Shown: in pieces, positions 1-64,000 of the stretch
Layout: every line of letters starts with the position of its first letter
How positions within the stretch are numbered: position 1 is the stretch's first letter
DNA from: Malacoraja senta
Lineage: Eukaryota
Length of the DNA: 64,000 nucleotides
Reading direction: 5' to 3'
NCBI GenBank assembly: GCA_038087875.1
Contig: JAXLNO010005688.1
Span: forward strand, 124,001 to 188,000
Translations under genes and position numbers: made by a program
Notes under the pieces: model-generated
Seen by the model: only the letters and a program-made list of their open reading frames with translations
What the model was told of the DNA's origin: nothing
Database searches by the model: none

Positions 1-526
1 AGTTTCCCGCGAAATCCATTTCGGGTTTCCCCCCGAGCCTGGTATCCCCGCGGTTATTGTAGCCGGGGTTCCCTCTGCAGTCCTTGTAGAAGGGATCCCC
101 GCGAGATCCATGTCGGGTCCCCCCCCCTCCCCCCCGAGCATGGTATCCCCGCGGTTCCTGGAAAAAATAGTGGCTTACCCTCCAGTGGGTTGCCACTAGT
201 CTGAAGCCGCTGGCTCCACTGCCGGCGACTCGAAAAAGGCGAACTGTACCGCCGCCCGCTACCCGCATCGCGGCCTCCGTAGCGGGTTCCCCGCGATCCA
301 TAGGCGGGTTTCCCCGAGGTCGTGACCCGGATTCCCCGACCCTGTAGTCAGCGACTGGGTTCCTCGCGGTCCATAAAGTATCTCCCGCGGCCCGGCAGAC
401 TTCGCCGAAATAAAGCGGGACCTCTGTAAGGCTTACAGGGATTCCTGCAAAACACAACCTGGAAAAGTTTAAAACTTACCTTCAGGTTCGACCACTGGTG
501 GAGCACACGTGACTCCGACGTAAAAT
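1..526 (-). mobile_element. 5' end of a DIRS1-type retrotransposon (copy C, continues beyond window start)
   Basis: cacgtgactccgacgtaaaat at 506-526 matches the 5' terminus of the two full DIRS copies. It is followed on the minus strand by a GTAAGT donor and GC-rich ORF1-like DNA. Confidence 0.7.
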
Positions 527-3500
527 AGGCTGATGGCCGTAGAAAAGCAGAAAATTTTGGAGCTACACTTTCATTTGTGGCGAGAGGAACAAAGTTCACA
601 TTTCAGGTCAACAACTTTTCATGAGAACTGGGAAAAAGTGAGAAATATAAGCTTGTTTTATAGCTTCTTCCAGTTCTGATGAAATGTAATTGAAAACAAA
701 AATAAGTCTCTTGGTTTGAAACCCTGGTTGGGAACAAATAAATTGCAGAATAATTAAATGCTGTTCAGTTCTATCTCCACAATGGAGGGCACAATTAGCT
801 TTCTAAATGTATGGATGGTAGGAATTGAAAGAAATCGATGTTAGGATTAATGACAAAGTGCTTGGAGATAATGGCGATAGAAGCAGGAAATCTCTGAAGT
901 TTGGTGATCTACTTCCAGTGGACTAAAGGAATTTGGTGATAAATTATTTGGATGCAGGAACAAACTGAAACACCTCCAATATTCTATTCCATGGGGAGAA
1001 GGCAGGAACGGGATACTGATTGTGGATGATCAACCATGATCACAGTGAATGGCGATGCAGGCTCAAAGAGCCAAATGACCTGCTCCTGCACCATTCAGGT
1101 AATTGTCCTATTACATCGTCTAATGTCTATAAAATGTAATTCAGTAAATGAAACAATCCATGGTTGCCACGAGGTGGTCTGTAATGTTCCGTTGCTGTGG
1201 TACATTAGGTCAGTTCAAGAACCTGATGGGACAGTAGCTTTTTTTGAACTGGGAGTGTGGGACGTTACACTTCTGTGTCTCCTGTCCGATGGTAACAGTG
1301 AGAAGAAAGCACAGTCTATCCCATTTCAGCTATTGGTTTAGCAAACTTAACCTGAACAACTTGTTATTCTTAACATCTCTATATTCTGAGACCTTTCCTG
1401 TAAAAAATCTTTCAGGGGAAGTGTTGCGAATATCCGCTGAAACTACAACGTAATCTGTGTGCCTTTGTTATCAATTCCCCTCGCAGTAGACAATAGCCTT
1501 CTTTGTGTTTTTCTAACTACTTGCTCTACCTTGTGCAAGTACCTGACTATCAGGAGGATAAATTCAATCTGGAAAGATTGGGGAAAGATCATCAAATATT
1601 TTTATATTGTGATATTTGGAGTATACAGTTATTGTTTGGAAAATTGATACAGGTATTGTAATTTTATTTTCCACTTAGCTTGTATAGTGCTGATAATTTA
1701 CATAAGATGTTCACTCCTGTATATCTGTATGAGTGCGGGAAGCCAAATGTTTCAGGACATTTTATAGTGGAGACTTATGTGTTCAAAATTACATATGTTT
1801 TCCAAGTGACTTCCATCACATAAGCAAAGAAACTAAGCAATTTCACAAGCTATTGGTTAGAAGCGATTTTTATTTAGTTTAGAGATACAACATGAATCAG
1901 GCGCTTCGGACCAGTGATTCTATGGTGACCATCGATCACCTGTTTTAGTTTAATTGTTCATTGTCATATGAAAAGCTTGAATTTGCACGTATCCAGCCAA
2001 AGGAAGGCCTATACATGATTGCAATCAAACCATCCTCAGTGTACAGGTGAAGGGTAAATAAAGATTTAAGAGTGGAATGATTGTAATGGATGACAACAGA
2101 CCTCTTACAGTCTGCACGCAGACGCAGACCAGCACGCAAAGAATCGCCTTATTCAGGCGCCATCTTTGGTCTCGACATTCATACTGGTTCGAGAGTGTTT
2201 TATTGTCAAGCACGTTTTATTGTCTTATGTCCCAAAACAGGCTATTTTGGCGTGTCGGAAACGGTAAGTTGGTTTGAATTGTTTTATTGTAACGAAACAA
2301 CGAGCCAACGAGAGTGGATAAGACAACCAAATTTACAATGTGGCTTCAACAAGTGTGGGCGCTAGATTGACAGTTACTGACAGTTACAGCAAAAAACCTG
2401 CCAATAGAACACCCGCCCGCGCTCAGTGACTCCTCCAGTCAATCACGAGGGTTCCATTACCCAGAGCCACCACCAGGTGTCGCTACACTATGTTATTCCC
2501 CTTTTTCAAACATTCCCTACACATTAGTGGCAATTTTATGGAGGACATTTACGGCAACCTAAAAAGCTGCATGTGTTTGGGATGTGGGAGGAAACTGGAA
2601 CACCCGGAGGAAACCCACACAGTCACTCAAACTCCACAGCACCGAATGTCCGTATCGAACCTAGGTCTCTGGTGCTGTGAGGTAGTAGCTCTACCGGCTG
2701 CGCCATTGTGCTGCTCATTTTATGAGTGAAAATTCCATTGATTTCTTTGTTTTGAGTTTTAGTTACTTTGAGAATAGAGCAGGATTTGCTTTTATGTGAG
2801 TTTATAGACACATAACCTGCGAGAATTGCCAATCCAGTGATAAGGAAGTGCTACACTGTCCGAGGTGCCAATTCTGGACTCGAGGCCTCATCTGTCGTCT
2901 TACGTCCAGTGGTACTATTTGACGAATACCGGGGATTTTTGATGCCTAATACTTAAACAGGAACCAACTTCACCAGAATATTGTATCTTGTTATTAGGGG
3001 AACTTTGCCATGTCCAAATCGGCTGGTGTGTTTTCCTGTATCCTAGCAGTGACAATAATTCAAAATTATTGGAATGCTGAAAAATGGAAAGTGCTCATGG
3101 AAAAAGCAATTTGTTTGTGCCCTTGCGCGTGGAAATGGAAATAGGATGAAATACAGATAAGTCCAATATCGGCAAAGGAAATCTATATATAACTTTGGCC
3201 ATACTTGTAGAATTAAATAACAGCTGATAGGAGGTGCTGTAAGGCTCAAGTTTGAATACCTTGTGTTAGAATACCTCAAGTAATCTAACCTCCAGAATCA
3301 TCCAGGATAGAAAAATCCAGAGATGCATCATCCACTGTGAGAGGAATTTCTTGCCCACCTCTGTTTTAAATGGCAGCTCCTTTGTCTTGTGATCCATACA
3401 TGTTATACCTTTCAGTTGCCTCAGTTCCCATTGTTGCATCTAGCGTGCTCAGGATATTTCCTACTTTAAACGTGTTTTTGTTTTGTAATGGGCCTGCTTT

Positions 3501-5520
3501 CCATTGGGTAGAGAAATATTACCCTAAAACTATGTGTTCATATTATGTGTTCATTGAAAGCTACGTTCATCAAAGTGAAACCATGTACATGTTCAATGAC
3601 CAAAAGTCAACTGAAATTTGACCCTGCTTCCAAAACAATTGAGGTCCCAAGTTCCACGTATCTACTCGCAGAAATATTTTGTGTATTGCATTGCATAATA
3701 ATTTGTCCATTATTGCAACTCTCCATTATTAAGCATTATTGCGGCATCTTTGAGCCCATAATCCTGCTCTGCTTATTGGTTGTAAGGAATTTAGATGTAT
3801 GATCATTTAACACATTGAAACTACCTGAATTTTAGAGCCCAGCTGCCTTCATACTTGTTGCCTACTCCCCCATAACCCCTGAAACCCGCACTAATCAAGA
3901 ATCTATTAAACTCCGCCATAAAATATCCATTGACTTGGCCTCCACATCCTTCTGTGGCAATGAATTAGACAGATTCACCACCCTCTGATTAAATAAATTC
4001 CTCCTCTCCATTCACTTTAATGTATCTTTATTATCTGCCACTGATCTGCTTTGCATTGGGTGTCACTTTCTTCAATTGGTCCCCTCTGGCATTTGCTAAT
4101 CTTATCATTCGCATCATTAGTACTGAACTATTATCTACCTCTTTGATGACCCTCGGACTATCCTTGATCAGACTTTGCTGGGTTTACCTTGCGCTGTAAA
4201 TGGGTCGACTGTAATCGTGTATTTTCCTTCTGCTGACTGGTCAGCACGCAACAAAAGCTTTACAATGTACCTCGGTACACGTGACAACAAACTAAATTGA
4301 AACTCAAGAGCATAGACCATAGAACAGTACAGCAAAGGAACAGGCCCTTTGGCCCACAATGCCCGTGCCAAGGATGATGACCGATTAAACTAATCTTCTC
4401 TGCTTGCCTGCTCTGTACCAATTCAATTTCATTATTATTTTGGTTCATTTGCAGCCACATTAAAATAGAAGCATGTGGAGGTGCATTTGTGCAAACGAAC
4501 TGCCCCTTGAATCGGCGGGGGTAAGTATTTTTGTAATTTCTTGTTGTTGCTTTTGCATTTATAAAATTTGTATTTGTATTCATGATATATTTTGGATTTT
4601 TTTTTCTTGTATAAAATAATGTGTGTACTACAATCAATTGCTTATGATTTCAATTTCAAAAATATTTCATGAAAATGCTTTTCCTGTGCTTAACTTAATT
4701 TCTGTTATATTTTGCCTCTGGTAAATTTTAGCCATTTCAAATTGAATTTCTCATGTTTTATTATTTGTTATTGGCATTACTCATTTTTATGAGATGGGTT
4801 GTGCATATTAAGGCCGAGAAATGTTTATTTGTGTAATGTGACTGGTTCACTACTTGAAAAAATACATTCTCCTCAAAGTAAACCTGGGGTGTTTATGACA
4901 TTCATGATTTTCTTCCAGTCCTGTGCAGTGATTAGCAATGGTGGGCCATTAATGTAGAAGCAACCCTGGAAAAGATGGGCATCCTGTTTGTTCCAAGATG
5001 AAAGGGATTGGTCTGAGCAGGACCCAAGCTCTTGGACTAGGAGTCAGCTGCTCATCATAACACCTTAGCTTGTGGGCAGCGTTGACCACCAATTCTAAAC
5101 TCCTCACCCACAGGCATCAGATAGCTATTGGCCCTCACTGAAGCCTGAATTGACCCTTGGTTTTCACTTACGATACGATACAATAAAACTGTATTCATCC
5201 CCGGAGGGAAATAGGTCTGCCAACAGTCACAACACACAAGGTGCACGAAAACATGAAATTAAAAGTGCAAATAAAAAGAAAAAGACCAGCGACTGTTGGC
5301 TGTCTGTCATGAGCACAACGACTTAAACGGAACGAACGAACAAACAAATAAACAAATGCAGGTTTATCCCCTGGGTAGAGAATTATAAAAGTAGAGTACT
5401 CCCCCACACCGGGACCCACATTGTTCTACCACCATCCCTCACGGCAGTCCCCCAACGCCCGGTCCCCATTGTCTACCCCTACACCCCCCTCTCATTAAAC
5501 GCTGATTGCGGGTCGATCGT

Positions 5521-5642
5521 GAGGCTCCACTGCCGCTGAGGTTCCCGCTGCCGCTGTGGCTCCCGTTGCTGCTGAGGCTCCCATTGCCGCCGAAGCTCCC
5601 GTTGCTGCTGAAGCTTCCATCACCGCCGCTGCTGAGGCTCCC
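5521..5642. repeat. Degenerate 18-bp minisatellite (about 7 copies)
   Basis: Units like gaggctcccattgccgct / gaagctcccgttgctgct. Confidence 0.75.
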
Positions 5643-6248
5643 TCAGCCCACTGGTTTGTAGGTTAATTGGCTAGGTATAATTGTAAATTGTCCCTAGTGT
5701 GTAGGATAGTGTTAATGTGCAGGGATTGCTGGTTGGCGCGGACTCGGTGGGCCAAAGCGGTGTGTCTCTAAACTAAAATGAACTAAACTATAACTCAGTG
5801 GCTTGGGTGAAAAAGGATGGATGAAGTTTCAGGTTGGGACCCTTCTTTAGACTGATTGTAGGGGGTGGATCTGGAAGCAAGAAAAGACCACGACAAATTT
5901 GAAAAAGGGTCCTGACCCGAAACATCAACCATCCTTTTTTCCAGAGATACCACCTGACCTGCTGAGTTAATCCAGCATATTGTGTCTGTCTATCCTATTC
6001 CCCCCCCCCTCAATATGAGAATTCATCGTGGGAAAGTCTTTGAGCATGATAAAATACACGAGGCCAATTACGTTGGGTCTCCAGAGTGACTGAATTTTGC
6101 AGCAGTGGCCTTGCAATACAAAAAATGCATTGGCTTCCATGCATTCCACATTAATGTTCTTCTCAAGTCACTGAATATTTCAATACTGTTTTCTCCGAAG
6201 TCCGATTCACTATGATGCAGTTATTAATGGTGACCAATTATTCTGCAG

Positions 6249-6374
6249 GCACTGAGCTGCCAGAAGTCTACAGGTAAGTATTCAGTGGCTGATTTAACTA
6301 AGGAGCTGGCTCAGTATGAACAACTAGTAGTGCAGCTCAAAGACCAAATTCAGGACAAAGAGACCCAGCTTCAC
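6249..6374 (+). CDS. Internal exon of unidentified coiled-coil protein gene
   Basis: ttctgcag| and |GTGAGC, 126 bp, phase 0-0. Translates ALSCQKSTGKYSVADLTKELAQYEQLVVQLKDQIQDKETQLH (heptad pattern). Confidence 0.7.
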
Positions 6375-8566
6375 GTGAGCGATCAACAACTTAAGATAAC
6401 ATCAATTCCGGTTGAATATTTGTGACCCTCACTGAGTGAGCAATTACAGTGATCTGTGTACTTTGTGTTTGCATTTCTGCAGTTGGATTTCACTTAAAAG
6501 CCTGAAAATTCAGACCAAAATATTGCAAGTTTGCTTTTTAACAATAACAATTAACAATGCCTCTTATTTTCTGAAGCAAAGACTATTGTTAAACCGTTTC
6601 ACGTCATGTGTCAGATCTTTTCAAGGAAATTGAAAGGATACCTTCACACTTGGTTTAGAAGGTTGTACTTCAAAATAGACTACAACATGTTATTTAAAAG
6701 TCCTACTCAAATGATTTAAGCAGAAAGTCACGCCTGATACTTCCAGTACAATACCGAGAGAATGCTGCACCAGAAGTGCCAACTTTCAAATGAAATGTTG
6801 AATTAAATCGTGTTTGGTGTCTCAGGCGGATGTGAAATATTTTATTTTGGCATAGTTTAGAGAAAGAAATGTGTTTTCTGGGGTGACTTTTCCAGTCTTT
6901 ACCCCAAAAGTAACACGCTTCAAGTAGTTAATCCACCACATTAGTACATTATCACATATTTGCTATTTTCAAATTAGTTACATGGTTTACGACATTACAA
7001 TGTTAATTCAACAACAAAGGTACCTTATCAGCAACATTGGCTGCAAACACATTTTAGGCACCCTGAGGAAGTCATTGTTTTCTGTTTAAATCCAGTAATG
7101 ATTCCTTGGACCTTGACCATGAGAGAGTTTGTTTTGCCACTGAATTATTTTGGGGCTTGATTCCAAATACAGGCTGTGAGGTTTGCTAAATTTGCAGTGC
7201 AATTGCAGCCATGTCTGGATTACTGCATTAATTTAGTGAAGTTGGCATCTCCGAAGGTCCGGCAGAAATGTTTCCCAGCCAGTTAAAAGAAGCAAGGGTG
7301 GGGACAGCTGAGGTTCTGACTAAATGTTTTCAGTCTTCCTTTGCCAAAGGAATGGTGCCAGTAAATTGCTCAAATTGTCGAGGGGCACTTCCTGTTATTA
7401 TATAATAGCAAAGATGAAATTGTACAGGAGAAGATGCTGATGAGATTTAATTTAGTTAATTGTCACTTGTATCGAGTAAACTATTAAAGAATACAAGTTT
7501 CTGACAAATTTTGAGAGGTTGGTTGAGGAGGCACTGTGTTGGGTGGCACGCTGGCGCAGCGGTAGAGTTGCTGCATTGCAGCACTTGCAGCGCCAGAGAC
7601 CCGGGTTCCATTCCAATTACGGGTGCTGTCTGGACGTTCTCCCCTTGACCGTGTGAGTTTTGCTTTTGTTTGTTTTTAGTCTGTTTTATTTGTGTGTGTG
7701 TTAGCGTATCTTTAGTTTTGTATTATGTGGGGGTGGGGTGGGGGAGGGGGGTTGGGGAAAAGAGAAACATTTTTTATCTCTTCCCTCGACGGAAGTGCGA
7801 CTTTTTCCGTATTACATCTCCCCCGGCACTGTGGCCTAACATCGTGGAGCTGGAGGTAGCTTTGTTCGGGATCAACGTCGGGAGCTCCAACTGCAGGAGC
7901 TTTGATCGCCGACTGCGGGAGCTTCGATCGCCCCGACAGCAGGTGTTTCGATTGCCCTGACTGCGAGAAAAGGAGAAGAATGGTAAAAAGTTATTCGCCG
8001 TCCATCACAGTGGGGTATATGTGGTCGCCGAAAAACACGATGAATGAGCTGCCTGCCCTGGTGTGGACTCGGAGGGATTGCCGTGAGAGCAGTGATCCTG
8101 GAGTCTGGTTCGAGTGTGGACAGCTTTCTGACTTTGGGCGGACAGGGACTGCAGAGAGAATACAGCGGTCGGTGAAGGAGCGTGTGTGGCCCGGACATTG
8201 AACTGATGGCTGTGGGTCTCCGCTTATGCTGTGTGCCCTAGGGATTCACACACGCCACTGTGGTAGCTGTTTATGTTTAATCTTTATGTAGTTTTGTATC
8301 TTGTTGCTTTTTTGGTACGACTCTGTGGTAAATCAAATTTCACTGTACCTCAGTACACGTGGCAATAATGGACCATTAAACCATTGAATGCAAATTAATA
8401 ATTTCATCCCGTGATTTCATTAATAATCATTTTAATTTTAATGAACCAAGGTGGTATTGAAGAATTGGTGCACTTGAATTACAAATGTTGCGAGTGTGTG
8501 ATTTCCATTCTATGTTGCCCAGTTTTTATCACTGTTAGGAGGTATTAGTCACATTAACTTCCTCAG

Positions 8567-8680
8567 TTGCTGGAAGACTTCAAGGAAAAGCTCCATGAAA
8601 ACGAAGAGGCATTATTGGAAAAGACGCAACTTGTGGATGTGTTGCAGGAAAAGCTCGATGAGAAGGATCTGGAGCTAGTG
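8567..8680 (+). CDS. Internal exon of the same coiled-coil protein gene
   Basis: cttcctcag| and |GTAAGG, 114 bp, phase 0-0. Translates LLEDFKEKLHENEEALLEKTQLVDVLQEKLDEKDLELV; joins in frame to the 6249-6374 exon. Confidence 0.8.
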
Positions 8681-9099
8681 GTAAGGAAATCATTGTTTGC
8701 TGCTGTGTGAATCTTTTACAGGGAAAGATCTCTGCAACAAGTTAAGGGATTCTGTTGTAACTGGCAGTGAAATAAAAATAGCAGTGAGCCTCTTGGAAAT
8801 AAATCTGTAAATATGAATAAATTAGAAGATTTTCTTTTATATAAATCTTCCCATTTTTTTCTAAATCAGCCCATCAACCCTTTTATAATCGGTTATAGTG
8901 CAGAATTACAGTTTTTGTGGAGCCTTGCAGCATTGTCATTGCTGATCTGTGCCACCAATGTTTCTCAGCCGTGACCAAGATCAGAACAGATCTGCTGTTT
9001 AAGATGCCCACAACATATGAACTCATTGATTATAATGCAACAGTGTCACTATTGATTATATTGTTCTTCATTTTCCCATCCACTAGTGGGAGAGTCTAG

Positions 9100-10180
9100 G
9101 GACTTCGTTACCTTTTACAATTACGAGATTGAATAAATATACGACTAACCCAATAATAAGACATACGTTCCGAATACGGTTTCAATTTCGTAAGTTTTTT
9201 GGACTAAATGATTTTATCTTATCGAGTCCGATTTTATCCAAATTTCTCTTCCAACCATCTTGTACTTATCACGTTTTTTTGTTATGGAAGAGGAAGGGAT
9301 TAGTAGCTTTTCGTGATTTGTATTAGGAGGGTTGTTTTATGTCTTTCGAACACCTCTCCAATAAATATAACTTACCTAATTCACACTTTTTTAGATATTT
9401 ACAAATTAGACAAAAGGAACTACCCCTTTTTCCGCTACCACATCAACCCGAAATTTTGGAATTGTTTTCAGTTGAACCCTTATCAGAAAGGATTAATAAC
9501 GACTATTTATGAGTTGATTTTAAAATTAGAAATAGATACATTTGATAAAATTAAGAATGACTGGGAAAGAGAACTCTAAATGTCTTTATCTATAGAGAAA
9601 TGGGAGAGGATCCTTCAATTAGTTAATACCTCTTCAATGTGTGCAAGACAGGCTTTGATACAATTCAAGGTGGTTCACAGAGCTGATATGTCAAAAGATA
9701 AGTTAGCTCGTTTTTATGGTTATATAAATCCTACCTGTGATAGATGTAACTCTGAAGTGGCATCACTGACCCATATGTTTTCGACCTGCCCTCTTTTGGA
9801 AAAATATTGGAAATAAATGTTTGATACTATTTCGGTAGTCTTAGGTATAGATTTACAACCTCATCCTATTACTGCAATTTTGGGGTTACCAATGATAGAT
9901 TCTATTCATTTGTCCCACTCCGCCCATCGGTTGATTGCTTTTACCACATTAATTGCCAGAAGATTTATTTTCTTTAATTGGAAAGATTCCAAACCTCCGA
10001 CCACACTCCAGTGGTATTCTGAAACGATATCATGTTTAAATTTAGAAAAAATCAGAAGTGACATTGTTGAACCCTTGGTTAAATTTGATAAGACTTGGGG
10101 AAAAATTATTGAACACTTTCATATAACATAAATTGTTCCCTCTTTAACCGTTATAAAAATTATTTTACCTTCATAGGGTG
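9100..10180 (+). mobile_element. L1/Tx1-type LINE ORF2 3' fragment
   Basis: LIQFKVVHR..CDRC..HMF.TCP.L..YW zinc-knuckle region; stops and frameshifts. Confidence 0.8.
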
Positions 10181-10229
10181 GAACGGACTTGACGACAAAC
10201 AGACTTAAATTGTTGAATTTCTCAGTTCA

Positions 10230-10364
10230 NNNNNNNNNNNNNNNNNNNNNNNNNNNNNNNNNNNNNNNNNNNNNNNNNNNNNNNNNNNNNNNNNNNNNNN
10301 NNNNNNNNNNNNNNNNNNNNNNNNNNNNNNNNNNNNNNNNNNNNNNNNNNNNNNNNNNNNNNNN
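10230..10364. other. Assembly gap (135 N)
   Basis: N run. Confidence 1.
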
Positions 10365-11302
10365 TTACATTTATGTTTCTTTTTACAGATTTAACTATAT
10401 TCATTGTGTATTTTGGTCTCATATTAGGTAATACCTGTTATTAATGTAATCCTGATCCCTATGTATCAATACCATTGTTATATTTATCATTATTCTTTTT
10501 GCTCTGTTTCTTATGTTTTATTTTTGTTTTTGTTTTTGTTTTTTTGAAAAAAAACAATAAAAAGATTTTAAAAGAAAGGTACTGAATAAAAAAGTTGGGA
10601 TGTTTTGCTACAGTTGTACAAGATGTAGGTGAGGTCACATGTGGAGTATTGTGTTACGTTTTGGTCACTCCACTATCGGAAGGATGTCTTTAACAGGGCC
10701 TGTGATTCAGGGAGAGGATGAGAATGCTTGGACTTTAGTCCTTGGCACGCAAGAGGCTGAGGGGTGATCTTATAGAAGTTCATAAAATCAAGGAGCTTAG
10801 ATAGATTGAATGCACAGAATCGTTTAACCAGCCTTGTGTAATCAAGAACCAGAGGACTTAGGTTTAAGGTGAGAAGGAAACGAGTTACTCGGAACCAGAC
10901 GAAGTGGAAATATGGAAGAACATTCCAGGGGAAGGAGTAGAGGAAGGTATTAAAACACATTTAGAACACACTTGGACAGGTACATACTGTAGATAGGAGA
11001 GGTTCAGTGAGATAAGGGTCAATTCCAGGAAAATTGTAGTTTAAACATGGCATCTTGTTTGGCATGGCCAAGTTGAGGCAAAGGGCCCATTTCCATGCCG
11101 TATGACTATGGCTCCGTGGGCTTGAGAAGCCAATTCTTTTCCGTTTCACTGCTAAATGATAGTTAATCACCCTCACTAATAGTGACCACAGTGGCAGACC
11201 CATGACCACGACTGGTTTACAGTGATAATAAGCTAACCATTACCTCAGTTCAAATATGCATGTCGTTGATGTTCAATGACTAAATTGTTGCTGCATTCTT
11301 AG

Positions 11303-11533
11303 TTTTGGCAAGGTTCTGATCTGGGTGCTGGAGCTGTTAGACATCGTGATACCATGAAAGCAGAACCTCCGTTTCCGGAAATATACTTGCTGAATGGTGT
11401 CTCAGACCAGCAATGCCAGGGAACATTGTATTTTGAAGAGGAAATATTACACAACCAAGGACAAGTGCTTGAGAAAGCAGCACGTCTGTTATTTCAATGC
11501 AAACTCTGCTCTTCATCCATCTTGTCATTTTGA
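11303..11533 (+). CDS. Candidate terminal exon of the coiled-coil gene
   Basis: cattcttag| phase-0 acceptor, then 76 open codons (FWQGSDLGAGAVRHRDTMKAEPPFPEIYLLNG..CKLCSSSILSF*) in non-repeat sequence, followed by AT-rich DNA. Confidence 0.35.
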   Translation, partial: FWQGSDLGAGAVRHRDTMKAEPPFPEIYLLNGVSDQQCQGTLYFEEEILHNQGQVLEKAARLLFQCKLCSSSILSF

Positions 11534-11899
11534 TCACCCAGTTAATTTATAATATTGTATAACATTTGCAATCAATTCTCACAGTTTATGACATATACAG
11601 CTGGCGTGAAGATGCATCAGTCAATACCTTCTGTCTTCCAATTTAGTTTATTTAATAGAAAGATAGAAACAGAAAAAAATAGGTGCAGGAATGGGCTATT
11701 CGGCCCTTTGAGCCAGCACCGCCATTCAATACAATCATGGCTGATCATCCAAAATTAATACTCCAATCTGGCTCTTTCCCCATATCCCTTGACTCCCTTA
11801 GCCCTAAGAGCTAAATCTAACTCTCTCTTGAAAACAGTGATACTGTGTGTAAACAGGCCATGTGTGCCACCAAATCCATACTAACCAACAATCACCCAT

Positions 11900-12130
11900 T
11901 CATAATAGACTTCCCATCCACCCCCTACACTATCAGTGCGACTTAACGAGGATGATTACCTGCACACCTGCTCATCTTTGGGATATGGGAGGAAACCGGA
12001 GCTCCCTGAGGAAGCCCACATAGTCACAAGGAGAATGTGCAAACTCCACGTAGACAGTACCCGAGGTCCAGATTGAACCTGGGTCTCTGGCGTTGTGAGG
12101 CAGCAGTTCTACCAGCTGCACTACCATCCT
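11900..12130 (-). mobile_element. V-SINE (minus strand)
   Basis: Reverse complement of head and V-domain. Confidence 0.7.
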
Positions 12131-13003
12131 GCATTACGTACAAACTCTAAACCCTACACTGACTTTCCTTCCACTTGTTATATTCAACACAATAACTCCT
12201 TTACACAGGAGGAAAGTGAACTGCAATTCATCACCAGAATATATCTTACAACAGTGTGATCACAGGCAAGAAATCAGTGATATAGATGACTGAATTTACA
12301 CTAAAACCCTGATCATCCAGCTCTCTTGGGATTTGGGAAATGGTAGATTTTAAGGACTGCTGCATGTTACTCCAAACATACTTTAATTCGACTAATTTAA
12401 GCACTTGTTGAGCAAGTCAGTGGTTGAGGTGCATCTGTACACTACTATCAGACTTAAGCTGACGAATACCCATTGTAATTTGCCTGCAGAGTCTCGAACC
12501 AGATTTCCACCTATCCATGGTCTCCAGGGATGTTGCCTGACCTGCTGAGTTACTATAGCACTGTCCCTCACAGTCTTTCCCAATCTTATAAATCAAAAAT
12601 AGTCGGCATCTTACTACATCATAAAAAGTCATGGAAATATGCAGCATACAAACATGGCCTTTGTCCCACTGACCTGCACCAACCATTCATGTACACTAAT
12701 CCTATATTTGTCCCACATTCTCATCAGCTCTCCCCACATTGTATCATGCACAATCTAGGGGACAACTAACCTACCAAACCATGTTTTGGGGATGTGGGAG
12801 GAAACCAGAGCACCTGGGGAAACCACTTGGCCTCAGGAACAACATGCAAACTCCACAGATGTTGGAATTTAATTCAGGTCTCTGACTCTGTGCTGCCCTG
12901 TTTCACATTGCAGTCCACCTGTCATGTTGTTGCTCATTCATTCGACTTTCCACCTTGAACCATTTTCCCAACACCACTTAATTTTGAGTCTTCCAGTAAC
13001 TGT

Positions 13004-13290
13004 GGCCTCGGTGGCACAGCGGTAGAGTTGCTGCCTTACAACGCTTGCAGCGCTGGAGACTCGGGTTCGATCCCGACCACTGATGCTGACTGTACAGAGT
13101 TTGTACGTTCTCCCCATGACCGCGTGTGTTTTCTCCGAGATCTAAGGATTCCTCCCACACTCCAAAGACGTACAGGTATGTAGGTTAATTAGCTTGGTGT
13201 GTGTGTGTGGGATAGTGTTAATGTGCGGGGATCACTGGTCAGCGCAGACTCCATGTTGCATCTCTAAATTAAACAAAACAAAACTAGTAA
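13004..13290 (+). mobile_element. tRNA-derived V-SINE (HE1-like)
   Basis: tRNA-like head gtggcacagcggtagagttgctgcc..gggttcgatccc, V-domain gagtttgtacgttctcccc..cctcccacactccaaagac, and CR1-like tail with (aaact)n. Confidence 0.85.
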
Positions 13291-13344
13291 ATGTTAAACT
13301 GCAACCAATCTGCCTCGTAACTAACTTGGATCATGAACAGTGTG

Positions 13345-13660
13345 AGCCCCCAACAGAGCAGCACAGTGTCACAACTCGTAGAACTGCTGCCCCACAGCGA
13401 CAGACCCGGGTTCAATTTTGACCTCGAGTGCCATCTATGTGGAGTTTGCACGTTCTCCGTGTAACCGCATTGGATCCCTCCAGGGGCTCCGGCTTCCTCA
13501 CACATCCCAAGATGTGTCAGTTTATAGTTTAATTGGCCACTGTAAATTGCTCCTAGTGGGTGGGGGACTGGATGAGAAGGTGCAATGAGAAAGAATTCAT
13601 GAGAACAGGTGGTTGGCATGGACACGGTGGGCTGAAAGGACTGCTTCCATGCTGTACTTT
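13345..13660 (+). mobile_element. V-SINE (HE1-like), older copy
   Basis: Same tripartite structure, more diverged. Confidence 0.7.
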
Positions 13661-13904
13661 TTAATGACTCATTGATATTTCTAGGATTGGGGGCAGTGAA
13701 TCCATAATGTTTAAAACAAAATTACACTGAATTCACAATTATAAAAAATCTGATTATCAGAAACATTTAACACCAGCACAAAGGCTAGTTGGTAGTGGTG
13801 ACTGTCGAGGCATTTCAAGTGTAGCTGCTGCCTTATCCTACTTGAGATCGATCATTTCTTCAAGCCTTTACTTGCAACAGTTCATCACAATTTTTCCATC
13901 TTAC

Positions 13905-14012
13905 CTCTCCTTTTTTTTGTCCACCAAACAATTACTGCCAAGACAATAGCCAGCAATATCAGCACACACAGGGCAATAAGGCCTATGTGCCTGTCTTTCT
14001 TCCTATTTCCTT
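13905..14012 (-). CDS. MHC class I-like gene B, transmembrane exon, intact
   Basis: cttatttttcag| acceptor and G|GTAAGA donor, 108 bp, phase 1-1. Translates EGNRKKDRH-IGLIALCVLILLAIVLAVIVWW-TKKRR. Confidence 0.85.
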
Positions 14013-15899
14013 CTGAAAAATAAGAATGCATAATTTTACAAATCAGTTGTTAAGCTGTGCAGCTAAATAGATTGGCACTGTCTGAAGACTTCAGTGTGAA
14101 GAAGGGTCTCGACCCGAAATGCCACCTATTCCTTTTCTCCAGAGATGCTACCTGGCCGCTGAGTTACTCCAGCATTTTGTGTCTATTTTTGGCGCTATTC
14201 GAGGTATATAAGATGATACGGTGTTTTGAATCACGGAGTTCTGCAGCATGGCAAAGGGACAATATCTGTTCTGTACAACTCCATGATCCATGGCACCATC
14301 ACAGCCACAACTTAATTAATGAAAGAAGGCGAATTGAAAGCAAAAATCTTTAACCCTATATAATCTAACATCTGTTTTGGGGGAAATGCTGGATTCCTTT
14401 CAGTAATGCAGAACATTTAAGTAATAACAAAACAATAAAGTGCATTAACAGGGCATTAACAGGAAAATTGTAGAAAGAAAGAGATGCAGATACTGATTTA
14501 CACAAAAGCTTTAGTTTAGTTTATTGTCACGAGCACTGAGGTACAGTGAAAAGCTTGTGTTACGTGCTAACCAGTCAGTGGAAAGAATATACATGATAGA
14601 CACAAAATGCTGGAGTAACTCAGCGGAATAGACAACATCTCTGGCGAACATGGACTCAGTCAGAAGGATTGTGACCCGAAACATCACCTATTCCCTTTCT
14701 CCTGACCAGCTAAATTATTCCAGCAATTTGTGTCCATCTTCGGTGTAAACCAGCATTTGCAGTTTATCCCTACACATGGACAGGTGACATTTCGTTTACG
14801 GACCTTTCTTCAAACTTTGTTTGGGAAATTGATTTGAATTCTTTGAAAATGCAACAGGAACCCGTAGACAATGTATATTTGAGCAGCAGGTGTGCACAGT
14901 CTAAAATTCAAAAACAAAATGATGGAAAAGCAGAATAGGTAACAAAATTGGAATGAGAAACAAAAGAAATACAATATATTGTAGAGATCCAAGCGTCGTG
15001 AACAAATCAATGTTTTTTTAAGAAATACAGTTTTGGCACACTCACGTTTAGTAAGGACTTGAGCAAAGTTCCTCGGGCACACCAGTTGACTGGCGATTAA
15101 CTCATCACCAACTCCCACCAAAACCCTGTCACATGATAGTCCCAGCTCCCATGACGAGGGTTCTAGCAATAAGTGGCCTGACCACCAGATGTCTCCACAA
15201 TATCTGGATTTTCGTAAGATATCTGATCAAGTGATGCAAAGGCACATGGCTTATGACATTGGGGTAATAATTAGCATGAATGGAAAAACAATTAAGAGCA
15301 AGCAGAGAGTTGTCTTAAAGGAGTGTTCAGGTTGGGAAACTGCAACTGCAGGTGGGGAATCAAGGCAAGAAAGTGAACTACTTATCGTTGGTATTAAGAG
15401 CAGATGAAGGGACTGGTGGCGCTGTAACCTAGATTGCTCATGCTACATAGATAGGTTGAAAATTATGTTCTGAAGTCAACAGTCTTCAGAGTGAAACATC
15501 AGATTCCTTAGTTGTGCATTATTCGAGGGAATCTTCAAAAGTGGACATTTGTGTAGGTTAGTGCAGCATACCTGGAATCAAACTACTACGATCGCTGTTT
15601 GTCAGGCAGTTATGTTTTTCGTTGTTAAATCTGTAACTTGCGTCAGGGAACTTACTTCATTAGGTTTAGTTTTATTAAATTAGATAATACTATACATAAA
15701 TACAAACTCAAAAACAATAGATAGAGCAAAGAGGATGATACAGAGTACAGAATATAGTTCTCAGCATTGTAACGCATCAGTTCCATGGACAATGTTCAAT
15801 GTTCAATGAGGTTGAGGTCAATCGGGCATTAAACCTACATTATGGAAGGACCCTTCCGAAGTCTGATAACAGATGGAAAGGGGGGTTCCTGAGTCATGC

Positions 15900-16230
15900 A
15901 GAGCATATTTTCAACTTTCTGTACCTATTGCCTGTTGGGAGCAGGAAGGAGGAATGACCGGGGTGGGATAAGTCTAGTTTTCCAAGGCAACCTGGTGTAG
16001 ACTGAATCAATAGTGGGAAGTCTGGGCTGTGTGATGATCTTTAACTCTTTGTATATTCTTGCAGTCTTGGGCAGTGCAGTTCCCAAATCAAGATGTGATG
16101 CAACCCAACAACATGCTTTCTCTAGCAGCATCTATAGATGTTTGCTAGAGTCACCAGAGACATGATGAATATTCTCAGTCTCCTGAGGAAGTAGAGGTGT
16201 TGGTGTGCCCCCTTAGCTATCTGGTCAGTC
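15900..16230 (-). mobile_element. Rex1/Babar-type LINE remnant
   Basis: Minus ORF ..LPKTARIYKELKIITQPRLPTIDSVYT..HP.SFLLPAPNR resembles the Rex1 RT C-terminus. Confidence 0.55.
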
Positions 16231-16646
16231 CATGACCGAATATTGGATAAATTCATGCCAAGGAACATGAAGCTCTCAATCATTTCCACTTCGGACCATT
16301 GATTCAGATTGGGGCATGTACTCCCCCAGTGCCTTGCTGTTAATCACATCATGAGGAAAGATTCATTTTTTATTTAAACATACCTTTCATGGATATCAGT
16401 TCCACCACTGAGAATTCCAAATACTCCTTCCTTGTATTTTAGTTATTTATTTATTTTTGATAAATGTTCTGTTGACAAAGTCTTCTGCTCATGTGGAGAG
16501 TGGGTGCTGATTACGTGATTGCTTAGAGCAACACTACTAAACAAAGAAAGTTTAAGCATCTTGGAATATGGGATGTATTCACGATGATTAAAATGGAAAC
16601 AACAGAAGATAATGATTATCTATGAAAGAATATTTAACGTTCTTAC

Positions 16647-16913
16647 CACAGATGATGGTCTTCCCAACGGGCAGGCTGCTGTGATCGACATGACAGGAAT
16701 ACTGTTTCCCATCATACGGATCATACTCAAGGACAGACCTTAGATGATATGTTCCATCGTTGTTGGGTATGACCCCAGAAGATTTGGTCTCAGAGACATC
16801 TTGACCATTCTGCAACCAGCTGACATTGATGGCCGGTGGGTAAAATCCAAACACAATGCAGTACAGGACTGAATGATCTTCAGGGCGGGCAGCGAGAGTG
16901 ACCTCAGGGGAAA
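16647..16913 (-). CDS. MHC class I-like gene B, alpha3 (Ig C1) exon, intact
   Basis: cttgtag| acceptor and G|GTAAGA donor, 267 bp, phase 1-1. Translates VSPEVTLAARPEDHSVLYCIVFGFYPPAINVSWLQNG..PNNDGTYHL..YSCHVDHSSL. Confidence 0.92.
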
Positions 16914-18227
16914 CTACAAGACAATAAGTTGGTTATTTTCACCCATCAGAAAATATTCTTCAGTCCACTACAACCACCAAGTTACTGTCCACATCTGCCC
17001 CATGTTGCCTCTTTCGTCACCATTAACCAACCACGTGGTTTAAAAGGGATCGTACGCTCCCTGTTAAGACAGTACACAAGACAGTTTGAAAACACGTACC
17101 ATTAAATTTAGGAACAGCTTCTTCCCCGCTGTTATTGGACTACTGAATGATTCTCATGTAAGATAAGATGTTGTCCTGATCTTCCAACCAATCTCATTGT
17201 GATCCTTGCAACTTTTTTGATCTGCACTTTCTCTGTAACTGTAATGCTGTGAAATTGTAACCCGATATTCTGCACTCTGAATATTTTTATCTTTGGACTG
17301 ATCGACTTGTGGATGGCTTGATTGCACATGTGTAGTATGATCTGATTGGATAACACACAGACAACCTTTTGACTATATCTCAGTTCACGTGACAATAATA
17401 AACTAATACCAACGGCAAATCTTTTCACTAGGGCATATTATTGACAATAATAAATAATTGACAAGTTACGAAATGAGGGATAATTGGGGAGGGGACAAGC
17501 TTAAAATTGGCAGTATTTTCACTCCTCTTCAATAAGAGATAAAAGAGACCAGTCATTTGTTTACAAAATCTCTTTTTGCAGAGTGTGGTCATTCTCTGGC
17601 GCTCTTGACCCCGGATATTTGTGAAGACAAACTCATTGGAAGTATTTAATGTGGCGGTAGTTAAACTTTTGAAAGAATGGAGAATTGGAGTGCTATGTGG
17701 AACTGACACTGAACCGGAGTTGATGCCTGAGGAACGTCTGCCATGATCATATTGAAAGGTGGGCAGGTTTGAGGACCGAATGGCTTACATGGAGGAGAAA
17801 ATCAGGCTTCTGAATGATCGTTCCATAAACTAGGGTACTGTCCAATTTACCACTACCCCATTACAGACAGTGGACTTTGTTTATAGAACTATGTAGGAAG
17901 GAACTGTAGATGCTGGTTTATACCGCAGATAGACACAACATGCTAGAGTAACTCAACGGGTCAGGCAGCATCTCTGGAGCGAAGGAATGTGTCACTTTTC
18001 ATGTCGAAACCCTTATCTAATGGAACTGGTGTGCTACATTGCTGAGAACTATATGCCACACGCTGTACCTTCCCCTTTGCTCTACCTTCAGTACTTCAGT
18101 TGACTTGATCATATATATGTATGTTGTTATCTCATCCAATTGGATAGCATGCAACTGTACCTGGAAAGTTGCTGCCTTACAGTACCACAGACCAAAGTTC
18201 AATCCTGACAATGGGTGCTGTCTATAT

Positions 18228-20410
18228 AACCATAACCATATAACCATATAACCATTACAGCACGGAAACAGGCCATCTCGGCCCTTCAAGTCCGTGCCGA
18301 ACATTTTTTTTATTTTTTATTTTTTTAAATAAATACTTTCCCCTAGTCCCATCTCCCTGCACTCAGACCATAACCCTCCATTCCTTCCCGTCCATATACC
18401 CAACCAATCTATTTTTAAAGGATAAAATCGAACCAGCCTCCACCACTTCCACTGGATGCTCATTCCACACAGCCACCACTCTCTGAGTAAAGAAGTTCAC
18501 CCCAATGTTACCCCTAAACTTCTGTCCCTTAATTCTCAAGTCATGTCCCCTTGTTTGAATCGTCCGTACTCTCAATGGAAAAAGCTTATCCACGTCAACT
18601 CTGTCTAACCCGCTCATAATTTTAAAGACCTTTATCAAGTCCAATCTTGATCTTCTGCGCTCCAAAGAATAAAGACCTAACTTGTTCAACCTTTCTCTGT
18701 AACTTAGTTGCTGAAACCCAGGCAACATTCTAGTAAATCTCCTCTGTACTCTCTCTATTTTGTTGACATCCTTCCTATATTAAGGCGACCAAAATTGTAC
18801 TCCATACTCCAGAATTGGCCTCACCAATGCCTTGTACAATTTTAACATTACATCCCAAACTTCTATATTCAATGCTCTGATTTATAAAGGCCAGCACACC
18901 AAAAGCTTTCTTTACCACCCTATCTACATGAGATTCCACCTTCAGGGAACTATGCACAGTTATTCCTATATCCCTCTGTTCAACTGCATTCCTCAATTCT
19001 CTACCATTTACCATGTACGCCCTATTTTGATTTGTGCTGCCTAGATGTAGTACCTCACATTTATCAGCATTAAACTCCATCTGCCATCTTTCAGCCCACT
19101 CTTCCAAATGGCCTAAATCTCTCTGTAGACTTTGACAATCTACTTCATTATCCACCACACCACCTATCTTAGTATCATCTGCATACTTACTAATCCAATT
19201 TTCCACACCATCATCCAGATCATTGATGTACATGACAAACAACAGTGGACCCAACACAGACCCCTGAGGCACCCCACTAGTCACCGGCCTCAAACCGAAC
19301 AAACAGCCATCCACCATTAATCGCTGGCATCTCCCATTCAGCCACTGTTGAATCCATCTTGCTACTCCACCATTAATACCCAACAATTCAATCTTCTTAA
19401 CCAACCTTCCATGAGGAACCTTGTCAAAGGCCTTACTGAATCCATATAGACAACATCCACTGCTTTACCCTCATCAATTTCCCTAGTAACCTCTTCGAAA
19501 AATTCTGGAAGATTAGTCAAACATGACCTTCCAGGCACGAATCCATGTTGACTGTCCTAATCAGACCCTGCTTAACCAGATGCTTATATATATTATCTTT
19601 AAGTATCCTTTCCATTAATTTGCCCACCACTGACGTCAAACTAACAGGTCTATAATTGCTAGGTTTACTCTTAGAACCCTTTTTAAACAACGGAACAACA
19701 TGCGCAGTACGCCAATCCTCCGGCACTATTCCCGTTTCCATTGACATTTGAAATATTTCTGTCATAGCCCCTGCTATTTCTACACTAACTTCCCTCAATG
19801 TCCTAGGGAATATCCTGTCAGGACCTGGAGACTTATCCGTTTTCATATTTTTCAAAAGTGTCCGTACCTCCTCTTCTTTGAATCTCATAGTTTCCATTGC
19901 TACTCTGCTTGTTTCCCTTACCTCACATAATTCCATATCCTTCTCCTTGGTAAATACCGAAGAAAAGAAATTGTTCAGTATCTCCCCCATCTCTTTTGGC
20001 TCTGCAGATAGCTGTCCACTCTGACTCTCTAATGGACCAATTTTATTCCTTGTTAACCTTTTACTATTAATATAGCTGTAGAAACCCTTTGGATTTACTT
20101 TCACCTTACTTGCCAAAGCAACCTCATATCTTCTTTTAGCTTTTCTAATTTCTTTCTTAATATTCTTTTTACATTCTTTCTACTCCTCAAGCACCTCATT
20201 TACTCCATGCTGCCTATAATGATTGTAGATCTCTCTCTTTTTCCGAACCAAGTGTCCAATTTCCCTTGAAAACCATGGCTCTTTCCAATTTTTACCATTT
20301 CCTTTCAACCGAACAGGTACATCAAGATTCTGTACTCTTAAAACTTCACCTTTAAATGTCCTCCATTTCTCTTCTACATCCTTCCCTTAAAACAACATGT
20401 TCCAATTCAC
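18228..20410 (-). mobile_element. Young CR1 (HER1-like) LINE, 3' part, runs into N gap
   Basis: RT fragments (KSPGPD, NYRPVSLTSVVGKLME, GVPQGSVLGP, SKYADDTK, LERRR); (GGTTATAT)n-like tail. Confidence 0.95.
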
Positions 20411-20610
20411 NNNNNNNNNNNNNNNNNNNNNNNNNNNNNNNNNNNNNNNNNNNNNNNNNNNNNNNNNNNNNNNNNNNNNNNNNNNNNNNNNNNNNNNNNN
20501 NNNNNNNNNNNNNNNNNNNNNNNNNNNNNNNNNNNNNNNNNNNNNNNNNNNNNNNNNNNNNNNNNNNNNNNNNNNNNNNNNNNNNNNNNNNNNNNNNNNN
20601 NNNNNNNNNN
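20411..20610. other. Assembly gap (200 N)
   Basis: N run. Confidence 1.
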
Positions 20611-20804
20611 TTTTTGGCCCTCTGTAAATTGTCCCTAGTGTATAGGAAAGAACTAATATTTGGGTGGTCGTTAGTCAGCACAGGTTCAGTGGGCCAAACG
20701 GCCTATTTCCATGCTGTACCTCGAAACTAAACGTGACAATAATTAACCGAAACTTACCCCTGTGCCTATCTGTAGATTAGTGTCACTCATACTGTGGCTC
20801 TGCC

Positions 20805-21092
20805 NNNNNNNNNNNNNNNNNNNNNNNNNNNNNNNNNNNNNNNNNNNNNNNNNNNNNNNNNNNNNNNNNNNNNNNNNNNNNNNNNNNNNNNNNNNNNNNN
20901 NNNNNNNNNNNNNNNNNNNNNNNNNNNNNNNNNNNNNNNNNNNNNNNNNNNNNNNNNNNNNNNNNNNNNNNNNNNNNNNNNNNNNNNNNNNNNNNNNNNN
21001 NNNNNNNNNNNNNNNNNNNNNNNNNNNNNNNNNNNNNNNNNNNNNNNNNNNNNNNNNNNNNNNNNNNNNNNNNNNNNNNNNNNNNNNNNNNN
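20805..21092. other. Assembly gap (288 N)
   Basis: N run. Confidence 1.
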
Positions 21093-21989
21093 ATGCTGAG
21101 AATAAAGCACCCTGTGTTTCGTCTGCAGGTTACTAATAAAATACTATGGATTTCAACCACTATGTGTGAGTTTGATCATTCTTCCAACACTATATCTTGT
21201 GTTGTTACGTCTCTGGAACTAAGTGGTAGCTGCGCTTAAATGTTGTAGCATAACTATTTAAGCTGAACAATTCCTGAAAAAAGTCTAAAAAGGATTAAAA
21301 AAACAAGTGATTACAGCATGTTGAAAGATAATTGGGACTGATACATAATGGGGTTGCACTGCGGAACAGTTCCAGTGACGAGGGTTTGATCACAATCTTG
21401 AAACTGAAAATCTTAAATTGAGGCAGGCGCCTCTACATCAATCCAGTGCTGTTATGACACTGGGCCTTAACATGAGAAAATGAGAAATTGGGTATTTCCT
21501 TAGGGCAAAATCAGACTTTTCAGAGACTTGGAAGCTGCGATAGTCCTGGAATGTGGTGGATCTCTGCGTGCTGTTCCAGAAGTGGACGTATTGTACTTAT
21601 GTACAGTATGACTTGACTGGAGAGATTGCAGAACAACCATTTCACTGCAGATAGACACAAAAAGCTTGGAGTAACTCAGCGGGACAGGCAGCATCTCTGG
21701 AGAGAAGGGACGGGGTGTCCAGCATCTGCTGTTCCATCCAAACCATTTCACTGCATCTCTACATGCATGAAACTAAACAGAGTTCTATAAAATGCAGCAC
21801 ATACTGCAGTACTCAAGTAGGTCCGGCTGTCCTGATTTTGCTGGTGGATAACATAACTGTAATTAAAATTTAAAAAAACCGTGCAGGTGTAACTCATTGG
21901 CTCAGTCAGCATCTGGAAGACATGGTTACGTAATGTTTCAGCTTGGGATCCTTCTTCATACTTCTTGCATCTGTTCTTTCTCTCTTCAA

Positions 21990-22520
21990 CTTAACAGTTG
22001 AAGTGACCAGTTCTTTTATCGACAGTGAATGCAACTTGTGAATGTGGAATTGAGTTTGAAAGGCTGCGACATGTCCTGATAGAAGCTGAGTTGTTGGTCC
22101 TCAAGGTTACTTTCACCCTTGTTATCCTAGTGTAAGAGGTACAGATGGATGGATCATGGTGGGTGTTGAATGGAGAATTAAAGTGGCAGGAATTAGGAAT
22201 CTTAGAAAGTCCCATGGATTGAATGCAGGTTCTCCAGAAAGCAGCCATTCTATTTGTTTCATTGATGCAATGTGGAAGATTACGTCATGAAAACTAAATG
22301 TAGTAGATTTGACTGGAAGTGCAAGTGTTTCACGCTGTTTCACTTTGAAGAACTGCCTGGGTCTATGGACAGTGGGAAGAGAAGAGGTAAATGGATATAT
22401 TTTGCATGCACCAAGACAGGACAGTAGAGGAAATGTGTGGGCATAGTAGACAGACCAGGGAGCGAAAAAGGGAATGACTACTTCAAGATTTAGAATGGGG
22501 ATCAGTGCAGGAGGGGAGGA
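21990..22520 (-). mobile_element. Old Penelope-like element remnant
   Basis: Degenerate similarity to the GIY-YIG region of the younger copies. Confidence 0.45.
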
Positions 22521-22704
22521 GAAATGGATTGACTAATTGAATCAGATTTAAACTGGGAGGAAGTATTCAACATGGAGGCTGGAGGAGTGGAAAACTTATC
22601 CCTGCCCCGTCCAATGAGAATATATAGCACATAGAACAGTACAAGAACAGGACTTTCAGCCTGCAATGTCCATGTGGAACAGGATACCAAGTTAGACTGA
22701 GGCA

Positions 22705-23000
22705 ACACAGTGTCACAGTGATAGAGTGGCTGTCTTACAGCATTAGAGACCCGGGTTCGATCCTGACTAGAGTGCTGTCTGGATGGAGTTTGTACGTTCC
22801 CTCTGTCACCCTGTGGGTTTCCTCTGGGGGCTCCGGTTTCCTCCCAAATACAAAAGACGTGCAGGTTTGTAGGTTAATTGGCTTCTGTAAATTGTCCCTA
22901 GCTTGTAGGACAAAAATAGTGAATGGGCAATTGCTGGTCAGTGCAGACTCAGTGGCCCAAAGATCCTGTTTCCATACTCTATCTCTAAACTTAACCCAAA
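22705..23000 (+). mobile_element. V-SINE (HE1-like)
   Basis: Head, V-domain and tail as above. Confidence 0.8.
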
Positions 23001-23559
23001 CTAATTTCCACTGCCTGCATGTGATCCATATCCTTGTATTCGCTGCACATTCACAAGCCTGTCCAAAACCTTCTTAAGCACCATTATCATGTCCTCCTCT
23101 ACCACAACTCCTGGTAGCGCATTCTAGGTATCAAGCTCTCTCTGTGCAAAAAACCACTTGACCTGCACATCTCGTGTAAATGTTGCCCTTCGAAGCTTCA
23201 CGCTGTGCTCTTTTGAGATGTGTGATAGACATGCAATCCCATCAGGGGCTGTCAACTGTGGTCAAGAAAATCCATGGTTAACTAATATGAAAGACATTAA
23301 TTACACTTTCTCCCTGTCAAACAGAGATGTAATGCTGAGGTTCTATAAGGCGCCGGTCAAGCCACATTTGGAGCATTGTGAGCAATTTTTGGGCACCATA
23401 TCTGAGCAAGGATTTGCTGGCTCTGGAGAGGGTCCAGAGGAGGTGTACAAGAATGATCCCAGGAACGAATGGGTTAACATATGATGACCATTTGATGGCA
23501 GTGGGCCTGTACTTGCTGGAGTTTAGAAGAATAAGGGGGGACCTCATTGAATCATACAA

Positions 23560-25400
23560 AATAGTGAAATACTGTTTGCCTTTTGAAATTGGTTCGATTA
23601 TGTTTGCTCCCACAAAATTGCATTAAAAAACCTATAGTGAAAATCCTGTAATATATAGTGGTATACGAATTTGGAAACAATTAAAACAGACTTTAAAATT
23701 GTATAATTTATCACTCTGTCTCCCCATTATAAACAACCCTTTATTCAAACCTTCCATGTTGGATGAAGGCTTTGCACAATGGAAAAATTTTGGAATTTAA
23801 AAGATGGGACATCTTTATATGAAAGGCACTTTTCTTTCATTTCAGGAGTTACAACAGATTTACGGACTACACTCAAATAACTTTTTCAGATATTTACAAC
23901 TTAAAGATTACATTAAATCAAATACACAAGATTACAGAACTAGGGAACCAGAAATCCATGATGAATGTTTGAATAAACATCCTAATACAGAAAAATTAAC
24001 ATCTCATATTATAATACCCTCTTAGATAGTGAGGTCCCGCCGACGGATTTATATAGACACACGTGGGAAAATGAATTATGCCAACCCATAACGAAAGATA
24101 TTTGGGACGAAAGTCTACAATATATACATCAATGCTCGTTAAATGCCAGACATGCCTTAATACAATTTAAAGTATTACATAGATTAAATTATTCTTAAAC
24201 AAAATTAAATAGAATCTTCCCACATATCTCTCTTATTTGTGATAAATGCCAGCATTTAGAGGCTAACTTAACACATACCTGCCTCGTCGACCCGTCCTCG
24301 TGGCCTACCAGCGGGCTTGGGGCGCCGTTTCCTGACGGGGACCGCCCAGCACCTTCAGCTTCGGTGGCGGCACAGCGTTGGAGCGCTATCGGGGAGCGTA
24401 GCGGGCGATGCCTTGCCTGGGTCGCCGCGCTGGATCGACGCGCTGGAGCTCCGGTGAGCTGGGGGCCGACTTCAACACCTCCGGGCTGCGGGACTGCGGA
24501 GCGACCAGCTGCGGGCGGCGGCGCCGACTCCAACATCGGGAGCCTCGTGGCCCTGTCGGCTTCAGGTGCCACGGATTCCGCTGGGAAACCGGCCGTTCCA
24601 GCCGCTCCGAGGACTCTCCCGACGGTCAGGAACATCGGGCCTCCGTAGCGGCAATTGTGGAGGCCTCATTGGGCCTGACTCTGGGGAGAACTGGGTTGGG
24701 GACTGGACATTGTGCCTTCCCCCACAGTGGTGGTCATTGTGGGGGGATGATTTTGTGTGCTGTGCCTGTGCCTGTGCCTGTCAGTCCGTGTACAAGATTG
24801 CGGTCGGAGGGGAGAGTGGACGCTGGCGCGAATTGGTCGCCGCTGCTCTCTCCTCAAATTGTGTTTCTTATTTTCTTTTGGTGCTTTTGAAATTGAATTC
24901 TGTCCTTGATTTGTGTACTGTGGTGTGTTTTTTTATTTAATTTATTCCGATTATGTGTTTTTTTTGTTTTGTTGTCATTCTATGCATTGTAAGGTGTCCT
25001 TGGGTTTTAGAAAGGCGCCAGTAAATAAAATGATTATTATTATTATTATTATACCTTTGTAAATTGTATAAAAATCAAAAAATTCTGGACGGCCTTTTTC
25101 AGAATAATTTCTGAAGTAGTCAATACCCAATTGGATCCCGACTCAAAACAAATAATATTAGGAATATCAGAACAAAGCCGAAGACTTACAATAAACCAAA
25201 GAAACTTTCTTGATTATAGTATAATAATTGGGAAAAAATTAATATAAAAATTTTGGAAAGGTCCTATAACCCCCACAATTAAAATGTGGATTATGGAAAT
25301 GTCAAAGACCTTACATTTGGAAAGAACTAGACTTGTCTTAATTGACAAACATGAATTATTTAATAGAATATGGTCTCCATTTATTGATTTTTTGAAAGGG
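23560..25400 (+). mobile_element. L1/Tx1-type LINE ORF2 3' fragment, interrupted at 24281-25050
   Basis: LIQFKVLHR..CDKCQHLEANLTHT|FVNCIKIKKFW; the frame is restored when the insertion is removed. Confidence 0.8.
24281..25050 (+). mobile_element. 770-bp non-coding GC-rich retroposon with L2-like tail
   Basis: TSD atacct at 24275-24280 and 25051-25056; 3' end aaggtgtccttggg..gaaaggcgcc..aataaaatg(att)n. Confidence 0.8.
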
Positions 25401-26390
25401 TAAATTGGTTCAGCATGGGAATCTGACGGAAATCCAAGCTCAGGATTAGATGAATAGTTTATGCTCTATAACCTACGGACCTATCTCCAAAGTTGTATTA
25501 TTGGTAAACTATTCCATTCTTCTTTATCATGATTTTTTAAAAAATTCTTACTTTCTATCTATAAAAAAAACCTAAATAGAAGCAGATTTAATATACAATT
25601 GATAAAGGAGGACCACTATTATTTTGATAGCTGGGCTCCCACCTATTAGCAACGTAGGATTGATATATAAGAAATGTTTGTATTATGATATGCACATGCT
25701 TCTAGTAAAAAAATATATTTTTAAACAAATAGTGAAAGGCTTGGATAGATGTGGATGTGGAGAGGATGTCTCCAATGGTGGGAGAGTCTACGACGAGAGG
25801 TCATAGTCTCAATATTAAAGGACATTCCTTTAGGAAAGAGATGAGGAGGAATTTATTTTGTCAGAGGATGGTGATTCTGTGGAATTATTTGCCACAGAAG
25901 GCTGTGGAGTCCGTCAATGGATATTTTTAATTCTTGATTAGTATGCAGGTCAGGGGTTATGGGGAGCAGGCAGGAGAATGGGGTTAGGAGGGAGAGATAG
26001 ATCAGCCATGATTGTCTGGCGAAGTCGACTTGATAGGCCGAATGTTCTAATGCTGCACCCATCACTTATGACCTTATGACTCAGTTGGCTTCCTCCATGT
26101 GCTCCAGTTTTGTCCAATATACCAAAAACGTGCCGGTGAGTTAGTTGGACATTGCAAATTATCCGTCGTGGAGCTGAATACAAGGAGAATCCGAGGGAGC
26201 TGAGTGCAAGTTGTGAGAGAGCTGTGGAACAGTTTGTCGACATTGCATAGAAAACTAGCATAGAAGCAATGGGCCGAATGACCATTCCCTCTGTCATGAT
26301 TGGGTCAGAGATAATATTCCTCATTGCCTCAGAGTGAAATATTACTCATTGCCTACCATCACAAAACAACACCCTTTGTTCTGAACTCAC

Positions 26391-26666
26391 CTTTTGTGGT
26401 CAGATATGTATTTCCAATTGCATAGTATGTAAGCCATAGATCCACACAGTCTTTTTCTAACAAGCTCTTGAAATAACGGTTCATTTTTTAATTCTTGTCC
26501 CATTTCTCTTTGAAGGGCTCAGCTATTGGATCACGCACCATCCACTTTAGTTTGTCCTTATCAAAACTAAATGCATATCTTCCATCAAAAGCCAACTTCA
26601 ATATCCCTACAGTGGGACTGTGATCGTTCACCTCACAACCAAACTGTTCTTGAACGTAGTGATAAT
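26391..26666 (-). pseudogene. MHC class I-like gene B, alpha2 exon with in-frame premature stop
   Basis: ttcttaaag| acceptor and G|GTGAGT donor, 276 bp, phase 1-1. Translates YHYVQEQFGCEVND..AFDGRYAFSFDKDKLKW..KEKWDKN*KMNRYFKSLLEKDCVDLWLTYY; TAA at 26488-26490. Not in the ORF track. Confidence 0.9.
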
Positions 26667-26814
26667 CTTTAAGAAAAACATAATCATTATTTGATTAATT
26701 GTTATGACTGGATAATTTCTGAACACCAGGGTCCAAGTCATTTATATATGTCACAAGTAGCAAGGGTCACAGCACAGATCCCTGCAGAACTCTACTTGTC
26801 ACTGAACTACAGCC

Positions 26815-27265
26815 TGAATATTTGGCCTTCCGTGCAACTGTGGAGACAATATTATTGTACGGGTGTGAGGCATGGACTCTCACTCCAGCACTGTCCTAGA
26901 CTCTCGATGGTACCTACACCCGAATGCTCGGAAAAGTTCAAAATGTCAGATGGAGGGACCACATCACGAACGCCCAGCTCTATGGGGAGATTCCACCTCT
27001 GACCGAGAAGATCACGTTGAGAAGGATGAGGCTCGCAGGTCACTGGCTCCGCCATACAGAAATGCCAGCAAACAAGGTTGTTGTTGGAAGACTTGACCCA
27101 GGATGGCCAATCAAGATGATGCTGAAGACGTTGATGGAAGACGCATGTGTAGATATAAAAGAGGCGCTTGCCAGCTGCATGGCGGACAGAGATGAGTGCT
27201 GCATCCGTCACCGTGCCCGTCGGAAACCAGCACGGCACTAATGTTTTCAATGATTATTATTATCA
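26815..27265 (+). mobile_element. RTE/RTEX-type LINE 3' fragment
   Basis: ETILLYGCEAWTL..LDGTYTRMLGKVQNVRWRDHITN..RRMRLAGHWLRH; short (tta)n-like tail. Confidence 0.75.
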
Positions 27266-27389
27266 TCCACTACACCCCTCTGTCCTGGGAATTTATCCAC
27301 ATTTCTCTTCAAATGATCCAACATCTCCTTCTTGCTTAACTTCAAAGTGTCCCTGCATGTTAGCATTCTCCACATTGATTCTCCATGTG

Positions 27390-28185
27390 TAAGAAAGAAC
27401 TGCAGATGCTGCAGATGTTAAAATCGAAGAGAGACACAAAATGCTGGAGTAACTCAGCGGATCAGGCAGCTTCCCTGGAGAGAAGTAATGGACATCGTTT
27501 TGGGTCGAGACCCTTCTTCAGACTGATGTGAGGGGAGGGACAAAGATAGAATGTCGGCGGAGACAGTAAGACTGGTGGCAGAATTGGGAAGTGGGAGGGG
27601 ATGGAGAGAGAACTCAAGGGCTATCGAAAGTTATAGAAGTCAATGTTCATACCGCTGGAGTATAGACTACCCAAGCGAAATATGAGGTGCTATTCCTCCA
27701 ATTTGGGCTGGGCCTCACTCTGACAATGGAGGAGGCACAGGACAGAAAGGTTAGATTGGGAATGGGAGGGGGAGTTGAAGTGCTGAGCCACCGGGAGATC
27801 TGGTATGGTAAGACGGACTGAGGGGAAGTGTTCTGCAAAACGATCGCCGAGCCTGCGCTTGGTCTCACTGATGTAGAGAAGTTGACAATTGAAACAGCGG
27901 ATACAGTAGATGAGGTTGGAAGAGGTGCAAGTGAACTTCTGCCTCACCTGGAAAGACTTTAGGTCCTTGGACGGAGTCGAGGGGGGACGTAAAGGGACAT
28001 GTGTTGCATCTCCTGCGGTTGCAGGGGAAAGTATCCGGGGAGCGGGTGGTTTGGGTGTGAAGGGACGAGTTGACCAGGGAGTTTCGGAGGGAACGGTCTC
28101 TGCGGAAAGCAGAAAGGGGTGGAGATGGGAAAATGTGACCAGTAGTGGGATCCCGTTGGAGGTGGCAAAAATGTTGGAGGATTTT
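27390..28185 (-). mobile_element. Penelope-like element fragment (GIY-YIG endonuclease + pLTR)
   Basis: FTCTSSNLIYCIRC..LYISETKRRLGDRFAEH..PVAQHFNSPSH. Confidence 0.88.
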
Positions 28186-28578
28186 ATGTTGTACTTACTA
28201 TTAATAGTCCTTACTATTCTCCATGTCTTCCTTGGTGAAACTTAACCTCGCCAAACTCCAAGTACATATTCCCTTCTATATCCTTAAGCAATCAACCTTT
28301 TGCTGCAATGGTTGCCTCGCCAAACGTCGTCTGTCCCTAAGTTCTTTGTGTCTATTTTGTACGTGTTAAATGAATAATCTTTAGTGTTCTTTAGCTTGTT
28401 TTGGGGGGAGTGGGGGGTGGGGGAGTTGTGGGAAACTTTTCCTAATCTCTTACCTTGACGTAGATGCGATATTTTCTTTATCGTATCTCCGTCCACAATG
28501 CGGCCTAAACATTGAGGAATGGCGGCCTTTGCTAGAGATCGACCAGGAAATCCATCGCAGGAGCCTGTGGACTTATTA

Positions 28579-29182
28579 AAGGCCTGTCTCACGAATCTGC
28601 GGTCATTGGCGGCGAAACGGGAAGAATCTGCCGCCATAGACCGCGCACTCGTGAGAACGTACAATTCCCGGGCCGTGCGGCGGTGTTCCCACACCGCGCG
28701 GTGCTAAAATAAAATCGACAATGTCGAAAACCATATACTCACCGCACAACCTCCACCAGTGATGCACAAGTGCGGCACGGCCGCTCGCACGGGCCGCCGC
28801 TAGTGTGGGTCGAGCGCCGTGCGTCAAACCTCCACTGCCACAGCCTCCGCCAGTGACGCACGTGCCGCCGCCAGTGAGGCAGGTGTGCTGCACGGCCGCA
28901 GGCACAGCCACCGCTACAGCGCTGCGATCAGGATGGCCGCCGCCACAGCCGCCGCTGGTGAGTCACGTGCGGCGGGCCGACGTCATCGCAGTCGGCCCGC
29001 CATTTTTTTACTTACCGCAAGCACGTGGGACCCGCCGTGTTTGAATTAACTCGGCCCCCGCGCAGCATCCGTGCGGCGCTCCGGTGGATAGGCTCGACGC
29101 TCTCGCCGTTGCCGCGCGGTCCTCGCTACCGGCGACGCCGCGCTTCACCGCCGATGACCGCAAACAGGTAAGACAGAGCCTT
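28579..29182. mobile_element. GC-rich MITE, TA target duplication
   Basis: TIR AAGGCCTGTCTCAC / GTAAGACAGAGCCTT flanked by TA; removal restores the host repeat (cttatTAccatc). Same family as 37514-38602, in inverse orientation. Confidence 0.85.
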
Positions 29183-29685
29183 TACCATCATGGAGCTCGC
29201 AATCCCTGTCAGGGGTCGACTTTAGGGCTCCAACTGTGAGAGCCTGCAAGACTTCAACATCGCGGAGCCCACGATCCTCGGTCGAGATCGACATCCAAGA
29301 TCTCCAAGCGGCTGGAGTTTGGACCGCTCTGACGCGGGAATTTCGATTCCCCAACGGGGGGTTTCGACGGTCGACTGCAGATTGTTTGACTGCCCCGACC
29401 GCGGGAGATAAAGAGGAAGGAGATTGGACTTTATTGCCTTCTATCACAGTGAGGAACGTGCGGACTCCTCCGTTGTGGATGTTTATGTTAACTTTTATGT
29501 TATTGTGTGTCTTGTTGCTTTTTTTTGTATGGTGTATGGTAGTCTGCATTTCAATGTACCTTAATTGGTATATGTGACAATAAACTAACCATGAAACCTT
29601 GAAAAAGATGTGGGATTTTCTGTAATCCGACTCACTAAAGGCACTTTGTGGCCTTTATTAGCCCCTTTAGTTTTAAGCTTTAGAG

Positions 29686-31640
29686 CAGTGGTTCTTAACC
29701 TTTTTGGCCCCACGATCCCATCAGGCATTCTTGATCAGTACCGTGACCTCTGAAACAAAACAGCCCAATTTATTAAAACATGTCTGCCATTGCTCAGCCA
29801 ATGGGATGGCTGAAATTGCTTCGCAGTCATCAGGCAATCAAAACGTGGACGAATGCTCGACAGGCAGCATCGCATGTCAGTGTAGATCACAAGCCTATTG
29901 CGTACCTTCGTTTTCAGAGTTACCATAGTTGAGAATCCACCCTCACAGTGAGAGGTTGAGGGGGACTGGACCAATAGGGTCAGGGCCCTCTTCGAAAGAG
30001 CAGGACAGTCCTTCACTTTCAGCCAAAACGTGGCGAGCTCTTGTTCCATGAAGTCACTCTTGAATTGCGCATCTTCACGAATTCGGTAAAATTCAACCTT
30101 CGCAGTCACGTCAGTATCACTGATGGCACCGTCTTCAACGGAAAATGGTCGGATGATCCACTGATCACGAGAGCGGTCGTCCAGTCTGGGGAAGTAACGT
30201 TCGATGGCTTCACTAATTGCCAGAAGGTGGGTTGAGATCTCCTCGTGGAAGTGGCATTCAGCATCAGGCATAGCATCCAGGAGAGTCGTCATCTCAGGGA
30301 AGATAGTCGAGTCACCGTCCTGGACTCTTCTCTGGTAAAGGTTCCTCCTGAATGCTGCCACTTTGCCATTAGGAGGTTTCCTTGAAGTGACAGGTTCAAG
30401 GAATTCACCTCGGCGAAGAAGTCAGCCAAGTAAGCAACCTTCATCACGAACAGTTCAACCTGCATTTTTTCATGAAGCTGATTCTCCTTCTCAGTACCCC
30501 TTGTCTCCAAGAACAACGCTATTTCCTCTCAACGTTGAATCACATGATTGAGAACTTTACCACGCAAAAGCCAGCGCACCTCTGCGTGGAATAACAGAAT
30601 AGTGAAATCGGCGCCCATTTCTTCACACATCGCTTGAAGATTCTTGAGTTTGTTGCGCTCTCTCGGATGTGGTTCACAATCTTCACCACATCTGAAAGCA
30701 CTTCTCGAAGACCAAGAGGGAGAGTCTTCATCGCTAAAGCAAGGCGATATATCATGCAGTGGGGGAAGGAGACATGAGGAGCGACATTCTTCACGAAGGC
30801 TTGGAAACCGGATCTGCAACCGACCATGGAAGGTGCCCCATCTGTACACATCCCGACAAGGCGTTCCCAGCCAAGCTCATGTCTGCTGAGCAAGGTTTCC
30901 AGCATTCTGAACATATATCACTGAGTAGCCAATGGCTCCGAGAACAGGTACTCCTCCGTCATGGCTTTTCCATTGAGGTAACAAACATAGACTGCAGTTG
31001 GGAACATGAGGCAACATCTGTTGACTCTCCCAGTTGCAGTGAATACACTGGACTTCTCGTCACAGCCCTAACTACTTGCAGCAGAATATCATTACTCATA
31101 TCCGAGATTCAACTTTTGACTTGTCATTCAAAAGGGAAATCTGCCTGAACTTGTTTGACTGCTGTTCCCCCAGCACCAACCTTGCTGCTTCGATAAGGCA
31201 TTGCTGATAAGCTCTTCACCGATGTTGTGAGGTTTCTTAGTCTGTGCGATTCGATAAGCATTCCGGTATGAAGCCTCCAACGCTGCTTCATTTTGATGAG
31301 CGCAGTGACCCGTTGAATAGATGCGGGATCCCTTGAGTATGGCTTCTTTTCGTTTGAAATCGTCCACGCTCTTCCCCGCCAGGTTGCTGTGACAAGACTC
31401 CAAATGGATCTTCAGTTTGCTGGGCTTCATGCTCTCGTGACTCAAAACCTTGGCACAGAGAACACATTGCGGCTTGACCACGGATTTTGAACAATGCTTG
31501 TGAAGCCGAACTTGGGAAATGTTTCACTATACGTGCGCGTCTTGGAAGACATGGTTCACAACACACACTGTTTGTGCGTGTATACGCAGAGCCTGAGAGG
31601 AATCTTATCAGTGGGTACAAAGTTTCTTTTGGGCCCCCTT
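29686..31640 (-). mobile_element. hAT (Buster/Charlie, ZBED5/SCAND3-like) transposase element, degenerate
   Basis: One terminus CAGTGGTTCTTAACC preceded by CTTTAGAG. Fragments: BED finger (KPQCVLCAKVLSHESMKPSKLKIHL), CTDGAPSM, HCMIYR, AEVRW and the dimerisation motif PSTSHCEGGFS. The other TIR was not found. Confidence 0.9.
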
Positions 31641-32139
31641 CCCTTCTCCATTAGTCATCCTGTTTTTATCCACTATGCTACAGTTTTATGCACGGCAAAA
31701 AGGGGTATGGAAGATGAGAGAGGGGTGGAATGGGGCGCTCTGTTGATTTTCTGCATTTGAGGCCTTATGCCCCTATACACCCTCCATGATAAATATAAAT
31801 AAAATTAAAGGATCAGAAAGCACATTTGTTTTCCTTCACTCTATAGATGCTGCCTCACGCGTTGAGTTTCTCCAGCATTTTATCTACCTTTGTTTTGAAT
31901 CTTTGTTTATGCTACAATACAGATAAGGAGAAAGAATTCACATTGAAACATCCTTTTATTTCAATGCAGATCATATCATCAAAAGACATAATTATTAGTA
32001 AAAAGTAAAAGATTTATTATATAAATTTACTTTATATAAAGAGCTTTCCTGGCCTTTTTTGTGAAAAATTTCAAATCACAGCATGAAAATGTATTGTTCT
32101 GGCAATGTTTGATTCAATACTATTGATTCAATACGTTGA

Positions 32140-32610
32140 CACCGTGGAGCTGTGGACTGCGGAGCTTCTAGCCGCGGGCGTGGCGTGGACTTACCATCCG
32201 GAGTCTGGAATCCCTTGCCGGGGATCACCAGAGACGAGCTCAAACCTGCGGCCTAAAACATCCTGAAGCTGCGGTCTCCAATAGGAAAGTGCCGAGTAGG
32301 GACCTCCAAGCCGCAGAGTGTGTTTGTCGGTCCCAACGTCGGAGTTTGGATCATCCCGACGAGAGGGCCTTGTACATCGGGCCGTCCCTAGCGGCGACTA
32401 TGGAGGGGTTATGGCCCCGAACACGGGTGAACAATGGAGGAGGACTGGATGAAACTTGTTGCCTTCCACCACAGTGAAGAATGCTGTAATGGATGTTTGT
32501 GTTCAATTTTATTGTGTATTGTGTGTTCTTTTTAGTTCACTGCTGGCAAATTCATTTCACTGCACCTTCGGGTGTATGTGATGAATAAAACTGACTTTGA
32601 CTTTGAATAC
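32140..32610 (+). mobile_element. GC-rich non-coding retroposon with Rex1-type tail
   Basis: Shares the agcggc..tggag and ggactgg..gccttc..acagtg motifs with 24281-25050; ends atttcactgcacc..gtga..aataaa(actttg)n. Confidence 0.6.
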
Positions 32611-32778
32611 TGAGCCTGGCCAAATCCACAAGACGTTCATGAGACATTGTCGACCTTAAATAATTCTTAATCAGCTTGAATTTGCTAAATGACCTCTCTG
32701 CAGAAGCTACTGTTGCTGGAATTGTTAATAGTATTCTTAAGCTAATTCAAACATTTGGAAACAGGTTACCAAGTCAAT

Positions 32779-33654
32779 AGGGAGGTTTCACGGCAGTCGG
32801 GTCACGACCCATGACCCGTACTGTTGCTACGCTACGCCAAATGGATTACACGCGATGAACTGCAGGTAAGCACTTACCATTGTTTCCAGGTAGCGGGCCC
32901 GTTAAAACCCGCCGAAATTCTCAATTTTGGCGCTGTAAATAATTATGGAACTCGGGATAAACGTGAGAGACATTTAGCCTACTTCAGTATTCAAAAAGTG
33001 AGGAGAAATGACGGTAGATAGAAGCGAGGAGAGTGCTTGTCGAACATTGGCCGTTTGCTCACTGCATTTCATCAACTAAGGCATTATTTGTGTTTTTTCT
33101 TGATTCCTTTGGCATCTAAAGTTTCAGAAGGGATAAATCTGGCTGTAAAATTTTAAAATTGCCCATGGTTCTCAACTGGGTTTTTACATACAAAAATAAA
33201 ACGCCTCTAAAGCAAAATTTACAACCAGATTTATCACTTCTGAGACTTTATAGATACCAAAGGAATCAAGAAAAAAACCAAATAATGCCTTACCGTTAAT
33301 GAAATGCAGTGAGCAAACGCGATAAATCCCAATATTTTCAATTCCGATATCTGCACGGCCAAAGTTCGCCAAGCACTTTAGCTGCTGTTGTCCCTTCAGC
33401 TCTCGCTTCTCTTTACCTTCATTTCGCTTCACTTTTGGAATTCTGAAGTTGGGTACATGTCTCTCACACTTACCCCGACTTCCACAATTTTTTACAGCGA
33501 AAAAATTCAACATTTAGGCTGCTTTTAACAGGTAGGAGTGTACGCGTTTCTAGCATTAATAACATATACCGGAAGTTACGTATGTCCTCCAGATGGATTG
33601 AGCGGCTCCGTGCGTCAAGCCCTATGACCCAGTGACCTTACGTGCAACCCCCCT
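32779..33654. mobile_element. Fold-back non-autonomous DNA transposon with degenerate THAP-domain arms (ISL2EU/Harbinger-like)
   Basis: Termini AGGGAGGTTTCACG / CGTGCAACCCCCCT, flanked by AT (alternatively read as TA). THAP-like translation on minus (FAVKNCGSR..FRIPKV..RVCSLHF) with a diverged copy on plus. Confidence 0.75.
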
Positions 33655-33669
33655 ATAGTCTGTTAACAA

Positions 33670-34330
33670 GTTCAACAGATCTAATGGTTCAACAATCAAC
33701 AGTCAGTTTTATTCGTCACATTGCACATAAAGTGCAAGTGAAATGAATTTGCCAGCAGCGGTACAATGATAAAGACCACACAAAAACACAATAAACATTT
33801 AACACAAACATCCACCACAGCATTCATCACTCTGGTGCAAGGCACAAAATTTGGCCAGTCCTCCATTTTCCCTCAACCCTCCGCAGCCGCCGCTGCGGGC
33901 ATCCAGATGAGTGAAAGTCCAGGTAAGTCCTGAAACGGTGCCTCTCCCACCGGAGCCTCGGCTTCAGCTTGGTGTAGGCCGCAGGCCGGCGGTCGAAGAT
34001 TTAAAGTCCCCGCCACGCCGCAGCCAGAAGCACCGCAGACAGCAGGGCCGGCAGTCGAAGCTCCCCTCCAGGGGTCCCCGGCGAGGGCCCCCGCTCCCGA
34101 TGGTAATTCGCCGCCGCGCCCGCGGTAGAAGTTGGTCGCGGGCCGGCGGTGGTGGCTTCTACTTCTCCCGGATCCCCCACGAGGGATCATAGGCTGCAGA
34201 CGCCGCAGCTGGAGCTCTGCAGACCGCGTCGCAGGCTGCCGGCTACCGCGGGCCAACGAAACGGAGCGCTCCCCTCCCGCTCCACGCCGAGAGTCCACGC
34301 TGCGCCCGCCGCTGAAGCCCCGGGAGCGTT
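33670..34330 (-). mobile_element. GC-rich non-coding retroposon with Rex1-type tail
   Basis: Same core motifs and tail type as 32140-32610, on the minus strand. Confidence 0.6.
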
Positions 34331-34359
34331 TTAACTACAGTTATATATTTCACCCTCCC

Positions 34360-34570
34360 ACTAACACACATACATTCAGACACGCACTCACTCACCTACT
34401 CACATACACCCACACACACCCATACACATACACACACACATACACCCTCAACCACACCCACACACACTGACCCACACCCACTGACCTACACCCCCACCCA
34501 CACAAATCCACCCACTTACCCACGCCCACTCTCGCACACAAACACACCCACCCCCACCCCCACCCAAACG
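34360..34570. repeat. Degenerate (CA)n/(CACC)n microsatellite
   Basis: Direct inspection. Confidence 0.85.
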
Positions 34571-34689
34571 CAGGCCCGGACCACTGAAACAGCCGTGGCT
34601 GCCGACTCTCACCATCTCCCCGGGCGGGGCCACCACAGCCACTGTCGCTCGAAAGCCCATATCTCTACTCCAGCTCCCCACGGATAACG

Positions 34690-35790
34690 GATAAGTCTCC
34701 AGGTCCTGATAGGATATTCCCTAGGACATTGAGGGAAGTTAGTGTAGAAATAGCAGGGGCTATGACAGAAATATGTTAAATGCCATTAGAAACGGTAATA
34801 GTGCCGGAGGATTGGCGTACTGCGCATGTTGTTCCGTTGTTTAAAAAGGGTTCGAAGAGTAAACCTAGCAATTATAGACCTGTTAGTTTGATGTCAGTGG
34901 TGGGCAAATTAATGGAAAGGATACTTAAATATAATATATATAAGCATCTGGATAAGCAGGGTCTGATTAGGAACAGTCAACATGGATTTGTGTCTGGAAG
35001 GTCATGCTTGACTAATCTTCTTGAATTTTTGAAGAGGTTACTAGGGAAATTTATGAGGGTAAAGAAGTGGATGTTGTCTATATGGACTTCAGTAAGGCCT
35101 TTGACAAGGTTCCTCACGGAAGGTTGGTTAAGACGATTCAATTGTTGGGTATTAATGGAGGAGTAGCAAGATGGATTCAACAGTGGCTGAATGGGAGATG
35201 CCAGAGAGTAATGGTGGATGGCTGTTTGTCAGGTTGGACGCCGGTGACTAGTGGAATCTCATGTAGATAGGGTGGTAAAGAAAGCTTTTGGTGTGCTGGC
35301 CTTTATAAATCAGAGTTCAACTAAGTTACAGAGAAAGGTTGAACAAGTTAGGTCTTTATTCTTTGGAGCGCAGAAGGTTAAGAGGGGACTTAATAGAGGT
35401 CTTTAAAATTATGAGCGGGTTAGACAGAGTGGATGTGGATAAGCTTTTCCCATTGAGAGTAGGGAAGATTCAAACAAGGGGACATGACTTGAGAATTAAG
35501 GGACAGAAGTTTAGGGGTAACATTAGGGGGGACTTCTTTACTCAGGGAGTGGTAGCTGTATGGAATGAGCTTCCAGTGGAAGTGGTGGAGGCAGGTTCGA
35601 TGTTATCCTTTAAAAATAGATTGGATGAGTATATGGACGGGAAAGGAATGGAGGGTTATGGTCTGAGTGCAGGTAGATGGGACTAGGGGGGAAGTATTTA
35701 TTTTTAATTAAAAAAATAATTTAAAAAATGTATATAATAATACATAAAAAAAATTTAAAAAATGTCCGAGATGGCCTGTTTCCGTGCTGT
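34690..35790 (+). mobile_element. CR1 LINE fragment of the same young family, with two internal deletions
   Basis: Highly similar to the reverse complement of 18228-19860, with the same tail; segments are missing near 35255 and 35315. Confidence 0.92.
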
Positions 35791-37379
35791 TATGGTTATA
35801 TGGTTAAATCTTAAAGGATTTTTTACACAGAGAGTGGTGGGTGCTTGGAGCGTGCTGTCAGAGGAAGTAGTGGAAACAGATATGATAGCAATGTTTAAAG
35901 GCATTTAAACAGGCATGTATGTTGTACTGCTCTATGTTTTATGTTAACTAATAAATTGATTTTGACTGTCGCACCACACAGTGGCTCTTTTATTTTTGAT
36001 TTTGATTATTATCTTGTTTATCAATTTATACTGTTTATGGGCCTGTTAGGCTGCTGCATGTAATAATGTAATTGTTCTGTTGTTGGAACATTTAATTAGA
36101 CATTTCATTAAAGAAGCTTAACTCTCTTGCCTCTCTTGGGTCCTGACATGTGAACAGAGAGGAAATAAAGTGGTGTGTGGAAAGGAACAGCAGAACCTCG
36201 TTTAAACCAAAGGTAGACACAAACATTTGGAGTAACTCAGTGGGAAAGGCAGCATCTCAGGAGAGAAGGACTGGTGATGTTTTGGGTCGAGACCCTTCTT
36301 CAGTCTGGATAAACCATGTGCAGGAAGATGGGATTAGTTTGTAATAGCAACAGAGCCAGCACAGACATTGTGATGCTAGGGCGTATCCCTGTGTCATCCT
36401 GCTCAATGTTCTTTGTTTATTCATTCAATAGTGTTTACATTTCAAGAAATACACAGTGGTTCTAAATGTTTTTAAAATGTTGTGAAAGGTTTTGCAAGAA
36501 TGAATCTATATATTTAACTTTTTTCTCAGTTTTTCATATTCTGATTTACATTATAAAGAATCTCATTGCGTATGCACACAGAAACCAACCAATCAGTATC
36601 ATACTTCAAGGCCAGAGGTTATGTTGCACTTGAACCTGCAAACACCTTTGTTGGTATAACTTTATCAGTGTAACCATCTGTTGGCTTGTTACCTATTTGT
36701 TTATCGAAGCAGCTTGCTGTTAAATAAAGGTGTTATATTTACCCCAGCTTCTCACTATGTACCACATCCCCCCTTGTAAATCTTTCCCGAGTTTCCCTTC
36801 TTTATCTCTCTTTCCTTTGTTGCTACATTTTCCTTGAACTCCTTTCCCTTTGTCCTGTTTTCACATCTCACACATCCTTATCTATACACTTCCTTATCTA
36901 TCGACCTCCCATTCCCCTGACATCAGCCTGAAGAAGGGTCTCGACACAAAATGTCACCCATTCCTTCACTTCAGAGATGCTGCCTGTCCCGACGAGTTAC
37001 TCCAGCATTGTGTGTCTATGTTCTGATTGGACTCTCTTGTTGTTTCCTTGCATTCTTATTTTGATTTAGTTAATAATGAATTATTTATAGTTTAAAAAAT
37101 CGTGACAAAAAGACAATTACCCCTGCGACAAATACGACTAAAGTGCAACATGGTGGCCGGAGCGGAATTGCTCACCGACCTCGCTGATGCTTTGTTTTCC
37201 TCCAGCCAGCCCACCGCTGGGCTCCCGTGGAAACCGCTCCAGCACCACCTTGTCGAAGCCGCTCTCATCCCGCTGCAGTTTCACTCAAGCCGCAGCACCG
37301 AGGTGGGGGGCGCTTTCACTTCGGGTGGTCGGGAGGATGGAAGAGGGGGTGGGAGGGTAGGGACGGAGAGAGAGATTTA

Positions 37380-38761
37380 AGGGCCTGTCCCACTGTACGA
37401 GGTAATTCAAGAGCTCTCCCAAGTTTTAAAAAACCGAACTCGTGGTAAGTACGTAGAATGTACGTAGCGGGTACGTCGGAGCTCAGGACGTCTCTTAGCG
37501 GCTCGTAACGCTAAAGGCTATGTCTCACGGTGTTGCGGTCATCGCCGGTGAAGCGCGGCGTCGCCGGTAGAGGGGACCGCACGGCAACGGCGAGAGCGCC
37601 GAGCCTATGCCACGGGAGCGCCGCACGGATGTTGCGCGGGGGCCGAGTGATTTAAACACGGCGGGTCCCACGAGCTTGCGGTAAGTAAAAAAAGGGCGGG
37701 CCGACTGCGATGACGTCGGCCCGCCGCACGTGACTCACCCGCGGCGGCTGTGGCGGCTGCCGTCCAGATCGCGGCGCTGCAGCGGTGGCTGTGACTGCGG
37801 CCGCGCAGCACACGTGCACGTGCCTCACTGGCGGAGGCTGTGGCTGAGGAGGCTTGACGCACGGCGCTCGAGCCAGACTGGCGGCGGCCCGTGCGAGCGG
37901 CCGTGCGCACTCGCGCATCACTGGTGGAGGTTGTGCGGTAAGTATTTTGTTTTGGACATTGTCGTTTTTATTTTAGCACCGCGCGGTGTTGGGAACACCG
38001 ACGCACGGCCCGGGGATTGTACTTTCTCACGAGTGCGCGGTCTATGGCAGCAGATTACTCCAGTTTCGCCGCCATAGACCGCAGACTCGTGAGACAGGCC
38101 TTTAAGTTAAAAAAAAAGGGCGGGCCGACTGCGACGACGTCATTTTGGATCTGCGGGTCTGTGGCGGCGGCCGTGCTGATCGCGGCGCTGTAGTCGTGGC
38201 TGTGGCGGCTGCCGTGCCGCACACGTGACTCACTAGCGGCGGCTGTGGCGGCGGCTGTGCTGATCGCGGCGCTGTAGCGGTGGCTGTGGCGGTGGCCGTG
38301 CCGCACACGTGCCTCACTGGCGGAGGCTGTGGCGGTGCAAGTTCGACGCACGGCGCTCAAGCCACACTGGCGGCGGCTGTGGCGGCGGCCGTGCCGCACT
38401 CGTGCCTCACTGGCGGAGGCTGTGCGGTAGGGACATATTTTTGAACAGTGTTCGTTTTATTTTAGCACCGTGCGGTGTTGGGAACAACGCCGCACGGCCC
38501 CGGAATTGTGCGTTTGACCGAGTGCGCGGTCTATGGCGGCCCAGGAGCGGTAGATTCTTCCTGTTTCGCCGCCAATGACCGCAGACTCGTGAGACAGGCC
38601 TTTAACGGCAGCTACTCAGGAAACGCGGTAAGCTCGTGAAGACTCATGAAGGTTTTCAAACATGTTCAAAGATGTCCACGAGAGCCCCGAGTACCTTCGA
38701 GTTCCAATCACGGGAAACTCGGGAGAACTCTTGAATTAGCTCGTACAGTGGGACAGGCCCT
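37380..38761. mobile_element. MITE with TIR AGGGCCTGTCCCACTGTACGAG, interrupted by a second MITE
   Basis: Long TIRs at 37380 and 38761; nested insertion at 37514-38602. Confidence 0.85.
37514..38602. mobile_element. GC-rich MITE (unit 37514-38102 plus tandem partial duplicate 38105-38602)
   Basis: TIR AAGGCTATGTCTCAC / GTGAGACAGGCCTT with TA duplication (gcTA..TAacggc). The right TIR occurs twice; internal degenerate GC minisatellite. Confidence 0.85.
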
Positions 38762-38786
38762 TGAGTCGACAGGTGTTGTGATATGG

Positions 38787-41700
38787 AATAGTAAGATTAA
38801 ACGAGAACTTACCTAAGTTTGAAGTTTGATCTTAATTTTTTGAGGAGTTACGTAGGTGATTACGTGAAGAACCCCGCCAGTGCGCCTGCGCGTCAATCTT
38901 CAAAGCAGCGGTGTGAAATCACAAAAAACAACAACCGAAGTAATTGAGTCTCATAATAAAACGAGTAATACAAGAACTTCCATCTGATCTTTATGATAGA
39001 GGGTAGGGTCGTGGTGGGCACGTAATCACCTACGTAACTCCTCATAAAATAAAGATCAAACTTCAAACTTAGGTAAGTTCTCGTTTAATCTTACTATTTT
39101 ACTTCGGAGTCACGTGAGTGACTACGTGAAGATTTTAAAGCTTTGTGATTTCATGCCGTAGATCAATCCCGGCTTCTCACTGCATTGATTGACTCTGAAC
39201 GAGAATAATCAATCATGCATTCATAATAACATTTGTACCATAAAATGCAGTAATTCATTTCATTAATGAAATTAATCAGATCCCCTTTAAACCAGAGGAA
39301 TTTACACAGAACTTAAAATAGTTTCTGCAAACAATCCCGCATTAACAATAGGCCGATGGTAAAAATGTTGAAACGCAACTCATTGGCCCACCCGGCGGCT
39401 GCGAGGATATTGTCAACGGGGACGTCTTTTGCCCGGCCGCCGACGTTTCTGCTGCCCAAGCCGAGTGAGACGTAAAAACATCAGTGTTAATACCAGCAGC
39501 TGTTAAGACTTCTTTTATCCATCTGAAAATAGTCTGTACTGAAACTCTCTTGTGTGGTTTCTTGTGCGTGATCAACAACCCAGTTTCCGTATTTCTCAAA
39601 TTCTTTGTGACCTCAATGTATTGTAACAAATATGTCTTAACACAGAGACAAGAATATTTTGGATATGCTGCTAGCATAATTTTAAATCCTGTCACACCTG
39701 GCCTACTTTGCTTTAGTAGGTCATGGATATAGAATGTAACCTTGTTTTCAGTTACTTCCATCCTGTCTATTTGTAATTTTCCAAGTGTTTGCACTAATTG
39801 TGCTGTCACTAATGCCCTAAGCATAACTACTTTCATACTGAGCTTGGCCAAAGGTAAAGACACACTTGGTGACCATTCACGAAGTAGTTTCAGTACCACA
39901 CTTACATCCCAGATTGTCATGTACCTAGGTTTCGGTCGTTTGGAATTAAAGATTCCTTTCATTAGTCTGGAAACAATTGGGTGTGACCCAATTTGGTTTC
40001 TTTCCGAATACAGAACCAAATATGAGGACAATGCAATTCTGGCTGAATTAATTGCACTACAACTCAGACCTTCATCATAATAAAGTTTTGACAGAAATTC
40101 TAAACATTTGAAATATCTGCAGTACTATATTGCACATTCTTTTGTACACAGAACTCTTCCCATTCCTTAATTTAAGAAAGGTACTGTCTTTGAGTGCTCG
40201 TCCTCCAGGCTGCCGTAAGCATGCCCACAGTACGCTCAAACAGTCCTCGTCCCAGAAAAGGCATTCTTAAAACCTGCAAATCAACAAATCCAAACGATCA
40301 TATAATGGATGTTGTTCCCCTGTTACAGGGTGCAGCAATAAATTACTCCTTTTTGGGACTATCATCAACATTTCAGTTGTTAATTCTAATATCAACGGAT
40401 ACCATGGCTGTGTAGGCCAATATGGTACTACCAATACACTGCCTGATTTTAAGCAAACATTGGCTTATGAGGCAGAAAGGTGGAAATATATTTGAAAACA
40501 TACCACCCCAATGTAGCGAGAAAGCATCAATCGCCACTGATCCTGGATCTGGTTTCCATGAGACATATCTCGATAGCTGATGATTCAAGTCGATGTCGGG
40601 CATTCCAAATCTGATTACTATATCATTGAATACCTCTTGATTCAACATCCATTCTTTATTATCATGGAACTTTCGTGACATGGTGTCTGCTATCGTGTTC
40701 ATTTTACCTGGTAGATAGATAGCTGAAATCCAAATGTTCTTTTCAATACACCAAGACCAAAGTTGATTTACCATTTTGTCACATGACACCGACTTAATTC
40801 CACCCATATCATTAATATAGGGAACTGCTCTTGCGTTTATTAATTTGAACGAACCTCCTTTTAGTTGTTAGAACAATAAGCTTGGTCCATAGAAACCTCC
40901 TAAAAGCTCCAAGTATGTAATTCCCCATGTCTGCAGTAACAATGACTCTTCCTGATTCCATCTGCCTCCGCAGCTAGATATTACATCAGTTGCACCCCTT
41001 CCTAGTGCACTGGCATCAGTTTGTAAGATCATGGAAGGTTGTTCAATCAGCACTTTGCCGGAACTGCTTGAGACATGTAGAATCCACCACTGCAGATTAG
41101 AAACAGCATTTGTTGTTAGTTGCATGGTTCTATCAAAATTACCAGCATTTACTCTCAGTGTCTGTTCTTTGACTCTCTGCAGCTGTTGATAATGTAATGG
41201 TCGATACTGGACTGCTGGGAATCTACTAATTTTCCCAGTACTCGAGCCACCTGTCTGATTAAGGGTTTTTGCTCGTTTAACAGATTACTGCAATCTTTAA
41301 TCAGCTCCACCCTTTTTTTCACTGGGCAAAGTAATTTTCATTTGGGCTGAATCAATTGTGAACCCCAAATAATCAATCGAGGTACATGTTGTTAACCTTG
41401 ATTTCTTTTGATGAATTTAGAAACCCCATACTTTCAAAAGTTGATTTCATAACTGCAACAGATGCTACTGTTGACTGTTTTGTCCTTCCTATAATCAGGA
41501 CATCATCCAGGTATGACATTGGTACATGCCCCCTGGCTTCTCAGCAACCCCAGAATTGATTTTAACAATTTTGTGAATATTCTGGGAGCGGACGTTAACC
41601 CATTAGGCAGAGCTTTTAACCGCCCTAACTGGTTCATCCATGTAAATTTAAGATACTTCATATCTTCCAAGTGAACAGACACTGAACAAAAGGATTCAGA

Positions 41701-43543
41701 CTTGTCAAGTCTATAATAATCCTACATCCTCCATCCTTTTTGATCGAGGGAATATATTTGACCCAAATTGGTGAATTTGGTAGACTGATTCTTCAATAAC
41801 ACCTTTTATATATAGGGTTTTGAAGCGCAGCTTGAACCTCCATTACTTTGCAAAGTGGAGAGTTCTGCTAGGAACATGCTGGAGAGGCAAATCATAATTT
41901 GGATTGAATTCAATTCGAAATCCTTGTATATTATTCAGAATTACCACATCTGAAGTAATCTTCTTCCAATTGTTATAGAAGAGACGTAATCTGCCTCCAA
42001 CTTTTCGACTTAATCCAGTTAGTATGTTCCCATGAGAACCAGGCGCACCTACCTCCTGAGTCATTTGAGTACTCTGAGATCCCTGGATTCTCCCGGATGC
42101 ACGACCACTGGTTCTTACTCCCGCTGCAGGCCGCCAGCTACGTCCCTGCGTTCATGAGCGACTTGGTCCTGGTCCAGGATCCGTATGACGTCTGAAAGGA
42201 TACTTCCTCTTTACAGACTTTACAACCATTGATGTTTTCATCAATCCTGTTTTCGCTTCAACTTCCAACTCTTTAATACGTCTCCCGAGATCCTCTCCAA
42301 AGCGTAAGTTGGGTAATTGTATATTACTTGGTTTGCAGAGTGCTGCGAATTTCGGATTCATAATAGGCCGTATAGCACCTTCCTCAGACAATTGATCTCG
42401 AAGTGGGTGCTGCATAGCAACCCCAGTGCTTCCTGATGCAACTTCGTCATCTCTTGGCTGTTATCAGCTATTCTGGTAAAAGCAGTTATTCCAGAACCCA
42501 GCAGCTTTAATATTCTCTGCAACTGATTCCATATAATTTGGTTCACTGCTGGTGCTTTCAGCAACCCACAGTTACTTGGGGTCTCCTGCTTTCTTGCAGT
42601 CTCATCCATCTCCTGCTGTTCCAGCTGATGGGAAACCAAGTAATTTATTAAGGAGGCCAGTTCTTCTCCGAATGGCTCTCCTGATCCTGACGGGGCAGCG
42701 AATCTTACTGCCAGGGGTGGAACACCTGGCAGCTGCCGTTCATCGCCTTGTACAGCCTCACCGTCAGAGTCGGGGTCTGAAATCTCATGACCCGTAGCAT
42801 GCTCCTCATCCCTGAGGGTGCATTCCATCAGCCCTGTACCAGGAGCTTTTGAGCTGCTTCCAGCAGCTTGGATTTCAGTACACTCCTCCCTGAGTGAACG
42901 TTGCTCCAACAGCCTATGTAAAAGGCTTTCTATTTGGGCAATACGGTCGAAAGCAGTATCTAGCCCTGTACCAGGAGCTGTTGAGCTGCCTCCAGCAGCT
43001 TGGATTTCAGTACACTCCTCCCTGAGTGAACTTTGCTCCAACAGCCTATGTAAAAGGCTTTCCATTTGGGCAATACGCTCGAAAGCAGTATCTAGCCCTG
43101 GAGGTACTTCCATTGCCTGGGACTCCCTCCGTGGTCCGTCGGGATTTAAACTTCGCCTTTCGCCCGACAGGCGCTGAATGTGTTTTAATCAGCCCCAGGT
43201 CCACAGTCGCTATGCTCACCGCTGGCGACTGTACCGGGGTTTAGAGGCGGTTGGTCTCTAACCGCAGACTCCCGACTTTCCCGACTTTTTGTCGGCTGAG
43301 TCGCTCGCCTCTCCCCCCTGCCCGTTTTTTCCATGGCGTCTGAGGAAAAAATCCCCACAGACCCACAGTAAACGGAATGGAAAATTTGAAAAAAGTTTTT
43401 ACTTACCTTGTAGTTGAAAAACTACAAACCACTAGAGGAGCTCTGCTCCTCACGTCCGTTTGCGTCAAGGCGTCTGACTTAATGACGCGCACGCGCACTG
43501 CGGGGTTCTTCACGTAGTCACTCACGTGACTCCGAAGTAAAAT
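38787..43543 (-). mobile_element. DIRS1-type tyrosine-recombinase retrotransposon, full length, decayed (copy A)
   Basis: Inverted terminal repeats plus an internal complementary region (about 39020-39132). Contains a gag-like ORF1, RT (SYLDD), RNase H, a methyltransferase-like domain (DAFS..W..FPPF) and YR fragments with catalytic Arg codons mutated (AQL, HSAW). Many frameshifts. Confidence 0.93.
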
Positions 43544-44282
43544 TGGCTGTGCGTGTGTGTGTGTGTGTGAGAACTACTCTCGGACAAGTGTTGTGTGTGT
43601 TTTGTGTTACGCCTGCGTGCCGGATGATTTCGAGTTACAGTCCGGATCCGGCCCATGGGCCGTAGGTTCCCAACCCCAAATTTAACACATACTATTAAAT
43701 CACAAAGAAGGATGGGACAGACAGACTGTTGGCGAGGCAGCCATTGCTGGCGCCACCCAGTGGTTGGGTTGGTTAGTTAGTTTGCAGGCGCCACCAACAT
43801 TGATGGAGTTGCGAACAGTGAAGAAGGCTGTAGTGTACAATGGCAAATATATCAGATACAGAAATGGGCAGAAAAATTGCAAATGGAGTTCATTTTGAGC
43901 AAGAATGTTACACTTTGAGTGGTCGAATGTAAAGGAAAAGTATACAGTTAATGGCAAGACCCTTAACAGCATTAATCTACAGAGAGATCTTGGGGTTGAA
44001 TCTTGAGTTTCTAGAGACAAGAAATCATAATACAGTTTTATAGGGCTCGGTAGTCCACATTTGGAGTATTATGTGCAGTTATTGTTGACCCATTACATAA
44101 AGGATGTAGAGGCATTGGAAAGGGTGCAGAGGTTTACAAGAATGATGTCTTGACTAGGGTGTGTTGGCTACATGAAACAAATGGACAGACATGGATTGCT
44201 TCCGCTACAATGCCGGAGTGTGATGGGCCACCTGATAGAAGTACATAAGCAGGGAGGTATAGATAGGATAGTCAGAACTGGG

Positions 44283-44605
44283 CCAGTCACTGTGGCGCAG
44301 CGGTAGAGTTGCTGCTTTACAGCGCTTGCAGCGTGGGTGACCCAGGTTCGATCCCGACCACAGATGCTGTATGTATGGAGTTTGTACGTTCTCCATGACA
44401 GCATGGGTTTTCTTCGAGATCTTCGGCTTCCTCCCACACTCCAAAGATGTACAGGTATGTCATTAATTGGCTTGGTGTATGTGTAAATCGTCCCTAGTGT
44501 GTGTGGGGTAGTGCTAATGCCCAGGGATCACTAGTCGGTGCGGACTCGGTGGGCCGAAGGGCCTGTTTCCACGCTGTATCTCTGAACTAAAATAAACTAA
44601 ACTTA
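44283..44605 (+). mobile_element. V-SINE (HE1-like)
   Basis: Head, V-domain and tail ggactcggtgggccgaagggcctgtttcc..aactaaa. Confidence 0.85.
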
Positions 44606-47118
44606 ACATGGATGGAAGCATTGAATACAAGAGGGCATAGCTTTAAGATGAATGTTTAAAGGAAATGTGCAGGGCATGTTTTTTCACAGACAGTGATGAA
44701 TGCCTTGATGACACTGTCTGAGGTGTGTTTAATGCTGCAGGTAAATATATTGTCTTGCCTTCAGAGGTGTTGGATCAAAATCTTGCAAACCCCTCCAAAA
44801 CGTCTGTAACAGTGAAGTTTCTGCCTCATCTCAGTCCTTGCGAGGAATCTCACACCTAAGCAATAAATTCAGGGTCATCCAGCTTGCAAACACTGATGGA
44901 AACAAGCCAATTACCATTTGGTGTAACATTAAATTCACAGTTAAATATTAACAGAAAATAAATATATCAGTACCTCAAGAAAGTTGATGTTTCACGCTGA
45001 ATGGGGTGTGGGAATTAGATGACTCGGGAATGGAATTTAGTTTTGTCTGAATATTTAATGTACCTAGTAAATACACTTAAGATATCAGCAATCAAGTAAT
45101 TATTATGTGTTTTCACAATCACCACAATAGATCAGTACAGCACACGAACAGGCCCTTTGGCCCGCAATGTCTGTGTTGAACATGATGCCAAGACCAACTC
45201 CTATCTGCCTGCACATATTATACCTCCATTCCCTGCACATCCTACAACAATAAGGGCAACATGGTGATGCACCACTGGAGTTGCTGCCTTAAATGCCAGA
45301 CAGCCAGGTTTGATCTTGACTATGGGTATGTAGGTTAATTGGGTTGGTAAAAATGTAAACCTGTTCCAAGTGTGTGTAGGATAGTGTTAGTGTGTGGGAA
45401 TTGGTGTGGACCCTGTTTACGCACTGTATCTCAAAACTATATAAACTAAATGTGCTAACCAGTCAGTGGAAAGACAATACATGATTACAATCGAGCCATC
45501 CATAGTGTACAGATATATGATCAAGGGAATAACGTGAATAACGTTTGGTGCAAGATAATGGCAGTAAAGTCCGATCAAAGATTGTCCGAGGATCTCCAAT
45601 GCAGGAGACAGTAGTTCAGGACTGCACCCTTGTTGTAGGTAGGATGGTTTCAGTTGCCTGATAACAATTGGGAAGAGACTGTCCCTGAATGTGGAGGTGT
45701 GAATTTTCACATTTGGTTATATGAAGAGTAAAGTTGTTATTCCGTTCTGATGAGCATTTGACGGCACTAGGCCTCTACTCGCTGGAGTTTAGAAGGATGA
45801 GGGAGATCTCATTGAAACTTACCAAATAGTGAAAGTCCTGGATAGTTGAGAGGATGTTGAAAGGATGTTTCCACTAGTGGGAGCATCTCAGCAGAGGGCA
45901 AAGCCTCACAATTAAAGTACACTCCTTTAGAATGGAGATGAGGAGGAATTTCTTTATTCAGAGGGTGGTGAATCTGTGGAATTCTGCCACTGAAGGCTGT
46001 GGAAGGCTGTCAATGGATATTTTTTTAAGGCAGAGATAGATAAATTCTTGAATAGTACGGGTGTCATGGATTATGGGGCGAAGGCAGGAAATGTGGTTTG
46101 GAGGATAGGATAGATCAGCCATGATAGATGGGACGAATGGCCTAATTCTGTTCCTATCACTTATGATCTTATGAACATGATTGAGTAAATAGCTGTCTGT
46201 AGTATTAACAATGACAAAAACAAGTATATAGCTTGCTAACGTCTTGGTAAAACTCATTCAAAAGTATTTTATTAAATGCATATAATTCAGAAATGACACT
46301 GGTGGATATACAATGAAATTCTCGGTCTGTTGCACATAAACACTTCCACAGCTATTACACCACAGCTTTGATAATGAGTATTGTTCCCAGTGCTCTGTAG
46401 GGTTAAGAAAACACAGCCCCCATACGTTACCGTGTTCCATAAATATTCACAGGACATGATACTGGGATGTTGTCTATGTGGAGTTTGCATGTTCTCCCTG
46501 TGACCACGTGGGATTTCTCCCGCTGCTCCGGTTTCCTCGCACATCTCAATGATGTGCAGGTATGTAGGTGAGTTGGCCCTTGTAAAATTGCCCTAGTGTA
46601 TCGAAAGAGGATGTGAAAGAAGGATAACATAGAACTGGTGTGCAGGATGGTTGGTATCAACACGAGGAGCTGAAGGCTCTGCATCCATGCTGTATAACTC
46701 AATTAAACTAAGCAATATTATGTAAGCTGTGGTGTAGAGCGTGGTTCGTATTGAAAACAAAGATCGTTGTTGACTTGCCCATCAAATACTTGCACTGAGT
46801 GAAGCAGTAAATGCAAAGGCAATTACTTCTCCACTACACCATTATTATGTGTGAAATGTTTTAAATTTCATGAGCGATGCTCCGGTATTCCCTGGGAAAC
46901 GTCTTTTCATTTTGCAATGTACAACTGTTGCTTGCAAGAAGACAATAAAGGTTGATTTGATTTGATTTGATCAGGTATGTGAACAAGGAATGCAGGTTAC
47001 AATATGTGACAAAGAGAAGTGGCAAAATAACTAGGAACGAACTGCAGATGCAGGTTTAAACCGAAGATAGGCTCAAAAAGCTGGAGTAACTCAGCGGGTC
47101 AAACAGCATTTCTGGAGT

Positions 47119-47146
47119 CTGAAGAAGGGTCTCGACCCGAAATGTC
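47119..47146 (+). ncRNA. Hammerhead-ribozyme-like motif in a Penelope pLTR (best-preserved copy)
   Basis: CTGAAGA-A-GGGT-CTCG-ACCC-GAAA-TGTC: CUGANGA core, stem II, GAAA and a GUC triplet. The copy consensus appears to be GAAACGTC. Confidence 0.5.
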
Positions 47147-47647
47147 ACCTATGTCTTGTATCCAGAGATGCTCTCTGATCCGGTGAGTTTCTCCATCTTT
47201 TTGTGTCTATCTCTGGCAAGATATGTATATGATGTTTCAGAGGCTTTTAGATTGACTGATCTGCAGGGAATAGAGGGATATGGATCATGTTGCAGTTGGA
47301 TGGGATCAGTTTAGCATCTCATCATGTTCACCACAGACATTGTAGGCCAAAGGGCCTCTTCCTGAGATGAACATTTGTATGTTTTATATAAAATAACATT
47401 AGTAATCAGCTGTAAGCCCCCTTGAACAGGATGCATCATTCAATAACATTATGTCCAATCTGATTTTGATCAGTTTACTGCATTATTCCTGCTACCTTTG
47501 ATTCATTTCTGATCTAAAACTCTCTATATCGCAACCTGGAAAATACTCATGCACCTTGTCTCTACAGCTGGAATAGAAAGTTCAGGCATATCATACACCT
47601 CCTGGAAAATAAACCTTCGTAGCTATTTTAAAGAAGAACCTGGCAAG

Positions 47648-47815
47648 GGAGGACTGCCGAGAACAAAGAGGGTCTCGGGGTTGGGGCGGGGCTGATAATA
47701 CAGGTGAACCCAACATGGAGCGGCTGCCGAGAACAAAGAGGGTCCCGGGGTTGGAGGGCCGTTGATAACACAGGTGAACCCAACATGGAGGGACTGCCGA
47801 GAACAAAGAGGGACC
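47648..47815. repeat. 70-bp tandem repeat (about 2.4 copies)
   Basis: ctgccgagaacaaagaggg recurs at 47654, 47724 and 47794. Confidence 0.85.
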
Positions 47816-48119
47816 ATTGGGGACTGTAATGATTATTTGTAACGGTGTCGCCACCCTAAACATGGTGACTCTTTGTATACCTTGTGTATATTATGCAAAG
47901 CAAAGAATTTCACTGTGACATGTCACATGTGGTAACAAAGTATCAATCAATCAAATGGGCGACCTTTTATTCCAAAATGTGGTGCAATGAATGAGTTAGG
48001 AATCACAGGGTAACTGCTCTAAGACAGCACTTAAAAAATTAATGGCAGAATGTAAAGCCATCAGTCAGCATTGATCTAATGAAGAGCATAGCACATAGAA
48101 CAGTACAGCACAAGAACAG

Positions 48120-49500
48120 GTCATTTTAAAAAGGGAGGGAGAGAGAAAACGGGGAATTACAGAGCAGTTAGTCTAACATCGGTAGTGGGGTAACTGCTAG
48201 AATCAGTTATGAAAGATGGGATAACAGCACATTTGGAAAGTGGTGAAATCATTGGACAAAGTCAGCATGGATTTATGAAAGGTAAATCATGTCTGACGAA
48301 TCTTATAGAATTTTTCGAGCATGTAAGTAGTAGAGTGGATAAGGGAGAACCAGTGGATGTGTTATATCTGGACTTTCAGAATGCTTTCGACAATGTCCCA
48401 CATAAGAGATTAGTATGTAAAATTAAAGCACACGGTTTTGGGGGTTCAGTATTCATGTGGATAGAGAACTGGCTGGCAGACAGGAAGCAAAGAGTAGGAG
48501 TAAACGGGTCCTTTTCAGAATGGCAGGCAGTGACTAGTGGGGTACTGCAAGGCTCAGTGCTGGGACCCCAGCTATTTACAATATATATTAATGATCTGGA
48601 CGAGGGAATTGAATGCAACATCTCCATGTTTGTGGATGACACGAAGCTGTGGGGCCGTGTTAGCTGTGAGGAGAATGCTAGGAGGCTGCAAGGTGACTTG
48701 GATAGGTTGGGTGAGTGGGCAAATGCATGACTGGTGCAGTATAATGTGAATAAATGTCAGGTTCTCCACTTTGGTGGTAAAAACAGGAAAGTAGACTATT
48801 ATCTGAATGGTGGCCGATTAGGAAAAAGGGAGATGCAACAAGACCTGGGTGTCATGGTACACCAGTCATTGAAAGTATGAATGCAGGTGCAGCAGCAGTG
48901 AATAAAGCGAATGGTATGTTAGCATTCATAGAAAAAGGATTTGAGTATAAGAGCAGTGAGGTTCTACTGCAGTTGTACAGGGTCTTGGTGAGACCACACC
49001 TGGATTATTGCGTACAGTTTTGGTCTCCTAATCTGAGGAAATACATTCTTGCCATAGAGGGAGTACAGTGAAGGTTCACCAGACTGATTCCTGGGATGTC
49101 AGGACTTTCATATGAAGAAAGACTTTAGAAGATTGAGGGTGGATCTTATAGAAACTTACAAAATTCTTAAGGGGTTGGACAGGCTAGATGCAGGAAGATT
49201 GTTCCCGATGTTGGGGAAGTCCAGAACAAGAGGTCCAGTTTAAGGATAAGGGGGGAAGTCTTTTAGGACCGAGATGAGAAAATCATTTTTCCCACAGAGA
49301 GTGGTGAATCTGTGGAATTCTCTGCCACAGAAGGTTGTTGAGGCCAGTTCATTGGCTATATTTAAGAGGGAGTTAGATGTGGCCCATGTGGCTAAAATGA
49401 TCAGGGGTATGGAGAAAAGGCAGGTACAGGATACTGAGTTGAATGATCAGCCCAAAGGGCCGAATGGCCTACTCATGCACCTATTTTCTATGTTTCTATG
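48120..49500 (+). mobile_element. CR1 LINE 3' fragment
   Basis: QHGFMKGKSCLTNL, YLDFQ.AFD.VPH, GVLQGSVLGP, FVDDTKL; CR1-type 3' UTR. Confidence 0.92.
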
Positions 49501-49779
49501 TTTGATCGACAATGTTTGTGCCGAACATGATGTCAAGACCAATTGTTATCTGCTTGCACGTAATCCATATCCATCCATTCCCTGCATATTCATGTGCCTA
49601 TCTAAAAGTCACTTCAATGCCACTATCATATCTGCTTCCACCTCCACCCCCGGCAGCACATTCCAAATACTCACCACCCTTGGCGTAAAACACTTGTCCT
49701 GCACATATTTTTCAAACTTTGCCACTCATTGTAAAGCTGTACCTGTTCTTATTTTATATGGGTAAAAAGTCTGATGGTC

Positions 49780-49940
49780 TACCCTATCTCTACTCCTCAC
49801 AGTTTGATATATTACTGTCAGGTCTCCCCTCGATCCCCGACATTCCAGAGAAAACAATCCAAGTCAGTCCAACTTCTCCCTGTGGCTAATACCCCACTAA
49901 TCCAGGCATCTTTCCGGTGGACCTCCTCTGCATCCCAAAG
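49780..49940 (-). mobile_element. CR1 fragment overlapping the end of the gene A reading frame
   Basis: Minus strand gcagaggaggtccacc..cctggattag..ttggattgttttctctgga..ggggagacctgac resembles the CR1 VQRRFTRM.PGL..LGLFSLE..RGDL region seen in the other copies here. Confidence 0.75.
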
Positions 49941-50129
49941 GAAGCTGATTGTGCTTCATGGTCCTCTCCTGGTCTCTGCTGTTGCCAGCTGGTCCCTGTT
50001 CATTGAGAATTGTTCTCCTTTTCCTCATCTTCCTGCAATCAATTCCAAGGATGATCCCCAGGAGAATGAGAGGAACGATTACAGCTCCAGTCACGATCCT
50101 AATCTTTATATCTTCTTTCGCTGTCCTCT
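49897..50129 (-). CDS. MHC class I-like gene A, transmembrane + cytoplasmic terminal exon
   Basis: caacag| phase-1 acceptor. Translates ERTAKEDIKIR-IVTGAVIVPLILLGIILGI-DCRKMRKRR, then about 40 aa to TAG at 49897-49899: a hydrophobic span with a basic stop-transfer. Confidence 0.75.
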
Positions 50130-50564
50130 CTGTTGGCATATATAGTGCATTTTATCCATTTATTGATCAATAACATTGTAATGATTTTATTATCTAAATT
50201 AAACTAGCACTGTTCACATATAATTACAAAGTAATAACGTTTTAGGTTTATGTATTTATACAGAGGATAGATGTGCTTAAAATGATCAATGAAAAATCAT
50301 TAAGTGCATATTAGCATTGAGGCGTTGAGATTTTATCTGCAGCATTTAATTAAGAATTTAAAGAATCAAGTACGTCAGAAATAGATGACTATTTGCATGT
50401 AGAGGTCAACAAGGCTATTTTCTTATGTTGACGATTGTTATTATAGCAAATAAGTGAACCCATTTATAGTTGATAAAACTTCAAAGATTTTAAACTTTGC
50501 TGATATTTCAATGATATCTGAGTTTAATTTTCTCACATACACACACGCTCTTTATTCCCCCCTC

Positions 50565-50583
50565 TCTCTCACACACGCACACA

Positions 50584-50625
<42 letters not shown>
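50565..50625. repeat. (CA)n microsatellite
   Basis: Direct inspection. Confidence 0.9.
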
Positions 50626-50626
<1 letters not shown>

Positions 50627-50652
50627 CTCTCCCTCTGTCTATTTGTACTGAC

Positions 50653-50727
50653 CAGCAATTTTAACCATGTCAGCTTGGCCCTGGTGTGAAGATCTTTGCA
50701 GAGGTCTTGTCTGGAACAATAAGCCAG
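50653..50727 (-). CDS. Possible connecting-peptide exon of class I gene A
   Basis: ttttgtag| and G|GTCAGT bound a 75-bp, stop-free, phase 1-1 segment (AGLLFQTRPLQRSSHQGQADMVKIA) between alpha3 and TM. No homology support. Confidence 0.3.
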
Positions 50728-51290
50728 CTACAAAACAGGTGCTGCTACTTCAGACTGATAATGGGGTCGGTTATGGCACCACTATTGGTCTTTTGTGTAA
50801 CTAGCTACTATCAGAAAATTAGCTAGATGCCCAAGGAAGAAGATAAGAGACCTTGTCCAGGATCAGCCTATCTTGCTTCCACTGTTCCTACATTTGGATG
50901 AGTGAGTTAAGAGTGACATAAGAATAATTTTGACCATAAGATATTGGAGCGGAAGTAGGCCTTTCAAATCCATTGAGTCTACTCCACCATTCAGTCATGG
51001 CAGATCTATTTTTTACCGCTAAATCTCATTCTCCAGCCTTCTCCCTGTAACCTTTGTCACCCGTACTCATCAAGAACCTATCAATCTCTGCTTGAAAAAT
51101 ATGCAATGGCTTGACCCACACAGCTGTCTGTATCAATGAATTCCACAGATTCACCACCCTGTGACTAAAGAGATTCCTCCTCATCTCCATATTGAAGGTA
51201 GGTATTTTTATTGTGTGGCTGTGCTAGACTCTCCCATTACTGAAAACATCCTGTCCCATCAACTAACCAGGCATTTCATTATCTGTTAGG

Positions 51291-54200
51291 CAGGGCCGGA
51301 TTTACGTATAAGCTGGACAAGCTTCAGCTTAGGGCCTCGAGATCTAGGGGGGGCTCGCAGAGCCGGATTTACCACTAGGCTTCATAGGCTGAAGCCTGGG
51401 GCCTGGAGATCTAGGGGGGGCTCGCAGAGCCGGATTTACGACTAGGCTTCATAGGCTGAAGCCTGGGGCCTGGAGATCTGGGGGACCTCCGGTCAAGGCA
51501 GGACACCAGCCGTTCAAATCTGGGCGGCCCCCCTCTCTATCTCTCTCTCTCTGTCTGTCACTCTCCGTGTCCGGGTCTCCGTTCTCCGCTCGCTCCTCAT
51601 CCGCCGGCACGGCCGGCCGCCTTGCACATGCTCACTTCTACGGCCAACACGTCCTCCCCTGCACATGCGCACAACCACGGCCCGTACATCATCGGCCGCC
51701 CTGCGCATGCGCACTGCCACGGCAACTGGTCGGCGCTGGGCACTTTCTCCCTCGCTTTGAATTGTGGGAGGTTTGGCCGCCATTGCTGTCCGGTCGCTGC
51801 CTCGCCGCAACCGCTGAAAACTAACACAGAATCACCCCCTGACCGTGGATCAGGAGTAACTCCCTGGAGTAACTCTAGCTTCTGGTTTCCTGGTCCTCCA
51901 TAAATATTCTAAAAGGAATTTAAACTGGAGGTGGTGGAGGGCTGAACATTAACAGCCTATTGCATTTTATCTGTTTATTTATTGTGTATATATATTGTCT
52001 ATGGTATATAAACACACTGAACTTTTATCTCCTGTTCTGTATTATGTTCACATATTCTGTTGTGCTGCAGCAAGCAAGAATTTCATTGTCCTATCTGGGA
52101 CACATGACAATAAAACCCGGACTTGAGAAAAAAGTGTTCTTGGGGAAAAAAGAGGTACCTTAAATTTAGTTGCGTCTGGTTGGGTAACTATGGTAGGGTG
52201 AAGAATATTCCATGATTTAATTGTGCGGGGGAACTCCACGGAGCAGCCAGCAACTCAGGATAGAAGAAATTGGGTGACGTTTCGGGTAGAGACCCTTCTT
52301 TAGACTCCCTCTGGTTTTAGTGTCTTTAGTTTAATTTAAAGATACAGCGTGGAAACAGGCCCTTCAGCCCTCCGAGTCCACGCCGACCATTGATCACCCG
52401 TACACTAGTTCTTTCCCACACATTAGCGAAGTAAGTCAAGAGTCAAGAGTGTTTTATTCTCTCACGTCCCAGTTAAAACAAAGAAATCCTTACTTGCAGC
52501 AGCACAACAGAATATGTAAACATAGTACTCTGTAAACAATGTTATAAACGAGAAAACTAAACGGTGTATATTTATATTTGAATATATAACTATATAAATA
52601 CATATGTGTGTGTGTGTATAATATATACACCCACACACACACACATACAATTTCCATCCTGGGATTAATAAAGTTCTATCGTATAGTATCGTGTGTGTAG
52701 GAAGGAACTGCAGATGCTGGTTTAAACTGAAGATAGAGACAAAAAGCTGGAGTAACTCAACAGGTCAGACAGAATCTCTGGACAAAAGGAAAATATTACG
52801 TTTTGGGTTGGGTCTGAAATAGGTTCCTGCACACCTTTGGAATGTGGAAGGAAACAAGAGCACCGGGAGAAAACCCATGCGATCAAAGGGAAAAGGAGCA
52901 AACTCCATACAGACAGCACCCATATTCAGGATCAATTCCGGGTCTCTGGCACTTTTAGGCAGCAACTTTATGGCCAATGTACAGCCCCATAGTCTTGAAC
53001 TTAATTAAAAGGAGAACTGTAGCATTTCCTGCGATTGCAAGGGAAAGTGCAAGGAGAGGGGGTGGTTTGGGTGGGAAGGGACAAATTGACCAGGGAGTTA
53101 CGGAGGGAGCGGTCTCTATGGAAAGCCAACAGGGGAGGAGATGGGAAGATGTGGCCAGTGGTGGGTCCCATTGGTAGAAAAAAAAGCTGGAGAAAATCAG
53201 CGGGTAAGGCAGCATCTGTGGAGCGAACGAATAGACGACGCTTCGGGTCGAGACCCTTCTTCAGATTGATGTCGGGGAGGGGGGTGTGGGTGACATGAAA
53301 AAGAAAGGAAGAGGCGGAGACAGTAGGCTGTGGGAGAGCTGGGAATGGGAGGGGAAGGAGGGAGAAAGCAAGGACTACCTGAAATTAGAGAAGCCGATGT
53401 GCATAGCGCTGGGGTGTAAACTACCCAAGCAAATATGAGGTGCTACCCCTCCAATATGCGGTGGGCCTCACTCTGGCCATAGAGGAGGCCCAGGACAGAA
53501 AGGTCGGATTCGGAATCTGAGGGGGAGTTGAAGTGCTGAGCCACCGGGACATCAGGTTAGTTATTGCGAACTGAGTGGAGATGTTGTGCGAAGCGATCGC
53601 CAAGCCTGCGCTTCGGTTGATCATACGCTGAATAATCCAACCACATTTTTGGAAGTGGAAAGAAATAAATGAAATTGCATTCATTGCAACGTGTAAAAAG
53701 AGTTGAGATACAGTATTATAATTTCGCTGCATGTCATTGTGGTATATATCATGTCCTGATTGGTGAATATGTTTAGTTTGTACCTTTACTTGAAGCAGAA
53801 ATAATATGCGAGTGCTTCATTGAGTATAATTCCGACAGGTAACTATGCACTTCGTCCAAGCACATTATCGCACGCGCCATGCAAGCCGTCTTAAATAACC
53901 ACATAAACTGTAATTTGGCAACTTAAAAAGCTGCCAAGGTTGCCCGGCTGACAACAGAGAAAAAAAATTAAGTGAGAGCCCTGCAAGGTGTATAGGCCTT
54001 TCTTACATATGCTGTCACAACGCACTGTAGTCTCTAAACAACCCTTCAGTAATTGTCCTTGCCCTCCATTTCAGAATAATCGTGTTTTAAGCCAATAATT
54101 CGACACCAGCACAGGCAATAAATAAATAAATAAATAAAGCCCAGCTTGCCAGCCCCTTATCTCATTGGCCACGCTCGGCAGCAAATCGGTGTCAATCTGG

Positions 54201-54294
54201 TGGACCATCTTCCCCTAATCGTGGGGGTGGGGGATTGGGGGGGGGCTCACAAGTGGAACAGCTTAGGGCCTATCTTCATCTAAATCCGGCCCTG
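51291..54294. mobile_element. Non-autonomous hAT element (about 3 kb) carrying secondary insertions
   Basis: TIR CAGGGCCGGATTTA / TAAATCCGGCCCTG and 8-bp TSD ctgttagg/ctggtagg. It interrupts a CR1 fragment that continues on both sides; subterminal repeats at 51291-51485. Confidence 0.88.
52990..53620 (-). mobile_element. Penelope-like element fragment inside the hAT element
   Basis: Same family as 27390-28185 (RRLGDRFAQHL, VAQHFNSP; pLTR at about 53170-53270). Confidence 0.8.
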
Positions 54295-54744
54295 CTGGTA
54301 GGTTTCAATGAGATTTCCCCCTCATCCTTCTAAATCCCACGAGCACAGGCACAGAGACTTCAAACATTCCTCATACGTTAAATCAATCATCCCCAGGACA
54401 TACTTCCTCTGGACCCTCTCCAAAGTCAGCACATCCTTTCTAATATGGAGCCCAAAACGGCTCACTATATTCCAAATGTGTCCTCACCAGTGCCCGATAA
54501 ATCCTCAGCATTATATCATTGTTTTTATATCCTAGGCCCCCGGAAATGAATGCTGGCATTGCATTTGCCTTACTTACCACCGACTCAATCTGCAAATTAA
54601 CTATTTGGGAATCCTGCACTAGTACTCCCACTTTGTAGCTCAGATTTCTGAATTCCATCCCCATTTAGAAAAAAAGTCTATGTCTTTATTTCAACAGCCA
54701 AAATGTAAAACCGGACACTTGCTACACTGTATTCCATTTGGCTC

Positions 54745-55410
54745 TGCTTTGCCCACTCGGTGGAACTGCTGTCTAACAGCGCCAGAGACCCGGTTCAATT
54801 CTGACTACGGGTCCCGTATGTGCAGAGTTTTGTACCTTCTCCCCGGGACTTGCGTGGGTTTTTGCCTGGATCTCCAGTTTCCTCCCTCAGTCCAAAGACA
54901 TACAGGTTTGTAGGTTAATTGGCTTGGTATAATTGTAAATTGTCCCCTAATAAGTAATATAATGTAAGTGTGCAGGGATCGCTGGTTGACGCAGACTCGG
55001 TGGGCTGAAGGGCCGGTTTCTGCGCTGTATCTCTTAAACTAAAACCACATTCCATTGACTATCAATAATTCTGGGGAATTAGATAACCACAAATTATTAA
55101 TGGGTGGCACAGTGGCGTAGCGGTAGAGCTGCTGCCTTACTGCACCAGATACCTGGGTTTGATCCTGACTACAGGTGCTGTCTGCAAGGACATTGTATGT
55201 TCTCCCTGTGACTGCGTGGGTTTACTCCGGGTGCTTCGGTTTCCTCCCACACTCCAAATACATACAGGTTTGTAGGCTACTTGGCTTAGGTAAAATTGTA
55301 AATTGTCCCCAGTGTGTTGGTTAGTGTAAATGTACGGGGTGATCACTGTTCAGCAAGGACTCGGTGAGCTGAAGGGGCCTGTATCTGCACCATATCTCTA
55401 AAGTCTAAAA
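54745..55410 (+). mobile_element. Two adjacent V-SINEs (about 54745-55045 and 55103-55410)
   Basis: Two copies with V-domain and tail. Confidence 0.8.
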
Positions 55411-55508
55411 CCAAAATCCACAGTTTAGTTACGAGTGTGTTGAGGTTGTTATCTCAGTCTAGGAGGTTTATGGTCTCAAGTGATCAGACCCATTGACTTG
55501 CCACTTAC

Positions 55509-55781
55509 CCTGTGGAACATTGACTCCCTGCAGCAGAGTTGCATGTTCGATGTAACAGGAGAATTTTGCCACATCTTCTCTACTCAGTTGAATTGTATTC
55601 TTCAGCTGGTAAGTCCCATCCCAATTGGGCAACAGATCACTGGATTCAGACTCGTGGACCCCCTCACCATCTCTCAGGCACGTTACATCGATAGCCCGTG
55701 GGTAGAAGCCTGTGGCAAGGCAGGAGAGTCTCAGTGATTGCGACCCATCACGTTTAATCCCAATAAACACCTCAGGGGTTT
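55509..55781 (-). CDS. MHC class I-like gene A, alpha3 (Ig C1) exon
   Basis: ttgcag| acceptor and G|GTAAGT donor, 273 bp, phase 1-1. Translates ETPEV..LSCLATGFYPRAIDVTCLRDG..LLPNWDGTYQL..FSCYIEHATL. Confidence 0.95.
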
Positions 55782-56354
55782 CTGCAAGTGTAAGAAGCTT
55801 CAGAATCAGTGAAGACATGAACAAAAGCCTTCAATTGTAAGATCAATGCAACTCACCTCTTTTCCAATCAGTTTTTTCACTGGCTGAACTAAATTTTCAG
55901 CCTAGACCCAAAATGCTAGAATAAATCAGCAGGTCAGGCAGCATCTCTGGAGAGAAGGAATGCCCAGAGATGCTATCTGACCCACTGAGTTACTCCAATA
56001 TCTTCTATCTTCGGTGTAAGCCATCATCTGCAGTTTTATCTTGCACAAAGTTTACAGACTTTTTTCTCTTCATTTTGCATTTCTGGCAAAACAACAAAAC
56101 ATTTAGTTTTAATATCACTGACATGCTCCTTATCATAGCTCCAGACTTTAACTGACAGCGCAGATGAAAGGGGAATGCAGGGCCCAATGGAGGAGTATAA
56201 CTCAACATTGGGATTGATACTGTAGACATGATTGCTTCTATTTGTTCACGAATCTCTGCTGAAACATAACACTAAATATTCCAAGAGGGAATGGGAGGAA
56301 GAAGTTCTTCAAATAGAGAACTGTTGGAAATTGAATGTCACCTTCCTAAGGAGT

Positions 56355-59300
56355 AATAGTAAGATTAAATGAGAACTTACCAGTTTGAAGTTTGATCTTT
56401 ATTTTATGAGGAGTTACGATGAGGGATTACGTGAAGAAGACCCCGTCCATCCGCATGCGCATCAATCTTCAAAGCAGCAGTGTGAAATGACAGGCAATAG
56501 TAATTGAAGTATAATAGTAAGATTAGAGAAGACTAGAACTACCAGATGACCTTTATGAGGGTTGGGAGCGGAGGGCACGTAATCCCACATCGTAACTCCT
56601 CATAAAATAAAGATCAAACTTCAAACTGGTAAGTTCTCGTTTAATCTTACTATTTTACTTCGGAGTCACGTGAGTGACTACGTGAAGATTTCAAAGCTCT
56701 GTGATTTCATGCCGCAGATTCAAATCCAGGCGTCTCACTGCATCGATTGACTCAGAATGAGTAAATGATCAATAACGCATCAAACCATAACATTGCTTTA
56801 AACACATTAACGGTTTATTTTGTAAAGAAACAATAGCAACCCCTTCTATCTCAGGGGGGGGACTATAAAACTGAACTCAAAACATAATGGGCAAATACCC
56901 CCGGTTTGGCAATCGGTTTATGATACAAACTTTTGGAACATCAATTCATTGGACCATCCTGTGGCCGCGAGAATATGGTCTCTAGGGACGTCCATTACCC
57001 TGGCCGCTGAAGGTGATGCCACCCTGGTGGAATGAGATTTAAAATTGTCAGTGTCAATCCCAGCATAAAGCAGAACCTGCTTTAGCCACCTTGAAATAGT
57101 CTGAACTGACATCTTTCTATGCGGCTAATAAACAATGCTGATTCCGCACCTCTTAGGGTTCTGGTAGCCTCGATGTAATATAACAAACATGACCCCACAC
57201 ACAGGCGGGAATCTGTAGGGTATGCCGAAAAAGTAATCTTACACCCTGTCGCCCCTAGTCTACTCTGCTTGAACAAATCATAGATGTAAAAAGTGACGGC
57301 ATCTGCTGACACTTCCATCCTATCTAGTCGCAGCTTCTGTAATGTCTGCACACGTTGGGCTGAAACCAACGCCATAAGCATGACTACCTTCATGGTGACG
57401 TTGGCGAAAGACAGGGCTGTGACAGGAGTCGACTGACAAAGGAGCATAAGAACTTCGCTTACATTCCAGATTAACGAATACCTGGGCCTGGGAGGATGGG
57501 AATTAAAAATTCCTTTCATAAATCTAGATAATAGAGGGTGTGTCCCCTCAGAATATAGTTCTGATCCCATGGATAAGTATGAAGACCGTGCACTTCTGGC
57601 TGTATTGATCGCACTATAGCTTAACTTATGATCGAAATAGAGCATTGACAAGAATTTCAGCACATCTAGGATGCCTGCAGTTTGATATGAAATATGATAT
57701 GCCGTAAGCAGAACACCTCCCACTTTCTTATCGAAGAGATGTACTGCTTTTGTGTACTATCCCTCCAGGCCACAGTGATAACATCCACGGTGCTATCGGA
57801 TAGTCCTCTCCCCAGGTTTGCCCTTCTTAGAATCTGCAAATTAATAGATCAATACCATCATGTAAAGGATGTTGATCGCCAGTTACCGGGTGCACCAGTA
57901 GGTTTCTATGTTAGGGAACAATCATATGAGGCTGTGTGGTCATCTGTAAAACGAGATGGAACCATGGCTGAGTCGGCCAGTCGGGTACCACCAATACTCC
58001 TGAGGCAGAGACCTGCTTGATTTTTTTGCAGACGCCGACTGATGAGGCAGAATGGAGGTAATGCATATAAAAACATTCCACCCCAATGCAGCGAGAATGC
58101 ATCGACTGTTGCTGCCCCAGGATCTGGTTCCCATGAAACATATTTAGGCAACTGGTGGTTTAGTCTGGATGCAAACAAATCGATATCTGGCATCCAATAC
58201 CGAGCAACAACATCTTTAAATATGTCATGACTCAACATCCATTCTGTGTTGTCATTGAATTGGCGTGACCTAGTGTCTGCCACTATGTTGAATCTACCTG
58301 GTAAGTAGATTGCTGAAAGCCAAATGTCTTTGGGAATAAACCAGCTCCAGATCTGATTAGCCAATCTATCACAAGATTCCGACCTGACTCCACCCATATG
58401 ATTAACATAAGCCACAGCTGTAGTGTTGTAAATTTGAACCTGCACATGCAAATGACTCTTGGTAGGGCAATAAGCTTTAAGCCCATAAAACGTTCCCAAA
58501 CGCTCTAAATAATTGTTCCCTCGTAATTGCAGAAGAGATGCCTCTTCCCTACTCCATCTACCTCCACAGCCGGAAAAAGTATCAGTAGCACCCCAACCTA
58601 GAGCACTAACATCAGTCTGTAAAACTATGGAAGGTGGTTCAACCAACATTTTCATGGAACTACTTGAGACATTCATGATCCACCATTGTATTTCAGCAAT
58701 GGCTTCAGCTGGTAATTCCATGGACCTATCAAAATTCCATGGACCTGAATGTGTCCGCAGTCTCTGTTCTTTTGCTCGTTGTAATTGTTGATAATGCAGA
58801 GCTGGAAAAGCAGCCACTAATTTACCAATCAAGCTCGCCACCTGTCTGATTGTAGGTCGTTGTTCAGCAATGAGCTTGATACCACCTTCAATTAACTGCA
58901 GCCTTTTATCCCTGGGCAGAGTCACCAACATGTGATCTGCGTTAATAGTGAAGCCCAAATATTCAATAACTTTGACTGGTGTTAATTTGGATTTACCTGG
59001 ATGAATGATGAACCCCAATTTCTCAAAGTGAGTATAACTACTGAAACGGATGATTTAGCTGCGTCCCGAGTCTTTCCTACAATTAAGATATCGTCCAAAT
59101 AGGCCATTACGATATGACCCTGAGCTCAAAGAAGCCCCAGAACTGCTTTTTATCAATTTGGTAAACAATCTAGGAGCTGAGGTTAATCCATTAGGCACTG
59201 CTTTGAATTGCCATAATTGACTCATCCAGCTAAACTTCAAATATTTCCTATCAACGCAATGAACAGACACTGAGTAATATGCATCTTTTAGATCTATGCT

Positions 59301-61116
59301 TGCCATATAACACCCTTTGGAAATCAGCTGTTAGCAGTAGGAAAAGTTTACATTTTGAAATGTCTATACTGTACAAAAGGATTAAGGCTCGTCAGGTCCA
59401 GGATGATTCTACATCCTCCATCCTTTTTAGACCTAGGAAATATATTGGACACAAGCTGGTGGGGTTGACGAACCGCCTTCTCAATCACCCCTTTATTGCA
59501 TAATTCCTCAAGTTCTGCCTGTATCTCCATATTCTCTTCGTGTGAGAAAATGAGTGTCCGGCTTGGAACATGCTGAGTGGGTGGACACAAATTAGGATAT
59601 AATTCAATTCGAAACCCTCTATACTGCACAGCACAAACGGATCTGATGTTATCTCCTGCCATTCTTTCAGAAACAAGTGTAACCTACCCCCAACTTGTAA
59701 ATATTTCCCATTTAAAATGTTTCTATCCGGAACAAAACCACCTACCTGCATGGTTATCGGTGGAACTTGTTGCCCCCGGTTCCTCATGGGAAAATTCATG
59801 TTTGCCCGTGTGCCTGTAGCAGGGCGCCAGCTGCGCATATTCGGGATGACCGGCTCGTTCCTTCACCATCCCCGGTCATTGCACCCCGTCGGTAGGGGTA
59901 CTGCCTCCCAACCATTTTGCTGCCCATCGGCGCTTTGATTAACCCCACTGTCTTTGCCTCATCATCGAGCTCTTTTACTCGCTTTGCGAGGTCCTCCCCA
60001 AACAGTAGATTCGGCAGTTGAACATTGCTGGGCTTGCACAGCGCTGCAAATTTAGGGTGAATAGTAGGGCGTATGCACTTCAAAATGTGCACTGCACAGA
60101 AGACCTAAAGCATCCTGTTGTGCTTCAGACAGGTGCCCCTCGTCCACCGTTCTGGCGAACGCAGTAATGCCTGCAGCAAGCAACTTAAGCACCCGCTGGA
60201 GTTTTAATTCTTGTGCCCGAACACCAACTCCCATTTGGCCCCATATCACATGGTTAACCACCAGTATTTTCAGTAAGCCACAATTAACCGGGGTTTCATA
60301 CCTCTTTGCTGTATCATCCATTGTCTGCTCTTGGAGCTGATGGGAGAGTAAATAGTTAATTCTTGTGGCCAACTCCTCACCCAAAGGCTCCCCTGATTCT
60401 GTGGGGATAGCAAATGTTGCCGCCAAATTTAGTATTCCAATCTCATGCCCTTCACCCCTTGGGCTCTGCTCACCCACTGCTTTGGCGTAAGTGTAAAGCT
60501 GACCCATCAAACTCTCCTCCTCCATGAGGGAGCGACTGTGCAGCCCTATTCCAGGCGCTGCTGGCACAGGCTCTCCAACAGCCCGGCGTGGACACCACTC
60601 CTCCTCCCGTAGTGTATCCTTTCCGAGCATCCTCTCCATCAGGAGCTCGATTTGAGATAACCGTGTAAGAACGGTCTCCCTTTGCGGAGGCGAATCCTCC
60701 TGGCCCGACTCGGAGTCAATGGGCCTAGCAGACTTAGAAGTATCCTTACGCCCTAACGGCGCGGCGACGGTGCTCACAGGCAACGTGTCTGCAGTCGCTA
60801 ACCCAACTGCTAACGACGGTACAGGTGAACTAGGTGGGCACCCGCTACCGGCACTCCCCCAAGCTTTTAGCAGCGGGTCGCCTCGCCTTCCCCTTAGAAG
60901 CTTTCTGCATGTTGATCTCGCCCTGAAAAACAAGCGTTTCCACCAGAAAGCATCCTCCAACTAAGTTGAGCACTTACCACGAGGATTTAAACTTACCCGC
61001 TGGAGGAGCGTTGCTACTCCAACCGGTCGCTGCACCATGCGTCTGGCGTAAATGACGCGCATGCAGCTGGACGGGGTCTTCTTCACGTAGTCACTCACGT
61101 GACTCCGAAGTAAAAT
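56355..61116 (-). mobile_element. DIRS1-type retrotransposon, full length, decayed (copy B), in the alpha2-alpha3 intron of gene A
   Basis: ITRs and ICR (about 56577-56688). ORF1 60960-59800, RT (AYLDD), RNase H/MT ORF 59018-57906 (DLFASRLN..ALPPF), YR 57723-56918 (AQR, HSTR, GW). Frameshifted. Confidence 0.95.
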
Positions 61117-61344
61117 AGAGGCAAATAGAGAATCTGATTGGGTTTCTGATGATTTCAGCGACAGACCCTTCAGGCACAAGGTCAATGCTAAACATAAGAC
61201 CAAGATACATATCCCTCCATTTCCTGAATATCTATATGACTGTGGATAGATGACACTGGTACAATATTTATCTTTCATTTGCACTTCCTACCCACTGGCT
61301 CCATCTAAGAGGCACGTTGCCAGACAATTTACTGATACCCTCGG

Positions 61345-61648
61345 CCAAGAACAGGGTGGCGAAGCGGTCGAGCTACTGCCTTACAGCGCCAGAGACCTGG
61401 GTTTGTTACTAACTAACGGGTGCTTGTCTTTACAGAGTTTGTACGTTCTCCCTGTGACCTGCATGGGTTTTATCCCAGATCTTCGGTTTCCCCTCACACT
61501 CGAAAGACGTACAAATTTGTAGGTTAATTGGATTGGTATAAATGCAAATTGTCCCTAGTGTGTGTAGGATAGTGTTAGTGTGCGGCCATGGCTGCTCGGT
61601 GCGGTCTCCGTGGGTTTCCGAGCTGTATCTCTAAACTAAACTAAATAA
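61345..61648 (+). mobile_element. V-SINE (HE1-like)
   Basis: Head, V-domain and (aaact)n tail. Confidence 0.82.
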
Positions 61649-61744
61649 TTACTCAAGTGACAGCCTGAAGTGCATGATATTTTCCACCTGATCTATCCAG
61701 AGGATATCCTCTGGCCCATCAGTCAGAGTGCCTACGTCGTGTAC

Positions 61745-62026
61745 CTCTCCTATGTAGTGCTTCTTGTCCACACTCCAGATATATCAGCAGCCACTTCACA
61801 CAGTCCTTCTCCAGGAGATCTTTGAAATACTTATTCATGAAGGTGTTGACATTCCACCGATTTGCTAGCATCTGGAAATCTAGACGTAGTGCAATCCAGC
61901 GCATTCTGTCCTTGTCAAAAGCACATGCATCCTCCCCATCATAACCCACTCTGACAAACCCATCAGTGGCATTGTCACTGTCCACTTCACAGCCGCAGAA
62001 ACCCTGCAGAAAGCAAACAGCTGGGG
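61745..62026 (-). CDS. MHC class I-like gene A, alpha2 exon
   Basis: ctcag| acceptor and G|GTACAC donor, 282 bp, phase 1-1. Translates (T)PAVCFLQGFCGCEV..YDGEDACAFDKD..W..RW..LLEKDCVKWLLIYLECGQEALHRR with the canonical C101/C164 pair. Confidence 0.95.
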
Positions 62027-62959
62027 CTGAGGTGGAGAATTTGGGTAGGGGAGAGGGGATGGAAGGGAGAGGCATTTACAAATCAGTTCTCAGCATGGTA
62101 CAAACAGGCATAACAGAACACAACATGGAGCTGTACAGCACAGGAGCAGGTTTAGTTCAGAGATATAGCGCGGAAACAGGCCCTTCGGCCCACCGAGTCC
62201 GCACCGACCAGTGGTCCCCGCATATTAACAGTATCCTACACAGACTACTTTTCTTTCCAGCTTTCTCCACCCTACTCCATCACTCTAAATGGTCCTGATC
62301 TCATATGTTTTCTGTCCATTTTGCCACAGCATGCTGCCTGACTCGTTGAGTTCCTCCTGTTTGTTTTTAATTCAGATTGAGAGCACCTGCAGTTTGCTGT
62401 GATTCCATCTTAGCACAATGGATGATCAGTGTGGATTCAGTGAGCAGAAGGGCCGGTTTCCATGCTGTGTGACGCAATGACTCAATGACCCATGGTTTAT
62501 ATACTGTGGGCATGGACTAACCTCAAGTGTTGAGGGGGGAAGCTTTACTATTGCGGATGTAACACTAAAGAAGTTTTGCTGTGTCAGAAGGGTAGAACTC
62601 AGATTTTTGCACTGTCGTACATAAAGAACAGAGGAAGAAGTGCATTGTCAGATGGGCAATGCTATACAGATCCAACAGGTACGTCTGAAGGTTAAGGCAA
62701 TGCAGATGGGAAGTACATCAAGGCTGTTGCACTGTGTGGGATTGCTACACTCTCTGTGGATTGTTGCCAATATTGAGCGAATGCTGGATTAACAGAATAT
62801 TATTACTGAGGGAATACCTCATAGTCACCATCAACCAGCTTAAATCAAGGTCCCATCCCTAGAAGATCAGGCTATAAATAAACTAATGGTTTCTCCCTCA
62901 TTCCAGCCCAACAAAACATATGATCCAATCCATCCACTTATTACTGGTGTTGAATATCA

Positions 62960-63600
62960 AATGCTTAACCCATAAAGAGACTATCACCAGCCAACTGTTA
63001 TGATTGTGTGTTCAGCAGTTAGGACACATTAAATATAGACGATGGGCCGTGTCTCTATCAAAATGTGATGGAGTAAATGTCTGAAACAGCATCAATGGTG
63101 CTGAAGTGAAAAAGGTTGAGAGTTTCTGGTTCCCCTACTGCCTCAGGAGACTAAGGAAATGCGGCATCTCCAATGACTCTTACAAACTTCTACAAATGTG
63201 CCAAAGAAAGCACACTGACAGGTTGCATCACAACTTAGTTTGGAAAGAGTTCTAACCAAGACCGCTGGAAATTGCAGAGAGGTGGAGAAGTAGCACAGTC
63301 GATCACACAAACATGATTCCCCACCAGTGAATCCATCTGTATTTCAACTGGTTCAGGAAAGCAGACAACATAATCAAAGATTCATCCCGCTCTGGTCAAT
63401 CATTCTTCTTCCTGCAGAAGGTATGTAAGCATTAAAGCGTGCATCACCAGACTCAGTAACTGTTTCCTCCCCTATGTTATCAGGTTTCTGAACAGTCCTC
63501 CCTTATGCTAGGGTTCACCTCAACCCCATTGTAGACACTGGACATTGTCTCTGGCACTGGTGCATTAAAATGCTGAGAACTACATTCTGCACTCTTTGCT
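62960..63600 (+). mobile_element. Rex1/Babar-type LINE remnant in the alpha1-alpha2 intron of gene A
   Basis: Degenerate LRRLRK.G..TL.NFY.C..ES.L.GCIT..G..KLQR..IIKD.S..RSIK..T.RL.NCF pattern. Confidence 0.65.
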
Positions 63601-63770
63601 CTACCTATTGTACGAGTTTGGTTTGATTGTATTTATGAATAGTTTTCTTTGATGTGATTGACTAATGCAAAAAAAGTGTATCAGAGAATCATGTGTCAGC
63701 AACAAAACTAAAACAAAATCCATTTGTGTCATCACTGGGTGTCTACCCCAGGTCCGGTCACGACACTTAC

Positions 63771-64000
63771 TCGAGATACCATGTTGCTGTTGGTAGACTA
63801 TCTCAGCATTTCCTCTGACAATCCCATGAAAACCTGCAACTGTGATGGCCATTGAATCCCAGTGATCATGCGGGAAAGACTGGGCCATCCATCGCTGTCT
63901 GGGAACAGCCCGCTCTAGTGTGCTGTCAAAATATGCTATCTGGAGGTCATCCAGCATTGGTACCATACTGTACTCAGGCAGCTCACTCAATCCATGGTTC
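63771..64000 (-). CDS. MHC class I-like gene A, alpha1 exon (5' part outside window)
   Basis: Translation ..NHGLSELPEYSMVPMLDDLQIAYFDSTLERAVPRQRWMAQSFPHDHWDS..GIS matches the class I alpha1 pattern (LPEF..V..LDD.QI.Y.DS..RAVPR..WM...W). Ends at a phase-1 donor A|GTAAGT at 63770. Confidence 0.92.

What the first reader, a model, noticed from the sequence alone, without database searches (positions are those of the whole stretch)
61745..64000. Class I gene A has a non-peptide-type, Cys-rich binding platform
By manual alignment to HLA numbering, the classical anchors are mostly replaced: Y59H, Y/R84Q, Y123A, T143L, K146R, Y159L; only W147 and Y171 are kept. The N86 glycan sequon is lost (H86), while an N-A-T sequon appears early in alpha2. 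The conserved VG of alpha1 reads VP. The alpha1 helix (MAITVAGFHGIVRGNAEIVY) is unusually hydrophobic. Alpha2 has six Cys (about 93, 99, 101, 124, 164, 174) instead of two. The substitutions are seen in the sequence. That this is a nonclassical, possibly lipid- or metabolite-binding molecule with extra disulfides or covalent dimers, in a known or new elasmobranch lineage, is inference.
Basis: partly seen in the sequence, partly recalled or inferred. Interest (0 to 1): 0.72.

Follow-up and report, generated by a model that had tools for sequence, protein, structure and literature searches.

The report
Skate UGA-sister class I gene copy
This is a real skate copy of an old shark-and-ray MHC class I-like gene whose greasy, anchor-less groove is built for something other than peptides, probably a lipid. 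Only one of the four extra cysteines is invariant across the lineage, and this copy looks like a duplicate under relaxed selection.

Summary
**Observation: confirmed.** A minus-strand class I gene lies at alpha1 63771-64000 (cut by the window end), alpha2 61745-62026, alpha3 55509-55781 and TM/tail 49897-50129.

**What it is.**
- It belongs to a one-gene-per-species lineage found in four batoids and eight sharks, which NCBI labels "MR1-like".
- That lineage is monophyletic (100/100) and sister (96/91) to UGA, the lineage of PDB 9CH4.
- A clade with MR1 is rejected (AU p = 2e-5).
- The window's gene B, 23 kb downstream, is a broken UGA copy. Sawfish has the same A-then-UGA order.

**Groove.** The lost anchors, the lost N86 sequon, the new alpha2 sequon and the hydrophobic alpha1 helix are lineage-wide. 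The groove positions are more hydrophobic than UGA's and more conserved than the rest of the platform.

**Cysteines.**
- C101 and C164 are the canonical pair.
- C99 is invariant in the lineage.
- C174 is present in 8 of 12 orthologs.
- C124 is batoid-only.
- C93 is unique to this copy.

**This copy.** "VP" (A26P) and an Ig-core Trp-to-Cys change in alpha3 are also unique to it. Its own replacements fall on conserved sites as if unconstrained.

Extra disulfides are not supported. This scan had already met the lineage on other pieces of this genome.

The parts
63771..64000 (-). Gene A alpha1 exon, 3' 230 nt. About 31 nt of this exon and the leader exon lie beyond the window end.
   Evidence: Open frame ending in the donor A|GTAAGT. 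Pfam MHC_I E 5e-5. 97.8% nt identity to the L. erinacea copy in L001, whose exon starts 31 nt further upstream.
62027..63770 (-). Intron 1 of gene A
   Evidence: K2P distance 0.091 and 14 gap events against L001, compared with dS 0.069 and no indel in the ectodomain exons.
61745..62026 (-). Gene A alpha2 exon, holding Cys 93, 99, 101, 124, 164 and 174 and the N-A-T sequon. An alternative acceptor lies at 62020.
   Evidence: Pfam MHC_I E 5.9e-16. Batoid gene models carry the extra T-P-A given by the upstream AG. 94.9% nt identity to L001.
55782..61744 (-). Intron 2 of gene A, holding a long interspersed repeat with large ORFs (about 57082-60960). A similar element lies at 39342-43113.
   Evidence: ORF lists. 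No Pfam hit for its ORFs, so the element type is unverified.
55509..55781 (-). Gene A alpha3 (Ig C1-set) exon. The invariant core Trp is replaced by Cys.
   Evidence: Pfam C1-set E 6.8e-13. Trp in 11 of 11 orthologs and in L001, Cys only here.
49897..50129 (-). Gene A connecting peptide, transmembrane and cytoplasmic exon through the stop codon. The tail has no Tyr-based sorting motif.
   Evidence: Acceptor cag|AG in phase 1. Collinear with the last exon of the P0001 gene model, 87% nt identity with one in-frame 9-nt indel.
26392..26667 (-). Gene B (UGA-type) alpha2 exon with an in-frame stop codon. Context only.
   Evidence: tblastn hit at 87% to L. erinacea UGA-type P0069, with a stop inside.
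16633..16914 (-). Gene B (UGA-type) alpha3 exon. Context only.
   Evidence: Pfam C1-set E 1.9e-20. 84-87% identity to P0069 and P0234.
13903..14049 (-). Gene B transmembrane exon. Context only.
   Evidence: tblastn hits to P0069, P0234 and P0236.

Best explanation
Gene A is a skate copy of an elasmobranch-wide nonclassical MHC class I lineage. That lineage has one gene per species in sharks and rays, lies directly upstream of UGA in the MHC-Ib cluster, and is UGA's sister.

The lineage keeps the class I fold and the C101-C164 bond, and keeps W147 and Y171. It has replaced the other peptide-terminus anchors. It lines the groove with small and hydrophobic residues that have been frozen since sharks and rays split. 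An invariant unpaired Cys sits at floor position 99.

By analogy with UGA, the molecule most likely holds a lipid-like or other hydrophobic ligand and shows it at the cell surface with beta2-microglobulin. Its tail has no Tyr-x-x-hydrophobic sorting signal, unlike UGA.

The window's copy is a diverged duplicate, with about 9-13% intron divergence from the annotated L. erinacea copy. Its reading frame was kept for most of its history. Its own amino-acid changes now fall on conserved sites as if selection were relaxed, so it may be failing or already non-functional.

Shown here: gene structure, lineage membership, sister relation to UGA, synteny, residue conservation, groove hydrophobicity, and the relaxed pattern in this copy. 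Inferred: ligand class, beta2m pairing, the free state of the extra Cys, and loss of function in this copy.
For: Identity and structure:
- Exons and splice sites. Pfam.
- Closest protein is P0001 (L. erinacea) at 90% in alpha2. Twelve one-per-species orthologs show 54-72% identity.
- Careful ML tree: A clade 100/100, UGA clade 100/100, A+UGA 96/91.
- 9CH4 is titled 'shark nonclassical MHC class I, UGA' and is about 88% identical (my count from the printed alignment) to the B-lineage zebra shark protein P0242.
- The AF2 model of the sawfish ortholog has pLDDT 89, and its best PDB match is 9CH4 at Z 24.2.

Synteny:
- The order and orientation match the window.

Groove:
- 37 groove positions have mean KD 1.15, against 0.48 for UGA and -0.09 for classical-like.
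- The top-residue frequency is 0.89 at groove positions against 0.81 elsewhere.
- Long-term dN/dS to sawfish is 0.22-0.25, and 0.10-0.15 in alpha2.

This copy:
- dN/dS against the L. erinacea copy is 0.65 overall and 0.94 in alpha3.
- Eleven window-derived replacements hit residues of mean conservation 0.88. Four fall on invariant columns, which equals the neutral expectation of 0.395.
- Nine P0001-derived replacements hit residues of mean conservation 0.61, with none on invariant columns (P = 0.011). Mann-Whitney P = 0.0012.
- The neighbouring gene B has a stop codon and no detectable alpha1.
- A third L. erinacea copy (L003) is a pseudogene.
Against: - No ligand, expression or beta2m data exist for this lineage. 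Lipid binding by UGA reaches me only as a personal communication quoted in a review (PMC12562908).
- All 336 visible codons are open.
- Exons show 1 in-frame indel in about 1 kb between the copies. Introns show about 1 gap event per 110 bp. The frame has therefore been under selection for most of the time since duplication.
- The counts behind the relaxed-selection test are small (11 against 9).
- The Trp-to-Cys change rests on one base and could be an assembly error.
- I could not show that the window and P0001 come from the same genome. If they are orthologs in two skate species, 'duplicate' would be wrong, although the derived-change pattern would stand.
- The leader and the first 10 residues of alpha1 are outside the window.
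Confidence: 0.7

Rival explanations
1. The window copy is a fully functional paralog that has taken on a new role. On this reading the new Cys residues (C93, and Cys in place of the alpha3 Trp) and the changes at F-pocket positions 95 and 116 were favoured by selection.
For: The frame is open over 336 codons, with far fewer indels than the introns. The estimated dN exceeds dS on the window branch (0.025 against 0.018). The changes at 95 and 116 are conservative hydrophobic swaps at groove positions.
Against: The counts are too small to separate a ratio above 1 from neutrality. The replacements include an Ig-core Trp, a Pro inside a beta strand, and loss of an invariant Pro and Val, which are typical of decay. 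The neighbouring gene B in the same block is dead.
Confidence: 0.3
2. The lineage is the cartilaginous-fish counterpart of MR1 and presents small metabolites.
For: NCBI names it 'MR1-like'. MR1 chains are the best PDB sequence hits for alpha2 alone. By my reading of the MR1 sequence P0088, alpha1 from D37 onward and alpha2 align with MR1 without gaps; the alignment shows this for alpha2.
Against: A clade of lineage A with MR1 costs 57 log-likelihood units and is rejected (AU p = 2.3e-5). The Schiff-base Lys43 of MR1 aligns with Ala, Thr, Ile or Cys. The full-length best PDB hit is UGA, not MR1.
Confidence: 0.04
3. It presents a fixed set of special, for example very hydrophobic, peptides, as HLA-E/Qa-1-type molecules do.
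For: W147 and Y171 are kept. The fold and groove length are class I-like, and chicken BF2 and fish class I are close structural matches.
Against: Positions 7, 59, 84, 123, 143 and 159 are all non-anchor residues, and K146 is swapped to R. Gly at 69, 76 and 97 and Ala at 123 open a deep nonpolar cavity shared with UGA.
Confidence: 0.1
4. A naming rival: this lineage is the unpublished 'UFA' rather than an unnamed UGA sister.
For: [quoted passage not shown] UFA maps in an MHC-Ib cluster (PMC10751288). Lineage A fits all of this.
Against: No UFA sequence is accessible here. No PDB entry is close to lineage A other than UGA.
Confidence: 0.25

Closest known systems
Shark/ray UGA (PDB 9CH4, 'shark nonclassical MHC class I, UGA')
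   Same: Sister clade (96/91) and adjacent in the genome. Best sequence match (E 3e-60) and best structural match (Z 24.2). The two share Y22, I33, T66, the A-G-F-H-G stretch at 68-72, G76, V95, G97, L116, A123, W147, M152, Y155, F156, L159, L160 and Y171.
   Different: Only 38-45% identical. Lineage A has H59 (UGA Y), C99 (F), W167 (L), and hydrophobic residues at 62, 63, 67 and 80 where UGA is charged. A lost the N86 sequon and gained one in alpha2. UGA tails carry Tyr-x-x-Ile, while A tails have no Tyr.
MR1
   Same: The same lengths across alpha1 from D37 onward and across alpha2 (A is one residue shorter in the 13-19 loop), high alpha2 similarity (E 7e-16), and the NCBI label.
   Different: Not a clade with it (AU p = 2.3e-5). 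No Lys43. The groove is much more hydrophobic (1.15 against 0.06).
CD1
   Same: Works-like only: the peptide anchors are lost and the groove is strongly hydrophobic and conserved.
   Different: No specific sequence relationship. A lemur CD1b is a 2.3-2.5 unit long branch far from A in the quick tree. A lacks a tyrosine endosomal motif.
Chicken YF1*7.1 (a lipid-presenting nonclassical class I)
   Same: A high structural match (Z 23.4): a class I-derived molecule with a hydrophobic groove.
   Different: Independent origin and about 30% identity.
Classical class I (UAA) and UDA of cartilaginous fish
   Same: Fold, exon plan, the C101-C164 and alpha3 disulfides, and MHC linkage.
   Different: Only 2 of the 8 anchors visible in the window are kept, and F7 in orthologs makes it 2 of 9. 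From my memory of Almeida et al. 2020, which is not retrievable here, UDA keeps 8 of 9. A is not in the classical-like clade.

Membership tests
MHC class I heavy chain (fold and exon plan) | alpha1/alpha2 platform, C1-set alpha3 and TM, one domain per phase-1 exon, with the C101-C164 and alpha3 disulfide cysteines | tested here: met
   Pfam MHC_I and C1-set. Splice phases. AF2 model of the ortholog at pLDDT 89, matching class I chains at Z 22-24.
Classical class I (UAA) | Nine conserved peptide-terminus anchors (Y7, Y59, Y/R84, Y123, T143, K146, W147, Y159, Y171) | tested here: not met
   Only W147 and Y171 are kept. Lineage-wide states are H59, Q84, A123, L143, R146 and L159, with F7 in orthologs.
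UGA-sister lineage (NCBI 'MR1-like' genes of elasmobranchs; P0001, P0151-P0161) | Monophyly with these genes | tested here: met
   100/100 support. The window gene pairs with L. erinacea P0001 at 100/100.
UGA-sister lineage | Position directly upstream of UGA, in the same orientation | tested here: met
   In the window, A lies at 49.9-64 kb and the UGA-type gene B at 13.9-26.7 kb, both on the minus strand. [quoted passage not shown]
UGA-sister lineage | Signature residues: C99-G-C101, the A-G-F-H-G stretch of the alpha1 helix, the alpha2 N-x-T sequon, and no N86 sequon | tested here: met
   All are present in the window copy and in 12 of 12 orthologs.
UGA (PDB 9CH4) | Falls inside the clade that holds the 9CH4 orthologs | tested here: not met
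   Sister clade, not inside it. 38-45% identity.
UGA (PDB 9CH4) | Tyr-x-x-Ile cytoplasmic motif | tested here: not met
   UGA-type P0234 and P0236 end with Y-Q-T-I and Y-E-N-I. The A tails have no Tyr.
MR1 | Orthology (a clade with MR1) | tested here: not met
   AU test p = 2.3e-5 against A+MR1.
MR1 | Lys43, which forms the Schiff base with the ligand | tested here: not met
   Aligned residue is Ala in the batoids and Thr, Ile or Cys in sharks.
CD1 | Specific relationship to CD1 and a tyrosine-based endosomal sorting tail | tested here: not met
   CD1b is a distant long branch. No Tyr in the tail. The hydrophobic groove is an analogy only.
UFA (unpublished CD1-like elasmobranch lineage) | Identity with the authors' UFA reference sequence | not testable with these tools
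   No UFA sequence or paper is in the library. It is only mentioned in PMC10751288 and PMC12562908.

The most novel reading that the evidence does not exclude
The UGA-sister lineage is a still-unnamed antigen-presenting molecule as old as the shark-ray split. Its invariant free Cys99, next to the invariant His59 at the A/B-pocket end of a very hydrophobic groove, tethers or senses its ligand chemically through a disulfide, a thioether or a metal. That would be a thiol counterpart of MR1's Lys43 Schiff base.
Probability: 0.08. Interest if true: 0.8.

Novelty: new member of a known kind. Interest (0 to 1): 0.4.

Why it matters
Sharks and rays carry at least two neighbouring, anciently separated class I lineages with non-peptide grooves: UGA and this sister. 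This supports the view that lipid-type presentation is as old as the MHC itself. It also offers a second, even greasier molecule to test, one with a conserved groove cysteine.

For this particular window the value is mostly corrective. Most of the striking substitutions are lineage design rather than decay. The 'Cys-rich' look mixes one invariant residue, two clade-limited ones and one private change, in a copy that seems to be slipping out of selection.

Tried and rejected
- **MR1 orthology.** Suggested by the NCBI name and the alpha2 hits. Rejected by the AU test and the missing Lys43.
- **Extra disulfides.** Coordinates of the AF2 model are not exposed, so I could not measure Cys-Cys distances. 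I used strand parity and helix position instead, which is inference.
- **Naming the lineage.**
  - The UDA and UEA papers (PMC7002201, PMC8454915) are not held.
  - No UFA/UGA primary paper turned up.
  - The sawfish supplement tags the ortholog only as 'MHC-Ib'.
  - I suspected PDB 8GM8 might be UFA, but could not see its title.
- **Intronic repeat.** Pfam gave nothing for its ORFs, so my 'DIRS-like' impression is unverified.
- **Earlier notes.** A look-up by sequence returned nothing.
- **Whole-protein searches.** I could not submit the spliced window protein to the reference-only tools. I used single exons, P0001 and P0151 as proxies. The AF2 model was made on the sawfish ortholog and, through my choice of range, lacks beta-strand 1.
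Full report
**1. What is in the sequence**

The finding lies on the minus strand. Translating 63740-64000, 61700-62060 and 55400-55900 and joining the exons gives a class I heavy chain.

- alpha1 runs from 63771 to the window end, with donor A|GTAAGT.
- alpha2 ends at 61745, with donor G|GTACAC.
- alpha3 is 55509-55781.
- A connecting-peptide, transmembrane and tail exon lies at 49897-50129.

All junctions are phase 1, as in class I genes. Pfam recognises alpha2 (MHC_I, E 5.9e-16), alpha1 (5e-5) and alpha3 (C1-set, 6.8e-13).

Comparison with the L. erinacea locus L001 shows that only about 31 nt of the alpha1 exon, plus the leader exon, are missing beyond position 64000.

Two AGs, 6 nt apart, precede alpha2. 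All four batoid gene models carry the extra T-P-A or similar given by the upstream AG. I therefore place the exon start at 62026 rather than 62020.

**2.

With HLA numbering anchored on conserved landmarks, the window protein has H59, Q84, H86, A123, L143, R146, W147, L159 and Y171. It also has V25-P26 and an N-A-T sequon at about 107-109. Cys sits at 93, 99, 101, 124, 164 and 174.

**3. Which gene family**

A search of 1.84 billion representatives with alpha2 alone found one close protein: P0001, at 90% identity. The remaining hits, apart from the short second L. erinacea copy P0019, were at 43% or below.

P0001 is an L. erinacea protein that NCBI calls 'MR1-like'. Searching with it recovered one protein per species in Pristis, Mobula, Hypanus, Pristiophorus, Heptranchias, Scyliorhinus, Stegostoma, Hemiscyllium, Mustelus, Cetorhinus and Chiloscyllium, at 54-72% identity. 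The level then drops to about 35% for other shark class I genes.

The best solved relative of P0001 is 9CH4 chain A (E 3e-60). Foldseek and VIA-align give its title as 'Crystal structure of shark nonclassical MHC class I, UGA', released 2026-03-18.

9CH4 is about 88% identical, by my count from the printed alignment, to zebra shark P0242. P0242 belongs to a second one-to-few-copy lineage gathered with P0069. The window's second class I gene, gene B, belongs to that same lineage.

A careful ML tree of 52 proteins gives these results:

- Lineage A is monophyletic at 100/100, and its internal branching follows the batoid/shark split.
- UGA is monophyletic at 100/100.
- A and UGA are sisters at 96/91.
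- MR1 groups with a tetrapod sequence and classical-like fish sequences.
- Forcing A together with MR1 costs 57 log-likelihood units (AU p = 2.3e-5).

Rows left out: gene models that looked fused or very long, and, in the careful run, the CD1b sequence, which was a 2.3-2.5 unit long branch in the quick tree.

**4. Synteny**

The sawfish ortholog P0151 is encoded at CM019888.1 13,956,125-13,977,896. That is LOC127585976 in the supplement of PMC10751288. There it is tagged only 'MHC-Ib'. It sits after TRIM39-like genes and is followed by three MHC-Ib genes on the same strand, annotated 'F10 alpha chain-like'. The sawfish's three UGA-type proteins (P0236, P0241, P0244) are encoded on that same 19.9-Mb contig, so these are probably those genes. 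I did not match them by coordinates.

In the window, A (49.9-64 kb) lies upstream of the UGA-type gene B (13.9-26.7 kb), both on the minus strand. The A-then-UGA arrangement is therefore old.

**5. Which of the odd features belong to the lineage, and which to this copy** (alignment, column table)

Lineage-wide, in all 12 orthologs:

- F7, H59, Q84, A123, L143, R146 and L159.
- No N86 sequon, and an N-S/T-T sequon in alpha2.
- An almost invariant, hydrophobic alpha1 helix.
- Gly at 69, 76 and 97.
- C99 in a C-G-C motif with the canonical C101.

Partly conserved:

- C174 is present in 8 of 12 orthologs.
- C124 is present in batoids only; sharks have Tyr or Phe.

Private to this copy:

- C93 (Phe or Val elsewhere) and P26 (Ala or Val elsewhere).
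- L95, V116, L138 (an invariant Pro elsewhere), N145 and H180.
- In alpha3, Ala for an invariant Val and Cys for the invariant Trp.

**6. Groove character**

I compared 37 HLA-defined groove positions across groups. Mean Kyte-Doolittle hydropathy was:

| Group | Mean hydropathy |
|---|---|
| Lineage A | 1.15 |
| UGA | 0.48 |
| MR1 | 0.06 |
| Classical-like sequences | -0.09 |
| Multicopy shark group | -0.09 |

In lineage A these positions are more conserved than the rest of alpha1 and alpha2 (0.89 against 0.81). That is the opposite of a classical molecule.

More than half of these positions hold the same or a similar residue in UGA. The differences cluster at the A/B-pocket end: H59 against Y, C99 against F, and W167 against L. 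They also include four alpha1-helix positions (62, 63, 67, 80) that are hydrophobic in A and charged in UGA.

Long-term dN/dS between skate and sawfish is 0.22-0.25, and 0.10-0.15 in alpha2. The lineage is under clear purifying selection.

UGA and UFA are reported to bind CD1d-type lipids. That report is a personal communication quoted in PMC12562908. By homology and chemistry, a lipid-like ligand is the most likely cargo for lineage A. This is inference.

**7. Cysteines**

C101 and C164 form the canonical pair. Positions 95, 97 and 99 point into the groove in class I structures, so 93 and 99 share that face but lie about 20 Angstrom apart along one strand. Position 124 has the opposite parity to the groove-facing 123 and points away from the groove. 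Position 174 lies one turn beyond Y171, at the end of the alpha2 helix.

None of these can plausibly pair with another. This rests on established class I topology, not on measurement, because the model's coordinates are not exposed.

The interesting residue is the invariant, presumably free C99. C174 could in principle make an intermolecular bond, but it is not conserved.

**8. State of this particular copy**

Divergence from the L. erinacea copy in L001:

- Introns differ by K2P 0.09-0.13, with about one gap event per 110 bp.
- Exons differ by 2-6%, or 13% in the tail, with a single in-frame 9-nt indel.
- The frame has therefore been protected for most of the time since the two copies split.

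Signs of relaxed selection:

- dN/dS between the copies is 0.65, and 0.94 in alpha3.
- I polarised the changes with eleven other species.
  - The 11 window-derived replacements hit residues of mean conservation 0.88. Four of the 11 fall on invariant columns, and the neutral expectation is 0.395.
  - The 9 P0001-derived replacements hit residues of mean conservation 0.61. None falls on an invariant column (P = 0.011).
  - Mann-Whitney P = 0.0012.
- The window branch is also longer in the tree (0.080 against 0.047).

Context:

- Gene B in the same block has a stop codon in alpha2 and no detectable alpha1.
- A third L. erinacea copy (L003, the P0019 gene) has a stop in place of C164 and lacks alpha1.

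I read the window copy as a duplicate whose constraint has recently relaxed. I put the odds that it is already non-functional at about even.

Caveats: the counts are small. The key Trp-to-Cys change is one base. I could not prove that the window and L001 come from the same genome.

**9. Relation to earlier notes of this scan**

The scan has already met this lineage on other pieces of the same genome, and called it 'UGA-sister', with some copies intact and some dead. I reached the same placement independently, from the PDB title, the tree and the synteny.

Those notes also assign 'UFA' to a different gene with a GPI-type end. I could not check that, so I cannot exclude that lineage A is the unpublished UFA.

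**10. Verdict**

The 'non-peptide groove' reading is supported at the lineage level. The 'Cys-rich, extra-disulfide' reading is not supported.

This is a new member of a known kind, in a copy that may be decaying. The lineage deserves biochemical study. This window adds little beyond what the scan already had, apart from the invariant C99 and the copy-level evidence of relaxed selection.

Noticed in passing
window 13903-26667 (-): Gene B is a UGA-type class I gene (84-87% identical to L. erinacea P0069 and Rhinoraja P0234). It has an in-frame stop codon in alpha2 and no detectable alpha1 exon upstream, so it is probably a pseudogene. Three N runs (10230-10364, 20411-20610, 20805-21092) lie in or near its alpha2-alpha3 intron.
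   Followed up: partly
window 57082-60960 and 39342-43113 (-): Two copies of a long interspersed element with 200-370 aa ORFs. One sits inside the alpha2-alpha3 intron of gene A. Its ORFs have no Pfam hit, so the element type is unknown.
   Followed up: partly
L003:10001-14232 (L. erinacea JAMYXN010000412.1): The gene model P0019 is built on a dead copy of lineage A. A stop replaces C164, alpha1 is absent, and alpha3 has a one-codon deletion.
   Followed up: yes
L001:12983-13020 and P0001 residues 181-192: The NCBI model P0001 reads 36 nt into the alpha2-alpha3 intron, adding 12 residues that only the zebra shark model P0157 also extends (with an unrelated insert). In the window the same read-through meets a stop. 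This is probably an annotation artefact or a minor isoform.
   Followed up: no
P0181, P0120, P0195 (Callorhinchus milii): Three elephant-shark class I proteins share the N-x-Y-x-K-x-x-L-E-x-D-C alpha2 motif of lineages A and UGA, but form their own long-branched clade of unresolved position. They may be the chimaera counterpart of the A+UGA pair.
   Followed up: no
window 18775-20116 (-) and 34780-35686 (+): LINE-type reverse-transcriptase ORFs (Pfam RVT_1, E 3e-16 for 18778-19404), with similar fragments elsewhere in the window.
   Followed up: partly
one search hit list: Among skates, only the two L. erinacea proteins of lineage A were found. No lineage-A protein came up for Rhinoraja longicauda, although its UGA protein is present. 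The lineage may be decaying or unannotated in skates.
   Followed up: no
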